Notes under the pieces: model-generated
What the model was told of the DNA's origin: nothing
The model's database searches: none
Seen by the model: only the letters and a program-made list of their open reading frames with translations
Shown here: positions 1 through 64,000 of the stretch, piece by piece
Numbering within the stretch: position 1 is the first letter of the stretch
Layout of the letters: every line of letters starts with the position of its first letter
Position numbers and translations under genes: made by a program
Source: Candidatus Omnitrophota bacterium
Lineage (GTDB): Bacteria; Omnitrophota; Gorgyraeia; Gorgyraeales; Gorgyraeaceae
NCBI GenBank assembly: GCA_042572045.1
Contig: JBHPFI010000002.1
Span: 92,245 to 156,244, forward strand
Length of the DNA stretch: 64,000 nt
Direction: 5' to 3'

Positions 1-231
1 TGCCGGATAACCCGCTGTGATCTCTAGTTCTCCTCCTTCTAAAAATTTAAAAAACCTCTTGGCGTGTTCTTTTTCGTTTTCAGCTGTCTCCAGAAAAATA
101 GCGGCTATCTGTTCAAACCCTGCCTTTTTGGCCACTGATGCAAAATAAGTATACCGATTCCTTGCCTGAGACTCTCCTGCAAAAGAAGCCAAAAGATTTT
201 TCTCTGTTTTGGTCCCCTTTATAGACTTCAT
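1..231 (-). CDS. rbr: rubrerythrin (N-terminal 77 codons; 3' part runs off the window)
   Basis: Not in the ORF track because it is truncated. ATG at 231 with AGGAGG 7 nt upstream. Translation MKSIKGTKTEKNLLASFAGESQARNRYTYFASVAKKAGFEQIAAIFLETAENEKEHAKRFFKFLEGG fits the rubrerythrin diiron helices. Confidence 0.85.
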   Translation of the reverse strand, partial: MKSIKGTKTEKNLLASFAGESQARNRYTYFASVAKKAGFEQIAAIFLETAENEKEHAKRFFKFLEGGELEITAGYPA

Positions 232-261
232 CCATACCTCCTTTTTGTTTATGTAGACGCT

Positions 262-774
262 CTATTGCGTCGCTGGACTAATAACCGGCTGCGGACGGGT
301 TGCAAGCTCCTTATCAAGAAAAAGTATTCCTGCGGGCTGGCTGGATACATATTTAAGCTTTGCCAGGATATCCCCTGCGTTTTTCTCTTCTTCGACCTGC
401 TCATTAATAAACCACTGCAGAAATGTAAGGACAGCGTTGTCATTTGTATCCCTGGCCAGCGTATATAAGCTATTGATACTCGCTGTTACTTTTTTCTCAT
501 GCTCCAGGGTTTTTTGAAATACATCTTCGACTGACGTAAAATCTCCAGGCGGCTTATCAATGACCCCTAAAACAACTTTATGGCCACGCTCGTTCATGAA
601 ATCAAACAACTTCATTGCATGCAGTAACTCCTCCTGGACCTGCATCCTCATCCAATGGCTGAATCCCGAAAGGCTTTTGGATTCGAAATATCCTACCATC
701 GCAAGATAAAGGTATGATGAATAGAGCTCTTTCGTTATCTGTTCATTTATTGCCTTTTTTAATTTCTTGTCCAT
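262..774 (-). CDS. ferritin-like iron storage protein
   Basis: 170 aa. Ferroxidase-type helices (ELYSSYLYLAM, QVQEELLHA, NEQVEEE). Confidence 0.85.
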   Translation of the reverse strand: MDKKLKKAINEQITKELYSSYLYLAMVGYFESKSLSGFSHWMRMQVQEELLHAMKLFDFMNERGHKVVLGVIDKPPGDFTSVEDVFQKTLEHEKKVTASINSLYTLARDTNDNAVLTFLQWFINEQVEEEKNAGDILAKLKYVSSQPAGILFLDKELATRPQPVISPATQ

Positions 775-818
775 ACGGCTCTTCCTTTCCTTGTGCTGCG
801 GATACTATAAACATAATG

Positions 819-1523
819 TCAATATCCTATAAAATTCTCTATCTTTACCATGTCCTTATTGCACGCGGATGCTTCAAGGCATATATTCTGCATCGCCTTT
901 ACCATGACTGGCGGACCAAATATAAATATAGTGTGCTCCTTCGCGTCAGGCATATAATTCATCACCATATCTTTATCAATGTGCCCGACCTTATAATGCG
1001 CGTCTATCTCTTGACCTTTACTTAGGATATAGACGATCCGAAGATTAGGGCACTGTCCTTGCCAAGCATCCAGTTCTTTCTTGAAGGCAATATCTTCTAT
1101 TGAACGGTTCGAATATAACAGGCAGATATCTGTATTTATTTTTTTCTCTACAATGTATTCGATTATTGAGATGACAGGGGTTATGCCTATGCCTCCTATC
1201 AGAAAAGCGATCTTACCATTATCCTCTCGGAACACGCAATTTCCCATGGGAGCGCTGAAGGAGACCTCATCTCCTTTTCTTAGACCATCCAGGCGCTTGG
1301 AAAATTCACTTTCTGAAAGCCTTTTTGTTACTTCAATATAGCCCTTACCCGGAGCGCACGAAAAAGAAAGATACTTATTTAAATCGCGGTTGGCGTTCTT
1401 TTCTTCATCAAAAATAATCCGGGTAAATTGTCCTGGCAGGAAATCAACCTTCTCTCTACACGTAAACCTGAAACTCTTAATAGTCCCGGTTCTTTTTATT
1501 GCCTCAATAAATCTTGCCTTCAT
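819..1523 (-). CDS. FAD/NAD(P)-binding oxidoreductase (ferredoxin-NADP reductase fold)
   Basis: 234 aa. FAD-binding beta-barrel followed by a GGIGITP nucleotide loop. Confidence 0.75.
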   Translation of the reverse strand: MKARFIEAIKRTGTIKSFRFTCREKVDFLPGQFTRIIFDEEKNANRDLNKYLSFSCAPGKGYIEVTKRLSESEFSKRLDGLRKGDEVSFSAPMGNCVFREDNGKIAFLIGGIGITPVISIIEYIVEKKINTDICLLYSNRSIEDIAFKKELDAWQGQCPNLRIVYILSKGQEIDAHYKVGHIDKDMVMNYMPDAKEHTIFIFGPPVMVKAMQNICLEASACNKDMVKIENFIGY

Positions 1524-1540
1524 AAGTTTATATCAAAACC

Positions 1541-2011
1541 TTATCCGGTACTCTCTTTTAAAGGCGGGGACAAATCAATAATATCCGTTACATCTATTTC
1601 AATGACATATTTTGGTTTGGATGGAAGCTCTGCCTCAAAATGTGACTTTGACTTTGTGCTGGCCTGGATATTTTTGATCATCCGCGTTGAAATCCTTTTC
1701 AGTATACGCCTTTCCCACTCTGCGACAATATGTCCATGGATCTCTTTTCTGGGGATAAGCCTTGCGTGTCCCTGCAGTGTATACCCTTGGAACTTATGTT
1801 CGTCAACTGCGGTTATGCTTATCGTCTGGTTATTTCTTAAATTATTAAACGTCTCATGCGTATATAAATCTATTAGAAAAACCTTGCCCTTTTGTTCTAT
1901 GCCTACGATGCCCTTCACCGCACAGTGTATCTTTCCTTCGGCATTAAGCGTTGAGACGATAACGACTTTTTTTTCTTCCAGAAAATGTATAACCCTTTGC
2001 GACAACTTCAT
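1541..2011 (-). CDS. pyridoxamine-5'-phosphate-oxidase-like FMN-binding protein
   Basis: 156 aa. The split-barrel family is recognised only by overall pattern. It sits in a redox-stress operon. Confidence 0.55.
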   Translation of the reverse strand: MKLSQRVIHFLEEKKVVIVSTLNAEGKIHCAVKGIVGIEQKGKVFLIDLYTHETFNNLRNNQTISITAVDEHKFQGYTLQGHARLIPRKEIHGHIVAEWERRILKRISTRMIKNIQASTKSKSHFEAELPSKPKYVIEIDVTDIIDLSPPLKESTG

Positions 2012-2021
2012 ATATTAAGCT

Positions 2022-3197
2022 TTATTTCATCACCTTTTTAACTGCCGGCAGCAAATCTTCCAACTCTATCAATTCATCCTCATCAGGAACGAATTGTATA
2101 TATACGCCTTCTTTTAATAACTCAAAACCTGCTTCCTCCAATGATTGCTCAAACTCTTTGAATCCGATAGTTGACCATCCATAGGAACCAAAAGGGAGGA
2201 CATGTCTACCTTTAGGTTTAAGGCCTTTCAAATACATGATCAAACTCGCCACGCTCGGCAGAATACGGTTATTTAAAATAGGGCTTCCTACGAGTACCAC
2301 CTTGGAAGATAAAATCTCAGCGACAATGTCAGAAATATGCGTCTTTTGCAAATTTATAAGCTTTACCGGAATATGTTCGGCATCTATTAATCTGTATAAA
2401 TTACGCGCTATCTTTTCCGTTGAATGCCACATCGTATCATATACTATGAGGGCCTTATTATCTGTCTGGTGACTTGCCCATTTCTTATATAAACGCGCTA
2501 TTTTTTCAATATCTTCCTTCCTGCGCCAGATAAGGCCGTGGGAAGGGCAAATCGTATCGATAGTCAAGCTCGAGACCGCTTCAAGCGCCCGCAGTACCTG
2601 TGACCCATATGGCATTACAATGTTCGCATAGTATTTTGCTGCTTCTTGATAAATAATATCCAAGCTACGTTCATCGCTGAAACGCTCCGAAGATGCATAA
2701 TGCTGTCCAAACGCATCATTTGAAAATAAGATACTATCCTTTTCAGAATACGTCACCATGTTATCAGGCCAATGCACCATAGGCGTAAGAGAGAAGCTGA
2801 GTTTACGCTCTCCTATTTCAAGAGTATCTCCGGTATTTACGACTTTAAACTCCCATTCCTTTTTGAAATGCCGCTTTAAATGTTCTTTTCCCTTTGGCGA
2901 ACACACGACCTCTGCGTCAGGGCAGTATTCAAGCAATCTGTCAATAGTGCCTGAATGATCCATTTCCGTATGGTTGGATATGATATACCGGATCTCGGAA
3001 GGGTCTATGATCTCATTGATCCTGTTGAGCATTTCATCAAACCCGTAATCTTTTACAGTATCTATAAGGGTGGGCTTCTCGTCTATAATAAGATAGGAGT
3101 TATATGTAGAGCCATAAGGCGTAGAATATCCATGGAAATTCCGTAAATCCCAATCAATAAAACCTGTCCAGTAAATATCATGCTTTATCTTGTACAT
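2022..3197 (-). CDS. fprA: flavodiiron protein (O2/NO reductase type)
   Basis: 391 aa. Metallo-beta-lactamase-like diiron motif HTEMDHSG plus a C-terminal flavodoxin domain. Confidence 0.9.
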   Translation of the reverse strand: MYKIKHDIYWTGFIDWDLRNFHGYSTPYGSTYNSYLIIDEKPTLIDTVKDYGFDEMLNRINEIIDPSEIRYIISNHTEMDHSGTIDRLLEYCPDAEVVCSPKGKEHLKRHFKKEWEFKVVNTGDTLEIGERKLSFSLTPMVHWPDNMVTYSEKDSILFSNDAFGQHYASSERFSDERSLDIIYQEAAKYYANIVMPYGSQVLRALEAVSSLTIDTICPSHGLIWRRKEDIEKIARLYKKWASHQTDNKALIVYDTMWHSTEKIARNLYRLIDAEHIPVKLINLQKTHISDIVAEILSSKVVLVGSPILNNRILPSVASLIMYLKGLKPKGRHVLPFGSYGWSTIGFKEFEQSLEEAGFELLKEGVYIQFVPDEDELIELEDLLPAVKKVMK

Positions 3198-3220
3198 GAG
3201 GGCAGTACTCCATTATTGCA

Positions 3221-3361
3221 CTATGCTACTTTTTCAAACTGGTCTTTCCCAACCCCGCATTCAGGGCACACCCAATCGTCAGGCAAATCATTAAAGGAAA
3301 CATTGTTATTCTCTGCAGGGTCATATATATACCCGCATACCAGACACTTCCACTTGTCCAT
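3221..3361 (-). CDS. rubredoxin
   Basis: 46 aa from the internal ATG at 3361 (AGGGG RBS). Two CxxC knuckles (CLVCGY, CPECG). The 77-aa ORF-track N-extension is rejected. Confidence 0.9.
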
Positions 3362-3503
3362 TATAGTCCCCTTTCTTTTTACCATCAACAAGAATAAAGG
3401 CAGTTTAATGTCTTGCCCAGGACCAGATACTGCAGCCTTCTTTACAATGCGCAACAGGACGAAGCATAAATCTTATAGCTATATTCATATAGGTCACCTC
3501 CTT

Positions 3504-5144
3504 TTAAGTTTTAGCGATAACTTCTTCACCAGCCATCATTGCTTGTACATCATCTTTTACATTAGTTATCGGCTTAATGTTGAACTTCTCAACAAGCACC
3601 TTTACTACATTAGGCGACAAAAATGCCGGCAGAGTCGGCCCCAGTCTGATCCCTTTTATGCCCAAGAAAAGCACTGCCAATAAAACCGCGACTGCCTTTT
3701 GTTCATACCACGCAATATCAAACGATATAGGCAATTTATTTATATCATCAAGCCCGAATACCTCCTTTAATTTCAGCGCTATGACTGCGAGGGAATAGCA
3801 ATCATTACACTGCCCGGCATCAAGCACGCGCGGGATCCCCCCTATATCGCCAAGATTCAGCTTGTTGTATCTATACTTTGCGCACCCCGCTGTCAGGATA
3901 ACTGCATCCTTTGGCAAACTCTCAGCAACATCTGTAAAGTAATTCCTTGACGGGTGCCTGCCGTCACAGCCAGCCATAACAATAAACCGCTTAATGGCCC
4001 CGGATTTTACTGCCTCAACGACTTTATCAGCCAATGCCAAAACCTGATTATGCGCGAATCCGCCTACGATCTCTCCGGTTTCGATTTCTTTAGGAGACGG
4101 GCATGTCTTTGCCAATTTAATGATCTCTGAAAAATCCTTTGCGCTATTTTCTTTCCTGTCAGGGATATGCTTTACCCCGGGATATCCTGCCATGCCTGTT
4201 GTGAAGATCCTGTTTTTATAAGAATCCTTTACTGGAACGATGCAGTTTGTAGTCATTAAAATCGGGCCGTTAAAAGACTCAAATTCCTGATTCTGCTTCC
4301 ACCACGAACTACCGTAATTTCCTGCAAAATGTTTATATTTCTTAAACGCGGGGTAGTAATTCGCCGGAAGCATCTCGCTATGAGTATATACATCAACCCC
4401 TGAGTGTTCGGTTTGTTTAAGCAGTTCTTCCATATCCTTAAGGTCATGGCCTGATATAAGGATGCCCGGGTTATTGCGCACACCTATATTTACCTTTGTG
4501 ATCTCAGGATTGCCGTATGACTTGGTATTTGCCTCATCAAGGAGGGCCATGGTACTAACAGCTGTTTCACCTGTTTTTAAGACGAGCCCGACCAACTCGT
4601 CTACTGACAAATCTTCAGTCGTTGCTGAAAGAGCATTTACTATAAAATCGTAGATTTCCTGCTTTTGGTAACCCAATACCGCCGCATGGTCAGAATATGC
4701 AGCAATGCCCTTTATCCCGTAAGTTATTAGCTGCCGTAAAGACCTTATGTCTTGGTCCTCTGTTGAAGCTACGCCAACCTCCTTTGCTTTTTCATGGAAC
4801 GCATTAATATCATCAGCATACCATGTAACGGCATCGTGCAATTTTTCGTTGCCCATTATACCGCTTTTCTTCTTGATGTCTTCTTTGATATTAAGGCCTT
4901 CGCGAATCAACACAGTAAACCTTTCATCATTAAAATTAGCATTTGTAATCGTTGCAAAGAGCGACTGCGTAATAAATAACCCTACATTCTTGTCTACGCC
5001 TCTTTTTTTAGCAACGATCGCTATTCCTTTTAGAACGTAAATCAGTAGATCTTGCAGATTCGCTGTCTTTTCCTTTTTCCCGCACGCACCAGTTTTAGTG
5101 CATCCTGTGTTCTTGATCGTCTCCTGACACTGATAACAAAACAT
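3504..5144 (-). CDS. hcp: hybrid-cluster protein / hydroxylamine reductase
   Basis: Start moved to MFCYQCQET (ATG 5144, GGAGA RBS). N-terminal Cys cluster CxxC-x8-C-x5-C. 547 aa. Confidence 0.9.
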
Positions 5145-5145
5145 A

Positions 5146-5397
5146 CTAGCTCTCCTTTCCATTTTTATGTTTTTTGTATTTTTTAAACTTTTCAAGACCA
5201 ATGCATTCTTTTGCCATGCTGCACCAGTCAAGGCAAGACTGAGGCATGTTTCTGTCTACCCTTTTTTTGCACTGCGGGCATACGGTCTCTGTCTCGTCAG
5301 ACCATATTTCTACCTCCTTGCCGCACATACATTTAATATTCTCAGGAAAAGGCTCTCTTATCCTCTTAGAGCCCGGGCATCCGTCAAAAAAGCTCAT
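5146..5397 (-). CDS. small Cys-rich zinc-ribbon protein, function unknown
   Basis: 83 aa with CMCG...CPQC plus further Cys residues. Tightly packed between the ferredoxin-domain gene and hcp. Confidence 0.55.
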
Positions 5398-6110
5398 TTG
5401 AGGTCTCCTTTAATACCTATGGTAACTTCCTTAAGGGGCATCTTCTTTCCGGACAACCTCAAGGCTTCATTAACGATCTGCATAAGCCCGAAACAGCAAG
5501 GCACCTCCATATGGACTACTGTTATACTCTTTATACTGTTCACCTTGAATATTTCTGTTAGCTTTTCCTCGTATATCGTAGCTGCGTCAAGCTTCGGGCA
5601 TCCTATCACAAGCGCCTTACCTCTTAACAAATCCTGGTGAAAATCAGGGTATGAAAATGGAACGCAATCAGCAGCTATCAATAAATCAGCATCCTTTAAA
5701 TATGGGGCCTCTGTGGGTACAAGCATCAGCTGCACAGGCCAATTGATAAGCTCGGATTCGCTCTTCTTGCGTATTCCGCCCTTGGTAGCGGATGGACCAT
5801 CTTTTTTAAGGGTCTTGACCGCTGTGCCGGGACAGCCGCATGGCAATTCCTTTTTTTTCTTGTTTTTTAATTCCTCTAGATGTTTTTCTGTTGCTTTCTC
5901 GTTAAAGGCGTCGGCCTCTCTTTCTTCTATAGTTATTGCGCCTTCTGGACAATGGCCAAGACAGGCCCCCAGCCCATCGCAATAAATCTCCTTCGCGAGC
6001 CTTGCCTTTCCGTCTATTATCTGAAGGGCCCCTTCTGCGCAATTAGGGACACAAAGTCCGCATCCATTACATTTTCCTTCATCAATCTTTACGATTTTTC
6101 TTTTTGCCAT
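5394..6110 (-). CDS. 4Fe-4S dicluster domain protein (hcp-associated)
   Basis: 238 aa. Motifs CNGCGLCVPNC and CDGLGACLGHCP. Confidence 0.75.
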   Translation of the reverse strand: MAKRKIVKIDEGKCNGCGLCVPNCAEGALQIIDGKARLAKEIYCDGLGACLGHCPEGAITIEEREADAFNEKATEKHLEELKNKKKKELPCGCPGTAVKTLKKDGPSATKGGIRKKSESELINWPVQLMLVPTEAPYLKDADLLIAADCVPFSYPDFHQDLLRGKALVIGCPKLDAATIYEEKLTEIFKVNSIKSITVVHMEVPCCFGLMQIVNEALRLSGKKMPLKEVTIGIKGDLK

Positions 6111-6121
6111 GCGCTTTCTCC

Positions 6122-6523
6122 TTACTTATGCAACAATGACGCTATAGTGATCGATTTAAGCCTTTTAGTCACATACTGCTCAACGTTATCTATTTCTCTT
6201 TTAAGCGGGCATACCTTTATATTAGGGCAAATACTCTTTTTTAGAAAACACTCGTTTAATTTCAATCTCCCCTGAAATATTCTAATCAAATCAACTAAAA
6301 ATATTCCTTTTGCTTTTTTCCCTAATGTAAAACCTCCGCCCTGGCCTTTATGTGAAATCAATAGTTCTTTTTTATTTAAAATCTGCAGTATCTTTCTTAA
6401 AAAGGCCCGTGGGATTTTAAGCTCTTTTACAAGATCAGTGACAGAAATCCTTCTTTCCTCACTCTTGGCAATATAGCAAAGCGCCCTAACCGCGTAATCC
6501 GTATCTCTTGTTATCAGCTTCAT
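6122..6523 (-). CDS. Rrf2-family transcriptional regulator
   Basis: 133 aa. N-terminal wHTH signature TDYAVRALCYIA...ISVTDL. Confidence 0.85.
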   Translation of the reverse strand: MKLITRDTDYAVRALCYIAKSEERRISVTDLVKELKIPRAFLRKILQILNKKELLISHKGQGGGFTLGKKAKGIFLVDLIRIFQGRLKLNECFLKKSICPNIKVCPLKREIDNVEQYVTKRLKSITIASLLHK

Positions 6524-6538
6524 ATTCTGACCTCAATT

Positions 6539-6565
6539 CAAATGATACCATATCAGTATCATTTG
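6539..6565. promoter_or_regulatory. candidate Rrf2 operator overlapping the operon promoter
   Basis: Perfect inverted repeat CAAATGATAC-N7-GTATCATTTG. On the minus strand TTGACA (6564-6569) -N16- TATCAT (6542-6547) brackets it. Confidence 0.6.
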
Positions 6566-6614
6566 TCAAGGAGAATTTTTATTTTTTTTATTCCATATTC
6601 TCCTTATTCTAACT

Positions 6615-6651
6615 CGTTTGACACTTTCATCATTGACTGATTTGTCAAGTT
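6615..6651 (-). repeat. 37-bp nested TTGACA palindrome element, copy 1
   Basis: cgTTTGACACTTTcaTCATTGACTGATTTGTCAAGTT, about 32/37 match to copy 2. The acr3 stop codon overlaps its last 2 nt. It lies 92 nt upstream of the Rrf2 start. Confidence 0.8.
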
Positions 6652-7720
6652 AGGGATATGAAAATAGATGCTTGGTCTTTAAGCAGACCCTTACCAGCAT
6701 AAGCATGACCGGCACCTCGATCAACACGCCTACCACAGTTGCCAAAGATGCGCCTGAAGACAGGCCAAAAAGGAGTACTGATGTAGCTATTGCTACTTCA
6801 AAATGATTACTTGCCCCGATAAGGGCAGACGGGGCAGCGTCTTTATAGGGAAGTTTTAACCACCGAGCCAGGATATACGTCAAGGCAAATATCAGACAGG
6901 TCTGGATAAAAAGCGGAATTGCGATTAAAAAGATTGTTTGCGGCTCTCGAATAATCAACTCTCCCTTAAAGGAAAATAATAGAATAAGCGTAAAAAGTAA
7001 CGCCGTAATGGAAATCGGCGTCAAGCGATGTAAAAATTTCTCCTTAAACCACTTAATCCCCTTTTTAGCAAGTATCCTTTTCCGCGTATGATATCCTAAA
7101 AGAAGAGGTAGCCCTACATATATCAAGACAGATAAAAGTATTGTCTGCCAGGGAATGGGCATCTTATTAACCCCTAATAACCACCCACCTAAAGGGGCAT
7201 ACAGAAACAGCATGGTTAAAGAATTTATCGCTACCATCACGAGCGTATGGCCGTCGTTACCCTTGGATAAATGTCCCCAGACAAGGACCATGGCCGTACA
7301 GGGCGCTATTCCAAGCAATATGCAGCCGGAAATATACGACCTGTATAATTCTACCTGTGCGCCGCCCTTGACAATCTCAAATCCGGGAAGCAGGCCCTTA
7401 AATAACACGCCAAGAAACAATGTGGATATGGCAAGCATGGAGAATGGCTTAATACACCAGTTTACAAACAAGGTAAGCATAACAGGCTTCGGGGTCTTTC
7501 CTGCCTTGACAACCTCGGAAAAATCGATCTTTACCATAATCGGGTACATCATAAAAAAGAGGCATATCGCAATCGGAACCGAAACTTGATAAAAAGAGAA
7601 TTTATCTAATGTAAGCGCGACCCCTGGGAAAAGCTTGCCCAATAAAATCCCCAGACCTATACAGACAATTACCCATAGCGTTAAGTATTTCTCAAAAAAG
7701 CCTAAATTTCGCTCTTCCAT
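6650..7720 (-). CDS. acr3: arsenite efflux transporter, ACR3 family
   Basis: About 356 aa and 10 TM. ATG at 7720 is preferred over GTG at 7723 (GGAGAGG RBS). It forms a TGATG overlap with the upstream GIY-YIG gene. Confidence 0.85.
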
Positions 7721-7977
7721 CACCCTCTCCTTTTTGTGTTGCAGGAAAATAGAGTAACCTTTTTATTTTTAGTCCAACTTTTAATCTGGGCTTCTCTTTT
7801 TTGGGCCTTGGATCTATTTGTGTAGTTTTCTTTATAAAGCAGCCTGACTGGTCGGCGGATTCGAGTATAGCTTCCGCCATCACCAGAATTATGTTCTTTT
7901 ATTCTACGATGTATATCAGTAGTGCTGCCCGTGTAAAGACTGCCGTCTCGGCAGCGGATTATGTAGACGTACCACAT
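7720..7977 (-). CDS. GIY-YIG nuclease-domain protein (small stand-alone type)
   Basis: 85 aa. [23 protein letters not shown] matches the GIY-x10-YIG pattern. Confidence 0.8.
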
Positions 7978-8104
7978 GTCTTGTCCTTATTTATGGTGGT
8001 TTGACGCGCTCCTCGCTTCGTTCGTCACTTTCTCACGTCGAGGGAATATCTTCACCCTATTATCTCTTCGATGGCTCGTGACAGCTCCAACCTTTGAAGA
8101 TTAG

Positions 8105-10042
8105 CTAAAACATTGTTTTTACGCTAAACAAAATTGTCCTCCCCGAGAGAGGATAACCTTCCTCTTCTTGGTAATTTCTATCAAAGATATTTTCTATTGA
8201 GATACTGCCTTTCCAATGTTTGAGAAAGTTTTGAGAGAGTTTTGTATTCCAGACAAAATATCCGCCTAACTCATGCTGAACATTACTGCTATCGTAATAG
8301 TGACGTCTTCCAGTATATGCACCCAGAAGATCAAAGGATAGGCCAAAATCTGTAATACAGCTAAAATCAATATCGAGTTTATGCTTAGGGACATAAGGAA
8401 GCTCTTCTTCGGTCCTTCCTAAAAAGGATGGATCCTTGTCACTGGCATCAAGGTAGGTATGCGTTAATCTTCCGGAAAGATATTCGCCTATTTTTGTATA
8501 GATGCTGGTTTCAAACCCCTTAAATATTGACTTGGAGATATTTAAATATTGATCATTCCTGCTTGCCCGGTCTATCAGATCCTTTACATCATTATAGAAA
8601 TAACTCCACTCAAGAGTTGCCTTTTTTCTAAAATCACATCTTATACCTGCCTCGTAATTCACATTCTCCTGCTCCTTAAGATTGGGGTTGCCGGATGTAT
8701 TACTAAACACTTGATTCATCGTAGGAAAACGGGTCCTTTTTGATACTGAAGAATAAATCGAGATCTCTGGATTTAAAAGATATTCAAGGGAAAACATCGG
8801 ATTAAAAGAATCAACGGAACTCCCTTTTTGATTAGTAGCAGTCTTTATCTGATCAAACAGATCATAGCTCATACCTACTAAAAAAGACAAGCTCTCGTTA
8901 ATATCAATGGTGTCCTCAAGGCCAAAGGAATAGGTGTGTATTGAATAGGTCTCCCACGGCTCATCAGAATCGTCTTGCTCTCTATGTACATCTCTTTTGA
9001 AATTAACCGAACTCTTTAAGGAATGTACCTCGCCAGGAGTGAAGCCGAAGTATATACTCCCCCCCATCGCATACTCATCATAAATGCTTGTCCAGGAGGA
9101 ACCAGCATTTTGAGTTGTATATGTATTATCATCATATGCGTTTATCGTATTATCATATTTATCATAATAGACCCTGCCTTTAGCCGAAAGACTCTCTGTT
9201 ATATTGAATTCATCAGCGAGAGCGACCATCCACCTCTTCCATTCTGTAAAACGCCAATATCTTGGATTAGTGGAAGAAACATCAGGTGGAATCCCTTTCT
9301 TATTATCAATATAATTAAAAAACACAGTGGGGTCATGCCTTTCCAAGCCATCTAATCCCAACTTAAAAGACAAGGCGTCTTTTTCATAGAAACTGTTATC
9401 ACGAAGACCCCCATCTTCGTTAGGCATTGCCTCAAACTCCTTGCTTAACTCGAATCCATCCGACTCCCTATGGCTGCCTGAAAAGTACAAGCTAAGATTT
9501 TCAGTCCTAGCCCCGGTATTTAATACATAATGCTCTGTGTCCCGGTCTGAAAACTCACCACTTAACTCTACATGAGGACTCTTGCCAGGCTTTTTTGTAA
9601 CAATATTAATCACGCCCCCCATGGTGTTGGCGCCATAGAGAGGCGAGATAGAATTCTTGATAACCTTGATCTTTGAAACATTTTCTACAGGTATCTGATC
9701 TAGGTCTACGTAACCGAAGAATGGACTTGCTATCGGAATCCCATCCAATAAAATAAGCACCTTGTCCTGATTAAAACCCCTGATCTTAACATAGGGCTCA
9801 TTCTTTGGACCTACTGTAACCCTTACGCCAGGAATAAAATCTAGCGCCTGGTCTACTGTTTGCGCATTCTTTGATTCTATATCTTGAGAAGTAACTTCAG
9901 TGATATAAGGGACGCCAAGACCCTCCTGATCACCGGAAATCACTATCTCTCCTAAATCAAAAACAGTTTCTTCTTCAGCTAAAGAAGAAACCGGTAATAA
10001 AAAAATGAAAATTAGCGCAAAGAAGATTTTTCTTAGAACCAT
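8105..10042 (-). CDS. TonB-dependent outer-membrane receptor
   Basis: 645 aa with a signal peptide, a plug domain (DGIPI..) and a terminal aromatic residue F. Confidence 0.85.
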   Translation of the reverse strand: MVLRKIFFALIFIFLLPVSSLAEEETVFDLGEIVISGDQEGLGVPYITEVTSQDIESKNAQTVDQALDFIPGVRVTVGPKNEPYVKIRGFNQDKVLILLDGIPIASPFFGYVDLDQIPVENVSKIKVIKNSISPLYGANTMGGVINIVTKKPGKSPHVELSGEFSDRDTEHYVLNTGARTENLSLYFSGSHRESDGFELSKEFEAMPNEDGGLRDNSFYEKDALSFKLGLDGLERHDPTVFFNYIDNKKGIPPDVSSTNPRYWRFTEWKRWMVALADEFNITESLSAKGRVYYDKYDNTINAYDDNTYTTQNAGSSWTSIYDEYAMGGSIYFGFTPGEVHSLKSSVNFKRDVHREQDDSDEPWETYSIHTYSFGLEDTIDINESLSFLVGMSYDLFDQIKTATNQKGSSVDSFNPMFSLEYLLNPEISIYSSVSKRTRFPTMNQVFSNTSGNPNLKEQENVNYEAGIRCDFRKKATLEWSYFYNDVKDLIDRASRNDQYLNISKSIFKGFETSIYTKIGEYLSGRLTHTYLDASDKDPSFLGRTEEELPYVPKHKLDIDFSCITDFGLSFDLLGAYTGRRHYYDSSNVQHELGGYFVWNTKLSQNFLKHWKGSISIENIFDRNYQEEEGYPLSGRTILFSVKTMF

Positions 10043-10647
10043 CTAGCTATAGCTAAAAACCAAAGAGTAAGCGTGACAAAAGATACGCTACCAGTTGCTA
10101 TCCTTGACTTAAATTCAAAGGGATTGACCATCCCCTTCTTAAGCAACTGGCCAAAATAAAAAGCGAGAGGGACTACTACAAAATTGCCCAATGCAGCCAA
10201 AGAACCGCTTATCCCTACATAACGAACGACCTTTGGAAGCCCTTCTTGAATCCAGTAATGATAACGGAACAGATAGGTAATCGTTAACGCGAAGAGCATA
10301 TATCCTAAGTAAGTAGCGATTAAGCCGATAATGGCCCTATTCTTGATCTTTGAAAAATTCAGGACTAAATCATAAGAGAGGCCTAAAAGAAAAATACCCA
10401 AAAGATGGCAGGCAAAAAAGGGTGTATTCAAGAATTTGTAAAGCATAGCTATAGAGCCAATAAACGTAGCCGACCACCTATAAGGCAGATAGATTCTTGC
10501 AATAGTCAGAATCATAAAGGCAATGAGAGTCAGAGGAACTGATGCGCTATGAGTGGGGACACTATACAAAAATCCGCCCAGCGAGGCTTCGCAAGCGCCC
10601 CAAAGACTACCAAAAAACAAGATCCCCAATAAATAAGCCTTTTTCAT
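10033..10647 (-). CDS. integral membrane protein, unknown function
   Basis: 204 aa, about 6 TM. Overlaps the receptor start by 10 nt and mobB by 4 nt. Confidence 0.5.
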   Translation of the reverse strand: MKKAYLLGILFFGSLWGACEASLGGFLYSVPTHSASVPLTLIAFMILTIARIYLPYRWSATFIGSIAMLYKFLNTPFFACHLLGIFLLGLSYDLVLNFSKIKNRAIIGLIATYLGYMLFALTITYLFRYHYWIQEGLPKVVRYVGISGSLAALGNFVVVPLAFYFGQLLKKGMVNPFEFKSRIATGSVSFVTLTLWFLAIARWF

Positions 10648-11153
10648 TTTATTATCCCTTCTAGCCTGTATGCTTCTATAAAAGAAACTATTCCTCTGAT
10701 ATCATCTGGCCTATAAATCGGCTTATCTGTATCAAGCGATATATCGCTGAGGTAAGCAAGAATATCATCGGAATGATCCGTCTGGCCACCTACAACACAG
10801 CGGATAATCTGTATCTTTTTTATCCCAGTTCCATCATTGTAGCCTTCCATTAAGACAATATCGAAATCTGAGAAATAATCTTCGAGCTTATTCTTCAGGT
10901 TTAACAATGTCCCTTTTGGTCTTATAAGAGCGATCTGGTCATCCGAGGTAAGAAATATACCCTCGCTCCCGGCATGGGAGAATCTCCATGAATCCTTTCC
11001 CTCGATATCAAGATCAAAGCCATGAGGACAATGTTTAGCAACCGCAACTTTATTCCCCAGTCTTTTGAATTCTTTTAAAAGTTTGAGGATCAATGTAGTC
11101 TTTCCAGAATCAGACCTTCCGATTATAGATAAAATAAAAGGTCTTGTTTTCAT
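10644..11153 (-). CDS. mobB: molybdopterin-guanine dinucleotide biosynthesis adaptor MobB
   Basis: Start moved to ATG 11153 (ATGA overlap with fdhD). P-loop GRSDSGKTT. Confidence 0.8.
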   Translation of the reverse strand: MKTRPFILSIIGRSDSGKTTLILKLLKEFKRLGNKVAVAKHCPHGFDLDIEGKDSWRFSHAGSEGIFLTSDDQIALIRPKGTLLNLKNKLEDYFSDFDIVLMEGYNDGTGIKKIQIIRCVVGGQTDHSDDILAYLSDISLDTDKPIYRPDDIRGIVSFIEAYRLEGIIK

Positions 11154-11914
11154 ATGACCCTTTCTCTTGCTGTATAGATATTCATCTTCTGGCCACGCGC
11201 AAAACCCACTAAGGTCACATTCCAAGATTCTGCCAACTTAACTGCCTGATCAGTGGGGGCGCTTCTTGATATAATAAAAGAGGTGCCCATCTTTTGTATC
11301 TTAAACATTATATCGCTAGAGATACGACCTGAAGTCAAGACTATAAAGTCTTTCGTATCCAAGTCCTTCATTAATGCCTCGCCAATCACCTTATCTATGG
11401 CGTTATGCCTTCCGATATCTTCTTTAAAGATAGCAATATCTTTACCGTCACTTAAGGCAGCGCTATGCACCCCTCCTGTCTTACGATATGTTACGGATCT
11501 CTTTTCAAAACACTTCATTAAATCAAATATCCGATCCCCGGAAATCTTAAAGTCGTTGTTCAGCTTTTTGAAGTGCACTGGATCTAATGCATTATAAAAA
11601 ATCACCCCCCTGCCACAACCGGATGTATAGAGCCTTTTAAACAAAATTTCAGAGGGGTAATTATTATGCTTCAATGTGACGTATGAGGCCCATTTTTGCC
11701 TGACGATTACAATATCCTTTATTTCCTCGCGCTTCTTAATCAAACCCGCTGAAAAAAGAAAACCTGCGCTAAGCTCCTTAAGATCATCCGGACTACATGA
11801 AAGAGTAACAATTTCTTTATCATTAAGATAGAGGGTTAAAGGGACCTCTTCAATCACTATATCTTTAAGGTTATCTTTTTTGTCCTTATTTATTTTCAAT
11901 ATATCGATTTCCAT
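11150..11914 (-). CDS. fdhD: formate dehydrogenase accessory sulfurtransferase FdhD
   Basis: 254 aa. Conserved SGCG..G and GGVH blocks. Confidence 0.85.
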   Translation of the reverse strand: MEIDILKINKDKKDNLKDIVIEEVPLTLYLNDKEIVTLSCSPDDLKELSAGFLFSAGLIKKREEIKDIVIVRQKWASYVTLKHNNYPSEILFKRLYTSGCGRGVIFYNALDPVHFKKLNNDFKISGDRIFDLMKCFEKRSVTYRKTGGVHSAALSDGKDIAIFKEDIGRHNAIDKVIGEALMKDLDTKDFIVLTSGRISSDIMFKIQKMGTSFIISRSAPTDQAVKLAESWNVTLVGFARGQKMNIYTARERVI

Positions 11915-12489
11915 ATATTTCGCAAATCCTCTGGGCTGTTGATATTTATAAATGAAGTTGATTCTTCCTTTTCTGCTTTTACATATTTACAATTAACCTG
12001 GGTTAAAAGATTCGCCATGGAAAAATCTCGCCGTCTTATCGCATTCTCTAGACTGGCGATAGTCGCCTTGGAGTAAACAGCGTGCAAAGGCTCTAGGCCT
12101 CTATCACTACAGGGGACAACGCAATCAGCCTGATCCTCCTTTGCAACATCTAATAATCTTACGATTAACTCGTTATGCAAAAAAGGCATATCGCAGGCCA
12201 CAAAAAAGGCCTTGGGATTTACGATTGCCTTTAGGCCTGTGTAGATACCACCTAATGGACCGCAGTCCTTTACTACATCCTCGACTATCTTAATATCTTT
12301 AAATTCGGAAAATTTATCTTTATCATCAGTTACAATAAATATTTTGTCAAAAATCGAGCTAAACACATCTAAAATAATATCGATAATCCTTTTGCCATTG
12401 ACTCTAATAAATGGCTTGGGAGAACCCATTCTGCTACTTTTTCCGCCCGCTAAGATAACTCCTGAAAAAGAGTTACGCGCATTTCCCAT
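11896..12489 (-). CDS. mobA: molybdenum cofactor guanylyltransferase MobA
   Basis: 197 aa. The LAGGKSSRMG motif is present. Confidence 0.8.
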   Translation of the reverse strand: MGNARNSFSGVILAGGKSSRMGSPKPFIRVNGKRIIDIILDVFSSIFDKIFIVTDDKDKFSEFKDIKIVEDVVKDCGPLGGIYTGLKAIVNPKAFFVACDMPFLHNELIVRLLDVAKEDQADCVVPCSDRGLEPLHAVYSKATIASLENAIRRRDFSMANLLTQVNCKYVKAEKEESTSFININSPEDLRNIWKSIY

Positions 12490-12490
12490 A

Positions 12491-15160
12491 TCATTTCCTT
12501 AGCTTTTTTATTTGAACTGCGCAGACTTTGGTTTCAGGGATTTTAGCTACCGGATCCATAGCGGAGTTTGTGATGACATTTGTCGGGCTCTCTGAAAAAT
12601 GGAAAGTCATAGATACTACCCCCGGCGGACAAATATCCGTCAATTTTGTTCTGACCTTGATCTTGCCGCGACGGGAAATGATCTGGACTATTTCTCCGTC
12701 ATCAATCCCATGGCAAGCTGCATCCTTTGGATTAATATTCAATAATTCTTGAGGGTTTAGCGCATCTAATCCTTTCACCCTCCGCGTCAAAGTGCTCGTA
12801 TGAAAAAGATAGAGGCTGCGATCGGTTGTCAAAATTAAAGGGTATTCCTTATCCGGGCATTCAGCAGGAGCTCTATATTTTAAAGGTATAAATTTACCTT
12901 TTCCGTTTTTGGTGGCAAACTTCACGGCATGGAGGAATTGTGTACCGGGATGTTCCGAAGAAACGCAAGGCCATTGAAGTCCGATGTCTTCTATACGAGC
13001 ATACGATATCCCCTGATAGCTCGGTGTAAGTAAGGCAATCTCGTCCATAATCTCGCGGGGGTGCGTAAAATCAAACCCTTTAGCCTTAAGCCTTTTAGCA
13101 ATTTCGCAAATTATCCACCAGTCTGGTTTTGTTCCATTAATCGGATCTATTGCCTTGTGCACCCGTTGAATGCGCCTTTCGGTGTTGGTATAAGTGCCGT
13201 CTTTTTCTGCAAAACTTGCAGCAGGTAAAACTACATCCGCCAATTTCGCGGTCTCTGATAGAAATAGATCCTGGGCTACAAAAAATTCAAGTCTTTTTAA
13301 CGCCTTTTCAACATGTCTGGAATTTGCCTCGCTTAAAATCGGATTCTCACCCATTAAATAGAGCATCTTGATCTTTCCATTATATATAGCATCGGATATC
13401 TCAAGATGTGTCAGGCCTATTTTATCTGACAAGCTAACACCCCAAGCTGTTTCGAATTTCTCTTTCACATCCGCATCATTTACTTTCTGATAACCGGGAT
13501 AGACATTTGGTAAGGCTCCCAGATCACACGCGCCCTGAACATTATTCTGCCCCCTCAAGGGATTAACTCCACTGGAAGGTTTTCCGATATTACCTGTCAG
13601 TAGTGCCAGATTGCTGGTTGCGAGTACATTGTCAGTGCCATGAGTATGCTGCGTAATACCCATCGCATAAAAAATAGCTGCAGGCTTTCTGGTAGCATAA
13701 AAACAGGCTGCTTCGATTATCTTTTTCCTGGGTACATCTGTAGCCTTCTCTACAAAGTCTAGGTCGAAACTATCAAGTGCCTCTTCAAACGCTTGGAAAT
13801 TCTCGCAATTCTTCTCTATAAAAGGTTTATCGATCAGCCCTTTTTCAACAATGACACGCATTATACCCATAAGCAGCGCTACATCACTACCCGGTCGGTG
13901 CTGTAGAAAGATATCAGCATGCCGACATAGATCAATTTCTTTGGGATTAGCTACGATAAGCTTTGCGCCGTTTTGCACGGCCTCCTTTATTTTAAGGGCG
14001 ATTACCGGATGCGCAGCTGTAGTGTTTGTACCTATAGCCAAGATACATGCCGCGCGACTAATTTCACTAATAGAGTTCGTCATTGCGCCGCTTCCAAGAC
14101 TCTGTACTAAGCCAGCAACTGTAGGCGCATGACAAAGCCTTGCGCAATGGTCAATATTATTTGTACCCATTACAGCTCTGGTGAATTTCTGCATAAGGTA
14201 ATTTTCTTCGTTTGCGCACTTAGCAGAAGAAAGTGCAGCAAAATCATCGCTCTTACAATAAGAAAATTTTTCTGCAACTAAATCAAGGGCCTCTTTCCAG
14301 GAGGCCTTCACAAATTTACCTTTTTTCTTAATAAGCGGGGATCTGAGGCGTTCTGGATGATGAATAAAATCAAAACCAAATCTGCCCTTGACACAAAGTA
14401 TACCTCTATTAACAGGGTTATCTCGGTCGCCACTGACACTGACTATTTTTTTATTGCGCACCCATAAATATATGCCACAGCCAACACCACAATAAACACA
14501 GGTGGACCTTACTTTGCTATCTGGGTTCTGAGGTTTCTTCAATCTCAATGCATCTGTAGGACACCTAACGAGGCACTCTCCACATGCTTCGCATATTGAC
14601 TCTTTTAAAGGTTTATTTGCAAATGTGCCGATTGTCGTATCGTATCCGCGGAATAGAAAATCAATAGCGCCTAGTCTCTCGATTTCCTCGCAAGTACGCA
14701 CGCAGATTCCGCATAGTACGCATTTATTCATATCGCGATCAAAGAAAGGGTTTGAACTATCAATGGCATATTTCTTTTTAGATATCCTGAAGCGCTTCAA
14801 GTCTTCTTTTGTAATTCCTACGTACTTGGCAATTTTAAGAAGTTCATTTTGTTTATTTTGATCGCGACGAGCCTTGCCTGAAAGATTATTGACAATAAGC
14901 AATTGTGTAGACAATCGACGTACCTTATCGACCTCAGTGCTACGAGTCTTAACGACCATACCTTCTTGGATAGGAGTATGACAGGAAACAGTAAGTCCTT
15001 TCCCTTTAACATCTACCATGCATAACCTGCACACGCTAACAGGTTTTAGATCAGGATGATAACAAATATGAGGAATATAGATATTATTACTAAGAGCTGC
15101 CTCTAATATACTCATACCCTCTTTTAGTTGTATTTTTTTGTTATCAATAGTTATATTCAT
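12491..15160 (-). CDS. fdhA: formate dehydrogenase catalytic subunit (Mo/W-bisPGD, Cys type) with N-terminal 2Fe-2S/4Fe-4S domains
   Basis: 889 aa and uninterrupted. The active-site region HCARLCHAP has Cys where Sec-type enzymes have U. Confidence 0.9.
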   Translation of the reverse strand: MNITIDNKKIQLKEGMSILEAALSNNIYIPHICYHPDLKPVSVCRLCMVDVKGKGLTVSCHTPIQEGMVVKTRSTEVDKVRRLSTQLLIVNNLSGKARRDQNKQNELLKIAKYVGITKEDLKRFRISKKKYAIDSSNPFFDRDMNKCVLCGICVRTCEEIERLGAIDFLFRGYDTTIGTFANKPLKESICEACGECLVRCPTDALRLKKPQNPDSKVRSTCVYCGVGCGIYLWVRNKKIVSVSGDRDNPVNRGILCVKGRFGFDFIHHPERLRSPLIKKKGKFVKASWKEALDLVAEKFSYCKSDDFAALSSAKCANEENYLMQKFTRAVMGTNNIDHCARLCHAPTVAGLVQSLGSGAMTNSISEISRAACILAIGTNTTAAHPVIALKIKEAVQNGAKLIVANPKEIDLCRHADIFLQHRPGSDVALLMGIMRVIVEKGLIDKPFIEKNCENFQAFEEALDSFDLDFVEKATDVPRKKIIEAACFYATRKPAAIFYAMGITQHTHGTDNVLATSNLALLTGNIGKPSSGVNPLRGQNNVQGACDLGALPNVYPGYQKVNDADVKEKFETAWGVSLSDKIGLTHLEISDAIYNGKIKMLYLMGENPILSEANSRHVEKALKRLEFFVAQDLFLSETAKLADVVLPAASFAEKDGTYTNTERRIQRVHKAIDPINGTKPDWWIICEIAKRLKAKGFDFTHPREIMDEIALLTPSYQGISYARIEDIGLQWPCVSSEHPGTQFLHAVKFATKNGKGKFIPLKYRAPAECPDKEYPLILTTDRSLYLFHTSTLTRRVKGLDALNPQELLNINPKDAACHGIDDGEIVQIISRRGKIKVRTKLTDICPPGVVSMTFHFSESPTNVITNSAMDPVAKIPETKVCAVQIKKLRK

Positions 15161-17007
15161 ATTATCTTCACTGCCCCGAATTTACAGACATCAAAACAGA
15201 CATTGCATTTAATACATTTACTTTTGTTTATTTTGTGAGGCTTTTTCTTTTCTCCGGAAATAGCTTTATTAGGGCATGCTTTTTTGCATACGCCACAACC
15301 AATACATTTGACTTCATCAATAGAATATTGAATCAATGGCTTACAGACACCAGCAGGACATTTTTTATCTTTAATATGACTCTCATATTCTTTACGAAAA
15401 TACCTTATAGTAGTTAAAACAGGGTTTGGCGCTGTTTGTCCAAGACCACAGAGAGAGCCTGCTTTAACTGTTTCTGACAACTCAGAAAGTAAATCAATAT
15501 CTTTTTCTTTTCCTTTTCCCTCAGTTATATCATTTAAGATCTCTAGGATCTGTTTTGTACCTAACCTGCAAGGAACGCACTTACCACAAGATTCTTTCTG
15601 AGTAAAATCAAGGAAAAACTTCGCAAAATCCACCATGCAGGTATTTTCATCCATTACTACCATGCCGCCCGAACCCATAATAGTCCCAGCTGTTTTAAGC
15701 GAATCATAGTCTACTGGTATATCCAATAAGTCTTTAGGGATACATCCTCCTGAAGGACCTCCTGTCTGAATAGCCTTGAATGTCTTATCTTTAAGAACGC
15801 CTCCGCCTATATCATAGATCATCTTTCTGAGAGTAACACCAAAAGGCACTTCTACAAGGCCTGTCTTCTTTACCTTGCCCACTAATGCAAATGTCTTAGT
15901 GCCCTTGCTATCTTTAGTACCATACCTACTAAATACATCTGCTCCTTTTTGCAAGATAAATGCTACTGATGCAAGTGTTTCTACATTATTTATTATTGTA
16001 GGTTTTTTCCACAAACCTGAGATAGCAGGAAATGGCGGCCTGGGACAGGGCATTCCACGATTACCCTCAATAGAAGCAATAAGCGCCGTCTCCTCGCCGC
16101 ATACAAAGGCACCCGCGCCTTCTTTTATCTTTATATGGAACTTAAATCCTGAATCCAGGATATTATTGCCCAACAGCCCTAATTCTTGCACCTGTTTAAT
16201 AGCTATTCGCAATCTTTCCAATGCAAGCGGGTACTCTGCACGACAATAGATATAACCTTCCTTAGCTCCAATCGCAAAACCTGCTATAAGCATTCCCTCT
16301 ATCAGAGAATGAGGATCTCCTTCAAGAAGAGACCTATTCATAAAAGCGCCTGGATCACCTTCATCTGCATTACATATAAGATATTTTTCTTTTTCTTTAA
16401 CATCCCTACAGAGCTGCCATTTTCTCCATGTAGGAAAACCAGCTCCGCCCCTTCCTCTTAAACCTGATTTTTTTATTTCTTCTACTATTTTATCAGGCTC
16501 TAAACTGAGCGCTTTTACAAATCCAGCATAACCACCATTGGCAAGACTATGTTTTATATTTGTAGGATCAATAAAACCACAGTTTCTTAAAATCACCCTT
16601 ACTTGTGGTTGAAAAACGGGTGTTTGGAATAAATCAGGAAGGCCTTTTATCTCTCCATCACCAATAGTCCCTAATGCATAATTTAATAAAAGATCATCTT
16701 TAAGAAGATATTTATCAACAAGTTCTGCGGCCTTGCTGGAAGTAACATTAGCATAACAAATGATTGGCTTTGAAGGTTTTTTGATGCAGACTATTGGCTC
16801 AGCATAACATAATCCAATACAACCTACTTCGATTATATTGCAATCAATGTCGAGCTTCTTAACTCTTTCCCGAAAAACATCAAGTACATCTGAAGAACCA
16901 GCAGAATGACCGCAAGTAGCGTTGCCTACAAGCAGCAATGGCTTATTACTGGACTCCAGCTCTTTCCACTCTTTTTTCGCTGTATTCTTGAGTTCATCAA
17001 AGTTCAT
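15157..17007 (-). CDS. NuoF-like NAD(H)/FMN-binding Fe-S subunit of the FDH complex
   Basis: 616 aa. GRGGAGFPT FMN/NADH motif and C-terminal 2x[4Fe-4S] (CIGCGVCKKACP, CIKCNVCFDVC). Confidence 0.9.
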   Translation of the reverse strand: MNFDELKNTAKKEWKELESSNKPLLLVGNATCGHSAGSSDVLDVFRERVKKLDIDCNIIEVGCIGLCYAEPIVCIKKPSKPIICYANVTSSKAAELVDKYLLKDDLLLNYALGTIGDGEIKGLPDLFQTPVFQPQVRVILRNCGFIDPTNIKHSLANGGYAGFVKALSLEPDKIVEEIKKSGLRGRGGAGFPTWRKWQLCRDVKEKEKYLICNADEGDPGAFMNRSLLEGDPHSLIEGMLIAGFAIGAKEGYIYCRAEYPLALERLRIAIKQVQELGLLGNNILDSGFKFHIKIKEGAGAFVCGEETALIASIEGNRGMPCPRPPFPAISGLWKKPTIINNVETLASVAFILQKGADVFSRYGTKDSKGTKTFALVGKVKKTGLVEVPFGVTLRKMIYDIGGGVLKDKTFKAIQTGGPSGGCIPKDLLDIPVDYDSLKTAGTIMGSGGMVVMDENTCMVDFAKFFLDFTQKESCGKCVPCRLGTKQILEILNDITEGKGKEKDIDLLSELSETVKAGSLCGLGQTAPNPVLTTIRYFRKEYESHIKDKKCPAGVCKPLIQYSIDEVKCIGCGVCKKACPNKAISGEKKKPHKINKSKCIKCNVCFDVCKFGAVKII

Positions 17008-17009
17008 GA

Positions 17010-17465
17010 TTATTTTTTATCTTTCTTCGCGAAAAGTTCTTTTACCTTTTTAGGGGTCAATTTGGCTTTAACTTCTTTGTTTATCATGATACAAGGCGAT
17101 AAGCCGCACGCTCCTATACATGCGACAGTATCAAGCGAATATTCCAGATCAGGTGTGGTCTCTCCCTGTTTTATGCCAAGCTGTTTCTCTATTTCCTCTA
17201 ATATCCGCGGCACACCTTTTACATAACAGGCAGTGCCACGGCATACTACTACATGCTTCTTTCCAATGGGAGTGGATCTAAACTGTGCATAGAATGTAAC
17301 AACTGCATATACTCGACTCTCGGACACACGGACAAATTTGGCTATTTCCAACAAAGTATCTTCGGGGAGATATCCTAGCTTCTCCTGGACCTGTTGCAAA
17401 ATCGGAATCAACTCATCCCTTGTCCCTTTATAGCTTGATAAGATTTTTTTCAAACATGCCCGCAT
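17010..17465 (-). CDS. NuoE-like thioredoxin-fold [2Fe-2S] subunit
   Basis: Start set at MRACLKK (AAGGAG RBS); the ORF track allows a start at 17498. Cys ligands C..C....C.AC are present. Confidence 0.8.
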   Translation of the reverse strand: MRACLKKILSSYKGTRDELIPILQQVQEKLGYLPEDTLLEIAKFVRVSESRVYAVVTFYAQFRSTPIGKKHVVVCRGTACYVKGVPRILEEIEKQLGIKQGETTPDLEYSLDTVACIGACGLSPCIMINKEVKAKLTPKKVKELFAKKDKK

Positions 17466-17497
17466 CTTTTCTCCTTCTTTAACCCGGACTTTCTCCA

Positions 17498-17545
17498 ATT
17501 ATACACCCAAATAAAAACCCCATGCAACTTTTAAGGAGATTTTTT
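17498..17545 (-). promoter_or_regulatory. hairpin/promoter module upstream of the FDH operon
   Basis: Minus strand reads AAATCTCCTTAAAAGTTGCATGGGGTTTTTATTTGGGTGTATAAT. That is TTGCAT (17522-17527) -N18- TATAAT (17498-17503) with a TG extension. It belongs to the same family as the modules at 20832, 29397, 36763 and 39053. Confidence 0.55.
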
Positions 17546-17679
17546 ACAGGCTGCGGAATTATATCCTCTATTTTTTATAAGCGAATAAATCATTAAGGGT
17601 TTCAACATAACCCTTTTTCCCTACTGTTATAATGTCAAGATATAATTGGTAGCTGTCCCTAGTTATATAAAGTGTGACA

Positions 17680-19515
17680 TTATTTTGATTGTGCGCTACG
17701 GCTCACTCGCTTACGATCTACTTCTGCTAAATGCAATTTCCGGAGCCTTATATACTTGGGAGTTATCTCAACCAATTCATCATCCTCAATAAACTCAAGA
17801 GCAAACTCAAGGGTAATTTGCCGCGGAGGTATAAGCGCAATCGCGTCATCACTTCCTGAAGCGCGCATATTAGTTAATTTCTTTCCACGTAAGGCGTTTA
17901 CAACAATATCGGTCCCTTTGTTGTTTACACCAACAATCATCCCCTCATATAGCTTTTCTCCTGGTTTAACAAAAACCTCACCACGTGCCTGTAAATTATA
18001 AAGCGCATACGCCACCGCATCACCGCATCCATGTGAAATGAGAACACCGCTTTGACGTGTAGGCATATCTCCTTTATAGGTCTGATATTCAAGGAAATTT
18101 TGGTACATGATGCCGCTACCTCGGGTCATCATAAGAAACTCGCTTCTAAACCCAATTAATGCCCTTGAGGCAATAACAAATTCCATACGGATAGTGCCGG
18201 AAGATGTTGTCTTTAGGTCGCGCATTTGAGCCTTGCGAACTCCAAGCTTCTGCATAACAACGCCCTGATGCTCATCTTCCACCTCGATTATCACCTCTTC
18301 AACAGGCTCGAGCGTTTGACTGCCCATTTTCTTCAAAATAACCTGCGGTATGGAGACCTCCATCTCATACCCTTCACGACGCATTGTTTCAATAAGAATA
18401 GCAAGGTGCAGTTCACCACGACCTGAAACCTTTAACCGCTCAGTTCCCGCAATCTCCTCGACCTTGATGCCAACATTGATCATAGCCTCATGCTCAAGAC
18501 GCTCCCGTATATGTCGTGATGTTAAAAATCTGCCGCCATCCTTGCCTGAAAGAGGGCTTGTATTATGAGAAAAATTCATAGAGATCGTGGGCTCATCTAT
18601 CTTAATAGTAGGTAATCCTTTTGGCTCACTAATACACGTAAGCGTCTCTCCAACCTCTACGCCTTCTATACCGGAAATTGATATAATATCTCCTGCTATA
18701 GCCTCATTGGCCTCAATACGAATTAGTCCACGATACTTCATAATCTTAGTTGCCTTGCCTCTGGCAACAGTCCCATCGCGTTTCACAAGCGCCACGGGAT
18801 CCCCAACGCGGACAGCCCCATGAAAAACCCTCCCTATAGCAATTCGCCCAACATAAGAGTCATAATCAAGCATTGTAATCAGCATCTGAAAAGGCAGATC
18901 AGGATTAGCTATCGGCGGCAATACCCTATGCAGGATAGTCTCTAAAAGAGGCTTCATAGAGTCTCTCGGCTCATCAAGATCAAGGGTCGCGTAACCATCC
19001 TTTCCTGAAGCGTAAACAATCGGAAAATCAAGCTGTTCATCAGAAGCGTTCAGCTCACAAAAAAGATCAAATGTCATATCCGCCACTTCATCCGGGCGGG
19101 CATGAGGACGATCAAGCTTATTTATCACAAGTATTGGTTTTAAATGCAACTCGAGCGACTTCTTTAAAACAAATTTAGTCTGCGGCATAGGGCCTTCAAA
19201 AGCATCAACAAGAAGAAGTACGCCGTCAACCATCTTAAGAATACGTTCGACCTCACTGCCAAAATCAGCATGCCCAGGCGTATCAACAAGATTGAATTGT
19301 ACCCCTTTATATTGGAGAGAAGCGTTTTTAGACAGAATAGTAATACCTCTTTCTTTCTCAAGAGGATTTGAGTCCATTACGGCAACCTCACCCTCTTTAA
19401 ACTCATAGGCGCCTGTATATTTAAGGAGGGCATCTACAAGGGTAGTTTTCCCATGGTCAACGTGCGCTATAATCGCGAGGTTCCTTACATCTTTTCTTCT
19501 TTTTTGATTTGGCAT
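17680..19515 (-). CDS. typA: translational GTPase TypA/BipA
   Basis: 611 aa. AHVDHGKTT, DTPGH and NKLD G-motifs. Confidence 0.95.
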   Translation of the reverse strand: MPNQKRRKDVRNLAIIAHVDHGKTTLVDALLKYTGAYEFKEGEVAVMDSNPLEKERGITILSKNASLQYKGVQFNLVDTPGHADFGSEVERILKMVDGVLLLVDAFEGPMPQTKFVLKKSLELHLKPILVINKLDRPHARPDEVADMTFDLFCELNASDEQLDFPIVYASGKDGYATLDLDEPRDSMKPLLETILHRVLPPIANPDLPFQMLITMLDYDSYVGRIAIGRVFHGAVRVGDPVALVKRDGTVARGKATKIMKYRGLIRIEANEAIAGDIISISGIEGVEVGETLTCISEPKGLPTIKIDEPTISMNFSHNTSPLSGKDGGRFLTSRHIRERLEHEAMINVGIKVEEIAGTERLKVSGRGELHLAILIETMRREGYEMEVSIPQVILKKMGSQTLEPVEEVIIEVEDEHQGVVMQKLGVRKAQMRDLKTTSSGTIRMEFVIASRALIGFRSEFLMMTRGSGIMYQNFLEYQTYKGDMPTRQSGVLISHGCGDAVAYALYNLQARGEVFVKPGEKLYEGMIVGVNNKGTDIVVNALRGKKLTNMRASGSDDAIALIPPRQITLEFALEFIEDDELVEITPKYIRLRKLHLAEVDRKRVSRSAQSK

Positions 19516-19593
19516 ATTCTTTTAGTTTTATTTTTCCGCAACAATTCCTCTGCTATTTTAAAACCGTGTCTTCTGAAGACACGTTACCCCCCC

Positions 19594-19629
19594 AAAAAAA
19601 ATAAAAAAGGCGTTAGTCTTCTTACGCCT
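19594..19629 (-). terminator. rho-independent terminator after the zinc-ribbon gene
   Basis: Minus strand AGGCGT-N10-ACGCCT followed by TTTTTTATTTTTTTT. Confidence 0.6.
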
Positions 19630-19739
19630 TTTGGGATAAGTTACTTTGTGTTTTGAATTTGTGTAGCTTTCTTCCTTGCGCTCTCTTTTTTTAATGGTGA
19701 GCAAGGTAGCTGAAGGCTGCCACGTCGAACCACAAATAT

Positions 19740-20240
19740 TTAAGCACGTTTTTTTCTACGTGCAAAAAATGACTTCTTCTTTTTAACGGGCTTCTGCCTT
19801 TTCTCAAGCCTCTTTTTATCGGAATAACGTTCCCGGGAAAAATCTCTTTGTTCGGGCTTATTATTCCGGTTTGCGTTAAACAGGTTGCCTTTTTTGCGCT
19901 TTGAAAAACAATCCTTGCAGTATACCGGACGGTCTCCGCTGGGTTTAAAAGGGACTTCGCATTCTTTGCTGCAGTCTGCGCAAATAACCCGAGTATAAGT
20001 TCTTTCCCTGGGGCCACTGTCTTGTTTTCCCCTGTCATGGCGATGAAAGTGATTGAAGCGCTGGGAAGGCTTTTGGGAATAGCTTTTCTCAAAAGGCCTT
20101 TTTGAAGACTGGCTGATTAAGATATCCAGCTTCTTCTCCATGGCACTCAACTGCTGCTGCACTTTATTAATGCAGTCAGCTACACCCGGCTCATCCTGCG
20201 GCGCGACTAATAAACTTTTGTGTTTAAAACGCTTTTTCAC
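19740..20240 (-). CDS. basic zinc-ribbon protein (CxxC-x16-CxxC), long paralogue
   Basis: 166 aa with a GTG start. Core is ICADCSKECEVPFKPSGDRPVYCKDCFSKRK, flanked by K/R-rich tails. Confidence 0.6.
   Translation of the reverse strand: MKKRFKHKSLLVAPQDEPGVADCINKVQQQLSAMEKKLDILISQSSKRPFEKSYSQKPSQRFNHFHRHDRGKQDSGPRERTYTRVICADCSKECEVPFKPSGDRPVYCKDCFSKRKKGNLFNANRNNKPEQRDFSRERYSDKKRLEKRQKPVKKKKSFFARRKKRA
19894..19985 (-). repeat. 92-bp perfect direct repeat, copy A (zinc-ribbon core)
   Basis: Identical over 92/92 nt to 20447-20538, checked base by base. Confidence 0.9.
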
Positions 20241-20430
20241 ATTACACCTTTCTTTTTACCTACTGTAACACAAATAAAAACCCCTTGCGACTTATTTTGC
20301 TACAAGGAGTTAAAAGTAGTGGCCTTTCGACGCGTTCGTCGCTTCGCTCGCTTGCTCACCGCCACCGAACGATCCGTAAAGCTACCTTTGCGGATCTGCT
20401 AAAAGAAAGAAGCTAACAAAATCTATTCTT

Positions 20431-20601
20431 TTAACGCCTTTCGTTCTTGCGCTTTGAAAAACAATCCTTGCAGTATACCGGACGGTCTCCGCTGGGTTTA
20501 AAAGGGACTTCGCATTCTTTGCTGCAGTCTGCGCAAATCGCCTTGTGCATCTCCCGTGACCCTCCGCCGTATCCACCACCACTACCTCCTTGATATCCCA
20601 T
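20431..20601 (-). CDS. Gly-rich zinc-ribbon protein, short paralogue (56 aa, absent from ORF track)
   Basis: ATG at 20601 with a GGGGGT RBS. Translation is MGYQGGSGGGYGGGSREMHKAICADCSKECEVPFKPSGDRPVYCKDCFSKRKNERR*. Confidence 0.6.
   Translation of the reverse strand: MGYQGGSGGGYGGGSREMHKAICADCSKECEVPFKPSGDRPVYCKDCFSKRKNERR
20447..20538 (-). repeat. 92-bp perfect direct repeat, copy B
   Basis: Identical to 19894-19985. Confidence 0.9.
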
Positions 20602-20640
20602 ATTACCCCCTTTTTTTAGTTTTGGTAAAGATTTTAGTCC

Positions 20641-20781
20641 TTAATTCGAAGTCTGCTCTGAATCCGCTTTGGCCTGCATGTTTTTTTTATCCAGTTTACT
20701 TTGTTCCTTTTTTTCTTTTTTCTTTTTCTTTGCCAATTCTCTCTGATACTTCCTATATGAATAATTATCTCTTGCCAACAT
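20641..20781 (-). CDS. small Lys-rich protein (46 aa, absent from ORF track)
   Basis: AAAGGAGGG RBS then ATG at 20781. Translation is MLARDNYSYRKYQRELAKKKKKEKKEQSKLDKKNMQAKADSEQTSN*. Preferred over the overlapping 69-aa ORF, whose ATG sits inside the -10 box. Confidence 0.4.
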   Translation of the reverse strand: MLARDNYSYRKYQRELAKKKKKEKKEQSKLDKKNMQAKADSEQTSN

Positions 20782-20831
20782 ACCCTCCTTTTATCTTGGC
20801 TCATCCTACATGGTGACACCCTGTAGTTGAG

Positions 20832-20901
20832 ATTATACCTCAAACAAAAATCCCTTGCAACCTATTTTGTTAAAAGGGATTAGAAGTATTGGCTCCCCGG
20901 G
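20832..20901 (-). repeat. island boundary 1 (outermost): hairpin/promoter + tRNA-Asn 3'-end core
   Basis: Core TGGCTCCCCGGG at 20890-20901 is 12/12 identical to 39111-39122. Hairpin TCCCTT/AAGGGA. Minus-strand TTGCAA (20855-20860) -N17- TATAAT (20832-20837). No conserved arm. Confidence 0.75.
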
Positions 20902-20982
20902 TTGAACGATGTTTATAACGCTAAAATTATATCGTCAGTTATTGTAAATACAAAATTAATAATATTGTAAAGCCATGCGCGA

Positions 20983-22014
20983 CTACTTACTCCTTACCCT
21001 CTTAATCATAAAGTCTACGGCCCTGGAGCAATTTGTAGGCTCTATTGCCACCCCGGGATTACTTAACAGAAACACCCTAAATATTTCATCTGCAAACCCC
21101 TGGCCTATTGTTTTAACTTGATTAAAATCCAAAATTACTACTTTAAATTTGTTTAGTCCCGTAATGAGCCTCCTGGCCTGAGACCTTGAAGTATATTCTA
21201 CGTTCTTATGATAAAGTTTAACGATTACTTTTGTTTTGTTAAATTTGTAGTCACTGTCGGTGTACTGTGCGAAAATCGTACTTATATCTTTTCTGGTATT
21301 TTTATTTACTTGAAAGTATACTTTTGTACCCTTACGATACTTTATTTCATTTGTATAAATATCCTTTACCTTGTTATCGATAATCAGTCCTATCTTTGCA
21401 CTTTCAATCTTGAAGACATCTGCAGTTTTTGAAGTAAAAAATATACCTTCTCCTGTATGCTTTGACGGCATTGTAGTTCTTTTGCCTTTTAAAATTTCGG
21501 TTAGCGCATCATACTCATCGGCTAGCTTAAACTTTTTCTGTATATGCTTAAAAATACCTATGCCCTTATCAGTAACGTTAAAACTCGCCGTGTCGCTAGT
21601 TAAAGTTAGTAAAATATCTATATATTCGGAACTGGAATGCTCGATTGCGTTATTAAGCATTTCCGTAAAAGCGTATCTTATAATATCCTGAGTATTCTTT
21701 TGTAATTTTTTTAAAGACGGCATTCTATAGATAACCCTATTATAGACAAAATCCTCTTGTATTTTTTTGTTCCTCAGCCTTACCTTGTATACCTTGTCCT
21801 CTTTTTTTAATTTTCTTGCCTCTTCTTTTGAAAACAAAATATAATATGAGCCTCTTGTCTTGCCGATCTTGAGAAGATTTCGCGATTTAACTAATTCACG
21901 TAAATGTTGATGGGCCGCCTGGCGTGAGATATTACAAATTTTGGCAATGGCGTCGCTGTTTATGCTACCCTTGCTCCTAATTTGTTTCAATATTAAATCT
22001 TTTATGTTTCGCAT
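20983..22014 (-). CDS. HTH + histidine-kinase-like ATPase + STAS-like (DUF4325-type) protein
   Basis: 343 aa. N-terminal wHTH (ISRQAAHQHLRELV), an ATPase N-box-like EMLNNAIEH, and a C-terminal DUF4325-like segment. Confidence 0.6.
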   Translation of the reverse strand: MRNIKDLILKQIRSKGSINSDAIAKICNISRQAAHQHLRELVKSRNLLKIGKTRGSYYILFSKEEARKLKKEDKVYKVRLRNKKIQEDFVYNRVIYRMPSLKKLQKNTQDIIRYAFTEMLNNAIEHSSSEYIDILLTLTSDTASFNVTDKGIGIFKHIQKKFKLADEYDALTEILKGKRTTMPSKHTGEGIFFTSKTADVFKIESAKIGLIIDNKVKDIYTNEIKYRKGTKVYFQVNKNTRKDISTIFAQYTDSDYKFNKTKVIVKLYHKNVEYTSRSQARRLITGLNKFKVVILDFNQVKTIGQGFADEIFRVFLLSNPGVAIEPTNCSRAVDFMIKRVRSK

Positions 22015-22086
22015 ATTTTGAGTATACCATAATTGTAAAGTATTGTAAAGTATTTATTAGTTTTATTGTAAAGTAAGTAAAAACAA

Positions 22087-22131
22087 AAAATCCCAAGTGA
22101 AAACTTGGGATTTTGTCCAATATGGCTCCCC
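22087..22131 (-). repeat. island boundary 2: hairpin + core
   Basis: Hairpin AAATCCCAAGT-GAAA-ACTTGGGATTT at 22087-22112 with a T-run on the minus strand. Core TGGCTCCCCG at 22122-22131 (10/10). No conserved arm. Confidence 0.7.
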
Positions 22132-22377
22132 GATACATTCACTCATCAAACTACTTTTACGTATATATTTAGGTTCAAGGTTAATAGATATTGCTCGTAA
22201 TATTCTTTTTTATTGAACAACATATACGTCACATAGACTTACGCAACGCGTCTGGGGATTATGGGCATTATTCGAAACAGAGATAGATTTTTGATAACCT
22301 TCGAGTTATAATACGAACTATGGTTGCTCTTACATGATTCACGTCCCTATGATCAGAAATAATAATGCGAGGAAATA

Positions 22378-23376
22378 ATGGGATCGCAAAACGATATTCT
22401 GGTTAGTGTCGTAATTCCCTGTTACAATAGGCGGGATGATCTGCGCAGATGTCTCCAGGGACTTATTCTTCAGAAGCAAAACACATCGCACATTCCTGCA
22501 TTTGAGGTTATCGTTGTTGACAATGGCTCAGAAGATGGTACAGCCGATATGCTTCATACCGAATTTTCCTCTGTGCGTCTACTCCGAAATTCAGTAAATT
22601 TGGGTGCTTCTAAGGCAAGAAACCAGGCCTTAAAAATTATTTTGAATAAATATGTTTGGTTTCTTGACTCTGATTCGGTAGTTGAGAATTTAGATTCTCT
22701 TGTGTGGATGGTCAAAATAATGGAAGAAAATTACGACATCGGAAGTATTGGCGGTGAACTTATCAAAGATACTCAGGGCAAAGTAATTCTGAAAAGTAAG
22801 CGGATTCTCTTGAATGGCGAGACTGGAGCAAAGTCAATCGAACCTCATAAAGCTAAGCTCGTTAATTGTGACTATCTTGCGACTTGCAATTGTTTTACGC
22901 GACGAGAACTCCTCCTCAAAATCGGAGGATTTGACCCGGATTACTTCGTCTTTAGCGAGGATAAAGAGCTCGGGTTAAAAATCAAAAAACTTGGCTATCG
23001 TAATGTTTGTGATTACCGAACAGCCGTATTTCACAATATCACTTTTTCACAGCGAAGAAGTATTTTTTTGAAGTATCGTAACGTCATTAGGTTTGCGCTA
23101 AAAAATTTATCTATCTGCCAGATATTAATAATGCCTTTTTCAACCGTTCTTATAAAAATAAAGGTTGGAGAAGATGTTTATCGACAACTTAAGAAAGACG
23201 AACCAGCGGTTCTCAAGTATGTACCTAAGCATCTGTCTTTTTTTGGTAAGCTCTTTTTCTTAGGTGGTATGTATATTCTGGCATTACTTTGGGCTTATAT
23301 GTGGAACCTTTGGCATTTGTTTCCTACCTTGAAGGCGAGATTCAAAAGGAGGAATTATATAGAATATGATCCATAA
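22378..23376 (+). CDS. family-2 glycosyltransferase
   Basis: 332 aa. VVIPCYN...DNGSEDGT...DSD motifs. Confidence 0.8.
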   Translation: MGSQNDILVSVVIPCYNRRDDLRRCLQGLILQKQNTSHIPAFEVIVVDNGSEDGTADMLHTEFSSVRLLRNSVNLGASKARNQALKIILNKYVWFLDSDSVVENLDSLVWMVKIMEENYDIGSIGGELIKDTQGKVILKSKRILLNGETGAKSIEPHKAKLVNCDYLATCNCFTRRELLLKIGGFDPDYFVFSEDKELGLKIKKLGYRNVCDYRTAVFHNITFSQRRSIFLKYRNVIRFALKNLSICQILIMPFSTVLIKIKVGEDVYRQLKKDEPAVLKYVPKHLSFFGKLFFLGGMYILALLWAYMWNLWHLFPTLKARFKRRNYIEYDP

Positions 23377-24529
23377 ATTCTTTGGTATAAAAACCGAGCA
23401 ACGTCAAGGACTCTATAAAGCATTTTGTGCGCTTCCGAAAATTATTAAGAACCCTTTAATTAATATAGCTTGCTGGATAGGTAGGCATCAAATCAAATCT
23501 TTCTCTACGCCCCCCAGGCTTATCTGGTACGTTACCTCCCGTTGCAATGCTCGGTGTAGCCATTGTTTTTATGGCCGTCATATTAATCAGAAAGACGAAT
23601 TTACTATTGATGAATTTAAGAGGGTGGTTCGGAGCCTCGATACGAAACTTAGAGCGGTTAATCTTACGGGCGGAGAACCCTTTCTCCACGGAGATCTCCC
23701 TGAGCTTTGTCGTACTCTCGCTGAAATAAGTAAAACAGATTTAATTACACTCCCAACAAATGGGAGTAAGCCAGCCTCTATAGAGCTATCTCTCCAAAAA
23801 ATCCTCAAAACCGCTAAACTTAGGGTAAATGTTCAGGTTTCGCTGGAGGGGACGCGTGATGTTCACGATCAAATTTGCGGTATTTATGGCATTTTTGATA
23901 ATGCTGTCGAAACCGTACAGCGATTAAAAAAATTAAAATCCCACTACAAGAGACTCAACAATATATCAGTCATCACTACGCTCTCTTTGCAAAACGAGAA
24001 GTGCTTGTCAGAGTTAATGCGATTTGTCAGAGAAGAGCTTGGTGTTTTTCACAAGATTCAATTTATCCGTGGAGCTCATACAGATGTCTTTGGGATTGAG
24101 TTATGTGACTTGAGTGAACTCGATCCTTTACATCCAGAGAAACCGCACGATATTGTCGGTGTAGTAAATTTTTTAAGTAGAGATATTCTTCGATATAATA
24201 AAACTCTCCTAGCGCGTAAACAGATTGAACTTCTTTATCAAGCTGCCTCGATATTAACCAACAAGAAGCCAAGCGTAAATTGTCTTGCTGGACGTATTGA
24301 TGGTGTGATTTTTGCTAATGGTGACGTTGCTATCTGTGAGTTGACCAAACCTTTTGCTAATCTACGGGATTTCAGTTTTGACTTTCATAAACTATGGAAT
24401 AGCTCTCAAGCAAATGAGATGCGACGCAGAACCCAAAAATGTTTTTGTACGCATCCCTGCAATCTCACAACTTCAATGAGTTTTGATCCCCATATACTTA
24501 AAAAGCTTTCCGTTGAATATATACTGTAG
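23366..24529 (+). CDS. radical SAM protein with SPASM-like C-terminal Cys cluster
   Basis: 387 aa. CNARCSHC (CxxxCxxC) plus a C-terminal C..C....C...C cluster. Confidence 0.75.
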   Translation: MIHKFFGIKTEQRQGLYKAFCALPKIIKNPLINIACWIGRHQIKSFSTPPRLIWYVTSRCNARCSHCFYGRHINQKDEFTIDEFKRVVRSLDTKLRAVNLTGGEPFLHGDLPELCRTLAEISKTDLITLPTNGSKPASIELSLQKILKTAKLRVNVQVSLEGTRDVHDQICGIYGIFDNAVETVQRLKKLKSHYKRLNNISVITTLSLQNEKCLSELMRFVREELGVFHKIQFIRGAHTDVFGIELCDLSELDPLHPEKPHDIVGVVNFLSRDILRYNKTLLARKQIELLYQAASILTNKKPSVNCLAGRIDGVIFANGDVAICELTKPFANLRDFSFDFHKLWNSSQANEMRRRTQKCFCTHPCNLTTSMSFDPHILKKLSVEYIL

Positions 24530-24530
24530 C

Positions 24531-25976
24531 CTAGGTTTTGTATTTAGCACGGAACAAATATTTTAAAAGGTACTTGCCCATGCGGAGTAAGTTAGTGCAG
24601 TAACTCCTGCTCAAAACCATCATTCTAAGAAAACGCAAAAATATTTTTGGCCTCAAATGAAATTGCCAGAATGCCGATTTTGCCATTTTGTTCGGATCAA
24701 AATCTTCAAACAATAATATACCGCTATTATATTCCGGGAACAGATATCTCTCATTAATGGTATTCGGAACACAATTAGCAAAATACCAGTCTTTTTTAAT
24801 AAGATTATTCCTGACAGCATAGTCATACAGGTGCGTACCAGGATATGCTATGGCGGGGAAAAACCTCACGAAAAACGAGTTGAGCTTTTTTGCAAAATCC
24901 ACTGAATCCCTGATGCTCTGCGGTGTTTCATTTAGGTTTCCGATCATAAAAGTCGCATGCGTTTTAATTTTTGCTTTCCTGGCTAATTTGAATATCTTTA
25001 CAGCAAAATCTTTGTTGATCTCTTTGTTAATTGTGTTAAGCATATCTTCATTCCCGGATTCTATGCCGAAATTAATTAAATCAAACCCGCATTTTTTCAT
25101 ATTGGCCAATAAAGTCTTATCCACGCAGTCAACTCTCGTATTGCACCTGAAATTGACTTTTAATCCAGATTCCAATACTTTTTCACAGAACCGGTTTGCC
25201 CATTCCTTGTCTTTTGTGAACAAGCTGTCTTTAATAACAAAATACTTTATGCCGTATTTATGATAATTATATTTCAATTCTTCCATAATATTTTCTATAC
25301 TTCTGTTCCTCCATTTATGTCCGTGTATAATGTAAGCCGAACAGAAATTACAATTATAAGGGCAGCCCCTGCTTGTTATTATTGAAGCGGTTTGGGCAAG
25401 AGAATAAGGTACGTTATATAACTTAGGTCTGTAATTAATAATATGACTGAGTTCAGGAAACGGCAAAAGGTCCAAATCAACAATAAACTTTTGCGGTTTA
25501 TTCATAATTATATCTTTATTTGACCGATAAATAAGATTCGGGACTTCCATCAGCGGCATATTATTATTTAATTTTTGTATCAAATTAAGTAATGCCTCTT
25601 CTCCTTCCCCATAAATCAGATAATCAATATTCCTGTCATACTCCAGCATTTCTTCTTTAGTGCCGGATATATGCGGCCCTCCTAAAACAACAGGTATATC
25701 ATTAAATTCATCTTTCAATTTAGCGGAAAGCTGAATAACTGTATTCAAAAAGACCGTCATGACATTAAATCCAATCAGGTCTATGTTTTTTTCGATGATG
25801 ATATTCCGCAAATCCTGGTAGGAAAACCGCTGGATTTCTCCATCAAAGACATACGTTTTAACCTCATGCTGATTCAGGTAGGCTGATATATACAGGAGCC
25901 CCAAAGGGGGTAATCCGAACAACGCTTTACTGTTCAGACGTGCCGGAGGGCATATTAATAGAACATTTTTGATCAT
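24531..25976 (-). CDS. B12-binding-domain radical SAM protein
   Basis: 481 aa. N-terminal cobalamin-binding-type Rossmann fold and CPYNCNFC. Confidence 0.8.
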   Translation of the reverse strand: MIKNVLLICPPARLNSKALFGLPPLGLLYISAYLNQHEVKTYVFDGEIQRFSYQDLRNIIIEKNIDLIGFNVMTVFLNTVIQLSAKLKDEFNDIPVVLGGPHISGTKEEMLEYDRNIDYLIYGEGEEALLNLIQKLNNNMPLMEVPNLIYRSNKDIIMNKPQKFIVDLDLLPFPELSHIINYRPKLYNVPYSLAQTASIITSRGCPYNCNFCSAYIIHGHKWRNRSIENIMEELKYNYHKYGIKYFVIKDSLFTKDKEWANRFCEKVLESGLKVNFRCNTRVDCVDKTLLANMKKCGFDLINFGIESGNEDMLNTINKEINKDFAVKIFKLARKAKIKTHATFMIGNLNETPQSIRDSVDFAKKLNSFFVRFFPAIAYPGTHLYDYAVRNNLIKKDWYFANCVPNTINERYLFPEYNSGILLFEDFDPNKMAKSAFWQFHLRPKIFLRFLRMMVLSRSYCTNLLRMGKYLLKYLFRAKYKT

Positions 25977-26047
25977 TTTTTATGTGAAACCCGCATAGCT
26001 CAGTTCTGTGAATTAAATGTCTTATCCAATCCTTATTAGCATTATCT

Positions 26048-26743
26048 TTATAATATATTAGCAACAATATAGGACCAGATAAAATAAATCCCAACAATTA
26101 CAAATATAATACCAGTAATTTTTCTCGTATATAATTCGAGCGCCGTTGCTTTACGGAACCATTTTGAGAAAGAGGTTACACCCATAGCAATCCCCAATGC
26201 GAATATAACCACAGGAATGCCTGTGCCTATACCATAAAAGAAAGGTAGGATAATCCCATAAGTGCTTTTTAATGCAAGAGGAATTAGGCTGCCGAAAAAT
26301 AACGCGGCAGCGATGGGACAGAAAGATAGGGCAAAAATTACTCCAAGCATAAAAGAACCCTTTGTCCCTGATTCGGCTAATGCAGTCTGTTTATCTTGAG
26401 AAATTGAAAAGCTCGGAATGTTAATCTTTATTAAATCTAACAGAAACAATCCAACTATTAGTAAGACAGGGCCTAAAATCTTGTTCATATATTTCTGCAA
26501 AAAATTGGCTGTTGCGGGAACACTTGCTAATGAAGTTATGATAACAACTCCTAATACAGCATACGTAAGCATGCGCCCAACGGTATAAACAATGCTTGAT
26601 TGCAACACGAGCTTGGGATTGTTTATTTTTTTTGATAAGAACGATACAGCTGCTATATTTGTAGCAAGAGGACACGGGCTTATGGAAGTAAGAATACCGA
26701 ACCATAATGCAGAAACAAATGGTAGTATAATCTGAATCATCAC
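26048..26743 (-). CDS. CcdA/DsbD-family transmembrane thiol-disulfide transporter-like protein (family also contains ArsG-type permeases)
   Basis: 231 aa and 6 TM. An SPCP motif lies in TM1. Confidence 0.65.
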   Translation of the reverse strand: MMIQIILPFVSALWFGILTSISPCPLATNIAAVSFLSKKINNPKLVLQSSIVYTVGRMLTYAVLGVVIITSLASVPATANFLQKYMNKILGPVLLIVGLFLLDLIKINIPSFSISQDKQTALAESGTKGSFMLGVIFALSFCPIAAALFFGSLIPLALKSTYGIILPFFYGIGTGIPVVIFALGIAMGVTSFSKWFRKATALELYTRKITGIIFVIVGIYFIWSYIVANIL

Positions 26744-27159
26744 TGGTTATCCTTTAAGTAATTATTGATTTCGGTTGTGACGTAGTTGAAAAATTTCTTT
26801 TTATCTCTTACATATTCCCATATCTTCGTAAGATTGTCATGCTGTATCTCTTTACCATTTTCGACACGTGAAATTATAAGAGCTTTCGTATACAGTTGAT
26901 AATCATTTACGAAGTGCTCGTTTTCCTTTTCTTCAACGTTTACTGTTTTAACAACAAGCAAACCATTAGTCAATTCATCTTTAAAGTTCTCCTCGATCGC
27001 CTCCTTTGTATACTGCTCCATCTTATGGCAAGTCGAACAACGGGCATTACCGTGAAAATAGTAAGCAATTATCTTAACATCAGCACCAAGCACCATCGTT
27101 GTGCTTATTACTAACAGTGCCATTAAAATGATTGGTGTTAAGAAACGCTTTATAACCAT
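26740..27159 (-). CDS. membrane-anchored thioredoxin-like CxxC protein (ArsF-like family suspected)
   Basis: 139 aa. Signal anchor and YYFHGNARCSTCHKME. Confidence 0.5.
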   Translation of the reverse strand: MVIKRFLTPIILMALLVISTTMVLGADVKIIAYYFHGNARCSTCHKMEQYTKEAIEENFKDELTNGLLVVKTVNVEEKENEHFVNDYQLYTKALIISRVENGKEIQHDNLTKIWEYVRDKKKFFNYVTTEINNYLKDNQ

Positions 27160-27377
27160 TTTTTAATCTCCTCTGCTGATAAAATTTTTCCTGATGACTT
27201 GACTTCACCGTCTATAACAAGAACTGGCATCATCATAACGCCACATTTTGTAATCTTGTCCATATCCTCAACTTTAATAATCTCAGCTTGAATGCCTTTT
27301 TCCTCAACCGCTTTCTTTGCGTTTTCATAAAGCATTTTACATTGAGGACATCCTATTCCGAGAATTTCAATTTTCAT
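27150..27377 (-). CDS. small thioredoxin-fold redox-active disulfide protein
   Basis: 75 aa. GCPQC active site; resembles TM0504-like proteins. Confidence 0.75.
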   Translation of the reverse strand: MKIEILGIGCPQCKMLYENAKKAVEEKGIQAEIIKVEDMDKITKCGVMMMPVLVIDGEVKSSGKILSAEEIKKWL

Positions 27378-27421
27378 GTTTTCTCTTTTAGTTATTCTAT
27401 CGACACCTCAGGTCAATAACC

Positions 27422-28378
27422 TTACATTATCGATTGAAGTATATTGAACAAATATCCTGTAATGATGATAGCTACGGTTGTTACTCCAAAAAAGATTGCT
27501 ATTAGCTGTAGTTTCATTGCCCTTCTTAAGATTACCGCTTCAGGAAAACTCAAGGCAGCTGTTGCCATCATAAAAGCTAATGCTGTTCCCAATGGAACAC
27601 CTTTTCTGAACAAAACCACCGCTATTGGCACAATTGCTGCACAGCTTCCATACATCGGCACTCCAAGTATAGTTGCAAGAGGAACCGAAAAAATACCTGT
27701 TTTACTTATTATTCCGTGTATTGTTTCTTGAGGGATGTAGTTATGAATAAATGAACCTATACCCACACCCAACAATACCCACATCCATAGTTTCTTTGTA
27801 ATTGACTTGGCCTCATCTATTCCAAAGATAATTCTTTCTCTTATTCCTGTATAAACTTTTTCTTTGGCTTGTTGCATATCTTCTGAGACCAAGCCTTTAA
27901 CAAGGTATCTCTCCAAATGCATCTTGCCCAGAATAGCGCCTGAGATAACGCCTATCGTAATTCCGCTTAATACATAAAGAAGGGTAATTTTCCACCCGAA
28001 AAATCCAAGCATTACTATTACAAGATACTCGTTAATTAAAGGAGACGTTATTAAGAATGAGAATGTGGCTCCTAGCGGAATGCCAACTTCCAAGAAACTC
28101 AAGAAAATAGGTATAGAAGAGCATGAACAAAATGGAGTTACTGAACCAAAAAGCGAAGCAAAAAGATTACCCAATACCTTCTTCTTGCTAATCCAATCCT
28201 TAATCTTATTCTGAGATATATAAGTTCTAACAAAACCAATAGCTGCTATCATAAAAAATAGCAGCAACAGTATTTTAATAGAGTCATATAAAAAGAAATT
28301 GATTACTCCGCCCAGTCTTGAATCTGGATTTAATCCAAAAACAGAATAAACCAACCAGTCTATTATCAGCTGCAACAT
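27422..28378 (-). CDS. ArsP-type (PF03773-like) permease
   Basis: 318 aa, about 8 TM, with a TPFCSCSS vicinal-Cys motif. Confidence 0.7.
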   Translation of the reverse strand: MLQLIIDWLVYSVFGLNPDSRLGGVINFFLYDSIKILLLLFFMIAAIGFVRTYISQNKIKDWISKKKVLGNLFASLFGSVTPFCSCSSIPIFLSFLEVGIPLGATFSFLITSPLINEYLVIVMLGFFGWKITLLYVLSGITIGVISGAILGKMHLERYLVKGLVSEDMQQAKEKVYTGIRERIIFGIDEAKSITKKLWMWVLLGVGIGSFIHNYIPQETIHGIISKTGIFSVPLATILGVPMYGSCAAIVPIAVVLFRKGVPLGTALAFMMATAALSFPEAVILRRAMKLQLIAIFFGVTTVAIIITGYLFNILQSIM

Positions 28379-28503
28379 GACTTGCCTTTGCTTTTATCCT
28401 TGCTGTCACAACAAGGTTTTGCTTTTGCCTTTTCTTCCATTTTCTTGTCTAACTTTTCAAACAACTTACCAAAAAAACTTTTCTTCTTTTCTGGCCTATT
28501 CAT
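28366..28503 (-). CDS. 45-aa Lys-rich peptide with two CC pairs (absent from ORF track)
   Basis: Translation is MNRPEKKKSFFGKLFEKLDKKMEEKAKAKPCCDSKDKSKGKSCCS*. ATGA overlap with the DUF134 stop; its own stop overlaps the permease start. Confidence 0.45.
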   Translation of the reverse strand: MNRPEKKKSFFGKLFEKLDKKMEEKAKAKPCCDSKDKSKGKSCCS

Positions 28504-28802
28504 TTCTTCCTCCTTGTAATTCTGCAGCATCCACCTTCGATTTTAATCGCTTTTATATTTACTAATGCGTCGCCTATCTTGCTATGAGCGGAAGTAATGA
28601 TTCTTGAGAAAGTGGGCCGAGAGATTTTTAGTTTCTTTGCCGCTTCTTCTTGCTTTAATCCTTCATAATCAGATAATCTTACTGCCTCAAACTCATCTAA
28701 AGTCATGCATATGCCATCTAATTGATTGGATGGTTTACATTGCGGCCTGAAACATCTTTCTCCGGGTTCGCATTTAACCCATCGTGTCTTTTTCGGTCTC
28801 AT
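28500..28802 (-). CDS. DUF134 (UPF0251) putative DNA-binding regulator
   Basis: 100 aa. RPKKTRWV...F.P and a sigma-70-region-4-like HTH (QEEAAKKLKISRPTFSRI). Confidence 0.75.
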   Translation of the reverse strand: MRPKKTRWVKCEPGERCFRPQCKPSNQLDGICMTLDEFEAVRLSDYEGLKQEEAAKKLKISRPTFSRIITSAHSKIGDALVNIKAIKIEGGCCRITRRKK

Positions 28803-28817
28803 AACTACCTCTTTATA

Positions 28818-28837
28818 TTATGAACATATGTTCATAA
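28818..28837. promoter_or_regulatory. 20-bp perfect palindrome, candidate DUF134 operator
   Basis: TTATGAACATATGTTCATAA lies between the predicted promoter (TTGACA 28863-28868 / TAAAAT 28840-28845, minus strand) and the start codon. Confidence 0.6.
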
Positions 28838-28908
28838 AGATTTTATCACACCGCTAATAGCATGTCAAAGAAAAAGAGAGCTTGCCAAAAATGACAAACT
28901 CTCTTATC

Positions 28909-29046
28909 GTAACTTATTATATTTCAATAAGTTACATATCTTGGCTCCCTCAAGACTACGAGTTTCGCAACTTTTTGGAGGAGTTTAAGAATTGGTGTTT
29001 GAGTAAAGAAGCGACCAAATTGTCATTATTCCGACTTACAGCCTAA
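28909..29046 (-). repeat. island boundary 3: hairpin + core + conserved arm
   Basis: Hairpin GTAACTTATT/AATAAGTTAC. Core TGGCTCCC at 28942-28949. Arm in the plus frame reads WLPQDYEFRNFLEEFKNWCLSKEATKLSLFRLTA*. Confidence 0.75.
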
Positions 29047-29375
29047 CAGCAAGTATTTCCTTCTCCTGAACAATCACAGTTACAGCCTTTACCTTCATCT
29101 TTTATCGTTTCTCGATATTTAATCATTCTTTCTTTTCTAATTTTCTTCAAGTCGTCTCTATCAATAATAATATTCATACCATCTAGTGGCTTTGTTGCAC
29201 AGGCATACTCATTCTTACCATTTATCTCTACTACGCACGAGTTGCAGCAGCCCTTGCTTTTATTGTTTCTATAGCAGGGGGCTGCTATACTGATATTTAA
29301 CCTATCAGCAATATCAACTATATTTTTATCGTTACTACTAATCTGTATTTCTTTTCTATCAATGACAATCTTCAC
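29043..29375 (-). CDS. 2Fe-2S ferredoxin-like protein with Cys-rich tail
   Basis: 110 aa. C..C.....CC.SC pattern and a C-terminal CNCDCSGEGNTCC. Confidence 0.6.
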   Translation of the reverse strand: MKIVIDRKEIQISSNDKNIVDIADRLNISIAAPCYRNNKSKGCCNSCVVEINGKNEYACATKPLDGMNIIIDRDDLKKIRKERMIKYRETIKDEGKGCNCDCSGEGNTCC

Positions 29376-29396
29376 TGCTGTCTCCTTTTTATCCTG

Positions 29397-29445
29397 ATTA
29401 TATATAAAACAAAAACCCCTTGCAACTTATTTTGTTATAAAAGAG
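29397..29445 (-). promoter_or_regulatory. hairpin/promoter module (partial hairpin)
   Basis: Minus strand reads AAAATAAGTTGCAAGGGGTTTTTGTTTTATATATAAT. That is TTGCAA (29420-29425) -N17- TATAAT (29397-29402). Confidence 0.55.
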
Positions 29446-29498
29446 TAGTAAATAAACCAAGGATTATTTATTTTAGGGGTTTTGGGTAGGCCTACCTA

Positions 29499-29744
29499 TT
29501 ATCGATACCGAAAAATTAACAAAAGAATTAACAATGAAGAAATAAATCCGATAGAATACGATGAAATCAAAATCAAATCTTTAAGGAGCATCACATAAAC
29601 TAAGCCTGTGCCGTGTCCTGCCACCACCATTATCCATAATCCCACACTTAAACCAGATACATTTTTAGTTTTTATTATGGAAATAATCTGTGGAACAAAA
29701 CAAAAAGTAAACAAAACTACACTAATGACACCAAATATATACAT
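29499..29744 (-). CDS. PQ-loop / SemiSWEET-like 3-TM protein
   Basis: 81 aa and 3 TM, with a VPQI motif in TM1. Confidence 0.65.
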   Translation of the reverse strand: MYIFGVISVVLFTFCFVPQIISIIKTKNVSGLSVGLWIMVVAGHGTGLVYVMLLKDLILISSYSIGFISSLLILLLIFRYR

Positions 29745-29747
29745 TCT

Positions 29748-29882
29748 TTACTTTTGGGCAGTGCAACATTTCATACTTTTACCCATTATCGGACATTTCA
29801 TCATAGCGCATTTCATAAACATTAAAACTAAAGCACCGATTACCACTAACAATACTATCTGTCCAAACATTTTCCAACCCAT
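29748..29882 (-). CDS. 44-aa membrane peptide with Cys-rich tail (absent from ORF track)
   Basis: AAGGAGG RBS. Translation is MGWKMFGQIVLLVVIGALVLMFMKCAMMKCPIMGKSMKCCTAQK*. Confidence 0.45.
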   Translation of the reverse strand: MGWKMFGQIVLLVVIGALVLMFMKCAMMKCPIMGKSMKCCTAQK

Positions 29883-29909
29883 AACTACCTCCTTTTACTT
29901 TGGGTGTAT

Positions 29910-30170
29910 TTATTGCAATCTAGGAACAAGAAAAGAACTTACATAAAGATTTCCATCGCTTTTAAGAGAGTGCATTGTTCCTGCAGGGACAATAAATGCT
30001 TTTCCTACGCTTAACTCTACTTGCCCATCTTCTAAAACTCCAAAGCCAGAGCCTTTTATGCAATAAAATATCTCATCTTGTTTATCGTGTTTATGCAAAG
30101 GAACTTTTGTATCTGAATTGACATGATATGCTTTTACCACAATAGATTCTTTAATAGCGTTTAGGTCCAT
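29910..30170 (-). CDS. cupin-domain protein
   Basis: 86 aa. H.H....E...G and a second-motif H (GTMHSL). Confidence 0.7.
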   Translation of the reverse strand: MDLNAIKESIVVKAYHVNSDTKVPLHKHDKQDEIFYCIKGSGFGVLEDGQVELSVGKAFIVPAGTMHSLKSDGNLYVSSFLVPRLQ

Positions 30171-30180
30171 ATCTTTCTCC

Positions 30181-30360
30181 TTATCTGCCTCTTTTCTTGT
30201 TTCGTTTCCCTTTTGTTTTATCCGATTCTGGCTTATGTTCGTCTAACTCAATAAACTTAAACTCGTTTGATAGAACACAGCCATCGGAAGAAGGTTCACA
30301 TTTCTTTTTCCGTAATCCACAAAAACCATCTTTTATTTCATTAGGACAGGTCCAACTCAT
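30181..30360 (-). CDS. 59-aa Cys-rich protein (absent from ORF track)
   Basis: Translation is MSWTCPNEIKDGFCGLRKKKCEPSSDGCVLSNEFKFIELDEHKPESDKTKGKRNKKRGR*. It is the first gene behind a consensus promoter and replaces the spurious plus ORF 30197..30403. Confidence 0.45.
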   Translation of the reverse strand: MSWTCPNEIKDGFCGLRKKKCEPSSDGCVLSNEFKFIELDEHKPESDKTKGKRNKKRGR

Positions 30361-30370
30361 ATCGTTTCTT

Positions 30371-30399
30371 ATTATACGCTGCTATAGAATGGCAGTCAA
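30371..30399 (-). promoter_or_regulatory. sigma70-type promoter of the cupin cassette
   Basis: Minus strand TTGACT (30394-30399) -N17- TATAAT (30371-30376). Confidence 0.6.
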
Positions 30400-30421
30400 T
30401 TAACAAATAAATGCAAACAAA

Positions 30422-30561
30422 ATAACCCACTGCAACTTATTTAATCACAGTGGGTTATGTAATTTTGGCTCCTCTTCATGGACGAGTTTCGAACTTATTT
30501 GAGAGAGTTTAAGGTGTTTCGTTATACAGAAGAGCTGAATAGGTCAATCCAAAATCCAACA
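30422..30561 (-). repeat. island boundary 4: hairpin + core + diverged arm
   Basis: Hairpin ATAACCCACTG/CAGTGGGTTAT. Core TGGCTCC at 30467-30473. Arm reads ..MDEFRTYLREFKVFRYTEELNRS... Confidence 0.65.
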
Positions 30562-30864
30562 TTAAGATTGTACAAATTTTAGTTCAGTGCCATCATTTGG
30601 ACAATAATAAACATCTGAACTAAAGGTTTGGCCACATTCTGGACAGAATCTCTGCATATTTGAATCTCCTATCAATGCCCCTCCTGCAGCACCTACTGCT
30701 GCTCCTATAAGAGCACCCTCAGCTGCATGGTCTGACTGATGTCCTATAATCGCTCCAGCACCTGCTCCTACAAGACTACCTATCCCAGCTCCTTTTTGAG
30801 TACCTGTACAGCCTACAATAAACACCAACGAAATAAAAAGTAACACTAATAGATTCTTTTTCAT
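30562..30864 (-). CDS. lipoprotein with glycine-zipper and C-terminal zinc-ribbon
   Basis: 100 aa. Lipobox LVFIVGC, GxxxG repeats and CPECG...CPNDG. Confidence 0.6.
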   Translation of the reverse strand: MKKNLLVLLFISLVFIVGCTGTQKGAGIGSLVGAGAGAIIGHQSDHAAEGALIGAAVGAAGGALIGDSNMQRFCPECGQTFSSDVYYCPNDGTELKFVQS

Positions 30865-31373
30865 TACTCGCCTCCTTTTTTCATGCGTCCAAAACCCTTA
30901 CGATGTCTTTTCATTCCATTACGATGCTTCCCAATAAATGCTCTAAATTTTGTATACTGCTCAGGGCTTAGTATGTTCCTTACCTCTAAAATACCTTCAA
31001 GTCTGTTATCTTGCATTTCTGAATGTATAATTTTTAGTTCATTATTGAGCTGGTTTATTTTCTCCATATCAAGTTCTTGCTTTTGAAGTTCTTCTCTAAG
31101 TTCTTTCCTCTTATTTGAAATTTCATGACGAAATGCCTTCATCCCCTCTCTGTTCTGAGTCTTGTGGGCCTTTAACTGCTCTTCCTGCTCAGGTGTAAGG
31201 TTAAGTTCTTTAGAGATCTCTTTAAAACGTGCTTCCATTTTCCCTTTTATAACTTCCTTTTCTCCAGGATCAAAGCAGCGTTCCTTCCCTGACCATGCAT
31301 AGGCATTTGATGCCAGAAAAATACCTAAAATAAAAATGTAGAACCATATAGAATTCTTAAATTTTATATTCAT
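30864..31373 (-). CDS. periplasmic Spy/CpxP-family protein
   Basis: 169 aa with a signal peptide. Two LTPEQ/LSPEQ motifs. Confidence 0.7.
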   Translation of the reverse strand: MNIKFKNSIWFYIFILGIFLASNAYAWSGKERCFDPGEKEVIKGKMEARFKEISKELNLTPEQEEQLKAHKTQNREGMKAFRHEISNKRKELREELQKQELDMEKINQLNNELKIIHSEMQDNRLEGILEVRNILSPEQYTKFRAFIGKHRNGMKRHRKGFGRMKKGGE

Positions 31374-31428
31374 GACTTTTGCCCTCCTTTCACTAACTTA
31401 GACAAATAAAGCTCTCTAAAAGTTCCAA

Positions 31429-31932
31429 TTAGAGAAAATATTCTTCTATTGCTGTATTATAATCTACATTTTCTCCATTTGAGCCGTAACTGTTCTCTGT
31501 AAATAAATATGCTAGATACTCAACCTGTTCTCTTGACTGCATATTAACAATTTCTTGTTTGCTGGAATAAAACTTTGTAAATATGCCCAAGCAAAGTACT
31601 AATACCATCGCAGTCGCAACGGCAAAGATAGGTTTTGGGATATAGATAAAATTCCTTAGCTTATCCATTAAATTATGCGTGGGGTATGGTCTTGTTTCTT
31701 GCTGGGTTTCAGCTTCTATTTTCTCTTTTATGCGATACCAGATTGAATCAAGCGGCTCTTTTGTCTCTATTTTTCTAAATGGTCCTATAACGGATTTTGT
31801 AACCATAGACGCGAATTCTCTACAAGCTCTGCATTGTGCCAAATGTTCTTCTATGAGCTCTTTCTGAGTTGCTTTTATCTCTTTATCTGAATAATCTGTA
31901 AGAATCATATTTTTAACTTTTTTACACTTCAT
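31429..31932 (-). CDS. anti-sigma factor (zf-HC2 type), single TM
   Basis: 167 aa. H...C..C motif (HLAQCRAC). Overlaps the sigma gene. Confidence 0.7.
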   Translation of the reverse strand: MKCKKVKNMILTDYSDKEIKATQKELIEEHLAQCRACREFASMVTKSVIGPFRKIETKEPLDSIWYRIKEKIEAETQQETRPYPTHNLMDKLRNFIYIPKPIFAVATAMVLVLCLGIFTKFYSSKQEIVNMQSREQVEYLAYLFTENSYGSNGENVDYNTAIEEYFL

Positions 31933-32467
31933 TTTTTACCACCTCTCTTCTTAGAACTATTAGTTTTTGCCTGGCTCTCTTAAGTCTTGAACGCACTGTA
32001 TTAATATTAATCCTTAATACGCTGGATATCTCTTTATAGCTAAGTCCCTGGATTTCCTTCAATACTATACAGGTCTTGTGCTCTAGGCTAAGCTTACCCA
32101 GAAGATATCTAACTAAGTTCTCATTATCATGATCTTTTCCCTTATGGTCAGGACTAGTATTTAGTGCAAACTCATAATGTACTCTTTTATTTTCTTCCTT
32201 TGAGATTTTCTTTTTGAAATTTATGGCTGTATTCACAGCAATCCTGTAAAGCCATGTCTTCAAGGACGAACGAAAATTAAAGCTTCTTAGGTTCTTAAAT
32301 ACTTTAATAAATACCTCTTGGGTTATTTCTTCAGCATCTTTGCTATTATTGGCAACTCTAAATGCTACATTATATACAAAGCTCGAGCTCGACTTATAGA
32401 TTTCCTCAAATGCTCTCATATCTCCTTGAGACGCCTTTATTATTAAATCATTGTCTATTTCGACCAT
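31922..32467 (-). CDS. ECF (group 4) sigma-70 factor
   Basis: 181 aa. Region 2 (DAEEITQEVFIKVF) and region 4 HTH (LSYKEISSVLRININTVRSRL). Confidence 0.85.
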   Translation of the reverse strand: MVEIDNDLIIKASQGDMRAFEEIYKSSSSFVYNVAFRVANNSKDAEEITQEVFIKVFKNLRSFNFRSSLKTWLYRIAVNTAINFKKKISKEENKRVHYEFALNTSPDHKGKDHDNENLVRYLLGKLSLEHKTCIVLKEIQGLSYKEISSVLRININTVRSRLKRARQKLIVLRREVVKNEV

Positions 32468-32618
32468 CTCCTGCCCCTAATAATATTAGACAAAGAAAAC
32501 TCTCTAAAAGTTCCTTTATATTATAACATAACCAAAGACAAAGATAACCTGTTAGAGCATAACAGACTATCTCTGCCTTACTTTATTGAAAATGTTAGAT
32601 TAAAAATCTAAATTTGTT

Positions 32619-33233
32619 CTACTTACCATACATAACTTTGAGCTGTTCTACAGATGGAAATTCATAGTAAAATTCACCTTGCGGTCCAACAAACCCATCT
32701 CCTAATTTGTTCAATGTTACCGCTGTATAACTACCATTCGCATTAGGGATATTTACTGTATAACTATCTTCTGAATCTTTAGAATTAGATTCTATAACCT
32801 TTACTTCCTTTGGAAGCTCGACAATTTCATAAACTGGGTCGGGGATGACAATATATCTTCCTTTTTTTCTAACATAATAAATATCGTTGTAATAATAATA
32901 GGCATTACCTTTAATAACTATAGTTTTGTGGCCTTTTGGTAAAGCAGTAACTATAGCTCCTCTTGGTGCATCAACAATTATATACCCCGAAGGAGTCCTT
33001 TTGTAAAAATATCCATGATGATAATAATACTCTACTCCTGCATGAATAATTACTTTCGCTATTAGCTCAGGTAAGCTTACTATTTTTCCACGATAAGGAT
33101 GATGATGGTGACGGTGCTGTCTATGTCTTATGGATTTTTTTTTGCTTGCGAAAGCATCTACAGAATAAACTGATAAAAAACTACACACAACTATACTCAT
33201 AACAACCGTTCTTATAATCTTTTTTGTTACCAT
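32619..33233 (-). CDS. secreted His/Tyr-rich protein, unknown function
   Basis: 204 aa with a signal peptide. HRQHRHHHHP tract and YYY-rich beta repeats. Confidence 0.5.
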   Translation of the reverse strand: MVTKKIIRTVVMSIVVCSFLSVYSVDAFASKKKSIRHRQHRHHHHPYRGKIVSLPELIAKVIIHAGVEYYYHHGYFYKRTPSGYIIVDAPRGAIVTALPKGHKTIVIKGNAYYYYNDIYYVRKKGRYIVIPDPVYEIVELPKEVKVIESNSKDSEDSYTVNIPNANGSYTAVTLNKLGDGFVGPQGEFYYEFPSVEQLKVMYGK

Positions 33234-33346
33234 TTTGCCTCCTTTCTTAGTTATGTTTCATAATGAAATTTCTTTTTAATAACTTAGACAACCAAAATTA
33301 TAAAAAAGTTCCCTATCTATAATATTTTTAAAATATGGAAATAAAA

Positions 33347-33466
33347 AAACCGTTGTAACTTATTCAATTACAACGGTTTAGAAACAGTGGCTCCCCCCAA
33401 GACTACGAGTTTCGCAACTTTTTGGAGGAGTTTAGGGATTATTGCTTATCGCACGAAGCAAGAAAA
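33347..33466 (-). repeat. island boundary 5: hairpin + core + arm
   Basis: Hairpin AAACCGTTGTAA/TTACAACGGTTT. Core TGGCTCCCC at 33388-33396, followed by extra Cs that break the frame. Arm reads DYEFRNFLEEFRDYCLSHEARKL. Confidence 0.75.
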
Positions 33467-33832
33467 TTAGTGACAGCTATGGTTAATACATGCATTATCC
33501 ACGGTAATTTCTTCTAATTTACCTTCTTTGTATTTTTTGATTATTTCTTCTACTGTTCCGGCATTTGCTCTATAAGCTTTAATACCACCTTCATTAAGCT
33601 TTTGAACTGCCCTAGCTCCCATCCCACCGCATACTACTGCATCAATCCCCTTATTATCTAATGCTTTTAGTGGGTGGCACATTCCGTGCATATGTTGACT
33701 ATCGCCATTGTTAATAACTTCAAATGCTCCTTTTTCATTATCATAGATTAAAAAATAAGGAGCGCTCCCAAAATGAGCATTAACTTCTGACTTCAAGCCT
33801 TCATTTTCTACTATCGGAATACATATTTTCAT
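33467..33832 (-). CDS. NifB/NifX-type (dinitrogenase FeMo-cofactor-binding fold) small protein
   Basis: Start at MKICIPI (ATG 33832, sharing 1 nt with the upstream stop codon). HFG.A..F and GIDAVVCGGMG motifs. Confidence 0.7.
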   Translation of the reverse strand: MKICIPIVENEGLKSEVNAHFGSAPYFLIYDNEKGAFEVINNGDSQHMHGMCHPLKALDNKGIDAVVCGGMGARAVQKLNEGGIKAYRANAGTVEEIIKKYKEGKLEEITVDNACINHSCH

Positions 33833-34305
33833 CAAACTGCCCTCCCACATCTACCTCTACCACGACCTCCGCCCCCACCTGTCCTCGCCCAACCTCTATC
33901 TTGTGGCGCTCTATGAATATTTGAGCTGCTACACTTGGGGCACACATTTGGTCTGCCAGCTCCATATGGCGAAGTCCATTCATTTTTACAATCATAACAA
34001 ACAAAATATCTCTCCATCATTTTAACCACACCCCCTTCTATTTTTAATGCTTTACTATTAACTAATGCATCTGCTATTTTTCTATGTGCAGAGGAAATAA
34101 TATTTCCGAATGTTTGCCTTGAAACATTCATCTTTTTAGCAGCATCTTCTTGATACTTTTCTTCCAAATCAGCAAGTCTTATTGCCTCAAGTTCATCCAT
34201 AGTTAAATCAACTTCATCTAATGAATCAACAGGAATACCTCTGGGCTTAAAATAATTTGCATTAGGATTACAACGAACTCTCCTACATCTAAAAGGTCTT
34301 GGCAT
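33832..34305 (-). CDS. DUF134 regulator fused to C-terminal zinc-ribbon and RGG tail
   Basis: 157 aa. The first 95 aa are paralogous to 28500..28802. They are followed by CYDC...CPKC and GGGGGRGRGRCGR. Confidence 0.75.
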   Translation of the reverse strand: MPRPFRCRRVRCNPNANYFKPRGIPVDSLDEVDLTMDELEAIRLADLEEKYQEDAAKKMNVSRQTFGNIISSAHRKIADALVNSKALKIEGGVVKMMERYFVCYDCKNEWTSPYGAGRPNVCPKCSSSNIHRAPQDRGWARTGGGGGRGRGRCGRAV

Positions 34306-34320
34306 GTTATACCTCCATAG

Positions 34321-34340
34321 TTATTGGCATATGCCAATAA
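34321..34340. promoter_or_regulatory. 20-bp perfect palindrome, candidate operator of the second DUF134 gene
   Basis: TTATTGGCATATGCCAATAA lies immediately downstream of TTGACG (34364-34369) -N16- TATACT (34342-34347) on the minus strand. Confidence 0.6.
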
Positions 34341-34387
34341 TAGTATATCATATCTATAATTTTCGTCAAGATTATTATGTAAAAATA

Positions 34388-34430
34388 AATTGGCGCCAGA
34401 TAAAAAAATATCTGGCGCCAATTTTGGCTC
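34388..34430 (-). repeat. island boundary 6 (weak): hairpin + 6-nt core
   Basis: Hairpin AATTGGCGCCAGAT/ATCTGGCGCCAATT. Only TGGCTC (34425-34430) matches the tRNA end, and there is no arm. Confidence 0.45.
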
Positions 34431-34798
34431 GGGAGGTGGGGATATAGGACAGTTTAATCTCAGTATTTTGGCTGTATATATGGAGCAGGTTTTAGGGTCA
34501 ATTTTAGACTTTCGGCAATATCAGAGATAGAAGTTGTAGAGATATATAGCGCTTCAAGGCATGCTCGAACCATCAAAAACACTGTAAATTTGTCCAATTT
34601 TGTCCATCAAACATTATATAAAATTTATGTAACTATATTTAAAATAAGGAGGTGTATCAAATAGGTGTGGTTGTCCTGGACATTATCAAAAAAGTAGTTT
34701 TTACCTAGTTTAATACAAAACCTTTACTTAAAGAATCAGATATGCTATAATAAAAAATGTTGGGTTTAAATGGTTAACTAAAAAAAGGAGGTGACACA

Positions 34799-34906
34799 TG
34801 GCAAAAACTAAGAAGGCAAGATGTCCGGCTAAAACAAAAGAAGGCAAGGCATGTAAAAGTCGTGCATCTGGAAAATCTAAATTCTGCATTAGTCATAAGA
34901 AATAGC
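34799..34906 (+). CDS. 35-aa basic CCCH zinc-knuckle peptide (absent from ORF track)
   Basis: AAGGAGGTG RBS. Translation is MAKTKKARCPAKTKEGKACKSRASGKSKFCISHKK*. The promoter TTTACT-N17-TATAAT lies upstream. It is the only plus-strand gene in this part of the island. Confidence 0.45.
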
Positions 34907-34938
34907 AAAACGGGTTATTTATTTAAGTTTTTTCTTCC

Positions 34939-34980
34939 TGGCCCTTCGACGCGGCCCCTTCGGGGCCTTACTCAGGGCCA
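34939..34980 (+). other. GC-rich two-tier hairpin with UUCG tetraloop
   Basis: TGGCCCT-tcgacgc-GGCCCC-TTCG-GGGGCC-ttactc-AGGGCCA. It lies 30 nt after the small ORF stop. Confidence 0.5.
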
Positions 34981-34993
34981 AATTTGCCAAAAG

Positions 34994-35127
34994 AAAAGCC
35001 TCTGCTTATTATAACATAAGAGAGGCTTTTCCTACTGCAAATTTGGCTCCCCGCATTAGATGAGTTTCGCAACTGGTTATATGCTGAAGAAGCTAATAAA
35101 TTATATAAAGAACCGTTGTTAACCTAA
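34994..35127 (-). repeat. island boundary 7: hairpin + core + short-variant arm
   Basis: Hairpin AAAAGCCTCT/AGAGGCTTTT. Core TGGCTCCCCG at 35044-35053. Arm reads WLPALDEFRNWLYAEEANKLYKEPLLT*. Confidence 0.75.
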
Positions 35128-35193
35128 AAGTGATGGGTGTAAGATTTCTCAAATCTTTCAACTGATTATGCAAAGTATGTTATATATTTTTTA

Positions 35194-35727
35194 TTAGGTT
35201 GGTGTTGCGGTACCACCTAAAATAGAAAACAATAACATAAAGATTAACGCCTGAATAACCCAACCAATCGCGCAAACTCCCACAGCTCTTAACGTGTTCT
35301 TATAATCGAGTGCTTGTCTAACCGCAATGACCATTGCCGTTAGCATCCAAATTGAGGCCCCTAGAAAAACAATCCCTGTCAGTCCTGGGATAATGCCCAA
35401 TACCCGAATCAAACCCGGCGAGGTCGAAAAACCAATGGTTCGCAGCATCTCTCCCATATCTGCCTTGGTCTGAGATTCCGGAAGAAGTCTTGTACCGATA
35501 AAGTAAGTAAGAAAAGCCCATACATACCAGCTGATAAGAGCGACAATTGTCCCCATGAGGATTCCACCAAGGCCTCCTTTTGCAATGGTTCCTATTCCGG
35601 CGGCTATACTAGAGAGAATAACTACCCCCGTGGCCTGTCTCATCGCCGTAGTGTCAGCTTCAACCTCTTCATACAGCTTAACATCTAGTTTAGCAGCACG
35701 AATAATACGATCGTTAAAATCAGCCAT
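35194..35727 (-). CDS. Yip1-family integral membrane protein
   Basis: 177 aa and 5 TM, with an N-terminal cytosolic helix. Confidence 0.65.
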   Translation of the reverse strand: MADFNDRIIRAAKLDVKLYEEVEADTTAMRQATGVVILSSIAAGIGTIAKGGLGGILMGTIVALISWYVWAFLTYFIGTRLLPESQTKADMGEMLRTIGFSTSPGLIRVLGIIPGLTGIVFLGASIWMLTAMVIAVRQALDYKNTLRAVGVCAIGWVIQALIFMLLFSILGGTATPT

Positions 35728-35867
35728 TTCAATCTCCTTTCAAGTTTTGTTTAGATTAGTCCTCGTGCTCCGGACTCAGGAATCTTTATCTTGGAAGTTC
35801 TTGTACCGTTTTGAAACTTAGCTATCAATGTGTCTTATGGCAATCTTCAAACTGTCCCTTTTTTCTA

Positions 35868-35975
35868 CTAGTGTGTTTTTTCTTGTTTTTTCCTGTTTGC
35901 TTCGTTTTTTGCGTTTTTTGCTTTGTTTACTTGTTTGTTGTGTTTATTCTTATCTTTCCTACCTTTATCGCCCAT
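35868..35975 (-). CDS. 35-aa highly basic peptide (absent from ORF track; tentative)
   Basis: AAGGAGGAA RBS. Translation is MGDKGRKDKNKHNKQVNKAKNAKNEANRKKQEKTH*. The sequence is low complexity. Confidence 0.3.
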   Translation of the reverse strand: MGDKGRKDKNKHNKQVNKAKNAKNEANRKKQEKTH

Positions 35976-35994
35976 GGATATTCCTCCTTTTTTT

Positions 35995-36097
35995 CCTCCC
36001 CGTATTGGACGAGTTTCGCAACTGGTTAGAGGAGTTTAAGGATTATTGTCTTTCAGAAGAAGTCAGCAAGTTATGCAAAGAACTTGTTATCGCCTAA
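35995..36097 (-). repeat. island boundary 8: degenerate core + best-preserved arm
   Basis: TTCCTCCCCG matches the core at 8/10. Arm reads LPVLDEFRNWLEEFKDYCLSEEVSKLCKELVIA*, which is the end of ORF-track 35828..36097. No hairpin. Confidence 0.65.
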
Positions 36098-36104
36098 TCA
36101 CTTA

Positions 36105-36485
36105 TTACTTCGCATTAGGGTCAGCTTGCACTATACCAAACATAAGTCCACCCGGCTCTGCACATGTTGCATACCAACCGATAGTGGGTATAGCCATCTT
36201 TGGTTCAATGATATTGCCGCCATTCGCTTTTACCTTTTCAATAAACTCATCAAGGCTTTGAACCGGTATTGTTACTTGAGTTAAGGGCTTACCACCTGTG
36301 ATAGGAGTATCTTTGACTTCGCCAATACCTCCATCAATACCAATCTCTTTATCGCTTCCTGCGCTAATTCGGTAGTATTCATATGGCATAGGAAACTTTT
36401 CAAAACTCCAGCCAAAGACATTTTCAAAAAACTTTCTGGCATCTTTAAGATTGTTGACTGTGAAATCAAAATATGTTGGTCTCAT
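36105..36485 (-). CDS. VOC (glyoxalase/bleomycin-resistance fold) family protein
   Basis: 126 aa of paired beta-alpha-beta-beta-beta modules. Confidence 0.7.
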   Translation of the reverse strand: MRPTYFDFTVNNLKDARKFFENVFGWSFEKFPMPYEYYRISAGSDKEIGIDGGIGEVKDTPITGGKPLTQVTIPVQSLDEFIEKVKANGGNIIEPKMAIPTIGWYATCAEPGGLMFGIVQADPNAK

Positions 36486-36499
36486 CTTTTACCCTTTCT

Positions 36500-36742
36500 T
36501 TACCCAACAATGCGTAATGCAAAATATGGAATAACATTGAAAAAAAACACGGCTATCTTGTAGAACATCGCACCAGCATAGTGAATCTCATCAAACCTCT
36601 CAACTGATAACTTAAGAAACTTGCTATGGAACTTGTAGACAAAATCATGTAATACCGTAATAGCAAAAAACCACCAGAGAAGTATTCCTATATTGATTAT
36701 TGAACACCAGCCTAACACTGCACGCATCGTCTCAATTGTCAT
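36500..36742 (-). CDS. small 2-TM membrane protein
   Basis: Start at MTIETM (AAGGAGG RBS). The ORF track allows a start at 36760. Confidence 0.5.
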   Translation of the reverse strand: MTIETMRAVLGWCSIINIGILLWWFFAITVLHDFVYKFHSKFLKLSVERFDEIHYAGAMFYKIAVFFFNVIPYFALRIVG

Positions 36743-36762
36743 TTTGTCCTCCTTTTTCAATC

Positions 36763-36925
36763 ATTCTACTCCAAATAAAAACCCCTTGCAACTTATTTTA
36801 TTGCAAGGGGTTATAAGTAGTGGCTCCCCTCGGACTACGAGTTTCGCAACTTTTTGGATGAGTTCAAAAACTATTGTATCACTGAATAAGCAAGCAAGCT
36901 ATATGAAGAACTCGTGATTGCTTAA
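36763..36925 (-). repeat. island boundary 9: promoter/hairpin + core + arm
   Basis: 36772-36829 is 58/58 identical to 39062-39119 (hairpin AACCCCTTGCAA/TTGCAAGGGGTT plus TGGCTCCCC). Arm reads WLPSDYEFRNFLDEFKNYCITE*ASKLYEELVIA*, with an in-frame TAA at 36887-36889. Confidence 0.85.
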
Positions 36926-36960
36926 TCATTACTTTTGATTAGAATATCACTTTTGTGTGC

Positions 36961-37815
36961 TCATTTTGTCGCGACATTGAAAAATTCTACACCATGTTTA
37001 TCTAATTCGCCCACTAGTTCTCGCGAGTTTTCCCATCCTGTTTCTTTTAGAAAACCACCAAGTTTCTCAGGTTGTATGCTCCAGAGCCAAGGTTCTCCGG
37101 TAACCTTGAGAATCCACATGGTCAACCCTGTCCAACGGCCAGCATCAGGTCGACCATCTGTTCTGGTAGCGACATACGTAAAGGCAATTCGGCTGCCAGC
37201 ACCAGAGATTACAGCGCACTGGTTAAACAAGCCCCGGACTGCCTCAGGGGGCAGATACATCAGCAGCCCCTCAGCCACAATTACGGTCTGCATTTTCGAG
37301 TTCCATGAGTCATTAGCTTCTAGAACGTCCACCAGTTTGTGCTTACCCAAGTCCTCGCCGATTACATGAAGGTTATTCTGAGGTCCCATCGCCTCTATGC
37401 CTTTTGCTTTTAGACTGGCTGTAGCCGGGTGGTCTATTTCAAAAAAATGCACTTTAGGAAAATCCGGAGCTAATCGCCACCCCAGCGTATCATAACCAGC
37501 TCCCAAAACAAGAACCTGAGTAACGCCCCCAGCAATCCCTATCCTTACCTGGCGCTCACAAAATGCTTTTCTGTGAGCAAAAGCTTCAAACTGTCCCGGC
37601 ATCATCCAATCGAATGCCTTGTAAATTGAGACTGCTCTTCGCGAGCGGGAAAATTGAACTGCAGTTTTACTAACTGCACCAGAGGTAAGAAGAAGTTTTG
37701 CCGTAGTTTCAACAATCCCAGGGGGAAGAACTTTGTCCATCCCTGGCTTTGCCCCCAAAGTAACAATGTTCAGGGCAACCTTGCGCGCGGTATAGCTCGG
37801 TGCATCTTTACGCAT
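36961..37815 (-). CDS. class I SAM-dependent methyltransferase (LCMT/O-MT-like)
   Basis: 284 aa. VLVLGAGYDTLGWR SAM motif. Confidence 0.7.
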   Translation of the reverse strand: MRKDAPSYTARKVALNIVTLGAKPGMDKVLPPGIVETTAKLLLTSGAVSKTAVQFSRSRRAVSIYKAFDWMMPGQFEAFAHRKAFCERQVRIGIAGGVTQVLVLGAGYDTLGWRLAPDFPKVHFFEIDHPATASLKAKGIEAMGPQNNLHVIGEDLGKHKLVDVLEANDSWNSKMQTVIVAEGLLMYLPPEAVRGLFNQCAVISGAGSRIAFTYVATRTDGRPDAGRWTGLTMWILKVTGEPWLWSIQPEKLGGFLKETGWENSRELVGELDKHGVEFFNVATK

Positions 37816-37841
37816 AACATACTCCTATGATTAGAACTATA

Positions 37842-38177
37842 TTATTTCGACTTAACTAAAAATAAAATACCAATAACGACTAGTGGCAAACTAATTATTG
37901 AAAATTGAACAAGCCCTTGGTAGGTATGAAAGAAAAACATGGAAACTATTGCCAAAGCTAGAAATAATATCCCACCTACTTTTGGCTTTTTCCATGCAAT
38001 AAATACAGCTACCCAAACTAAAAGCCAAGGAGCAATATTTGGCAGATTCAATAATACTCTTTTAATTCCATTTGCATTTTCTGCACCTGAAAGCATGGCA
38101 AAAACAGTAAATAGTCCCGCATAAAGTAAGACCAATATTTTTGAGATAGTCGTAGTCATAGAAAAAACTCCGGACAA
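37842..38177 (-). CDS. small 4-TM membrane protein
   Basis: 111 aa, hydrophobic throughout. Confidence 0.5.
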   Translation of the reverse strand: MSGVFSMTTTISKILVLLYAGLFTVFAMLSGAENANGIKRVLLNLPNIAPWLLVWVAVFIAWKKPKVGGILFLALAIVSMFFFHTYQGLVQFSIISLPLVVIGILFLVKSK

Positions 38178-38235
38178 ATACCCTGACCTTATTTTTTCCA
38201 GTATACCACAAATGAGCCTCTCGCACTATTCAATA

Positions 38236-38382
38236 AAAAATGCCTGACTTTTTAATCAGGCATTTTTATCGTAACTTCATTATATTTAATTAGTTACGAA
38301 ATATTGGCTCCCCGTATTGGACGAGTTTCGCAACTGGTTATATTCAAAAGAAACTAATAAATTCTCTCTGTCTCTTAAGTAA
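38236..38382 (-). repeat. island boundary 10: hairpin + core + short-variant arm
   Basis: Hairpin AAAAATGCCTGA/TCAGGCATTTTT. Core TGGCTCCCCG at 38305-38314. Arm reads WLPVLDEFRNWLYSKETNKFSLSLK*. Confidence 0.8.
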
Positions 38383-38388
38383 TGGCTT

Positions 38389-39030
38389 CTATATCCATTT
38401 AATGATAGGTTCTTTTTTGTTTGGTCGTATAATATCCAATGCACTGGAATCGCTTTTTGGATAACCAAGCACGACAGGTCCGAAGATTCGTTCATCATCT
38501 CTTAGTTCAAGGACTTGTTTGATATCAGCATCACCTGTCACCATCGCTCCAAAACCAACATAACAACTTCCCAAGCCAAAAGACGTTGCAGCAATCATAA
38601 TATTTTCACATGCAAGTGCACAACTTACATCAGACCCATTTGGACCTACGACAAAGATAATAACAGGTGCAAAATAATAAATCATGTCTTTGGGCTCATT
38701 CATCGCCTCATAAAGCCTCATTGCTTGCTCATACATTTCAGGCATAGTCTTTTTCATTCCTTCAACAAACTTTGACCTAATCGGTTCAGTGGTCTGAACG
38801 AGTTTTTTCTTAAACTCTGGGTCTTCTACAACAACAAACCGCCAGGGCTGAACAATATCTTCAGGCTTCTCATGCTTCTCCGACATAAAAGGCGCTTGAT
38901 TACCAGCCTTTATTATCGTTTTTATTATATCTTTTGGAATTGGTTTTGCCTCATAAGACCTGATAGAACGCCTGTTGTTTATGGCTTCAATTATTGAGCT
39001 TGTCATTGCTTTATTTTTTTCTGATAACAT
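38389..39030 (-). CDS. nitroreductase-family protein
   Basis: 213 aa. RRSIRSY FMN-binding N-terminus. Confidence 0.8.
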   Translation of the reverse strand: MLSEKNKAMTSSIIEAINNRRSIRSYEAKPIPKDIIKTIIKAGNQAPFMSEKHEKPEDIVQPWRFVVVEDPEFKKKLVQTTEPIRSKFVEGMKKTMPEMYEQAMRLYEAMNEPKDMIYYFAPVIIFVVGPNGSDVSCALACENIMIAATSFGLGSCYVGFGAMVTGDADIKQVLELRDDERIFGPVVLGYPKSDSSALDIIRPNKKEPIIKWI

Positions 39031-39052
39031 AAAACGTTACCTCCTTTGCAAT

Positions 39053-39102
39053 ATTTTACAACAAATAAAAACCCCTTGCAACTTATTTTATTGCAAGGGG
39101 TT
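39053..39102 (-). promoter_or_regulatory. tRNA-Asn terminator hairpin that also carries the -35 of the next promoter
   Basis: Minus strand reads AACCCCTTGCAA-TAAAATAAG-TTGCAAGGGGTT-TTTATTTGTTG-TAAAAT. That is TTGCAA (39076-39081) -N17- TAAAAT (39053-39058). Confidence 0.6.
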
Positions 39103-39110
39103 ATAAGTAG

Positions 39111-39186
39111 TGGCTCCCCGGGCAGGACTCGAACCTGCGACTTACTGGTTAACAGCCAGTCGCTCTACCAACTGAGCTACCGGGGA
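39111..39186 (-). tRNA. tRNA-Asn(GUU): tRNA-Asn (anticodon GUU), CCA encoded
   Basis: TCCCCGGTAGCTCAGTTGGTAGAGCGACTGGCTGTTAACCAGTAAGTCGCAGGTTCGAGTCCTGCCCGGGGAGCCA. Acceptor TCCCCGG/CCGGGGA, anticodon loop CTGTTAA, T-arm GCAGG-TTCGAGT-CCTGC. Confidence 0.9.
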
Positions 39187-39202
39187 AAGTTTGATTTATA
39201 TA

Positions 39203-40138
39203 TTACGCTACTTTACAACTGGCCTCACACAAACGCTCCAAGCGAGCCCAGTTTTCATCTATGTCTTTTTGAATTTCGTCAAGAATGTGCTTATTTTCTT
39301 CTTTGAAGAGATGTTTGAAACGACCTTGGGGTTTTAAAAATTCAACGACTGGTTTACGCTGTTTTGGTTTGTATGTAAATTTCCACTCTCCGTTTTCTAC
39401 TTCTATTAATGGCCAAAATCCTGTTTCTACTGCCAATTTTGAAATACTAATTGTATCTTCCTGCGGAAATCTCCATCCTCTATGGCACATTGCTATCACA
39501 TTCAAAAACGCAGGGCCATCTACCTTAAACGCCTTTTCCGCCTTTGTGACTAGATCATTCCAGCTGGAAGCAGAGGCCTGCGCTACATAAGGGATCCTAT
39601 GTGCTGCCACTATAGCAGTAAGGTCTTTTCTGAACTGCGCCTTGCCATGGCTTACCTTTCCTGCAGGTGCGGTTGTCGTCGATGCGCCTTTAGGCGTGGC
39701 TCCTGAACGTTGAATTCCCGTATTCATATAAGCTTCGTTGTTATAGCAGACATATACAAAATTATGGCCTCGCTCTAATGCGCCTGAAAGCGCCTGGATG
39801 CCAATATCATACGTGCCTCCGTCGCCTCCGAACGCCACGAATTTTATATCCTTTTTAATCTTTCCCTTTTTCTTTAAAGCACGGTAGGCTGTTTCTACGC
39901 CGCTTATTGTAGCAGCAACATTTTCAAATGCATTATGGATAAACGGCGTCTTCCAAGCAGTATATGGATAAATAGTTGTTGCGACTTCAAGACATCCTGT
40001 AGATGCGCCTACTACCACAGGGTCCTTTGTGCCCATTAAAACCTGGCGTACTATAATAGACGCGCCGCATCCTGCGCAAAGCCTGTGCCCGCCTGATAAA
40101 CGCTCTGGTTGCTTTGCTAATTCTTTTATACTGGCCAT
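39203..40138 (-). CDS. porB: pyruvate:ferredoxin oxidoreductase beta (TPP-binding) subunit
   Basis: 311 aa. CAGCG and GGDGG..DIG TPP motifs. Confidence 0.9.
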   Translation of the reverse strand: MASIKELAKQPERLSGGHRLCAGCGASIIVRQVLMGTKDPVVVGASTGCLEVATTIYPYTAWKTPFIHNAFENVAATISGVETAYRALKKKGKIKKDIKFVAFGGDGGTYDIGIQALSGALERGHNFVYVCYNNEAYMNTGIQRSGATPKGASTTTAPAGKVSHGKAQFRKDLTAIVAAHRIPYVAQASASSWNDLVTKAEKAFKVDGPAFLNVIAMCHRGWRFPQEDTISISKLAVETGFWPLIEVENGEWKFTYKPKQRKPVVEFLKPQGRFKHLFKEENKHILDEIQKDIDENWARLERLCEASCKVA

Positions 40139-41331
40139 TATTCCCTCGATCCTAAATAATTTAAACGGGTACTTATTTTATTGTTCTTTACTATGTCCTG
40201 TAAATCTGCGTAGACCTTGCTTATGTCTTTTGGAAAAACATCTCTCCCCCCAAGACCGTATATATAATTTACTGCAAGCGGTTTTATATCTGAATCATAT
40301 AATGCTGCCTTGATCTCGCTATAAAGAGGCCCGCCCTCTGCTGAAAAAGAATCGCTCCTATCAAGTACAGCAATCGCCTTTACTTTAGTCAGAGCATTTA
40401 TTATCTTTTTCTTAGGAAAAGGCCTGAAAAACCTGGGGCGTAAAAGTCCTACCTTTACTCCTTTTTGTCTCAACTCGTCCACTACAAACTTTACAGTGCC
40501 TGCTGTAGATGAAAGTGCGACTATCGCAACTTCAGCGTCCTCTAATCTATATGTCTCGATAAAATCGTATTTTGTTCCAAATGTCTTTTTGAATTCCTTT
40601 AATACTTCAGGGATCGCTGTCAAGGCATCCTTCATGGCCTCGGTCTGCTGGCGCTTGTGCTCAAAATAATAATCCTGAAGGTCAAGCGGCCCGTACGTCA
40701 CCGGGTGTTCAACATCTAACAGAGGATTTTCTATTCTGTATTCTCCGACAAAATCCTTTATCTTTTTATCCTCGAGGATGTCTATGCCTTCCACACCATG
40801 GCTTGTTATAAAACCGTCCTGACATACCATTACAGGTAGAAGTATTTTTTTGTGCTCCGCGATCCTTACCGCGAGTATTGTATTTTCATACACCTCTTGG
40901 GCATTTTCGCAGTAGATCTGTATCCAGCCTGAATCCCTCGCGCCCATTGTATCAGAATGGTCACAGTGAATATTTATCGGGCCTGAAAGAGCACGGTTTA
41001 CAACCGGCATTACAATAGGAAGGCGGGTTGAGGCAGCTATATAAATGATCTCCCACATAAGAGCAAGGCCGTTTGCTGATGTTGCAGTCATTGTTCGAGC
41101 GCCTGCTGCTGCCGCGCCCACGCACGCGCTCATCGCGCTGTGCTCTGATTCAACAGGGATAACCTCTGTCGAGACCTGGCCATTTGCCACATAGTTTGAA
41201 AAGCTCATTACGATCGCGGTCTGCGGAGTAATAGGATATGCCGCTACGACATCCGGCTCTATCTGCTTCATTGCATACGCAACTGCCTGGTCACCTGTCA
41301 GTGGAATCTTTTTAGTCTTAGCGCCTGCCAT
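40138..41331 (-). CDS. porA: pyruvate:ferredoxin oxidoreductase alpha subunit
   Basis: 397 aa, in the gamma-delta-alpha-beta operon order. Confidence 0.9.
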   Translation of the reverse strand: MAGAKTKKIPLTGDQAVAYAMKQIEPDVVAAYPITPQTAIVMSFSNYVANGQVSTEVIPVESEHSAMSACVGAAAAGARTMTATSANGLALMWEIIYIAASTRLPIVMPVVNRALSGPINIHCDHSDTMGARDSGWIQIYCENAQEVYENTILAVRIAEHKKILLPVMVCQDGFITSHGVEGIDILEDKKIKDFVGEYRIENPLLDVEHPVTYGPLDLQDYYFEHKRQQTEAMKDALTAIPEVLKEFKKTFGTKYDFIETYRLEDAEVAIVALSSTAGTVKFVVDELRQKGVKVGLLRPRFFRPFPKKKIINALTKVKAIAVLDRSDSFSAEGGPLYSEIKAALYDSDIKPLAVNYIYGLGGRDVFPKDISKVYADLQDIVKNNKISTRLNYLGSRE

Positions 41332-41334
41332 TTT

Positions 41335-41616
41335 TTATTCCTTCACCATATCTATGCACTTTACAGGACATATTGATGCGCATATACCGCAGCCTTTGCA
41401 GTGGTCATAATCAAAACCTGACATCTTTCCATCTTTTACCTTTATAGAAGAATCAGGGCAAAATATCCAGCACTGGAGGCAATTTATGCATTTTTTCTCG
41501 TTCTTCTCAGGCCTAAATGTACGCCAACTGCCTGTTTTATAGTTCTCGGCATTACCTGCCTCTACGATCTTTCCACCTATAGGAATCTCTTTCCAGTTCT
41601 TTTTCTTCTCTGCCAT
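41335..41616 (-). CDS. porD: pyruvate:ferredoxin oxidoreductase delta subunit (2x4Fe-4S)
   Basis: 93 aa. CINCLQCWIFCP and CKGCGICASICP. Confidence 0.9.
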   Translation of the reverse strand: MAEKKKNWKEIPIGGKIVEAGNAENYKTGSWRTFRPEKNEKKCINCLQCWIFCPDSSIKVKDGKMSGFDYDHCKGCGICASICPVKCIDMVKE

Positions 41617-41618
41617 AA

Positions 41619-42188
41619 CTAACCTATATTTACTTCGTTGTAAGCTCTTTTTATGCCCTCTAGATTAGCATTTGTCTTTTCTTCGCCAATCTTCTTTGAA
41701 AACTTTGCCTTTACCCTTTCAGAAAGCTGATCTATCGTAACAAGCGCATTTACCTTTAATAATGCCCCGAGCATAGGCATATTTGGCATAGGCAGCTTAA
41801 GCGTCTCAAGCGCAATCTTTGTAGCGTCAACCGTACCAACCTTGCCCTTTTTAAAATTTACTGCCTTTCGGATGTCTTCCGGAGATTTATCTGTGTTTAC
41901 CAAAAGTATACCATCATCACCCAGGCCTTCTGTAACATCAATAGCGCTGATAAGCGTAGGGTCTATTACCACTACTATCTCTGGATTTGTAACAGAAGAA
42001 TGTATATATATGGGCTTTTCGCTTATACGGTTAAAAGCCCTCATCGGAGCACCAGCCCTTTCAGGGCCATACTCAGGAAATGACTGTATGTATTTCCCTG
42101 TATCAAGGGTTGCCTCTCCTAAAAACTGAGAAGCTGTTTTTGCACCTTGCCCGCCTCTTCCATGCCATCTAACTTCTACCATTGCCAT
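41619..42188 (-). CDS. porG: pyruvate:ferredoxin oxidoreductase gamma subunit
   Basis: 189 aa. GRGGQG motif. Confidence 0.9.
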   Translation of the reverse strand: MAMVEVRWHGRGGQGAKTASQFLGEATLDTGKYIQSFPEYGPERAGAPMRAFNRISEKPIYIHSSVTNPEIVVVIDPTLISAIDVTEGLGDDGILLVNTDKSPEDIRKAVNFKKGKVGTVDATKIALETLKLPMPNMPMLGALLKVNALVTIDQLSERVKAKFSKKIGEEKTNANLEGIKRAYNEVNIG

Positions 42189-42246
42189 AAAAATTTCCTC
42201 TTCTGAATTAAAAATGTCTTACTATTTTATAATCTTGGACCTTATC

Positions 42247-42304
42247 TGTCAAGTTTTAAGAAGCGCTAACTTGACACTTTTGTCATTGACTGATTTGTCA
42301 AGTT
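42247..42304 (-). repeat. 37-bp nested TTGACA palindrome element, copy 2 (consensus) plus an extra half-site
   Basis: 42268-42304 reads AACTTGACACTTTTGTCATTGACTGATTTGTCAAGTT. An extra TGTCAAGTT sits at 42247-42255. The recR stop overlaps the last 2 nt, and the element is 80 nt upstream of the porG start. Confidence 0.85.
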
Positions 42305-42902
42305 ACATGGAGCTTCGGCCTTCAAGGGCCTTTATAAGGGTTGCCTGGTCTATATAATCTAAATTTTCCCCTACTGGTATGCCATACGCGATACGGCTTA
42401 TTTTAACATTAAATGGCTTGAGCTCTTTTGAAAGGTATAAAGCTGTTGTCTCTCCTTCAGCATTGGAATCAGTAGCAATTATCGCCTCTTTTACCTTATC
42501 CGCTTTAACGCGTGATATGAGCTCTTTTACTCTTAAGTCATCCGGGCCTATTCCGTCCAAAGGCGCTATTGCTCCAAAAAGCACATGATATGTGCCTTTA
42601 TAATGGCCTGATTTCTCTATCAAAATTAAATCCTTGGGTTCTTCTATCACGCATACAACAGTCTTGTCCCTCCTGGGGTCACTGCAAATCCTGCAAAATT
42701 CGGTTTCGCTTAGATTGCCGCATTTTTCGCAAAATCTTACTAGCTCCCTGAGGTTCTTTATGGCCAAAGAAAATTTCTCCATGTCTTTTTTAGGCGACTT
42801 TAACACATGAAATGCGAACCTCTCGGCAGTCTTTGCGCCTACCCCGGGCATCTTTTTAAAATGTTCTATTAATTCATGCATCGATTTCGTATATGCGCTC
42901 AT
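42303..42902 (-). CDS. recR: recombination protein RecR
   Basis: 199 aa. C4 zinc finger (CEKCG...CRIC) plus Toprim. Confidence 0.95.
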   Translation of the reverse strand: MSAYTKSMHELIEHFKKMPGVGAKTAERFAFHVLKSPKKDMEKFSLAIKNLRELVRFCEKCGNLSETEFCRICSDPRRDKTVVCVIEEPKDLILIEKSGHYKGTYHVLFGAIAPLDGIGPDDLRVKELISRVKADKVKEAIIATDSNAEGETTALYLSKELKPFNVKISRIAYGIPVGENLDYIDQATLIKALEGRSSM

Positions 42903-44591
42903 TTATGCGTTCCTTGGTTTATAACGCAGGATCTTTCCTCCGAATATATCAAGAGCAGCGTCAATTACGGGCTCTTGCTTTTTTAATTCTTCCTTACTAA
43001 TCGGGGTGGGTTCCTGTTTGGGTTTTTCTAATTTTCTGTCAGTAGCGATAAACTCTAACTTTACAGGCGTATCCATTATCTGTGAAAATACTTGTTGCAC
43101 AGAATCTTTATTATGTTTTTCCTCAAGCACCTCTCTGTGAAAATTCAACTCCCTTGCAAACGCAATAAAAGCAGTGTCCCCTTTGGTGAAATCAGGCTCT
43201 CCCTCTGCAAGATATGAAGATATAGACATTTTCTTAACAGCCATTGCCTTTACAAGAATAGGCCAGGCATCCTTTACCCTGTTTATGTCCACGGGGCCCT
43301 TTGATCCCAGAGAATCCCCTTTTTCCGGCTTTACGGCCTTTGCAACATGCTTAATGCCTTGTTGAAGTTTTTTTGCAATGGCCTGCTGCAGATGCACCCC
43401 AGGCATTGGCTTGGCTGGATCAGCGGCATGAGCGGACGGAGATTGTTGCGAGGCCTTTGTAAGCTCAGGCAGCTTTGAAATTATTTCCTCTATTGAAGAA
43501 ATAGAATCCCTGGAGGTAAGCTTTATAATGGAAAACTCCAGTACAATCCTTTCAGGGAGAAGCTGCTTTAGCATCTTAAGGCCATTCGAAAGTACATTCA
43601 CTACATAAAATACATCTCCCTGGGAAAGTCTTTCAGATTGTTTCCTTACGCGCTCTATCGACTCCGCAGGCAGATCTATCAAGTCTCCTGACGAAACCCC
43701 GATTTTTGCAATCATAATATTTCTGAAATGCTCCAGTATTTCAATCAGAAATTGCTTTGCATCCTTTCCTGAATTCAATATCTCATCTACTAAATAAATG
43801 GCGGCTTTCGTGTCTTTATTGATAATTAAATCAGTGCATTGAAAAACAGTCTCTTCGTCTATCATGCCAAGGGCTTCAGCAACATGCTTCAGCGAAACCT
43901 TGCCTTTAGAAAAAGAAGAGACCTGGTCAAGTATGCTTTCTGCATCCCGCATGCTGCCATCAGAGGCCTTTGCGATATATAGAAATACGTCTTCTTCTAT
44001 GTTAAGCTTTTCCTGTTTGGCTACTTCTTTGAGCTTCGAAACAATGTCTTTAATAAGTATGCGCCTGAAATCAAATCTCTGACAGCGGGAGAGTATGGTC
44101 GCAAGAAGTTTGTGCGACTCTGTAGTGGCAAATATAAACTTTACATGTCGAGGCGGCTCTTCCAGCGTCTTTAAAAGCGCGTTAAAGGCCTCGGTGGTAA
44201 GCATGTGTACTTCATCTATAATGTAAATCTTGTAGCGGCCTTTTGAAGGCGCGAATTTTACTGACTCGCGAAGATTGCGTATTTCATCTATACCGCGATT
44301 TGACGCGCCGTCTATCTCTATAACATCCATGCTCGAACCAACGCCTATCTCATAACAGGAACTGCACTTATTGCACGGCGTTGGCAAAGGCCCTTTTTCG
44401 CAGTTTAAGGCCTTACTCAATATGCGGGCAGTTGAAGTTTTTCCTATCCCGCGCGGTCCTGTAAATAAATAAGCATGGTGTACGCGGTTTAACGAAATGG
44501 CGTTTTTAAGCGTAGTGGTGATGTGTTCCTGGCCTATCACTTCGTCAAAATTCTGAGGACGATGTTTGCGTGCAAAAGGTAGATATGACAT
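42903..44591 (-). CDS. dnaX: DNA polymerase III subunit tau/gamma
   Basis: 562 aa. GPRGIGKTS, DEVHML, SRC motif and a zinc module CNKCSSC. Confidence 0.95.
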   Translation of the reverse strand: MSYLPFARKHRPQNFDEVIGQEHITTTLKNAISLNRVHHAYLFTGPRGIGKTSTARILSKALNCEKGPLPTPCNKCSSCYEIGVGSSMDVIEIDGASNRGIDEIRNLRESVKFAPSKGRYKIYIIDEVHMLTTEAFNALLKTLEEPPRHVKFIFATTESHKLLATILSRCQRFDFRRILIKDIVSKLKEVAKQEKLNIEEDVFLYIAKASDGSMRDAESILDQVSSFSKGKVSLKHVAEALGMIDEETVFQCTDLIINKDTKAAIYLVDEILNSGKDAKQFLIEILEHFRNIMIAKIGVSSGDLIDLPAESIERVRKQSERLSQGDVFYVVNVLSNGLKMLKQLLPERIVLEFSIIKLTSRDSISSIEEIISKLPELTKASQQSPSAHAADPAKPMPGVHLQQAIAKKLQQGIKHVAKAVKPEKGDSLGSKGPVDINRVKDAWPILVKAMAVKKMSISSYLAEGEPDFTKGDTAFIAFARELNFHREVLEEKHNKDSVQQVFSQIMDTPVKLEFIATDRKLEKPKQEPTPISKEELKKQEPVIDAALDIFGGKILRYKPRNA

Positions 44592-44690
44592 TAGTTTAAA
44601 AGTTTAAAGATTTGAAAGTTACGAACCACATTAAAATTAACGGCTAGCCCTATATGAGCTCAGGATCGTCACCCTGAGCCTGTCGAAGGG

Positions 44691-44710
44691 TGGCGGAGAG
44701 GCAGGGATTC
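44691..44710 (-). repeat. 20-nt duplicate of the tRNA-Ser(GCU) 3' end (distal att-like repeat)
   Basis: TGGCGGAGAGGCAGGGATTC is 20/20 identical to 45736-45755, in the same orientation. Confidence 0.85.
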
Positions 44711-45735
44711 TTGTATGCACGATTCCCTAACTTACCGTCGATAAATATGTTACGACATAAGCTTTTTATTGTCAAGGAATTAAGGATTCCACCTGTTTTC
44801 CTCTAGTTTGCTGTATTTTACTTTTAGTTTGTCTCAAATCTGTCACAAGAATTACGCTTTGGATGGGTACGATTTGGACACTGAATTTTATTTTAAATGG
44901 CTAATAGAGCACCTTCTCGTAATTACTCTTCAATTTTTCCTTTAAAAATAAATGCTATATTATGATAAAAGTGGGTGGATGTAATATGTTTATCGAAATA
45001 AGTAGGCACATACACTTGTTTCTTAAATTCTTTGTAATTTAAGCCATCGGTAATATTTTTCAATAAATTCATTACAGTATTTGGACTATTTAAATTTTCA
45101 GAATTCCCTCCAAATTCAGGCCAGTAAGATGCTTGAGTATCTTCAATAACATATATCCCTCCATTATTTAGCAATGGGAATAGCGTCTTAAAGGTAGTAA
45201 TAACATGTTCATTTATATGACTCCCATCATCAATTATAATGTCCAAGGAACCAATTTTATCAAATACATTCCTTAGAAATTTTTCATCGCTTTGATCGCC
45301 TCGGAATGTTTTTATGCGCTTTTCTTGCATAAAACTTTTATCATAAATATCTATCCCATAAATAATGCTATTTGAAAAATATCGCTTCCACATCCGCAAT
45401 GACCCGCCACCTTTATTTAATCTTTTACCTTCTCCAATACCGATTTCTAAAATATTTAATTTCTTTTTTCTTAAATGATGGAAATATTTCTGATAATATT
45501 GAATATAATTATGGTACTCGGGTCTTTTATCAGTCCTATATAGTACTGAGAGCTCATTTAAATTTCGAGAATATATTCGTGACAAAAGGTGAACGAATAA
45601 TTTTCTGATTGCTTCATATTGATTGTGTGAAAATACTTTTTTAAAAAATATGTAAATTAAATATATTTTATTTTTTAACATTTTACATTTTCGAAATATT
45701 TAAACTTTACTTATTGAACACCCTCTATGCAAGAC
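44711..45735 (-). mobile_element. about 1.0-kb single-gene insertion at tRNA-Ser(GCU)
   Basis: Bounded by the 20-bp direct repeat. It carries only the methyltransferase gene and no recombinase. Confidence 0.6.
44923..45681 (-). CDS. class I SAM-dependent methyltransferase
   Basis: 252 aa. ILEIGIGEG SAM loop, DIIIDDGSH and GGIYVIED. Confidence 0.75.
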   Translation of the reverse strand: MLKNKIYLIYIFFKKVFSHNQYEAIRKLFVHLLSRIYSRNLNELSVLYRTDKRPEYHNYIQYYQKYFHHLRKKKLNILEIGIGEGKRLNKGGGSLRMWKRYFSNSIIYGIDIYDKSFMQEKRIKTFRGDQSDEKFLRNVFDKIGSLDIIIDDGSHINEHVITTFKTLFPLLNNGGIYVIEDTQASYWPEFGGNSENLNSPNTVMNLLKNITDGLNYKEFKKQVYVPTYFDKHITSTHFYHNIAFIFKGKIEE

Positions 45736-45831
<96 letters not shown>

Positions 45832-45871
45832 TTTTTTTCTAAGAAAAAATTTATTCTGAGCAAGGCTCGAG

Positions 45872-46330
45872 TCAAAAGACCTTTCTTTTCTTCTTAAAAA
45901 ACTCTTTTATCAACAAACTTGCTTCATGCCCCAAAACGCCTTTTTCTATTTTGACATTATGGTTTAATTTTTTATGGCTAATTATATTTACGATAGACCC
46001 GCATGCGCCGGTCTTTGGATCACTGGCAGCATAGATTAATTTTCCAATGCGCGCCAAAACCATTGCCCCTGCGCACATGCTGCAAGGTTCAATTGTAACA
46101 TACATTCTGCAGCCTATCAACCTCTCATTTTGCAGATAGTTACTAGCTTGCGTAATGGCTATCATTTCTGCATGGGCAGTAGGATCCTTCAAGGTCTTTA
46201 TCTGATTATAAGCCCTGCCTACAATCACGCCCTTATGTACAATTACTGCCCCTACAGGCACTTCATCATTATAAAATGCCTTTTTTGCCTCCCGCAAGGC
46301 TTCTTTCATGTAAAATTCATCCTTTTTCAT
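45872..46330 (-). CDS. tadA: tRNA adenosine(34) deaminase
   Basis: 152 aa. HAE and PCSMC zinc motifs. Confidence 0.9.
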   Translation of the reverse strand: MKKDEFYMKEALREAKKAFYNDEVPVGAVIVHKGVIVGRAYNQIKTLKDPTAHAEMIAITQASNYLQNERLIGCRMYVTIEPCSMCAGAMVLARIGKLIYAASDPKTGACGSIVNIISHKKLNHNVKIEKGVLGHEASLLIKEFFKKKRKVF

Positions 46331-48153
46331 AATGTTGCCTTTGTCATGCCACGTATTGAATTTACCATATATACCTCATCCGCTTCTCTAATATCTTTTT
46401 TATACAACACCTTCTCTTTTATAGAAAATCTCTTATTTTTAAAGAGTGTCTTCCGAAAAACACCGTTTAAAAGCCCGCATTCAATGGGCGGGGTATAATA
46501 AAACCTGCCTTTTTTTATTATTATATTAGAAATCGCTCCCTCTGCAATCTGATTCTTTTCATTGGTAAAAATAACATCAAAATATCCCCTTTTGTTCCAT
46601 TTCTTATGCTCCTCATCGTATAAATACCTATCCGTAGTCTTGTGATACAAGGATACATTTCCCGAGCAAGTCTTTTTATCCGAAAACCTGACCTTGACCA
46701 AACAGTCGTTTCCGCTTTTATCTATCCTCTTAAAAGTCAACTCCCTTTTTCCGCTACTATCAAGAAGAAGCCTTACTTTATAGTCAAAATTATTATTAAA
46801 CCTTTTTTCCAGATCCCTAAGCCCTTGGACTATATATCTTTTGTCGCGCTTAAAACCGAAATACTCCGCAGACAAGGAAAGTCTGTCAAGGTGTTCCTTT
46901 AAAAGAAAATAGCCTTTTCCCGAACGCCACAGGATAGCTTCAATAAGCTTAAAAGTCTTTTTCTTCTGGGTTATAAAATTTGCTTTTAGTTTACACTCTT
47001 CAAATTCCTTGCGCGGGTCCGCGTCGTACACGATACCGCTGCCAACCCCCATCTCGCCTTTCTTTGTCCTATTATTTACTAAAACAGTTCTTATGGCTAC
47101 ATTAAAAACAGAATTCCCGTCAGGCGCAAAAAAACCAATGCCCCCTGTATATACATAGCGAGGTTCTTTTTCAAGGGCATTTATTATCTTCATGGTACTT
47201 ATCTTAGGAGCTCCCGTAACAGAACCTGACGGGAAAATAGCCCTGAAGAGATCATAAGGCGCGACATCTCTCTTGAGCGCGCCTTCAACTATCGATATCA
47301 TCTGTAGCAGGGTTTCGTATTGCTCTACCTCGAATAGTTTTAGAGTCTTAACCGTGCCGGTTCTTGAAATCCTGCCAAGGTCATTCCTCAGCAGATCAAC
47401 TATCATTACATTTTCGCTTCTATTCTTAAGGCTCTTTTCTAATGCCTCTATGTTGCGCTCGTCTTCCTGCGCATCTCTCCCACGCTCAAGAGTGCCTTTC
47501 ATAGGCCTTACCTCTATGCGCTTTTTATCTTTTCTAAAAAATAATTCCGGCGAGAGGGACAATACAGAAATCTCGGGCGTCTTTATAAGAGCCGAGTAAG
47601 AAACGCTTTGTTTTGCCTTGAGGTCTTCGTAAAGAGCAAAAATGGAACCCAGAAAATCAAACTTATACTTAAATGTATAATTCACCTGGTAGGTATCCCC
47701 GAGCCTTATGAACTTTTTAATCTTTTTTACATTATCAATATAGCTTTTTTCAGATATATTAGACCGTAGATTTTTGACTGTATAATGAGATTTTTTGTGA
47801 GGCAATAAATCGATCTTTTCTCTATGTCTGAATACATCGGGCTTTTCGTAGATTCCAAACCAAAGCAATGGGAAAGGAGACTTTAACTTTAAGCCCTTTA
47901 AGCTATCTTCAAAAGAAAAACCTGCTTCATAAGAGATAAAGCCGGCCGCATAATATCCCTTTGAAATAAACCTTTCTAATTCCAAAAACGACTCCCTTAC
48001 TTCTTCGAGCCTATAACAGGAGATTATTCTGGCAGGATTAGAAAAGAGGACTGAGCGGCAATTATTCCTATCAAACTTATTTGTTTCAAGAAAAACAAAA
48101 TTATCCCTTGGGAATTTATTCTTTGCTTGTGATGTTGGCAATATCCTGTTCAA
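46327..48153 (-). CDS. pabB: aminodeoxychorismate synthase component I fused to class-IV aminotransferase-like ADC lyase
   Basis: 608 aa. Chorismate-binding core (SPELFF, PSGSVTGAPK, YTGGIGF) then an approximately 200-aa C-terminal PabC-like domain. Confidence 0.8.
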   Translation of the reverse strand: MNRILPTSQAKNKFPRDNFVFLETNKFDRNNCRSVLFSNPARIISCYRLEEVRESFLELERFISKGYYAAGFISYEAGFSFEDSLKGLKLKSPFPLLWFGIYEKPDVFRHREKIDLLPHKKSHYTVKNLRSNISEKSYIDNVKKIKKFIRLGDTYQVNYTFKYKFDFLGSIFALYEDLKAKQSVSYSALIKTPEISVLSLSPELFFRKDKKRIEVRPMKGTLERGRDAQEDERNIEALEKSLKNRSENVMIVDLLRNDLGRISRTGTVKTLKLFEVEQYETLLQMISIVEGALKRDVAPYDLFRAIFPSGSVTGAPKISTMKIINALEKEPRYVYTGGIGFFAPDGNSVFNVAIRTVLVNNRTKKGEMGVGSGIVYDADPRKEFEECKLKANFITQKKKTFKLIEAILWRSGKGYFLLKEHLDRLSLSAEYFGFKRDKRYIVQGLRDLEKRFNNNFDYKVRLLLDSSGKRELTFKRIDKSGNDCLVKVRFSDKKTCSGNVSLYHKTTDRYLYDEEHKKWNKRGYFDVIFTNEKNQIAEGAISNIIIKKGRFYYTPPIECGLLNGVFRKTLFKNKRFSIKEKVLYKKDIREADEVYMVNSIRGMTKATL

Positions 48154-48262
48154 GACCTCTCCGAGTTTATGGGCCTACCACGCCAGGTAGCTATTATTTA
48201 TTATTATTCTAACTTCGCAATGAGTCGAAATCAAGGAGTTTAAAAAATCAGAGAAAAACCTT

Positions 48263-48361
48263 AACTTGACAAATCAGTCAATGACAAAAGTTGTCCACCC
48301 TCGTTTATTATTCGGTGGATAATCCACCTCTGGAGGGTGACTCAATTTCATATGTCAAGTT
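48263..48361 (+). repeat. 37-bp nested TTGACA palindrome element, copy 3 (opposite strand, split by a 44-nt nested hairpin)
   Basis: 48263-48290 reads AACTTGACAAATCAGTCAATGACAAAAG, the reverse complement of the copy-2 core. The matching arm TGTCAAGTT is displaced to 48353-48361. It lies upstream of the plus-strand gene at 48428. Confidence 0.75.
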
Positions 48362-48427
48362 AATGCAGAATAGCTAGAAATAAATTGTTTTGACTATTTG
48401 TAGGTTTAAGGCTAAAATAGGCTTTAC

Positions 48428-49108
48428 ATGCGAAAAGCAAAGTTTACCTGCGCTCTAATATTAGCTGCATTGGCCGTACTGATTTATTATGCGCATGCCT
48501 CTGATCTACCCAAACATTTCTTATTCGATGAAGAAGATTCCCTCACGGAATGGCAGGAAAAAATATTTAAAAACAGGGTGCTATACACCGTAGAGCCTGC
48601 TCAAAAACTTAAGCACCTTTCAGCCAAAAGTCAAGAAGCCTGCTCTGGACTATTCTATAGAATTAACTTCGACGCTAAAAAGTTTCCAATGATAAGCTGG
48701 TACTGGAAAGTAAGAAAATTCCCTGAAAAAGATACGGTTAGCGAAGATAAGGGAGGATGGATAGAAAAAGACGACTATGCCGCAAGGGTATATGTGATCT
48801 TTCCAAGATTGCATTTTACAAAAACAAAAAGCATTGAATACATCTGGCACCAAACTCTGCCCAAAGAAACAATAATGACAAGTCCATATTTTCGAAATAT
48901 TAAGTTAATAGTGGTTGAGTCAGGCAGGGAAAACATGGATAGGTGGGTATTTGAAGAACGTAATATCTATGAAGACTATAAAAAGGCCTTTGATAAGGTC
49001 CCATCTTCTAAAGTCGGCGCCATAGCGCTGATGACCGATACAGACAACACATTATCCACTGCTGAGGCATTGTATAAAGATATAAAAGTGGGGTACAAAA
49101 ATGAATAA
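48428..49108 (+). CDS. DUF3047-like secreted protein
   Basis: 226 aa with a signal anchor. W.WKV..FP...D..DDYAARVYV pattern. Confidence 0.65.
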   Translation: MRKAKFTCALILAALAVLIYYAHASDLPKHFLFDEEDSLTEWQEKIFKNRVLYTVEPAQKLKHLSAKSQEACSGLFYRINFDAKKFPMISWYWKVRKFPEKDTVSEDKGGWIEKDDYAARVYVIFPRLHFTKTKSIEYIWHQTLPKETIMTSPYFRNIKLIVVESGRENMDRWVFEERNIYEDYKKAFDKVPSSKVGAIALMTDTDNTLSTAEALYKDIKVGYKNE

Positions 49109-49526
49109 ACAAAGTAGAAGAAAAAAAGTCTTCGCCAATAAAATGCACAGAGAGATATTTCTGCTTGTATTTTTGGCATCTTTGTTGCCGGCGCTTATTG
49201 TCACGGTCTGTCTTTACTATTTAATCTTTAACATTACAGCCCAACAATTCGGCATCCCAGAAGCCATTGCATATAATATAATCCCGGCCGCAAGAAAAGT
49301 GATTCTTATTTTATGGTTAGTAGCTCCGATTTCCATCCTAACCATATTGATCTTCGCCTATAAAATAAGCCATAGAATAATCGGACCTTTTGACAGGATA
49401 GTAAGGGAATTGGACGAATGCATAGATGGTAAAAAACAAGGCCATGTAGCAATAAGAAAAGCCGATAAGTTCAGGCCTTTAGTGGATAGGATCAATAAAT
49501 TATTAGATAGGCTTCGCTCCTCCTAA
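49101..49526 (+). CDS. 2-TM protein with HAMP-like cytoplasmic domain
   Basis: 141 aa. HRIIGPFDRIVRELDE...LVDRINKLLD. Confidence 0.55.
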   Translation: MNKQSRRKKVFANKMHREIFLLVFLASLLPALIVTVCLYYLIFNITAQQFGIPEAIAYNIIPAARKVILILWLVAPISILTILIFAYKISHRIIGPFDRIVRELDECIDGKKQGHVAIRKADKFRPLVDRINKLLDRLRSS

Positions 49527-49535
49527 CAAAAATTA

Positions 49536-49554
49536 TGGCGGAGGAGGAAGGATT
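49536..49554 (-). repeat. 19-nt duplicate of the tRNA-Ser(CGA) 3' end (distal att-like repeat)
   Basis: TGGCGGAGGAGGAAGGATT is 19/19 identical to 51116-51134, in the same orientation. Confidence 0.85.
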
Positions 49555-51115
49555 ATCCCTCCTTGAAACCGTAACCTCTTTATTTATAATCACTTTCTTG
49601 CCTGAAAGCCCTTTCCACCACCAAGAAAACCACCAAAATAAGTTTATCATTTAATTTAGAGATACCCTAAACTTTTTAAATCGTCCTTTTGCTCATCAGT
49701 CAAAAATCCAGTCTTTTGATCTTCAGAAGAAAAGGATTCCTTTCTGTATACCTCTAATAATATCTTTTTAAATTCCCTGAATTTATTTTGTTTCTCGCTT
49801 ATTAGATTGTGCTGCTCCTGAGGGTCTTCTATAAGGTTATACAATTCGTAGTCGGATTCTATGTTGTTACGAATCAATTTGCACTGCTCCCCTCTTATAG
49901 AAACTGTTTCGTGACCAGATGAAGTATAAACATAAGGATGGAAGCTAGCTTCTTTCTTTCTAAAAAGGTTTATCAAGGTCTTACCTTGTATATATGAAGG
50001 GGCTTTTATATCCAAAATATCTAAGACAGTAGGGGCTATATCTGTGAGGCTAACCTGCTGAGAAATGTTTTTTCCTTTGGGGAATAATCTTGGGAACCTT
50101 ATGATTAAAGGAACCTTTAGAATCTCCTCGTAAGATGTCCAGTGGCAAAAATAATAATCATGCTCCCCCAGCATTTCTCCGTGGTCAGACGTTAGAACAA
50201 TAAACGTATTTTCTAATAAATTCAATTTTCTCAAGTTATCCATCAAATAGCCTATCTGGGTATCTGTATAAGAAATTGCACCGTCGTATTGAGCGATATA
50301 ATAGCTCACGTTTGAAATGCCATTCTCAGCTACTATATAAGGGATCTTTCCCTCGCCTTCATACTTTTCATACTCATATGAACTATCCTTGGAAACAGGC
50401 ACCTCTTTCTTGTCTCTGAACCTATCCTGAAGATATTTATTTTTATATGAGCTGGGAAGTTTGTAAGGGACGTGGGGCCCCTTATAATGAAGATATACAA
50501 AAAACTGCTTGGCTCTATTTCTTTCAAGCCAATCTATCGCTTCAATGGTTAATTGATGGTCGTTTTGTTCTATAATTTCTACTGTATCAAAACCATCTTT
50601 AACATCTAGCATACTAAAGCATGAATGGTTGGTAAATAAAGCAGATTTGTAACCCTTAGATTTTAAAAACTGCGGCAATGTTGTTATGTCGGAATTCAAA
50701 CGGCTATCCCAATCGTTGATTCCGTGAATAAAAGAATAGGTTCCGGTTAATATGGAAGGAACGGATTCAGCAGTCCACCCCCCTGCGGTAATCGCCTGTG
50801 TAAAAACCGTGCTCTGTTCTGTTAATTCGTCAATATGTGGAGAGGTATTTCTTTTATACCCATAACAGCCAAGGTGGTCGGGCCTTAAGGCATCTATGAC
50901 AACTATAATAATGTGCGGTCTAACCGATGTAGATTTATAATAAACAAACGCTAAAATAAAACCTGTTAAAATAGCTACTGCAAGGATAATAAGAGGTTTT
51001 CTGGGGATATAATATTTTTTCATTCTCTACGACTCAAATAAAGTGAATTCGCGATTACGGCGTGGCTGACAGTAAAGACCGATCTGTCATTTTTATCTTT
51101 GCCTATTGTAAGGTA
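49555..51115 (-). mobile_element. about 1.6-kb single-gene insertion at tRNA-Ser(CGA)
   Basis: Bounded by the 19-bp direct repeat. It carries only the sulfatase-like gene. Confidence 0.6.
49656..51023 (-). CDS. sulfatase-like hydrolase/transferase (alkaline-phosphatase superfamily)
   Basis: 455 aa with an N-terminal TM. DALRPDHLGCYGY and SDHGEMLGEH. The nucleophile position is not a classic CxPxR. Confidence 0.75.
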   Translation of the reverse strand: MKKYYIPRKPLIILAVAILTGFILAFVYYKSTSVRPHIIIVVIDALRPDHLGCYGYKRNTSPHIDELTEQSTVFTQAITAGGWTAESVPSILTGTYSFIHGINDWDSRLNSDITTLPQFLKSKGYKSALFTNHSCFSMLDVKDGFDTVEIIEQNDHQLTIEAIDWLERNRAKQFFVYLHYKGPHVPYKLPSSYKNKYLQDRFRDKKEVPVSKDSSYEYEKYEGEGKIPYIVAENGISNVSYYIAQYDGAISYTDTQIGYLMDNLRKLNLLENTFIVLTSDHGEMLGEHDYYFCHWTSYEEILKVPLIIRFPRLFPKGKNISQQVSLTDIAPTVLDILDIKAPSYIQGKTLINLFRKKEASFHPYVYTSSGHETVSIRGEQCKLIRNNIESDYELYNLIEDPQEQHNLISEKQNKFREFKKILLEVYRKESFSSEDQKTGFLTDEQKDDLKSLGYL

Positions 51116-51205
51116 TGGCGGAGGAGGAAGGATTCGAACCCTCGAGGCCCTTGCGAGCCTAACGGTTTTCGAGACCGCCGCATTCGACCGCTCTGCCACT
51201 CCTCC
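51116..51205 (-). tRNA. tRNA-Ser(CGA): tRNA-Ser (anticodon CGA), CCA encoded
   Basis: GGAGGAGTGGCAGAGCGGTCGAATGC..GGTCTCGAAAACC..variable arm..GAGGGTTCGAATCCTTCCTCCTCCGCCA. Confidence 0.85.
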
Positions 51206-51244
51206 GGAAATCTAATGAGGATTTCTCAAGTTAGAAAAACAAGT

Positions 51245-51321
51245 TGGCGCGCCCACCCTGGTTCGAACAGGGAACCTACGGCTTCGTAGGCCGGCACTCT
51301 ATCCAATTGAGCTATGGGCGC
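51245..51321 (-). tRNA. tRNA-Arg(ACG): tRNA-Arg (anticodon ACG), CCA encoded
   Basis: GCGCCCATAGCTCAATTGGATAGAGTGCCGGCCTACGAAGCCGTAGGTTCCCTGTTCGAACCAGGGTGGGCGCGCCA. Confidence 0.9.
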
Positions 51322-51383
51322 GTGTGTATTACAGAAATTTCAATATAAACAAAAACTAACCCCGGTGTTACGCCAAGATCGAC

Positions 51384-51596
51384 TTATTTAGCCCTTAAAC
51401 TAATACCGTATTTCTTGCATAATTTATAGATATATGACTTCGAACAGTTGAACTCCTTTGCTATATCTCCTAATGGTATTTTGTTCTTATGATATATTTC
51501 TTTGAGTAATTTCTTATCTAATACCTTGGATATTTTATTTATACTTATATCTCTAATAAAAACATCGTGAAATTCCTTCTGGCTGTTCCTCTTCAT
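51384..51596 (-). CDS. small helix-turn-helix protein
   Basis: 70 aa. C-terminal HTH (LGDIAKEFNCSKSYIYKLCKKYGI). Confidence 0.5.
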   Translation of the reverse strand: MKRNSQKEFHDVFIRDISINKISKVLDKKLLKEIYHKNKIPLGDIAKEFNCSKSYIYKLCKKYGISLRAK

Positions 51597-51797
51597 ACAC
51601 CCCTCCTAAAAACAACCTAAAACTATTTAGCTCCGGATTATGGAAATTCTTTATTGCTGCCGCTTTTTCACGAAGACAAACCAGTAAACCTTCTGTTCGT
51701 TTTGTTATATATAATACTACTGTGGAAAAATATAGACAAGATTAAAATGTATTGCTTAAACTGATTTTTTTACTTTGGGACTAGTAAAGATACATAT

Positions 51798-52286
51798 TTA
51801 CAATCCGGCCATATCTAAGCCAAGCTCTTTCTTAATCTTTATTTTAGCATCAATAAAATCCTTATGCGATATGTGAAACAACCCTGATATCTTCCTTATT
51901 GCCTCAAGCTCACTACCATCCAATCCTTTATCAGCACAGGCAACACGAAAAAGGTCTTCTAGAATTGATTTTTTATTAGCATACGGCAAACCTTCGCTTA
52001 TCTCATTGGTGAAACTATATAGGTCTATTCTCTCTTTGGCAGCCTCCCGAACCGAAGCTAAAACAAGAGGCATATCTTTTTTTGAAACTGCACTATTAGA
52101 GGTGAGTATTTCTCTGATTTTTTCCTCTTCTTCTAATAGGAATTTACCATCGGTCTCGGCAACAACCCATAATAAAACCCCCAACGCAATCTTGTCGTCC
52201 ATATCTTTTATTTTAGGTTCATCAATTTTATCTTTCCAAACAGATAAAACTACGTTTTTTCTAAATTTATCTAAAAAGCCTGACAT
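51798..52286 (-). CDS. TerB-family (tellurite-resistance-like) protein
   Basis: 162 aa. The paired ADG.....E helices are typical of TerB/DjlA-N. Confidence 0.65.
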   Translation of the reverse strand: MSGFLDKFRKNVVLSVWKDKIDEPKIKDMDDKIALGVLLWVVAETDGKFLLEEEEKIREILTSNSAVSKKDMPLVLASVREAAKERIDLYSFTNEISEGLPYANKKSILEDLFRVACADKGLDGSELEAIRKISGLFHISHKDFIDAKIKIKKELGLDMAGL

Positions 52287-52390
52287 ATATCCCTCCCTGT
52301 TATCTACTTGCGGGTCAATATCCTAGTACAACATTTACCCCGAATTCTTTAGAATTATTATCCGGCTCAACTCCAGCCAAGGGAATGATT

Positions 52391-53167
52391 TTATGGTCTT
52401 AAACGCGAACGGAATTTATCCCAAGGGAATTTTTTACCAGGGCACTCTGTGCTAGCGCCCTTCACATTATTATGACCCAATATACGTGAATCGGGAATAT
52501 CATAATATTCCTTTAAATGACTAACTAAAAATACGAGGGATTCCATCTGTTTAGGCGTAACTTTTTCTTCACTAAAGTTCCCGACGAGGCATATGCCTAT
52601 GCCTTTATAATTCATGCCATTTGCTTTACAATGCGCGCCGCTCTCCTGATGCAGCCATCTTGGAGAAATCTCTATTTGGCCGTCATTCTTTCCAGATGTG
52701 CCATTGTCGATCACAAAATGATAGCCAAGACCTTTCCAGCGCCTTTTCTTTGAATGCACATAGTCAAAAGCAAGCGCATTTCCGACATCTGTTGCGCTAT
52801 GGTGGACGATGATATATTTCCATTTTTTAGAAGGCCACAAAGGTACCACTGCCCTCAAAGGCGCGGCTCTCGGTATGCGCAGCCTCTGTCCTTTTTCGAG
52901 GATCGCGGCATCTTGTAAATTGTTAACCATCACAATGTCTTCTATCGAAACATCGTACATCTGGCTTATTCTCCAGACTGTCTCTCCCGGTCCTACTTCA
53001 TGATATATATCAGTTCTTAATGCGCCAGGCATACTTACTGCCGCTCCCTCTATAAGAGGATATGGCTCTATGGTATGGAGTGGGCGTGCATCTCTTAAAG
53101 GCGCCCGCGCGCAAGAAGCAAGGAACATTACCAAAAAAATGTTTGATAAAAAAACTATTTTTTTCAT
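52391..53167 (-). CDS. LysM + N-acetylmuramoyl-L-alanine amidase (amidase_2/PGRP fold)
   Basis: 258 aa with a lipobox. LysM (GETVWRISQMYDVSIEDI) and IIVHHSAT...GYHF. Confidence 0.8.
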   Translation of the reverse strand: MKKIVFLSNIFLVMFLASCARAPLRDARPLHTIEPYPLIEGAAVSMPGALRTDIYHEVGPGETVWRISQMYDVSIEDIVMVNNLQDAAILEKGQRLRIPRAAPLRAVVPLWPSKKWKYIIVHHSATDVGNALAFDYVHSKKRRWKGLGYHFVIDNGTSGKNDGQIEISPRWLHQESGAHCKANGMNYKGIGICLVGNFSEEKVTPKQMESLVFLVSHLKEYYDIPDSRILGHNNVKGASTECPGKKFPWDKFRSRLRP

Positions 53168-53168
53168 A

Positions 53169-53942
53169 TCATTTCACCAATTCTTTTAAAGGCACTATCT
53201 TTATGCCTTTTGCTTCCAGTTCAGGTATAGAATCTTTTATAACCTGAAGAGTGATTTTCTCGTTATGACCTATCCCTATGGCGCTTCCTTTTTGCGTCGC
53301 TATATAGGATAATTCTTGAATCTGTTTTTTTATATAAGATTCAAAATTTTTAAAATCAGTTTGATCTGTGATGTCCAAAAAAACATCTCTCTCGGCACAT
53401 TTCAACCCTATGCTGCGGGCGACATCCAAACTCACCGAATTAGGTGTCGTCAGGCTATCCAGAAAAAATAATTTTCTCTGCTTTAATTCGGTCAGGATAA
53501 TATTCATCACGCTTTCGTCTTCAGTGGCCTTTGAACCTTGATGATTCGAAACGCCTATAAGCCCAACAACGTTCCTGATATCCTTTTCCAATATAGAAAG
53601 TATCTCATTTTTTTTCATGCCAGACCGAATAGTATTAGCCTCCACTGCTCTATTAACTTTGGACTCCATGGGTAAATGTAAAATTATATCATGTATTTTG
53701 CCATTTTTCCTGACCTCCGTGGCAATATCATGAGAATAGCGTAGATTCGGCAATATCGACACGGTAATAGGCCTGTCTATCTGAAAAACCAAATCGAGAT
53801 TCTTTCGATTATAACCCCAATCGTCAATCACAAACGCAACAAGCCCTTTGGATTTATCGCCTGGCTTACTGTGTTTCGTCAGAACTATCAAACCTATTAT
53901 TACAAATATAATTATCCCTATTATAACTACATGTCTCTTCAC
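53169..53942 (-). CDS. divergent polysaccharide deacetylase (YibQ-like)
   Basis: 257 aa with a GTG start (GAGAGGGG RBS). FVIDDWG...HLPME...NHQGS. Confidence 0.75.
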   Translation of the reverse strand: MKRHVVIIGIIIFVIIGLIVLTKHSKPGDKSKGLVAFVIDDWGYNRKNLDLVFQIDRPITVSILPNLRYSHDIATEVRKNGKIHDIILHLPMESKVNRAVEANTIRSGMKKNEILSILEKDIRNVVGLIGVSNHQGSKATEDESVMNIILTELKQRKLFFLDSLTTPNSVSLDVARSIGLKCAERDVFLDITDQTDFKNFESYIKKQIQELSYIATQKGSAIGIGHNEKITLQVIKDSIPELEAKGIKIVPLKELVK

Positions 53943-53958
53943 CTAAACACCCCTCTCT

Positions 53959-53995
53959 AACTTAACACTTTAGTCATTGACTGAATTGTCAAGTT
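53959..53995 (-). repeat. 37-bp nested TTGACA palindrome element, copy 4
   Basis: AACTTaACACTTTaGTCATTGACTGAaTTGTCAAGTT (34/37). It lies 17 nt upstream of the start at 53942 and 4 nt after the stop of the HD gene. Confidence 0.85.
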
Positions 53996-53998
53996 ATA

Positions 53999-54583
53999 TC
54001 AACGCTTAAATTCGCTCAAGCTCTCCCACCATTCATTAAGGTCTGCTGTTTTTGCTATTGACCATAGGTTTTTGGCGGTTTTTGTCCTAAGGAAACACGG
54101 TGCTTTTTTCATAAATTTGATTGCCTCTTTAAATCCATGCCCTTGGTACTCTCTCGCCTGAATCAGACATTCTAAAATATCAGCATCTCTTGCGATAATA
54201 GCTTCCTTCGTATCTTGCTTCCTGTACTCTTTATGCATGCCGGACAGCTCGCCTTTAATACCGACGGGCAAAGAATCTATCTGTTCTTTAAACGCCTTGT
54301 CTTCTGCCTTCAGAAGTTCGATATAACGTTGCGACATCTTATGTAAATCACTTATGCGGGCTTCATGTATGTCATTAAAGAGTGTCATCAGTAACACTTT
54401 ATAAGAAGAGGCCTTTTCCCTACAAGCTATGATATAGCCTATAACCGCGCATCTGAAACTATGCTCTGCTACTGTCTCTGTATCCTTTACGCCTAAAACC
54501 CACCATCCAGAACGCCTGACGCGCTTAAGCATTCCTGCTTCACATATAAAATTCACTAACTTCTTATCCTCTTTTTTGTTCAT
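53999..54583 (-). CDS. HD-domain phosphohydrolase (YfbR-like)
   Basis: 194 aa. AEHS...HD-type (NDIHEARISD) motifs. Confidence 0.75.
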   Translation of the reverse strand: MNKKEDKKLVNFICEAGMLKRVRRSGWWVLGVKDTETVAEHSFRCAVIGYIIACREKASSYKVLLMTLFNDIHEARISDLHKMSQRYIELLKAEDKAFKEQIDSLPVGIKGELSGMHKEYRKQDTKEAIIARDADILECLIQAREYQGHGFKEAIKFMKKAPCFLRTKTAKNLWSIAKTADLNEWWESLSEFKR

Positions 54584-54584
54584 C

Positions 54585-55346
54585 CTAGACCTTTCTACCC
54601 GCGCACCTCTGCTTGGCTATCTCATGACAAAAAATAGCACAGGCCATTGCAACATTAAAAGAAAGCGCTGCCCCTTTCATAGGAAGGCTCGATTTTAAGT
54701 CAAGATGCTTATCTATGCCATGCCTTATTCCTTTGCCCTCGGAACCCAACACAAGACATATAGGAAAAGGGAGGCTTCTATTATTTATATCCTCTCCATT
54801 TTCCACCACAGCGCCCACGATCCAATATCCTGCATCTTTTGCCTTTATGAGGGCCGTGGTCATATTGGTAACCATCGACACAGGAATAAAATTTTCTCCG
54901 CCGGAAGCAACATGCATAACAGCATCCGTGACCTCGCAGGACCTATGCCTTGGTATAATAACAGCAAAACCTCCAAAGCAAGCCGAGATCCTTATTATAG
55001 AGCCTAAATTATGTGGGTCGTTTAGATTGTCCAAACATATAAAAGACAATCTTTCATCAGACTGAGCATCAGGGCGCCTATTCAACAACTCTTCAAAATC
55101 TGCATATTGAAATTTATCCACCTCAGCGACGATCCCCTGAAGTCGGTCAGCGCGTTTAATCTTCGCGAGTTCCTTTTCGCTTACGCGTTCTGTATGGATG
55201 CCGATAGAATCTATAAGATTCAGTATGTGAGGAGCGTCAAAATTTTTCTGAAGGGATATCTTCTTTATGGTTTTGGGGGCGATTTTCAATCGCTCCAAAA
55301 TGGAGTTTTTACCGTATAGATACATCGAATCCTTGGCCAATCGCAC
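54585..55346 (-). CDS. rlmB: 23S rRNA (guanosine-2'-O)-methyltransferase, SpoU/TrmH family
   Basis: 253 aa. N-terminal substrate-binding domain plus the SPOUT knot (LVLGSEGKGI). Confidence 0.85.
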   Translation of the reverse strand: MRLAKDSMYLYGKNSILERLKIAPKTIKKISLQKNFDAPHILNLIDSIGIHTERVSEKELAKIKRADRLQGIVAEVDKFQYADFEELLNRRPDAQSDERLSFICLDNLNDPHNLGSIIRISACFGGFAVIIPRHRSCEVTDAVMHVASGGENFIPVSMVTNMTTALIKAKDAGYWIVGAVVENGEDINNRSLPFPICLVLGSEGKGIRHGIDKHLDLKSSLPMKGAALSFNVAMACAIFCHEIAKQRCAGRKV

Positions 55347-55361
55347 CTCTTTTTTATCTGC

Positions 55362-56108
55362 CTAACATAATACTTTACCGGATTGACGATTTATTTTATA
55401 TTGTAAATACAGAAAACGGAAAAAAAATGTTAAAAAAATCGAAATGTCAGCTGAAATCGTAACCCTTGATTTCAAATGATTCCCAAGCATCTTCTTTACC
55501 CTAAATGCTATTATTATGCTAAAACACCAAGGGAGAATCCAGAATAATTTTGCCCCGAGATTAAAATTAACAACGCAATAAAGATTCTGAACCAATATAA
55601 GAACTAACAATAATACCGGAAACAATACGTTCAATTTTACTTTAGTATTCAATGAATTTATCGAGTTCCTGCGACGTAAATACCAAATAGGCTCATAGAG
55701 CGTAAATGTTACGGCATAAAGGAACAATACCAGAAAAATGTTCATTTTCGGAATAGAGACAAACAGGTTATCTGAAGCGGAGGGCAATTCTTCGGTCAGA
55801 CGCGAGATAATCCTTTTGCCCTTTTCAGCAAGTCCCTTGAATATCCTGTCCATCTTTATAGGCTCCACAAGAAGCACTCCTAACTTATCCTCGCCATTCT
55901 TGAAATCAATAGCGATGCTTAGTTGCTTCTCTTTCCTCCAGTATTTTAAAATCAAGGGGGCTGATCTTATACCGCTGTCTTGTATAAGTTTTACAGCGTG
56001 ATCTGCGCTATCAGGTACAATGCCGTTGATGCTTTTTATTCTATCGCCTACTTTTAAACCAGCCTTTTCTGCCAAACTAGCTTCTATAACTTCAATGACA
56101 ATTACCAT
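55362..56108 (-). CDS. PDZ-domain membrane protein
   Basis: 248 aa. N-terminal PDZ (AEKAGLKVGDRIKSING) and 4 C-terminal TM. Confidence 0.55.
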   Translation of the reverse strand: MVIVIEVIEASLAEKAGLKVGDRIKSINGIVPDSADHAVKLIQDSGIRSAPLILKYWRKEKQLSIAIDFKNGEDKLGVLLVEPIKMDRIFKGLAEKGKRIISRLTEELPSASDNLFVSIPKMNIFLVLFLYAVTFTLYEPIWYLRRRNSINSLNTKVKLNVLFPVLLLVLILVQNLYCVVNFNLGAKLFWILPWCFSIIIAFRVKKMLGNHLKSRVTISADISIFLTFFFRFLYLQYKINRQSGKVLC

Positions 56109-56133
56109 AGTATTTCAAAGCGCTCCCCTTATA

Positions 56134-56958
56134 CTAAAACCATTGCCTTATTAACGCCACGGCCTTACCTATTATCATAGTAACCGGCAAGACTATGAGT
56201 ATGCCCACTATTTTAACCTTACGATATCTAGACCTTTCATCCTTGATAGCCTTTAACGCCACATAAAAAGCGTAGATGGCTAACGCCCAAAACATACAGA
56301 CCATTAAAGGAAGTGTCAATATTCTAAAGAGGCCTCCGCTATATTGTATATTAAAGATATTCGCCAACGAGTCAACCAAATCCTTTCCCTTTGTAGTTTC
56401 ATATATAGAAATAATTGAATACCTGCATAAAAAAACCAAAATAGGGTTAAATGCTATTATAATTAGACACCAAAACCTTTTCGAAAATCCCCAAAAGGTA
56501 AAATCTGTCTTATCTCTCTTGTCAAGGTAACTTATCCTTCTCGCATATCTATATCCGAGATACGACCCCAAAAATGTCACACTAAGATCCACTAAAAGCG
56601 TTACTATGTTTTCTGGTTCGGAAAGAAGGCCTAAAAAACTTGTTTCTCTTTTCATAAGCAACGGTGAAAGAATGAATAGTTCTCTGGCATATCGCATTAA
56701 AAAACCAAGCAATAAATAGACCCCTAGTTTAAAATGCCTAAACCAATATACAAACAAAGCGACCATCACTGCTATAGAAAAAAAATAACAAATAATCGCT
56801 ATAGCAGAAAATATAGAGGTCTGGAGCTGCGATATCATTATATCGTTTTTCGTACAGACATTATAAAAATTATCTATCACTGAGCCGGCTATATTAAAAT
56901 AAAAAATCTTCAAATATATACAAAATAAAATCGTAAAGATTAATTGTTTTCTATGCAT
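56134..56958 (-). CDS. polytopic membrane protein, unknown function
   Basis: 274 aa, about 7 TM. Confidence 0.5.
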   Translation of the reverse strand: MHRKQLIFTILFCIYLKIFYFNIAGSVIDNFYNVCTKNDIMISQLQTSIFSAIAIICYFFSIAVMVALFVYWFRHFKLGVYLLLGFLMRYARELFILSPLLMKRETSFLGLLSEPENIVTLLVDLSVTFLGSYLGYRYARRISYLDKRDKTDFTFWGFSKRFWCLIIIAFNPILVFLCRYSIISIYETTKGKDLVDSLANIFNIQYSGGLFRILTLPLMVCMFWALAIYAFYVALKAIKDERSRYRKVKIVGILIVLPVTMIIGKAVALIRQWF

Positions 56959-56993
56959 TTAAATCTTTCTTCATAATGACAATAAGATATTTT

Positions 56994-57503
56994 TCACTTT
57001 TGTTTATCTGGCACAAGCTTTATACTTAATGCGTAAACCTTTACGGCAACCGCCTTCAAAACCTCAAAGCTGCCCTTAAATTCATAGCTCTCGCCAGGCT
57101 CCATAACCTTTGCCTTAAATGGATTTGAATCTAAAAATAAACCGTGAGGCGCGTTGAGTTCAAAACCGTTTCTGTCATATAAAAAAGGCGCTGGGCAAAC
57201 GCTGTAAGTCTTATTTGAATTGTTAATAATAGTAAACTTGCAGATATAACCATATTCATTTCCCTTCTTATACGAAAATCTCCAAGCGCCGCCTCTTATC
57301 TCTATCTCGCCCCCTTCAACAAGAAAAGAAGCGTCCTTCATCTTTTTCGCAGAAGAAAAATCATGCGCACCAGCAGATCCGGATTTTGTCTCAGCTAGAC
57401 CATTGCCCTGTAATAGTAAAATATTCGCGTATATCAATAAACAGAGTATTTCTTTCATGCTTGATCTCTTGCTATTAGTAATCCTGGACGACCTTCTTTT
57501 CAT
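56994..57503 (-). CDS. secreted protein, unknown function
   Basis: 169 aa with a signal peptide. Confidence 0.5.
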   Translation of the reverse strand: MKRRSSRITNSKRSSMKEILCLLIYANILLLQGNGLAETKSGSAGAHDFSSAKKMKDASFLVEGGEIEIRGGAWRFSYKKGNEYGYICKFTIINNSNKTYSVCPAPFLYDRNGFELNAPHGLFLDSNPFKAKVMEPGESYEFKGSFEVLKAVAVKVYALSIKLVPDKQK

Positions 57504-57567
57504 TTAGATTTTAAAATCCTTGGAGCGGGTATTGGAGCATAAAATTAGGGGGCTGTAGACCTGCCGC

Positions 57568-59649
57568 TTATCGTGTATTCTTTGAATGATTTCTTTCAGC
57601 GCGCTCTTCAAATCTTCTTGCCTTATCTTCATTCCCAACCGTTCTATATAATTCTGCCATATTCCGTAACACATTTACAACATCAGGATGGTCCGGGCCA
57701 AGTGCTTTTTCGCTTATTTCCAAGGAGCGCTTGTAAAGGGTTTCGGCATCAGCATATTTCTCTTGAGCTCTATAAAGCGCCGCCAGGTTATTCAAGGATA
57801 TCGCTACCTCAGGATGATATTCACCAAGTGCCTTTTTATCTATTTCTAAGGCGCGTTTATAGAGGGGCTCGGCGTCAGCGTACCTGGCCTGGTCATGATA
57901 AACTGCTGCCAGATTATTCAAGGACGTAGCTACATCAGGGTGGCTTTTACCAAGAATGCTTTCGTCTATTTCTAATGCCCATTTGTAAAGGGTTTCGGCA
58001 TCAGCATATCTAGACTGAATCCTATAAATTGCTGCCAGATTATTTAATGACGTAGCTACATTCAGGTGGTTTCTGCCAAAAACCTTCTCATCTATCTCCA
58101 GGGCCCGTTTGTAGAGAGGTTCGGCATCGCTATATCTAGACTGATCGCGATAAAGCGTCGCCAGATTCTTTAGAAAAGTTGCCACATATGGATGGTATGG
58201 CCCAAGCGTCTTTTCGTTTATCTCTAAGGCGCGCTTGTATAACTTCTCAGACTCAGCAAACTTTCCTTGAGCTTTATAAAGCGCGGCAAGGTTATTCATG
58301 TCACTTGCCAGATCTGGGTGATTTTTACCAAGTGCCTTTTCATCTATCGCCAGGGCGCGCTTGTAGAGAGGTTCGGCTTTGTTAAACTTGCCTTGGTTAT
58401 GATAAAGTGCTGCTAGATTGTTCAAGTCACTAGCCAGATTGGGATGATCTTTGCCAAGGACCTTTTCATCTATCGCCAGGGCCTGCTTGTAGAGAGGCTC
58501 GGCGTCGCTATATTTATTCTGGTCGTGATAAAGCGCTGCCAAATTATTCAAGGCCGTAGCCACATCTGGATGCTCACTGCCAAGAGTTTTTACCTTTATT
58601 TCCCATGCGCGCTTGTAGAGAGGCTCGGCTTTATTGTATTTACCGTGATCGTGATAGAATGCCGCAAGATTATTCAGGTCGCTTGCTAAACCTGGATGGT
58701 TTTTACCAAGAATCTTTTCATCTATTTCCAAGGCACGCTTGTAAAGGGGCTCAGCTTCAGCGTACCAGTCTTGGACATGATAAAGTGCTGCTAGATTATT
58801 CAGGTCGCTTGCAACGTCTGGATGAGATGCCCCAAGCGCCTTCTCGTCTATTTCCAGGGCACGTTTATAGAGAGGCTCGGCTTCAGCGTATTTACCCTGA
58901 TCTTTATAGAGAGCTGCCAGATTATTCAGCTCGCTTGCTACGCTCGGGTGCTCTTTGCCAAGGGCCTTCTCATCTATTGCCAGGGCCTGTTTGTAAAGGG
59001 GCTCGGCGTCGGCATATCTACCTTGATCATGATAGAGTAAGGCTAAATTACTTAGATCGCTTGTCACATCTGGATGATCTTTGCCAAAGGCCTTTATCTT
59101 TATTTTTTGCGCCTCTTTGTAAAGGGATTCGGCATCGTCATACCTGCCCTGTTCATGATAAAGCAATGCCAGATTATTCAACGATATAGACACGTCCGGA
59201 TGATCTTTACCAAGGGTTTTCTTGTCTATCTCCAGCACGCGTTTGTAGAGAGGTTCGGCGTCTTTGTATCTGGACTGGGCATGGTAAAGCGCTGCTAGAT
59301 TATTGAAGTCGTTTGCCAGGTCTGGATGATTCTTGCCAAGCGACTTCATTTTTATTGTCAATGCGCGGCTGTAGAGGGGTTCGGCGTCTTTGTATCTGGT
59401 CTGGGCATGGTAAAGCAATGCCAGATGGCTCAAGGAGGTAGCAACAGCAAGATGGTCTGTTCCAAATTGTTTCTCTGCTGTCTTTAGAGCATCTTCCGCC
59501 AACTTTATCGCCTCAGAATATTTACCTTGCTCATAAAGCTTTGCAACCTTTTTAAGCAATGCCTCTTGTGAAGGCTCTTCGGCGCGAAGACAAGCATTAA
59601 ATAATATGACTAACGTAATCACTAACCCAATTTTTATCAATGTCTTCAT
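57568..59649 (-). CDS. secreted tetratricopeptide-repeat protein (about 15 tandem 42-aa units)
   Basis: 693 aa. The unit [41 protein letters not shown] repeats with 126-nt periodicity. Confidence 0.85.
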   Translation of the reverse strand: [693 protein letters not shown]

Positions 59650-59703
59650 GCTATTAAGTCTATTGGTCTTACATAAATTCGGAATAATGCCGCCCTTCTA
59701 AAC

Positions 59704-61722
59704 CTATATCTTCCCAATATTATATAAGTCCTCTGTTGCCTCTACTACAAGAGGGTCAAAATAAATACCCTTATATCTTCTAATCTCCTCCATGGCCTTT
59801 TCCCTGCTTAATGCCGGACTAAAAGGCCTTTCCGACAACATAGCGTCAAAGGCATCTACCACCCTTATTATTCGAGAAAACAAATGTATGTCTTCTTCCT
59901 TCTGACCATCAGGATAACCTGAGCCGTCATAATTCTCATGATGATGCAGTATGCCTGAGCAGATATCCTCGCCAAGCCATTCCTGAAAAGGGCCTATAAT
60001 CTTTATCCCATTTATAGGGTGCTCCTTTATCTTTGCCCACTCTTTTTTATCTAAAGGTCCTGGCTTGAGAAGAATAGAATCAGGGATGCTTATCTTGCCT
60101 ACATCGTGTAGCTGAGCGGCTAAGTTGAGTTCGGACAAACCATTGGAAAAAATACGTAAATCTCTCTCTAATTTGTCACCTACAAGAGCGCTGTAACGAG
60201 CCACCCTGTCAGTATGGCCGCGCGTATAGCGGTCTTTAGCCTCTATAGCGCTGATTAATATATTTTGAGAGGCCACTATAAGATGGACCTTTTCTTCCTT
60301 GAGCATAAAGCTATAAATAGCCCTGGCGATATGGTTAGACAACGAGAAGAATATTTCTAAATCTTCATCAGTAATTATCTCGCTAGCGTTTAGCTTCTGG
60401 CCTATATTTATTACGGCCAGGACCTCTCCCTCGCAAACACTGGGCACGCTTATCTCTGCGCCCAGCTTTCTCATCTCCCTGATCACATTAATAAGTGGCT
60501 CTTTTTGATCAAAGGGAATCTCTTTAGATGCAAGCTGATATTCGATTTTACTGCGGACCAAAGGCCTTCTTCTTTTGCATAGCTCCCTCACCAAAGCATT
60601 ATCTCTGCTCAAGGCTATACCCGAAACGATTTTCTTTCTTTTTTTGCTACGCGTAAGGCTTTTCTCAAGGACAAACCTTTTTTTCGGAATATTCCAGATA
60701 AATATCCCTACGTAGTCCAGCCTGACCAAGCTGGTTAGATCACGCGTTATATAGATAAGAAGCTCTTTTATATTACGGACCACGGAAATCCTCTGTGCCT
60801 CTTTTCTGAGAAGAGGGCGATAAGCAAATTTTCTAGAAAGCTCGTTTTCTTCTATATGTCTTACAAAGTTTATAAACCAGAATAAACCCAGGCTAGCCAG
60901 AAAAGAGACAGAAACAGGAAATATTATCCAGTTTTCACCCAAGAGGCTGGATAAATAAGGGCCGATCCAAAAAGTTCCTGTGTAGACAAGTCCCATAGAA
61001 ACCATAAACCCTAAGGTTATCAAAGATAACCGTTTTATTATAATCTCAAGGTCTAACAGTCTATAGCGGTTAATATTGTAAGTGGTAGATACAATGAAAA
61101 ATATCACCGGTATAAGCCCAAACGGGTACATCTCTACGCCATAACTAGGGAGATAATCTACTGTACCCAAGTAAGCAATTGGGAAGGTTATCAAAAAATA
61201 CTTGATTCTCTTTTTATTAAAAGGGGACTCTGTTTCCTTATATCTCTTGTATAGCTCTATTAAAGTCAAACTAACTGGAATTATCCATAAGCAAAGGAAG
61301 ATGTTATGCATAGTAAAATTTACCTGAGGATAGTATCCCCAGAAAAATTTTCTAGCGCCTGTAAAAAAATGATCGCTTCTCACTATAAAAAGCAGGGAAA
61401 CAACAGAAAAAATATAGAATAAACGAACCAGTTTCTTTCTTTTTAGATTCAAAAACGAAATTATAAAGTGATAGGTGGCAGGGGGTATAAAAACCACACC
61501 GCAGTAAGCGAATTTTGACCAGGGTATGACGAAAGAAATATCAGTAATATGAGAAACTATAAGGTATGCGAAATCCCTTAAGGAAAGGGATAATGCCAGT
61601 ATAAAAAAACTTCTGTTAATCTTCGATTTTTTATTCTTCAGTAAGGCGAATAAGCCTACAGAAAAGGCAAGAACAAAGACGACCAAGCGAGGTATCGAAT
61701 AAATATTTAGTTCTACACCCAT
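59704..61722 (-). CDS. membrane-bound HD-GYP c-di-GMP phosphodiesterase-type protein (multi-TM + GAF-like + HD-GYP)
   Basis: 672 aa. HDVGK and HHENYDGSGYP motifs. Confidence 0.8.
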   Translation of the reverse strand: MGVELNIYSIPRLVVFVLAFSVGLFALLKNKKSKINRSFFILALSLSLRDFAYLIVSHITDISFVIPWSKFAYCGVVFIPPATYHFIISFLNLKRKKLVRLFYIFSVVSLLFIVRSDHFFTGARKFFWGYYPQVNFTMHNIFLCLWIIPVSLTLIELYKRYKETESPFNKKRIKYFLITFPIAYLGTVDYLPSYGVEMYPFGLIPVIFFIVSTTYNINRYRLLDLEIIIKRLSLITLGFMVSMGLVYTGTFWIGPYLSSLLGENWIIFPVSVSFLASLGLFWFINFVRHIEENELSRKFAYRPLLRKEAQRISVVRNIKELLIYITRDLTSLVRLDYVGIFIWNIPKKRFVLEKSLTRSKKRKKIVSGIALSRDNALVRELCKRRRPLVRSKIEYQLASKEIPFDQKEPLINVIREMRKLGAEISVPSVCEGEVLAVINIGQKLNASEIITDEDLEIFFSLSNHIARAIYSFMLKEEKVHLIVASQNILISAIEAKDRYTRGHTDRVARYSALVGDKLERDLRIFSNGLSELNLAAQLHDVGKISIPDSILLKPGPLDKKEWAKIKEHPINGIKIIGPFQEWLGEDICSGILHHHENYDGSGYPDGQKEEDIHLFSRIIRVVDAFDAMLSERPFSPALSREKAMEEIRRYKGIYFDPLVVEATEDLYNIGKI

Positions 61723-61741
61723 AATGTAAGATTATACTCCT

Positions 61742-61778
61742 AGCTTGACACTTTTGTCATTGACTGATTTAGTCCTTA
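61742..61778 (-). repeat. 37-bp nested TTGACA palindrome element, copy 5 (one arm degenerate)
   Basis: AgCTTGACACTTTTGTCATTGACTGATTTaGTCcttag. The PilZ stop codon (61769-61771) lies inside it. It is 20 nt upstream of the HD-GYP start, and ATGACA-N18-TATAAT can be read from its centre. Confidence 0.75.
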
Positions 61779-62143
61779 GATAATTCTCTAAGTTTCTCTG
61801 TCAGCTTGCGGCAATAAAATTTCAAAAATCTGGTCTCGTCTGTTTTAGGTATATCAATTAACTTTAGGCCATTGACATATTTCTTTTTCTTGAGAGCTAC
61901 GTTTTTAATCTCTGAAGACCACGCTACCTTACCAATAAGAGACGCAGTACTCTCTTCGTCTCCTAAATTCACTTCCAGCTGCACATAGACCCCTAACCTT
62001 AATAATTCATCCGACTCAAAACATATGCCTTCTGCAGAAATATTTCGCGTGCTGCCTACTGAGCAAAACTCTTTAGGGTCCATAACCCTATACTTGGCTT
62101 GCACTCTTAATTCAAACCTTGGATACCTTCTTCTCTCAATCAT
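61769..62143 (-). CDS. PilZ-domain protein
   Basis: 124 aa. RRYPRF and N.S..G motifs. Confidence 0.8.
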   Translation of the reverse strand: MIERRRYPRFELRVQAKYRVMDPKEFCSVGSTRNISAEGICFESDELLRLGVYVQLEVNLGDEESTASLIGKVAWSSEIKNVALKKKKYVNGLKLIDIPKTDETRFLKFYCRKLTEKLRELSKD

Positions 62144-62392
62144 ATCCCTTCTCCTTCTTTTATCTCTACTATTTAAATCAGTTTTTGACTCGAAGCGTAT
62201 CTATATTTTTCCGTTTTCTTTTTATTCCAAACCATCTTCTGATTCGTGTCTGTATTTTAAATCTTCTTCTGCATAACTTACTGTTTATCAGCTTCATGTG
62301 TCCCTAAAACAAAAAAACAACCCTACTCTTCTTACAGAAAGATTGCTTTTTCAATTAGAAATATATTAACTCTCTATACAACATCTACTGTT

Positions 62393-63220
62393 TCAATCTT
62401 GCATCAAGTCAGATTTTGTAAATAAAGTAACCCACTCTTTAGTATCAAAAACAATCTCTGAAATAGAGGAACAGTGATATTTTGAGAATATATTCCTGGA
62501 AAATTCTTCAAGTGAAGATACGTTGGTTTTTTTAAGCTTCGCATTGTCAAACCACAAATAATGGCTGTCCTTCTCAAAGACACAAATGGCATGACTAGTT
62601 ATAAATCTCCCTGCTAATACTCTAATGTTACCCATGGCCAATACTTTGGGTTTATAGCCCAATACACGCAGTATAGACGCGTTTAAAAAGGCAAGATCTT
62701 CGCAATCTCCATATTTTCTTTCAATGGTCTCTTTTGGCAGGGCCCAGATATCGCCAAATTTATCCTTTTTGTACTTTACATTTTCCCGTAACCATTGCGC
62801 GTAATCCTCAAGGGACTTGATATTATTGGCCTTTAACATATTCAAGGCTATCATATCTATTTCAACGGGCCTACTGACCAAGGCGGCGCCGCTTCTATAT
62901 GTCTGTTTTCTAATAATAAAATTTCCTACGTTGAAATTTGGCTTTTCTTTGCTGACCAAGGCATGGTTAGCTTGGTATGTCTTTTTGTTAATAAAAGCAT
63001 TGTTCGAAAGCCTCCTACCTTCTTTGCTTACTAACGCGCCTTTACTTTTGTATATTTCTGATGCCAATAAAGGGGTATGATTAAACGCGAAAAGGAATAG
63101 GATAATCGAATAAAGCAGTGCCCTCAAGACGATCGCCTTTTTTAGCGCATCTTCACTCTTCGCTCTTTTACTCGGTTCTCTTATTAACATTTTGTTCTTT
63201 ACCTTACTTAAGTCATTCAT
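62393..63220 (-). CDS. transglutaminase-like cysteine protease-fold protein
   Basis: 275 aa with a TM anchor. GDCEDLAF...HAICVF...D catalytic pattern. There are three Y..x.ALVS[KR] repeats in the linker. Confidence 0.65.
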   Translation of the reverse strand: MNDLSKVKNKMLIREPSKRAKSEDALKKAIVLRALLYSIILFLFAFNHTPLLASEIYKSKGALVSKEGRRLSNNAFINKKTYQANHALVSKEKPNFNVGNFIIRKQTYRSGAALVSRPVEIDMIALNMLKANNIKSLEDYAQWLRENVKYKKDKFGDIWALPKETIERKYGDCEDLAFLNASILRVLGYKPKVLAMGNIRVLAGRFITSHAICVFEKDSHYLWFDNAKLKKTNVSSLEEFSRNIFSKYHCSSISEIVFDTKEWVTLFTKSDLMQD

Positions 63221-63250
63221 TATATTTTGTATAAATGCGACTGCAAATAA

Positions 63251-64000
63251 TTAATTGTCGCCAAAATGACGAATAACGCCCGTAGAACGCGAGACCACAA
63301 TATCCGCCTTGCGCACTTCTTCTTGTTCGGAGCTGCGGTAATCCAAATCTATTAATTCTAAAAATTCCGCAGTATAGTTATTCAAAATACCTAGATGTTC
63401 AATTATCTTGCCTTCACTGCTTAGCTGCAAGATAACCTTTTTGCCTAAATAATTTTCTATTAGAGGCTCGAAAGATGCATTTAACGCAGAAAACGCCTCT
63501 TTCTTCATTTGAGAAACATACTTATCCTGGCTGGATAAAACCTTGCCCATGCCCGTGGCCTGCTTCGCCTTCCCTATAAATAAATTCACTATTTCTATAA
63601 CTGTGTCTCTTACTGTGGCAAATAGATTTCTTATCCTCCTTTTCGTTCTCCTGAAAACTTTCTGATAATAGGCGCTGTTTAAAAAACGAGCGCGCATTTC
63701 TTTTTTCTTATCATCCAAGTCGTCGAGAAAACGCACAATACACTGAATATTAGCATATTCGTTTTTATAAAAAATAAAGCTGGTCTCAATATGTCCATCA
63801 TTTTTATCTAAATAAGGCTCTTTGTATTTGAGTTCGAGTCCTGTTGCTTCAAGCCGTAAGACACCCCAGATAGTCTTGCCATCTTTCAGCTCAAGGTTTA
63901 CCAAATCTCCGGCAAAATCCAAAAGACACCTATCCCGCACTCTACCTTTTATGAAGACGCCCACCACAGCCGACAAAGCAATAAAGATTATTGTTATAGC
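63251..64000 (-). CDS. hypothetical protein (N-terminus runs off the window)
   Basis: The frame stays open to base 64000, reading AITIIFIALSAVVGVF, a likely N-terminal TM. No family recognised. Confidence 0.5.
   Translation of the reverse strand, partial: AITIIFIALSAVVGVFIKGRVRDRCLLDFAGDLVNLELKDGKTIWGVLRLEATGLELKYKEPYLDKNDGHIETSFIFYKNEYANIQCIVRFLDDLDDKKKEMRARFLNSAYYQKVFRRTKRRIRNLFATVRDTVIEIVNLFIGKAKQATGMGKVLSSQDKYVSQMKKEAFSALNASFEPLIENYLGKKVILQLSSEGKIIEHLGILNNYTAEFLELIDLDYRSSEQEEVRKADIVVSRSTGVIRHFGDN

What the first reader, a model, noticed from the sequence alone, without database searches (positions are those of the whole stretch)
28942..38382. The conserved arm next to the tRNA-Asn cores is a decayed ORF that reads through the att core
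Seven boundaries (28942, 30467, 33388, 35044, 35995, 36821, 38305) are followed by a homologous 75-105-nt arm. Read on the plus strand, in frame with the core (TGG CTC CCC = WLP), the arms give these peptides. WLPVLDEFRNWLEEFKDYCLSEEVSKLCKELVIA*. WLPQDYEFRNFLEEFKNWCLSKEATKLSLFRLTA*. WLPSDYEFRNFLDEFKNYCITE*ASKLYEELVIA*. WLPALDEFRNWLYAEEANKLYKEPLLT*. WLPVLDEFRNWLYSKETNKFSLSLK*. Differences between copies behave like protein evolution: Ser is TCA versus AGT, Leu is CTT versus TTG and TTA versus TTG, and there are W/F/Y swaps and an in-frame 7-codon indel. One copy has an in-frame TAA (36887) and one has a frameshifting C-run (33388), so they are relics. In contrast, the block GAGTTTCGCAAC is nucleotide-identical in six copies with no synonymous change, and it contains AGTT-N4-AACT. 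That suggests an additional DNA-level constraint, such as a recombinase-binding site. A gene spanning attP that is split on integration is the known logic of SSV-type archaeal integrases, which trap the element after insertion. Here only the C-terminal stub survives. The sequence on the other side of each core is a hairpin with stop codons, so the N-terminal body is absent and the identity of the gene is unknown.
Basis: partly seen in the sequence, partly recalled or inferred. Interest (0 to 1): 0.75.

Follow-up and report, generated by a model that had tools for sequence, protein, structure and literature searches.

The report
Detached tails of a serine integrase
The seven repeated 'arms' are the cut-off last 25-35 codons of a serine-type integrase gene that straddles its own insertion site at the end of a tRNA-Asn gene, so each arm marks one past insertion of foreign DNA; the principle is known, but this integrase family and its conserved tail have not been described in the literature I could search.

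Summary
Seven boundaries carry TGGCTCC(CC), the antisense 3' end of tRNA-Asn (39111-39186, minus strand), followed by a homologous 75-105 nt arm.

The arm evolves like protein in the frame TGG CTC CCC. A scan of 5.8 billion proteins found only 30-84 aa ORFs with this peptide. A metagenome DNA scan then found ORFs that read through the hairpin and core into the arm (L165, L089, L128, L154; fragment P0302).

These ORFs are large serine recombinases (Resolvase, Recombinase and Zn-ribbon domains; more than 1900 homologues). In L166 and L167, a 90-93% identical recombinase abuts tRNA-Asn exactly at TGG and ends WLPG*. The arm is therefore the recombinase's C-terminal tail plus the P' side of attP, detached on integration.

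Only about 30 residues are lost.

The window holds no recombinase body, and three of seven arms are damaged, so they are relics. Arrays of such stubs occur in 41 sources (median spacing 1.5 kb). How they build up is unresolved.

Closest known case: Dehalococcoides ssrA islands, where DsiB overlaps attL.

The parts
39111..39186 (-). Intact tRNA-Asn(GTT). Its 3' end (GGGGAGCCA, which reads TGGCTCCCC on the + strand) is the attachment core.
   Evidence: ARAGORN; Rfam tRNA, 75 bits; sequence.
39070..39102 (-). Terminator hairpin directly downstream of tRNA-Asn. It has the same sequence type as the hairpins left of the other cores.
   Evidence: Terminator scan; repeat families D2-D4.
28942..29046 (+). 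Core TGGCTCCCT plus arm 1, long form. Open frame: WLPQDYEFRNFLEEFKNWCLSKEATKLSLFRLTA*.
30466..30582 (+). Core TGGCTCCTC plus arm 2. Decayed: a 1-nt deletion in the block (GAGTTTCGAAC).
33388..33469 (+). Core plus arm 3, long form, frameshifted by one extra C in the core. The same cassette is present in SAG AM-312-C06 (L012 3275-).
35044..35127 (+). Core plus arm 4, short form. Open frame: WLPALDEFRNWLYAEEANKLYKEPLLT*.
35993..36097 (+). Degenerate core TTCCTCCCC plus arm 5, long form. Open frame: ..LPVLDEFRNWLEEFKDYCLSEEVSKLCKELVIA*.
36821..36925 (+). Core plus arm 6, long form, with an in-frame TAA at 36887-36889.
38305..38382 (+). Core plus arm 7, short form. Open frame: WLPVLDEFRNWLYSKETNKFSLSLK*.
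36780..36812 (-). Hairpin left of core 36821. It is a minus-strand intrinsic terminator. In the arm frame it reads KPLATYFIARGYK*. I infer it is a remnant of the ..KPF..AKG.. codons of the recombinase 3' end.
   Evidence: comparison with L128 and L154 DNA.
33347..33379 (-). Hairpin/terminator left of core 33388.
30422..30458 (-). Hairpin/terminator left of core 30466.
28874..28935 (-). Two hairpins left of core 28942 (28874-28905 and 28908-28935).
34387..34434 (-). Hairpin plus degenerate core (TTGGCTCGGG) with no arm.
20276..20328 (.). Outermost boundary of the island: hairpin plus degenerate core TGGCCTTTC, next to the flanking zinc-finger and typA/bipA genes.
20849..20898 (.). Hairpin plus exact core, followed by GGGTTGAACGA. 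This looks like a tRNA-like remnant, not an arm.
22087..22131 (.). Hairpin plus exact core without an arm.

Best explanation
Each arm is an attL-type scar left by an integrative element whose large serine recombinase (LSR) gene runs across its own crossover site.

In the unrecombined gene the 3' end reads ...Y(R/K)KPF..AKG..(S/N) | W L P | x(L/D)(D/Y)EFRN(W/F).. | stop. The hairpin, the 9-nt core and the arm are consecutive codons of one ORF. The core is identical to the antisense of the CCA end of tRNA-Asn.

Recombination within TGGCTCCCC joins the recombinase body to the tRNA, where it stops after a few antisense-tRNA codons (WLPG*, or W-x4-DSN..). The last 25-35 codons, which also carry the P' half of attP, are left at the far end of the insert. 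Repeated insertions at the same tRNA leave a row of such tails, all in one orientation.

Shown: the ORF continuity, the recombinase identity, the junction with tRNA-Asn, and the restriction of attP/attB identity to the 9-nt core.

Inferred:
- The window's arms arose this way, because the window has no recombinase body.
- The hairpins are remnants of recombinase 3' ends that double as terminators for the tRNA and the cassette genes.
- The arms in this window now decay neutrally.
- Conservation of GAGTTTCGCAAC reflects protein and att-site constraint together.
- How rows of small inserts without a recombinase build up is not resolved.
For: - Protein-like evolution in the core frame: open-frame length, codon table with Leu TTA/CTG and Ser AGY/TCN exchanges and a stop at the same codon in many copies, and lowest pN/pS in frame 0.
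- Long ORFs through hairpin and core into the arm: L165 has at least 372 codons upstream, and L089, L128 and L154 also qualify. The L165 ORF has Recombinase and Zn_ribbon_recom domains. Full-length homologues of about 493 aa add Resolvase.
- Homologues P0058-P0061 (90-93% identity) cover only 93% of the query and end ..NWLPG*.
- In L166 and L167 the recombinase stop lies inside tRNA-Asn, whose 3' end starts exactly at TGG. L165 and L166 DNA are co-linear up to TGGCTCCCC and diverge right after it. L038 shows hairpin-core-arm without a recombinase, i.e. attL.
- A relative overlaps tRNA-Gln in L168. Of 112 full-length homologues, at least 29 end W-x4-D[SL]N, which is an antisense T-loop, and about 8 carry arm-like tails.
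- Window-type tail attached to recombinase sequence: P0302 reads ..TYRKPFDLLAKGLSRSNWLPVLDEFRNWLMYNSVSPLYKELL... P0307, P0257 and P0247 are full-length with tails.
- The hairpin equals codons KPF..AKG in L128 and L154. In the window these hairpins are the top-scoring minus-strand terminators.
- There is a graded series of 3' recombinase remnants upstream of cores: at least 372, 103, 77, 49, about 20 codons, and hairpin only.
- A cassette shared by the window and L012 has arms that differ mostly by nonsynonymous changes, as expected for relics.
Against: - No recombinase gene or tblastn-detectable fragment lies in the window. The link therefore rests on homology of arms with tails seen elsewhere.
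- Canonical serine-integrase rules (attP x attB only) do not predict repeated insertion next to an earlier insert.
- Median spacing between arms is 1.5 kb, with five units of 147-149 bp. That is too small for each unit to have carried a 1.5-kb recombinase gene, unless the body was deleted every time.
- Two thirds of 235 arms still have a stop at codon 27-34. That is more intact than long-dead relics might be.
- Homology of the window's hairpins to KPF..AKG codons is plausible but not statistically established.
- The crossover dinucleotide was not mapped.
Confidence: 0.85

Rival explanations
1. Integron-like platform. The units between cores are non-autonomous gene cassettes, each with a composite site (terminator hairpin, CCA core, tail-coding arm). 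A recombinase acting in trans inserts and excises them at the tRNA-Asn end. On this view they are not the decayed remains of separate autonomous elements. The origin of the arm, a recombinase tail, is the same as in the main explanation. Only the way the array forms differs.
For: - 41 sources hold 2-7 arms, always co-oriented. Spacing has a median of 1502 bp and a minimum of 147-149 bp, i.e. 'empty' units.
- Cassette cargo is diverse and accessory: cupin, glyoxalase, nitroreductase, methyltransferase, metal resistance, ECF sigma, R-M, TA, Fic and two-component genes.
- No recombinase remnants lie inside the window's cassettes.
- The same cassettes occur in a different order in the window and in SAG AM-312-C06, with homology breaking at or near the core.
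- In L089 a recombinase with a full tail sits at one end of a row of further cores.
Against: - No recombinase is linked to most arrays within 8-10 kb.
- No circular cassette was seen.
- Serine integrases normally recombine only attP with attB.
- The right-end hairpins of the shared cassette differ between genomes, which does not fit a simple unit.
- The graded series of recombinase 3' remnants favours decay of once-autonomous inserts in at least some cases.
Confidence: 0.35
2. The arm is an independent small protein gene of about 30 aa, for example MSWLPRQDEFRNFCMSDETEKVYQKLEEVISIC.
For: - Gene callers called 57 ORFs of 30-84 aa covering arms.
- In one subfamily an ATG lies two codons before W, and AAGGG of the hairpin could serve as a ribosome-binding site.
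Against: - There is no consistent start codon or ribosome-binding site. Stop codons lie directly before TGG in copies with an intact arm (L004 TGA TGG, L024 TAG TGG).
- The N-terminal extensions are unrelated to each other.
- The conservation is fully explained by the recombinase ORF.
Confidence: 0.03
3. The arm is purely a DNA- or RNA-level element: a degenerate tRNA-Asn 3' half, an att arm or a 3'-UTR structure, with no coding history.
For: - The proximal arm resembles the tRNA. GGAC lies at the same offset, GC(A/G)ACT is shared, and ACTGGTTA matches the anticodon stem-loop. In the RQ subfamily CAGGAC is also shared.
- The block has low synonymous variation.
Against: - Codon-phase statistics favour coding.
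- The stop codon is conserved.
- The arm is continuous with a recombinase ORF.
- No conserved fold was found beyond a 4-bp stem.
- No Rfam family matches the arms.
Confidence: 0.03
4. The arm is the stub of an SSV-type (type I) tyrosine integrase.
For: The logic is the same: attP lies inside the integrase ORF, and the target is a tRNA (PMC7253208).
Against: - The ORF has serine-recombinase domains.
- No tyrosine recombinase is linked to the arrays. The only one found is a XerD-like gene in L011.
- Only the last 30 residues are removed.
Confidence: 0.01

Closest known systems
Dehalococcoides ssrA genomic islands with the CcrB-like serine recombinase DsiB (McMurdie et al. 2011, PMC3146451)
   Same: - A large serine recombinase targets the 3' end of a tRNA-like gene.
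- The recombinase ORF always overlaps the att site at its 3' end and stops in the neighbouring island or in the target gene.
- Tandem islands are bounded by short direct repeats of the target's 3' end.
- Many islands lack an integration module.
- The authors already suggested that the gene may be fully functional only on the circle, or next to an island that supplies the 3' fragment.
   Different: - The target there is tmRNA, with the inferred insertion in the T-loop and a 20-bp repeat. Here it is tRNA-Asn (and tRNA-Gln in a relative), with a 9-nt core at the CCA end.
- DsiB's overlapping part is described as divergent and probably non-functional. Here the detached tail is a conserved peptide (WLPxLDEFRN..) across several phylum-level bins.
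- No DsiA-like small partner gene or six-gene integration module was seen here.
- Units here are much smaller, with a median of 1.5 kb.
SSV-type (type I, 'suicidal') archaeal tyrosine integrases (She et al. 2001/2004 from memory; Badel et al. 2020, PMC7253208)
   Same: - attP lies inside the integrase ORF.
- Integration into a tRNA gene splits the gene.
- Fragments mark captured elements next to tRNA genes.
- Hybrid genes can form from fragments of different origin.
   Different: - The catalytic family differs: tyrosine there, serine here.
- That type is described as restricted to archaea.
- There the split yields two inactive pseudogenes. Here all catalytic and DNA-binding domains stay together and only about 30 C-terminal residues are exchanged.
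SCCmec and related staphylococcal cassette chromosomes (CcrAB/CcrC); from my own knowledge of the field
   Same: - Large serine recombinases insert elements at the 3' end of a conserved gene.
- Tandem composite arrays form.
- Non-autonomous pseudo-SCC units lack a recombinase.
- CcrB is the nearest named family by NCBIfam.
   Different: - The match scores 83 bits against a cut-off of 900, so this is not a Ccr orthologue.
- The SCC target is rlmH (orfX), not a tRNA.
- The ccr genes do not span the att site.
Integrons (IntI, attI, attC cassettes)
   Same: - Rows of small, co-oriented accessory-gene cassettes are each bounded by a conserved recombination site.
- Cassette order varies between relatives.
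   Different: - There is no IntI-type tyrosine recombinase.
- The sites do not fold as attC hairpins.
- The site derives from a recombinase 3' end and a tRNA end.
Classical tRNA-targeting tyrosine-integrase islands and accretion of cis-mobilisable elements
   Same: - Direct repeats of a tRNA 3' end delimit tandem islands.
- Elements without an integrase are retained.
   Different: - The recombinase family differs.
- The repeat here is only 9 nt at the CCA end.
- The neighbouring conserved sequence is recombinase coding sequence, not a displaced tRNA fragment. True displaced tRNA fragments also occur at this locus in L007 and L012.

Membership tests
Large serine recombinase (serine integrase) elements | The recombinase has an N-terminal Resolvase catalytic domain plus Recombinase and zinc-ribbon (coiled-coil-bearing) DNA-binding domains. 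| tested here: met
   P0058 has PF00239, PF07508 and PF13408. The L165 ORF has PF07508 and PF13408; its N-terminus is cut by the contig end. This was met in related loci only. The window itself has no such gene.
Large serine recombinase (serine integrase) elements | Short att sites share little more than the crossover region. | tested here: met
   L165 (P-O-P'), L166 (P-O-tRNA) and L038 (hairpin-O-P') share only TGGCTCCCC.
Large serine recombinase (serine integrase) elements | Recombination activity, and cleavage at a central dinucleotide. | not testable with these tools
   Needs biochemistry or genetics.
Recombinase ORF spanning its own att site (DsiB-type in bacteria, SSV-type in archaea) | The ORF is continuous across the crossover point in one configuration, and ends in target-gene sequence in the other. 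| tested here: met
   L165 and L089 read into the arm. L166 and L167 read WLPG* into tRNA-Asn, and L168 reads into tRNA-Gln. At least 29 of 112 homologues end in an antisense T-loop.
Recombinase ORF spanning its own att site (DsiB-type in bacteria, SSV-type in archaea) | The detached gene fragment is found at the distal boundary of inserts. | tested here: met
   Seven arms in the window and 235 in all sources, always on the tRNA-body side of a core.
SSV-type tyrosine integrase | Tyrosine recombinase catalytic fold (R..HxxR..Y). | tested here: not met
   The domains are those of serine recombinases. A motif and phmmer search found a single XerD-like gene, in L011 only.
Cassette chromosome recombinases CcrA/B/C | Score above the NCBIfam equivalog cut-off. 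| tested here: not met
   CcrB 83 bits against 900; CcrC 58 against 900; CcrA 50 against 700.
Integron | An IntI tyrosine recombinase lies adjacent to the array. | tested here: not met
   None was found in the window ORFs or in L001-L037.
Integron | attC sites fold as imperfect hairpins (R''-L''...L'-R'). | tested here: not met
   DNA folds of 18 arms on both strands show only the upstream terminator hairpin and a 4-bp AGTT/AACT stem.
Integron | An array of small, co-oriented cassettes with diverse accessory genes. | tested here: met
Known RNA families (Rfam 15) | A match at the gathering score within the arms. | tested here: not met
   Only the four tRNAs match in the window.

The most novel reading that the evidence does not exclude
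The tRNA-Asn locus would be a serine-recombinase-based cassette-capture platform, analogous in function to an integron. Small non-autonomous cassettes, each carrying a terminator hairpin, the CCA core and a tail-coding arm, would be inserted and excised by a recombinase acting in trans.

Each recombination event would rewrite the recombinase's own C-terminus: a full conserved tail when the gene faces an arm, and a truncated antisense-tRNA tail when it faces the tRNA. The enzyme isoform would then report the recombination state. It could set directionality without a separate directionality factor.
Probability: 0.2. Interest if true: 0.85.

Novelty: new variant of a known kind. Interest (0 to 1): 0.6.

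Why it matters
This extends the 'integrase gene spans its own attachment site' principle. That principle is described as archaeal for tyrosine integrases and has been noted once for a bacterial serine recombinase. Here it applies to a large serine-recombinase clade with more than 1900 homologues. The clade is found in bins labelled Omnitrophota, Atribacterota and candidate-phyla-radiation bacteria.

Three practical consequences follow.

- The clade targets the CCA end of tRNA genes, an unusual target class for serine integrases.
- The conserved detachable tail gives a simple sequence tag (W-L-P-x-L-D-E-F-R-N) for mapping island boundaries and insertion histories in uncultured lineages. It also explains dozens of orphan 30-84 aa 'hypothetical proteins' in databases.
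- If the tail controls activity or direction, that would matter for how serine integrases are regulated and for their use in genome engineering.

For this window specifically, the arms are relics. They delimit about 19 kb of accessory genes acquired next to tRNA-Asn.

Tried and rejected
- **Integron attC.** The arms do not fold as long imperfect hairpins, and no IntI is present.
- **Reading on the minus strand.** One antisense frame is also fairly open and shares the wobble position. It gives Ser-rich, low-complexity peptides with no start codon and no conserved stop.
- **tRNA-like or split-tRNA 3' half.** There is no T-arm pairing and no acceptor partner. Neither ARAGORN nor Rfam calls them.
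- **Xer/dif-type site.** TTTCGCA resembles an XerC arm from memory, but the rest of a 28-bp dif is absent. The XerD-like gene in L011 is probably housekeeping.
- **IS200/IS605-type (Y1) ends.** One Y1_Tnp gene lies 900 bp from an arm in L041. It is not recurrent.
- **Protein search with the peptide profile.** It returned only 30-84 aa singletons. The cause is that integrated, tail-less recombinases dominate, and the rare tailed ones sit at contig ends.
- **Viral contig scan.** No matches.
- **Recurrent neighbour genes in 37 genome loci.** No recombinase was among them.
- **Dyad symmetry around the core.** I looked by eye for a way to place the crossover dinucleotide. The result was inconclusive.

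Full report
**What is in the window**

A tRNA-Asn(GTT) gene lies at 39111-39186 on the minus strand. On the plus strand its 3' end reads TGGCTCCCC, preceded by a strong hairpin at 39070-39102.

The same 9-mer, exact or with one mismatch, recurs at 20890, 22123, 28942, 30466, 33388, 35044, 36821 and 38305. Degenerate copies lie at 20320, 34426 and 35993.

Left of almost every copy is a hairpin that a simple scan ranks among the best minus-strand intrinsic terminators of the region. Right of seven copies lies a homologous arm of 75-105 nt. GAGTTTCGCAAC occurs six times against 0.15 expected.

The stretch from 20.3 to 39.1 kb is an island between typA/bipA and tRNA-Asn. It is filled with small accessory genes, nearly all on the minus strand. 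These include ferredoxin-like, cupin, LTXXQ/metal-resistance, ECF sigma with anti-sigma, DUF6515, NifX-like, two DUF134, Yip1, glyoxalase, LCM methyltransferase, nitroreductase, ArsP permease, DsbD and radical-SAM genes. No recombinase is present.

**Is the arm coding?**

A genome-collection scan with TGGCTCC-N9-10-AYGAGTTTCGCAAC gave 37 loci, mostly Candidatus Omnitrophota bins and single-cell genomes. None came from viral contigs.

In 52 copies the frame in phase with TGG CTC CCC stays open for a median of 18 codons past the block. The other two plus frames manage 4.5 and 6. The codon table shows a clear peptide, WLPxLDEFRN[WF][LC]..[DE]E[AT].K[LV]Y[KQ]EL..I[TA]*. It has Leu TTA/CTG and Ser AGY/TCN exchanges and a stop at the same codon in many copies.

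One antisense frame is also fairly open and shares the wobble position. It yields Ser-rich peptides without a start or a conserved stop.

With 235 copies, pN/pS of the distal arm is 0.42-0.79 in this frame, against 0.78-1.32 in shifted frames. The arm therefore has a coding history.

**The search for the rest of the gene**

In the first 54 copies nothing conserved preceded W. Stops often lay directly before TGG. A profile search of 5.8 billion proteins returned only 57 singletons of 30-84 aa. Gene neighbourhoods of four of them showed no integrase within 10 kb.

I considered and rejected the following, as detailed under 'tried and rejected': an integron attC, a tyrosine recombinase, a tRNA-like fold, a dif-like site, and IS200/IS605 ends.

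A metagenome scan with a pattern that allows synonymous codons, followed by an nhmmer search, gave 235 arms. Among them, a few had long in-frame ORFs running through the hairpin and the core into the arm:
- L165, with at least 372 codons to the contig edge;
- L089 and L128, which also reach the contig edge;
- L154, with 103 codons;
- L126/L119, with 77 codons.

**Identity of the gene**

The L165 ORF carries Recombinase and Zn_ribbon_recom domains. Its full-length homologues, about 493 aa and more than 1900 in number, add the Resolvase catalytic domain. It is a large serine recombinase. The nearest named families are CcrB and XisF, far below their cut-offs.

The best homologues (90-93% identity) match only 93% of the query and end ..NWLPG*.

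In L166 (an NCBI assembly) and L167, that recombinase gene ends inside a tRNA-Asn gene on the other strand, whose 3' end begins exactly at the TGG codon. L165 and L166 DNA are co-linear up to TGGCTCCCC and differ immediately after it: arm in one, tRNA in the other. L038 shows the third configuration, hairpin-core-arm with no recombinase.

A relative overlaps tRNA-Gln. Of 112 full-length homologues, at least 29 end W-x4-D[SL]N, which is the antisense reading of a tRNA T-loop. Many stop 2-4 codons after W. About eight carry arm-like tails.

The subclade relevant to the window reads ..TYRKPFDLLAKGLSRSNWLP... It is seen with window-type tails in P0302 (..WLPVLDEFRNWLMYNSVSPLYKELL..), in L022 and in P0187. 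P0307, P0257 and P0247 are full-length proteins with tails. P0207, P0195 and P0188 have antisense-tRNA tails.

In L128 and L154, the inverted repeat AAGCCCTT...AAGGGCTT that forms the 'terminator hairpin' is the codons KPF..AKG of the recombinase.

**Interpretation**

The core is the crossover region. The arm is the recombinase's own C-terminal tail and the P' side of attP. The hairpin side is the P side.

Integration at the CCA end of tRNA-Asn moves the recombinase body next to the tRNA and leaves the tail at the distal junction. That matches what the window shows seven times.

Four arms are still open (28942, 35044, 35993, 38305) and three are damaged (30466, 33388, 36821). None has a recombinase body. 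One cassette is shared with SAG AM-312-C06, and its arm has diverged mostly by nonsynonymous changes. I therefore regard the window's arms as relics.

The very low synonymous variation of TTT, CGC and AAC (2-6%) contrasts with frequent change at the third position of GAG. This fits a dual constraint from the protein and from a recombinase-binding half-site. That is inference.

The proximal arm also resembles the tRNA's T-arm and anticodon-stem region: GGAC at the same offset, GC(A/G)ACT, and ACTGGTTA. This is as expected if P' and B' are bound by the same protein.

**What remains open**

Arrays are common. Forty-one sources have 2-7 co-oriented arms, with a median spacing of 1.5 kb and five units of 147-149 bp. 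Cassette order differs between the window and a related single-cell genome, with homology breaking at or near the core.

Two routes to such arrays are possible. One is serial insertion of autonomous elements followed by loss of the recombinase. It is supported by the graded remnants of at least 372, 103, 77, 49 and about 20 codons. The other is trans-mobilisation of small cassettes, supported by their size and clean structure. The data do not decide between them. Canonical serine-integrase rules do not obviously allow either without relaxed site choice.

**Comparison with the literature**

McMurdie et al. 2011 (PMC3146451) describe tandem ssrA islands in Dehalococcoides. [quoted passage not shown] Many of those islands lack an integration module. 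The authors speculate that the gene is fully functional only on the circle or next to an island supplying the 3' fragment. This is the closest precedent.

Badel et al. 2020 (PMC7253208) describe the analogous 'suicidal' tyrosine integrases and state that this type is so far restricted to archaea.

Four features distinguish the present family:
- it belongs to a different serine-recombinase clade;
- it targets the CCA end of tRNA genes;
- only about 30 residues are exchanged;
- those residues form a conserved peptide.

I found no paper describing it. The library is limited to open-access texts.

**Verdict**

This is a new variant of a known kind. Interest is moderate to high for mobile-element specialists. 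For this window itself, the arms are fossils.

Noticed in passing
L007 4364-4693 (SAG AM-312-B13, Candidatus Omnitrophota): The tRNA-Asn at the homologous locus is interrupted in its anticodon loop by a group I intron (Rfam Intron_gpI, 81 bits, 4411-4638, minus strand). ARAGORN therefore misses the gene. L169 may be similar: a recombinase tail reads WLPGSDSN, but no tRNA is called.
   Followed up: partly
L007 2799-2823 and 2823-4363: A displaced 25-nt tRNA-Asn 3' fragment is identical to the window's tRNA end through the T-loop. It bounds a 1.5-kb insert carrying a nucleotidyltransferase/HEPN-like gene pair. The same locus is therefore also used by elements that cross over in the T-loop. Similar tRNA fragments lie at L012 ~6012-6037 and L025 ~1000.
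   Followed up: partly
window 31385-31426, 32473-32514, 33271-33312: Three copies of a roughly 42-nt repeat read GGAACTTTT-N18-GTCTAA on the minus strand. They lie just upstream of the LTXXQ gene, the ECF sigma/anti-sigma operon and the DUF6515 gene. From memory this looks like an ECF-sigma-type promoter, which would mean a small ECF regulon inside one insert (30466-33388).
   Followed up: no
window 34800-34907 (+): This is the only plus-strand gene candidate in the array. It encodes a 35-aa basic Cys-rich peptide (MAKTKKARCPAKTKEGKACKSRASGKSKFCISHKK) with a good ribosome-binding site. It sits in the small unit between the degenerate core at 34426 and the core at 35044.
   Followed up: no
window 39053-39081, 36763-36791, 29397-29425, 20832-20860 (minus strand): The hairpin's TTGCAA, together with a downstream TAnAAT, gives a sigma-70-like promoter match pointing into the next cassette. 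The hairpin module may terminate one unit and start the next. Promoter-like matches are not enriched overall (66 against 60 expected).
   Followed up: no
window 19883-19985 and 20450-20555; L012, L001, L027, L037: A fragment of the treble-clef zinc-finger gene (19740-20240) is duplicated just inside the first boundary. It recurs next to arrays in several Omnitrophota loci.
   Followed up: no
L038-L040, L166 (Atribacterota-like contigs): In this lineage the inserts next to tRNA-Asn are defence islands. They carry MmeI-type and MunI restriction-modification genes, MT-A70, GIY-YIG, HEPN/AbiU2, RhuM and DUF4365.
   Followed up: no
L107 6388/6536, L162 2269/2418, L082 4296/4444, L105 46/193, L089 261/409: Two cores recur 147-149 bp apart. 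An RQ-type arm and a hairpin are followed at once by another core, often with a second arm type (WLPLLDEFRTFK..). These may be 'empty' units, or one inherited arrangement shared by related genomes.
   Followed up: partly
L041 11074-11412: An IS200/IS605-type Y1 transposase gene lies 900 bp from an arm. This was seen only once.
   Followed up: no
Protein database hits P0001-P0057: Dozens of orphan 'hypothetical proteins' of 30-84 aa in public metagenome annotations are gene-caller artefacts that cover detached recombinase tails.
   Followed up: yes
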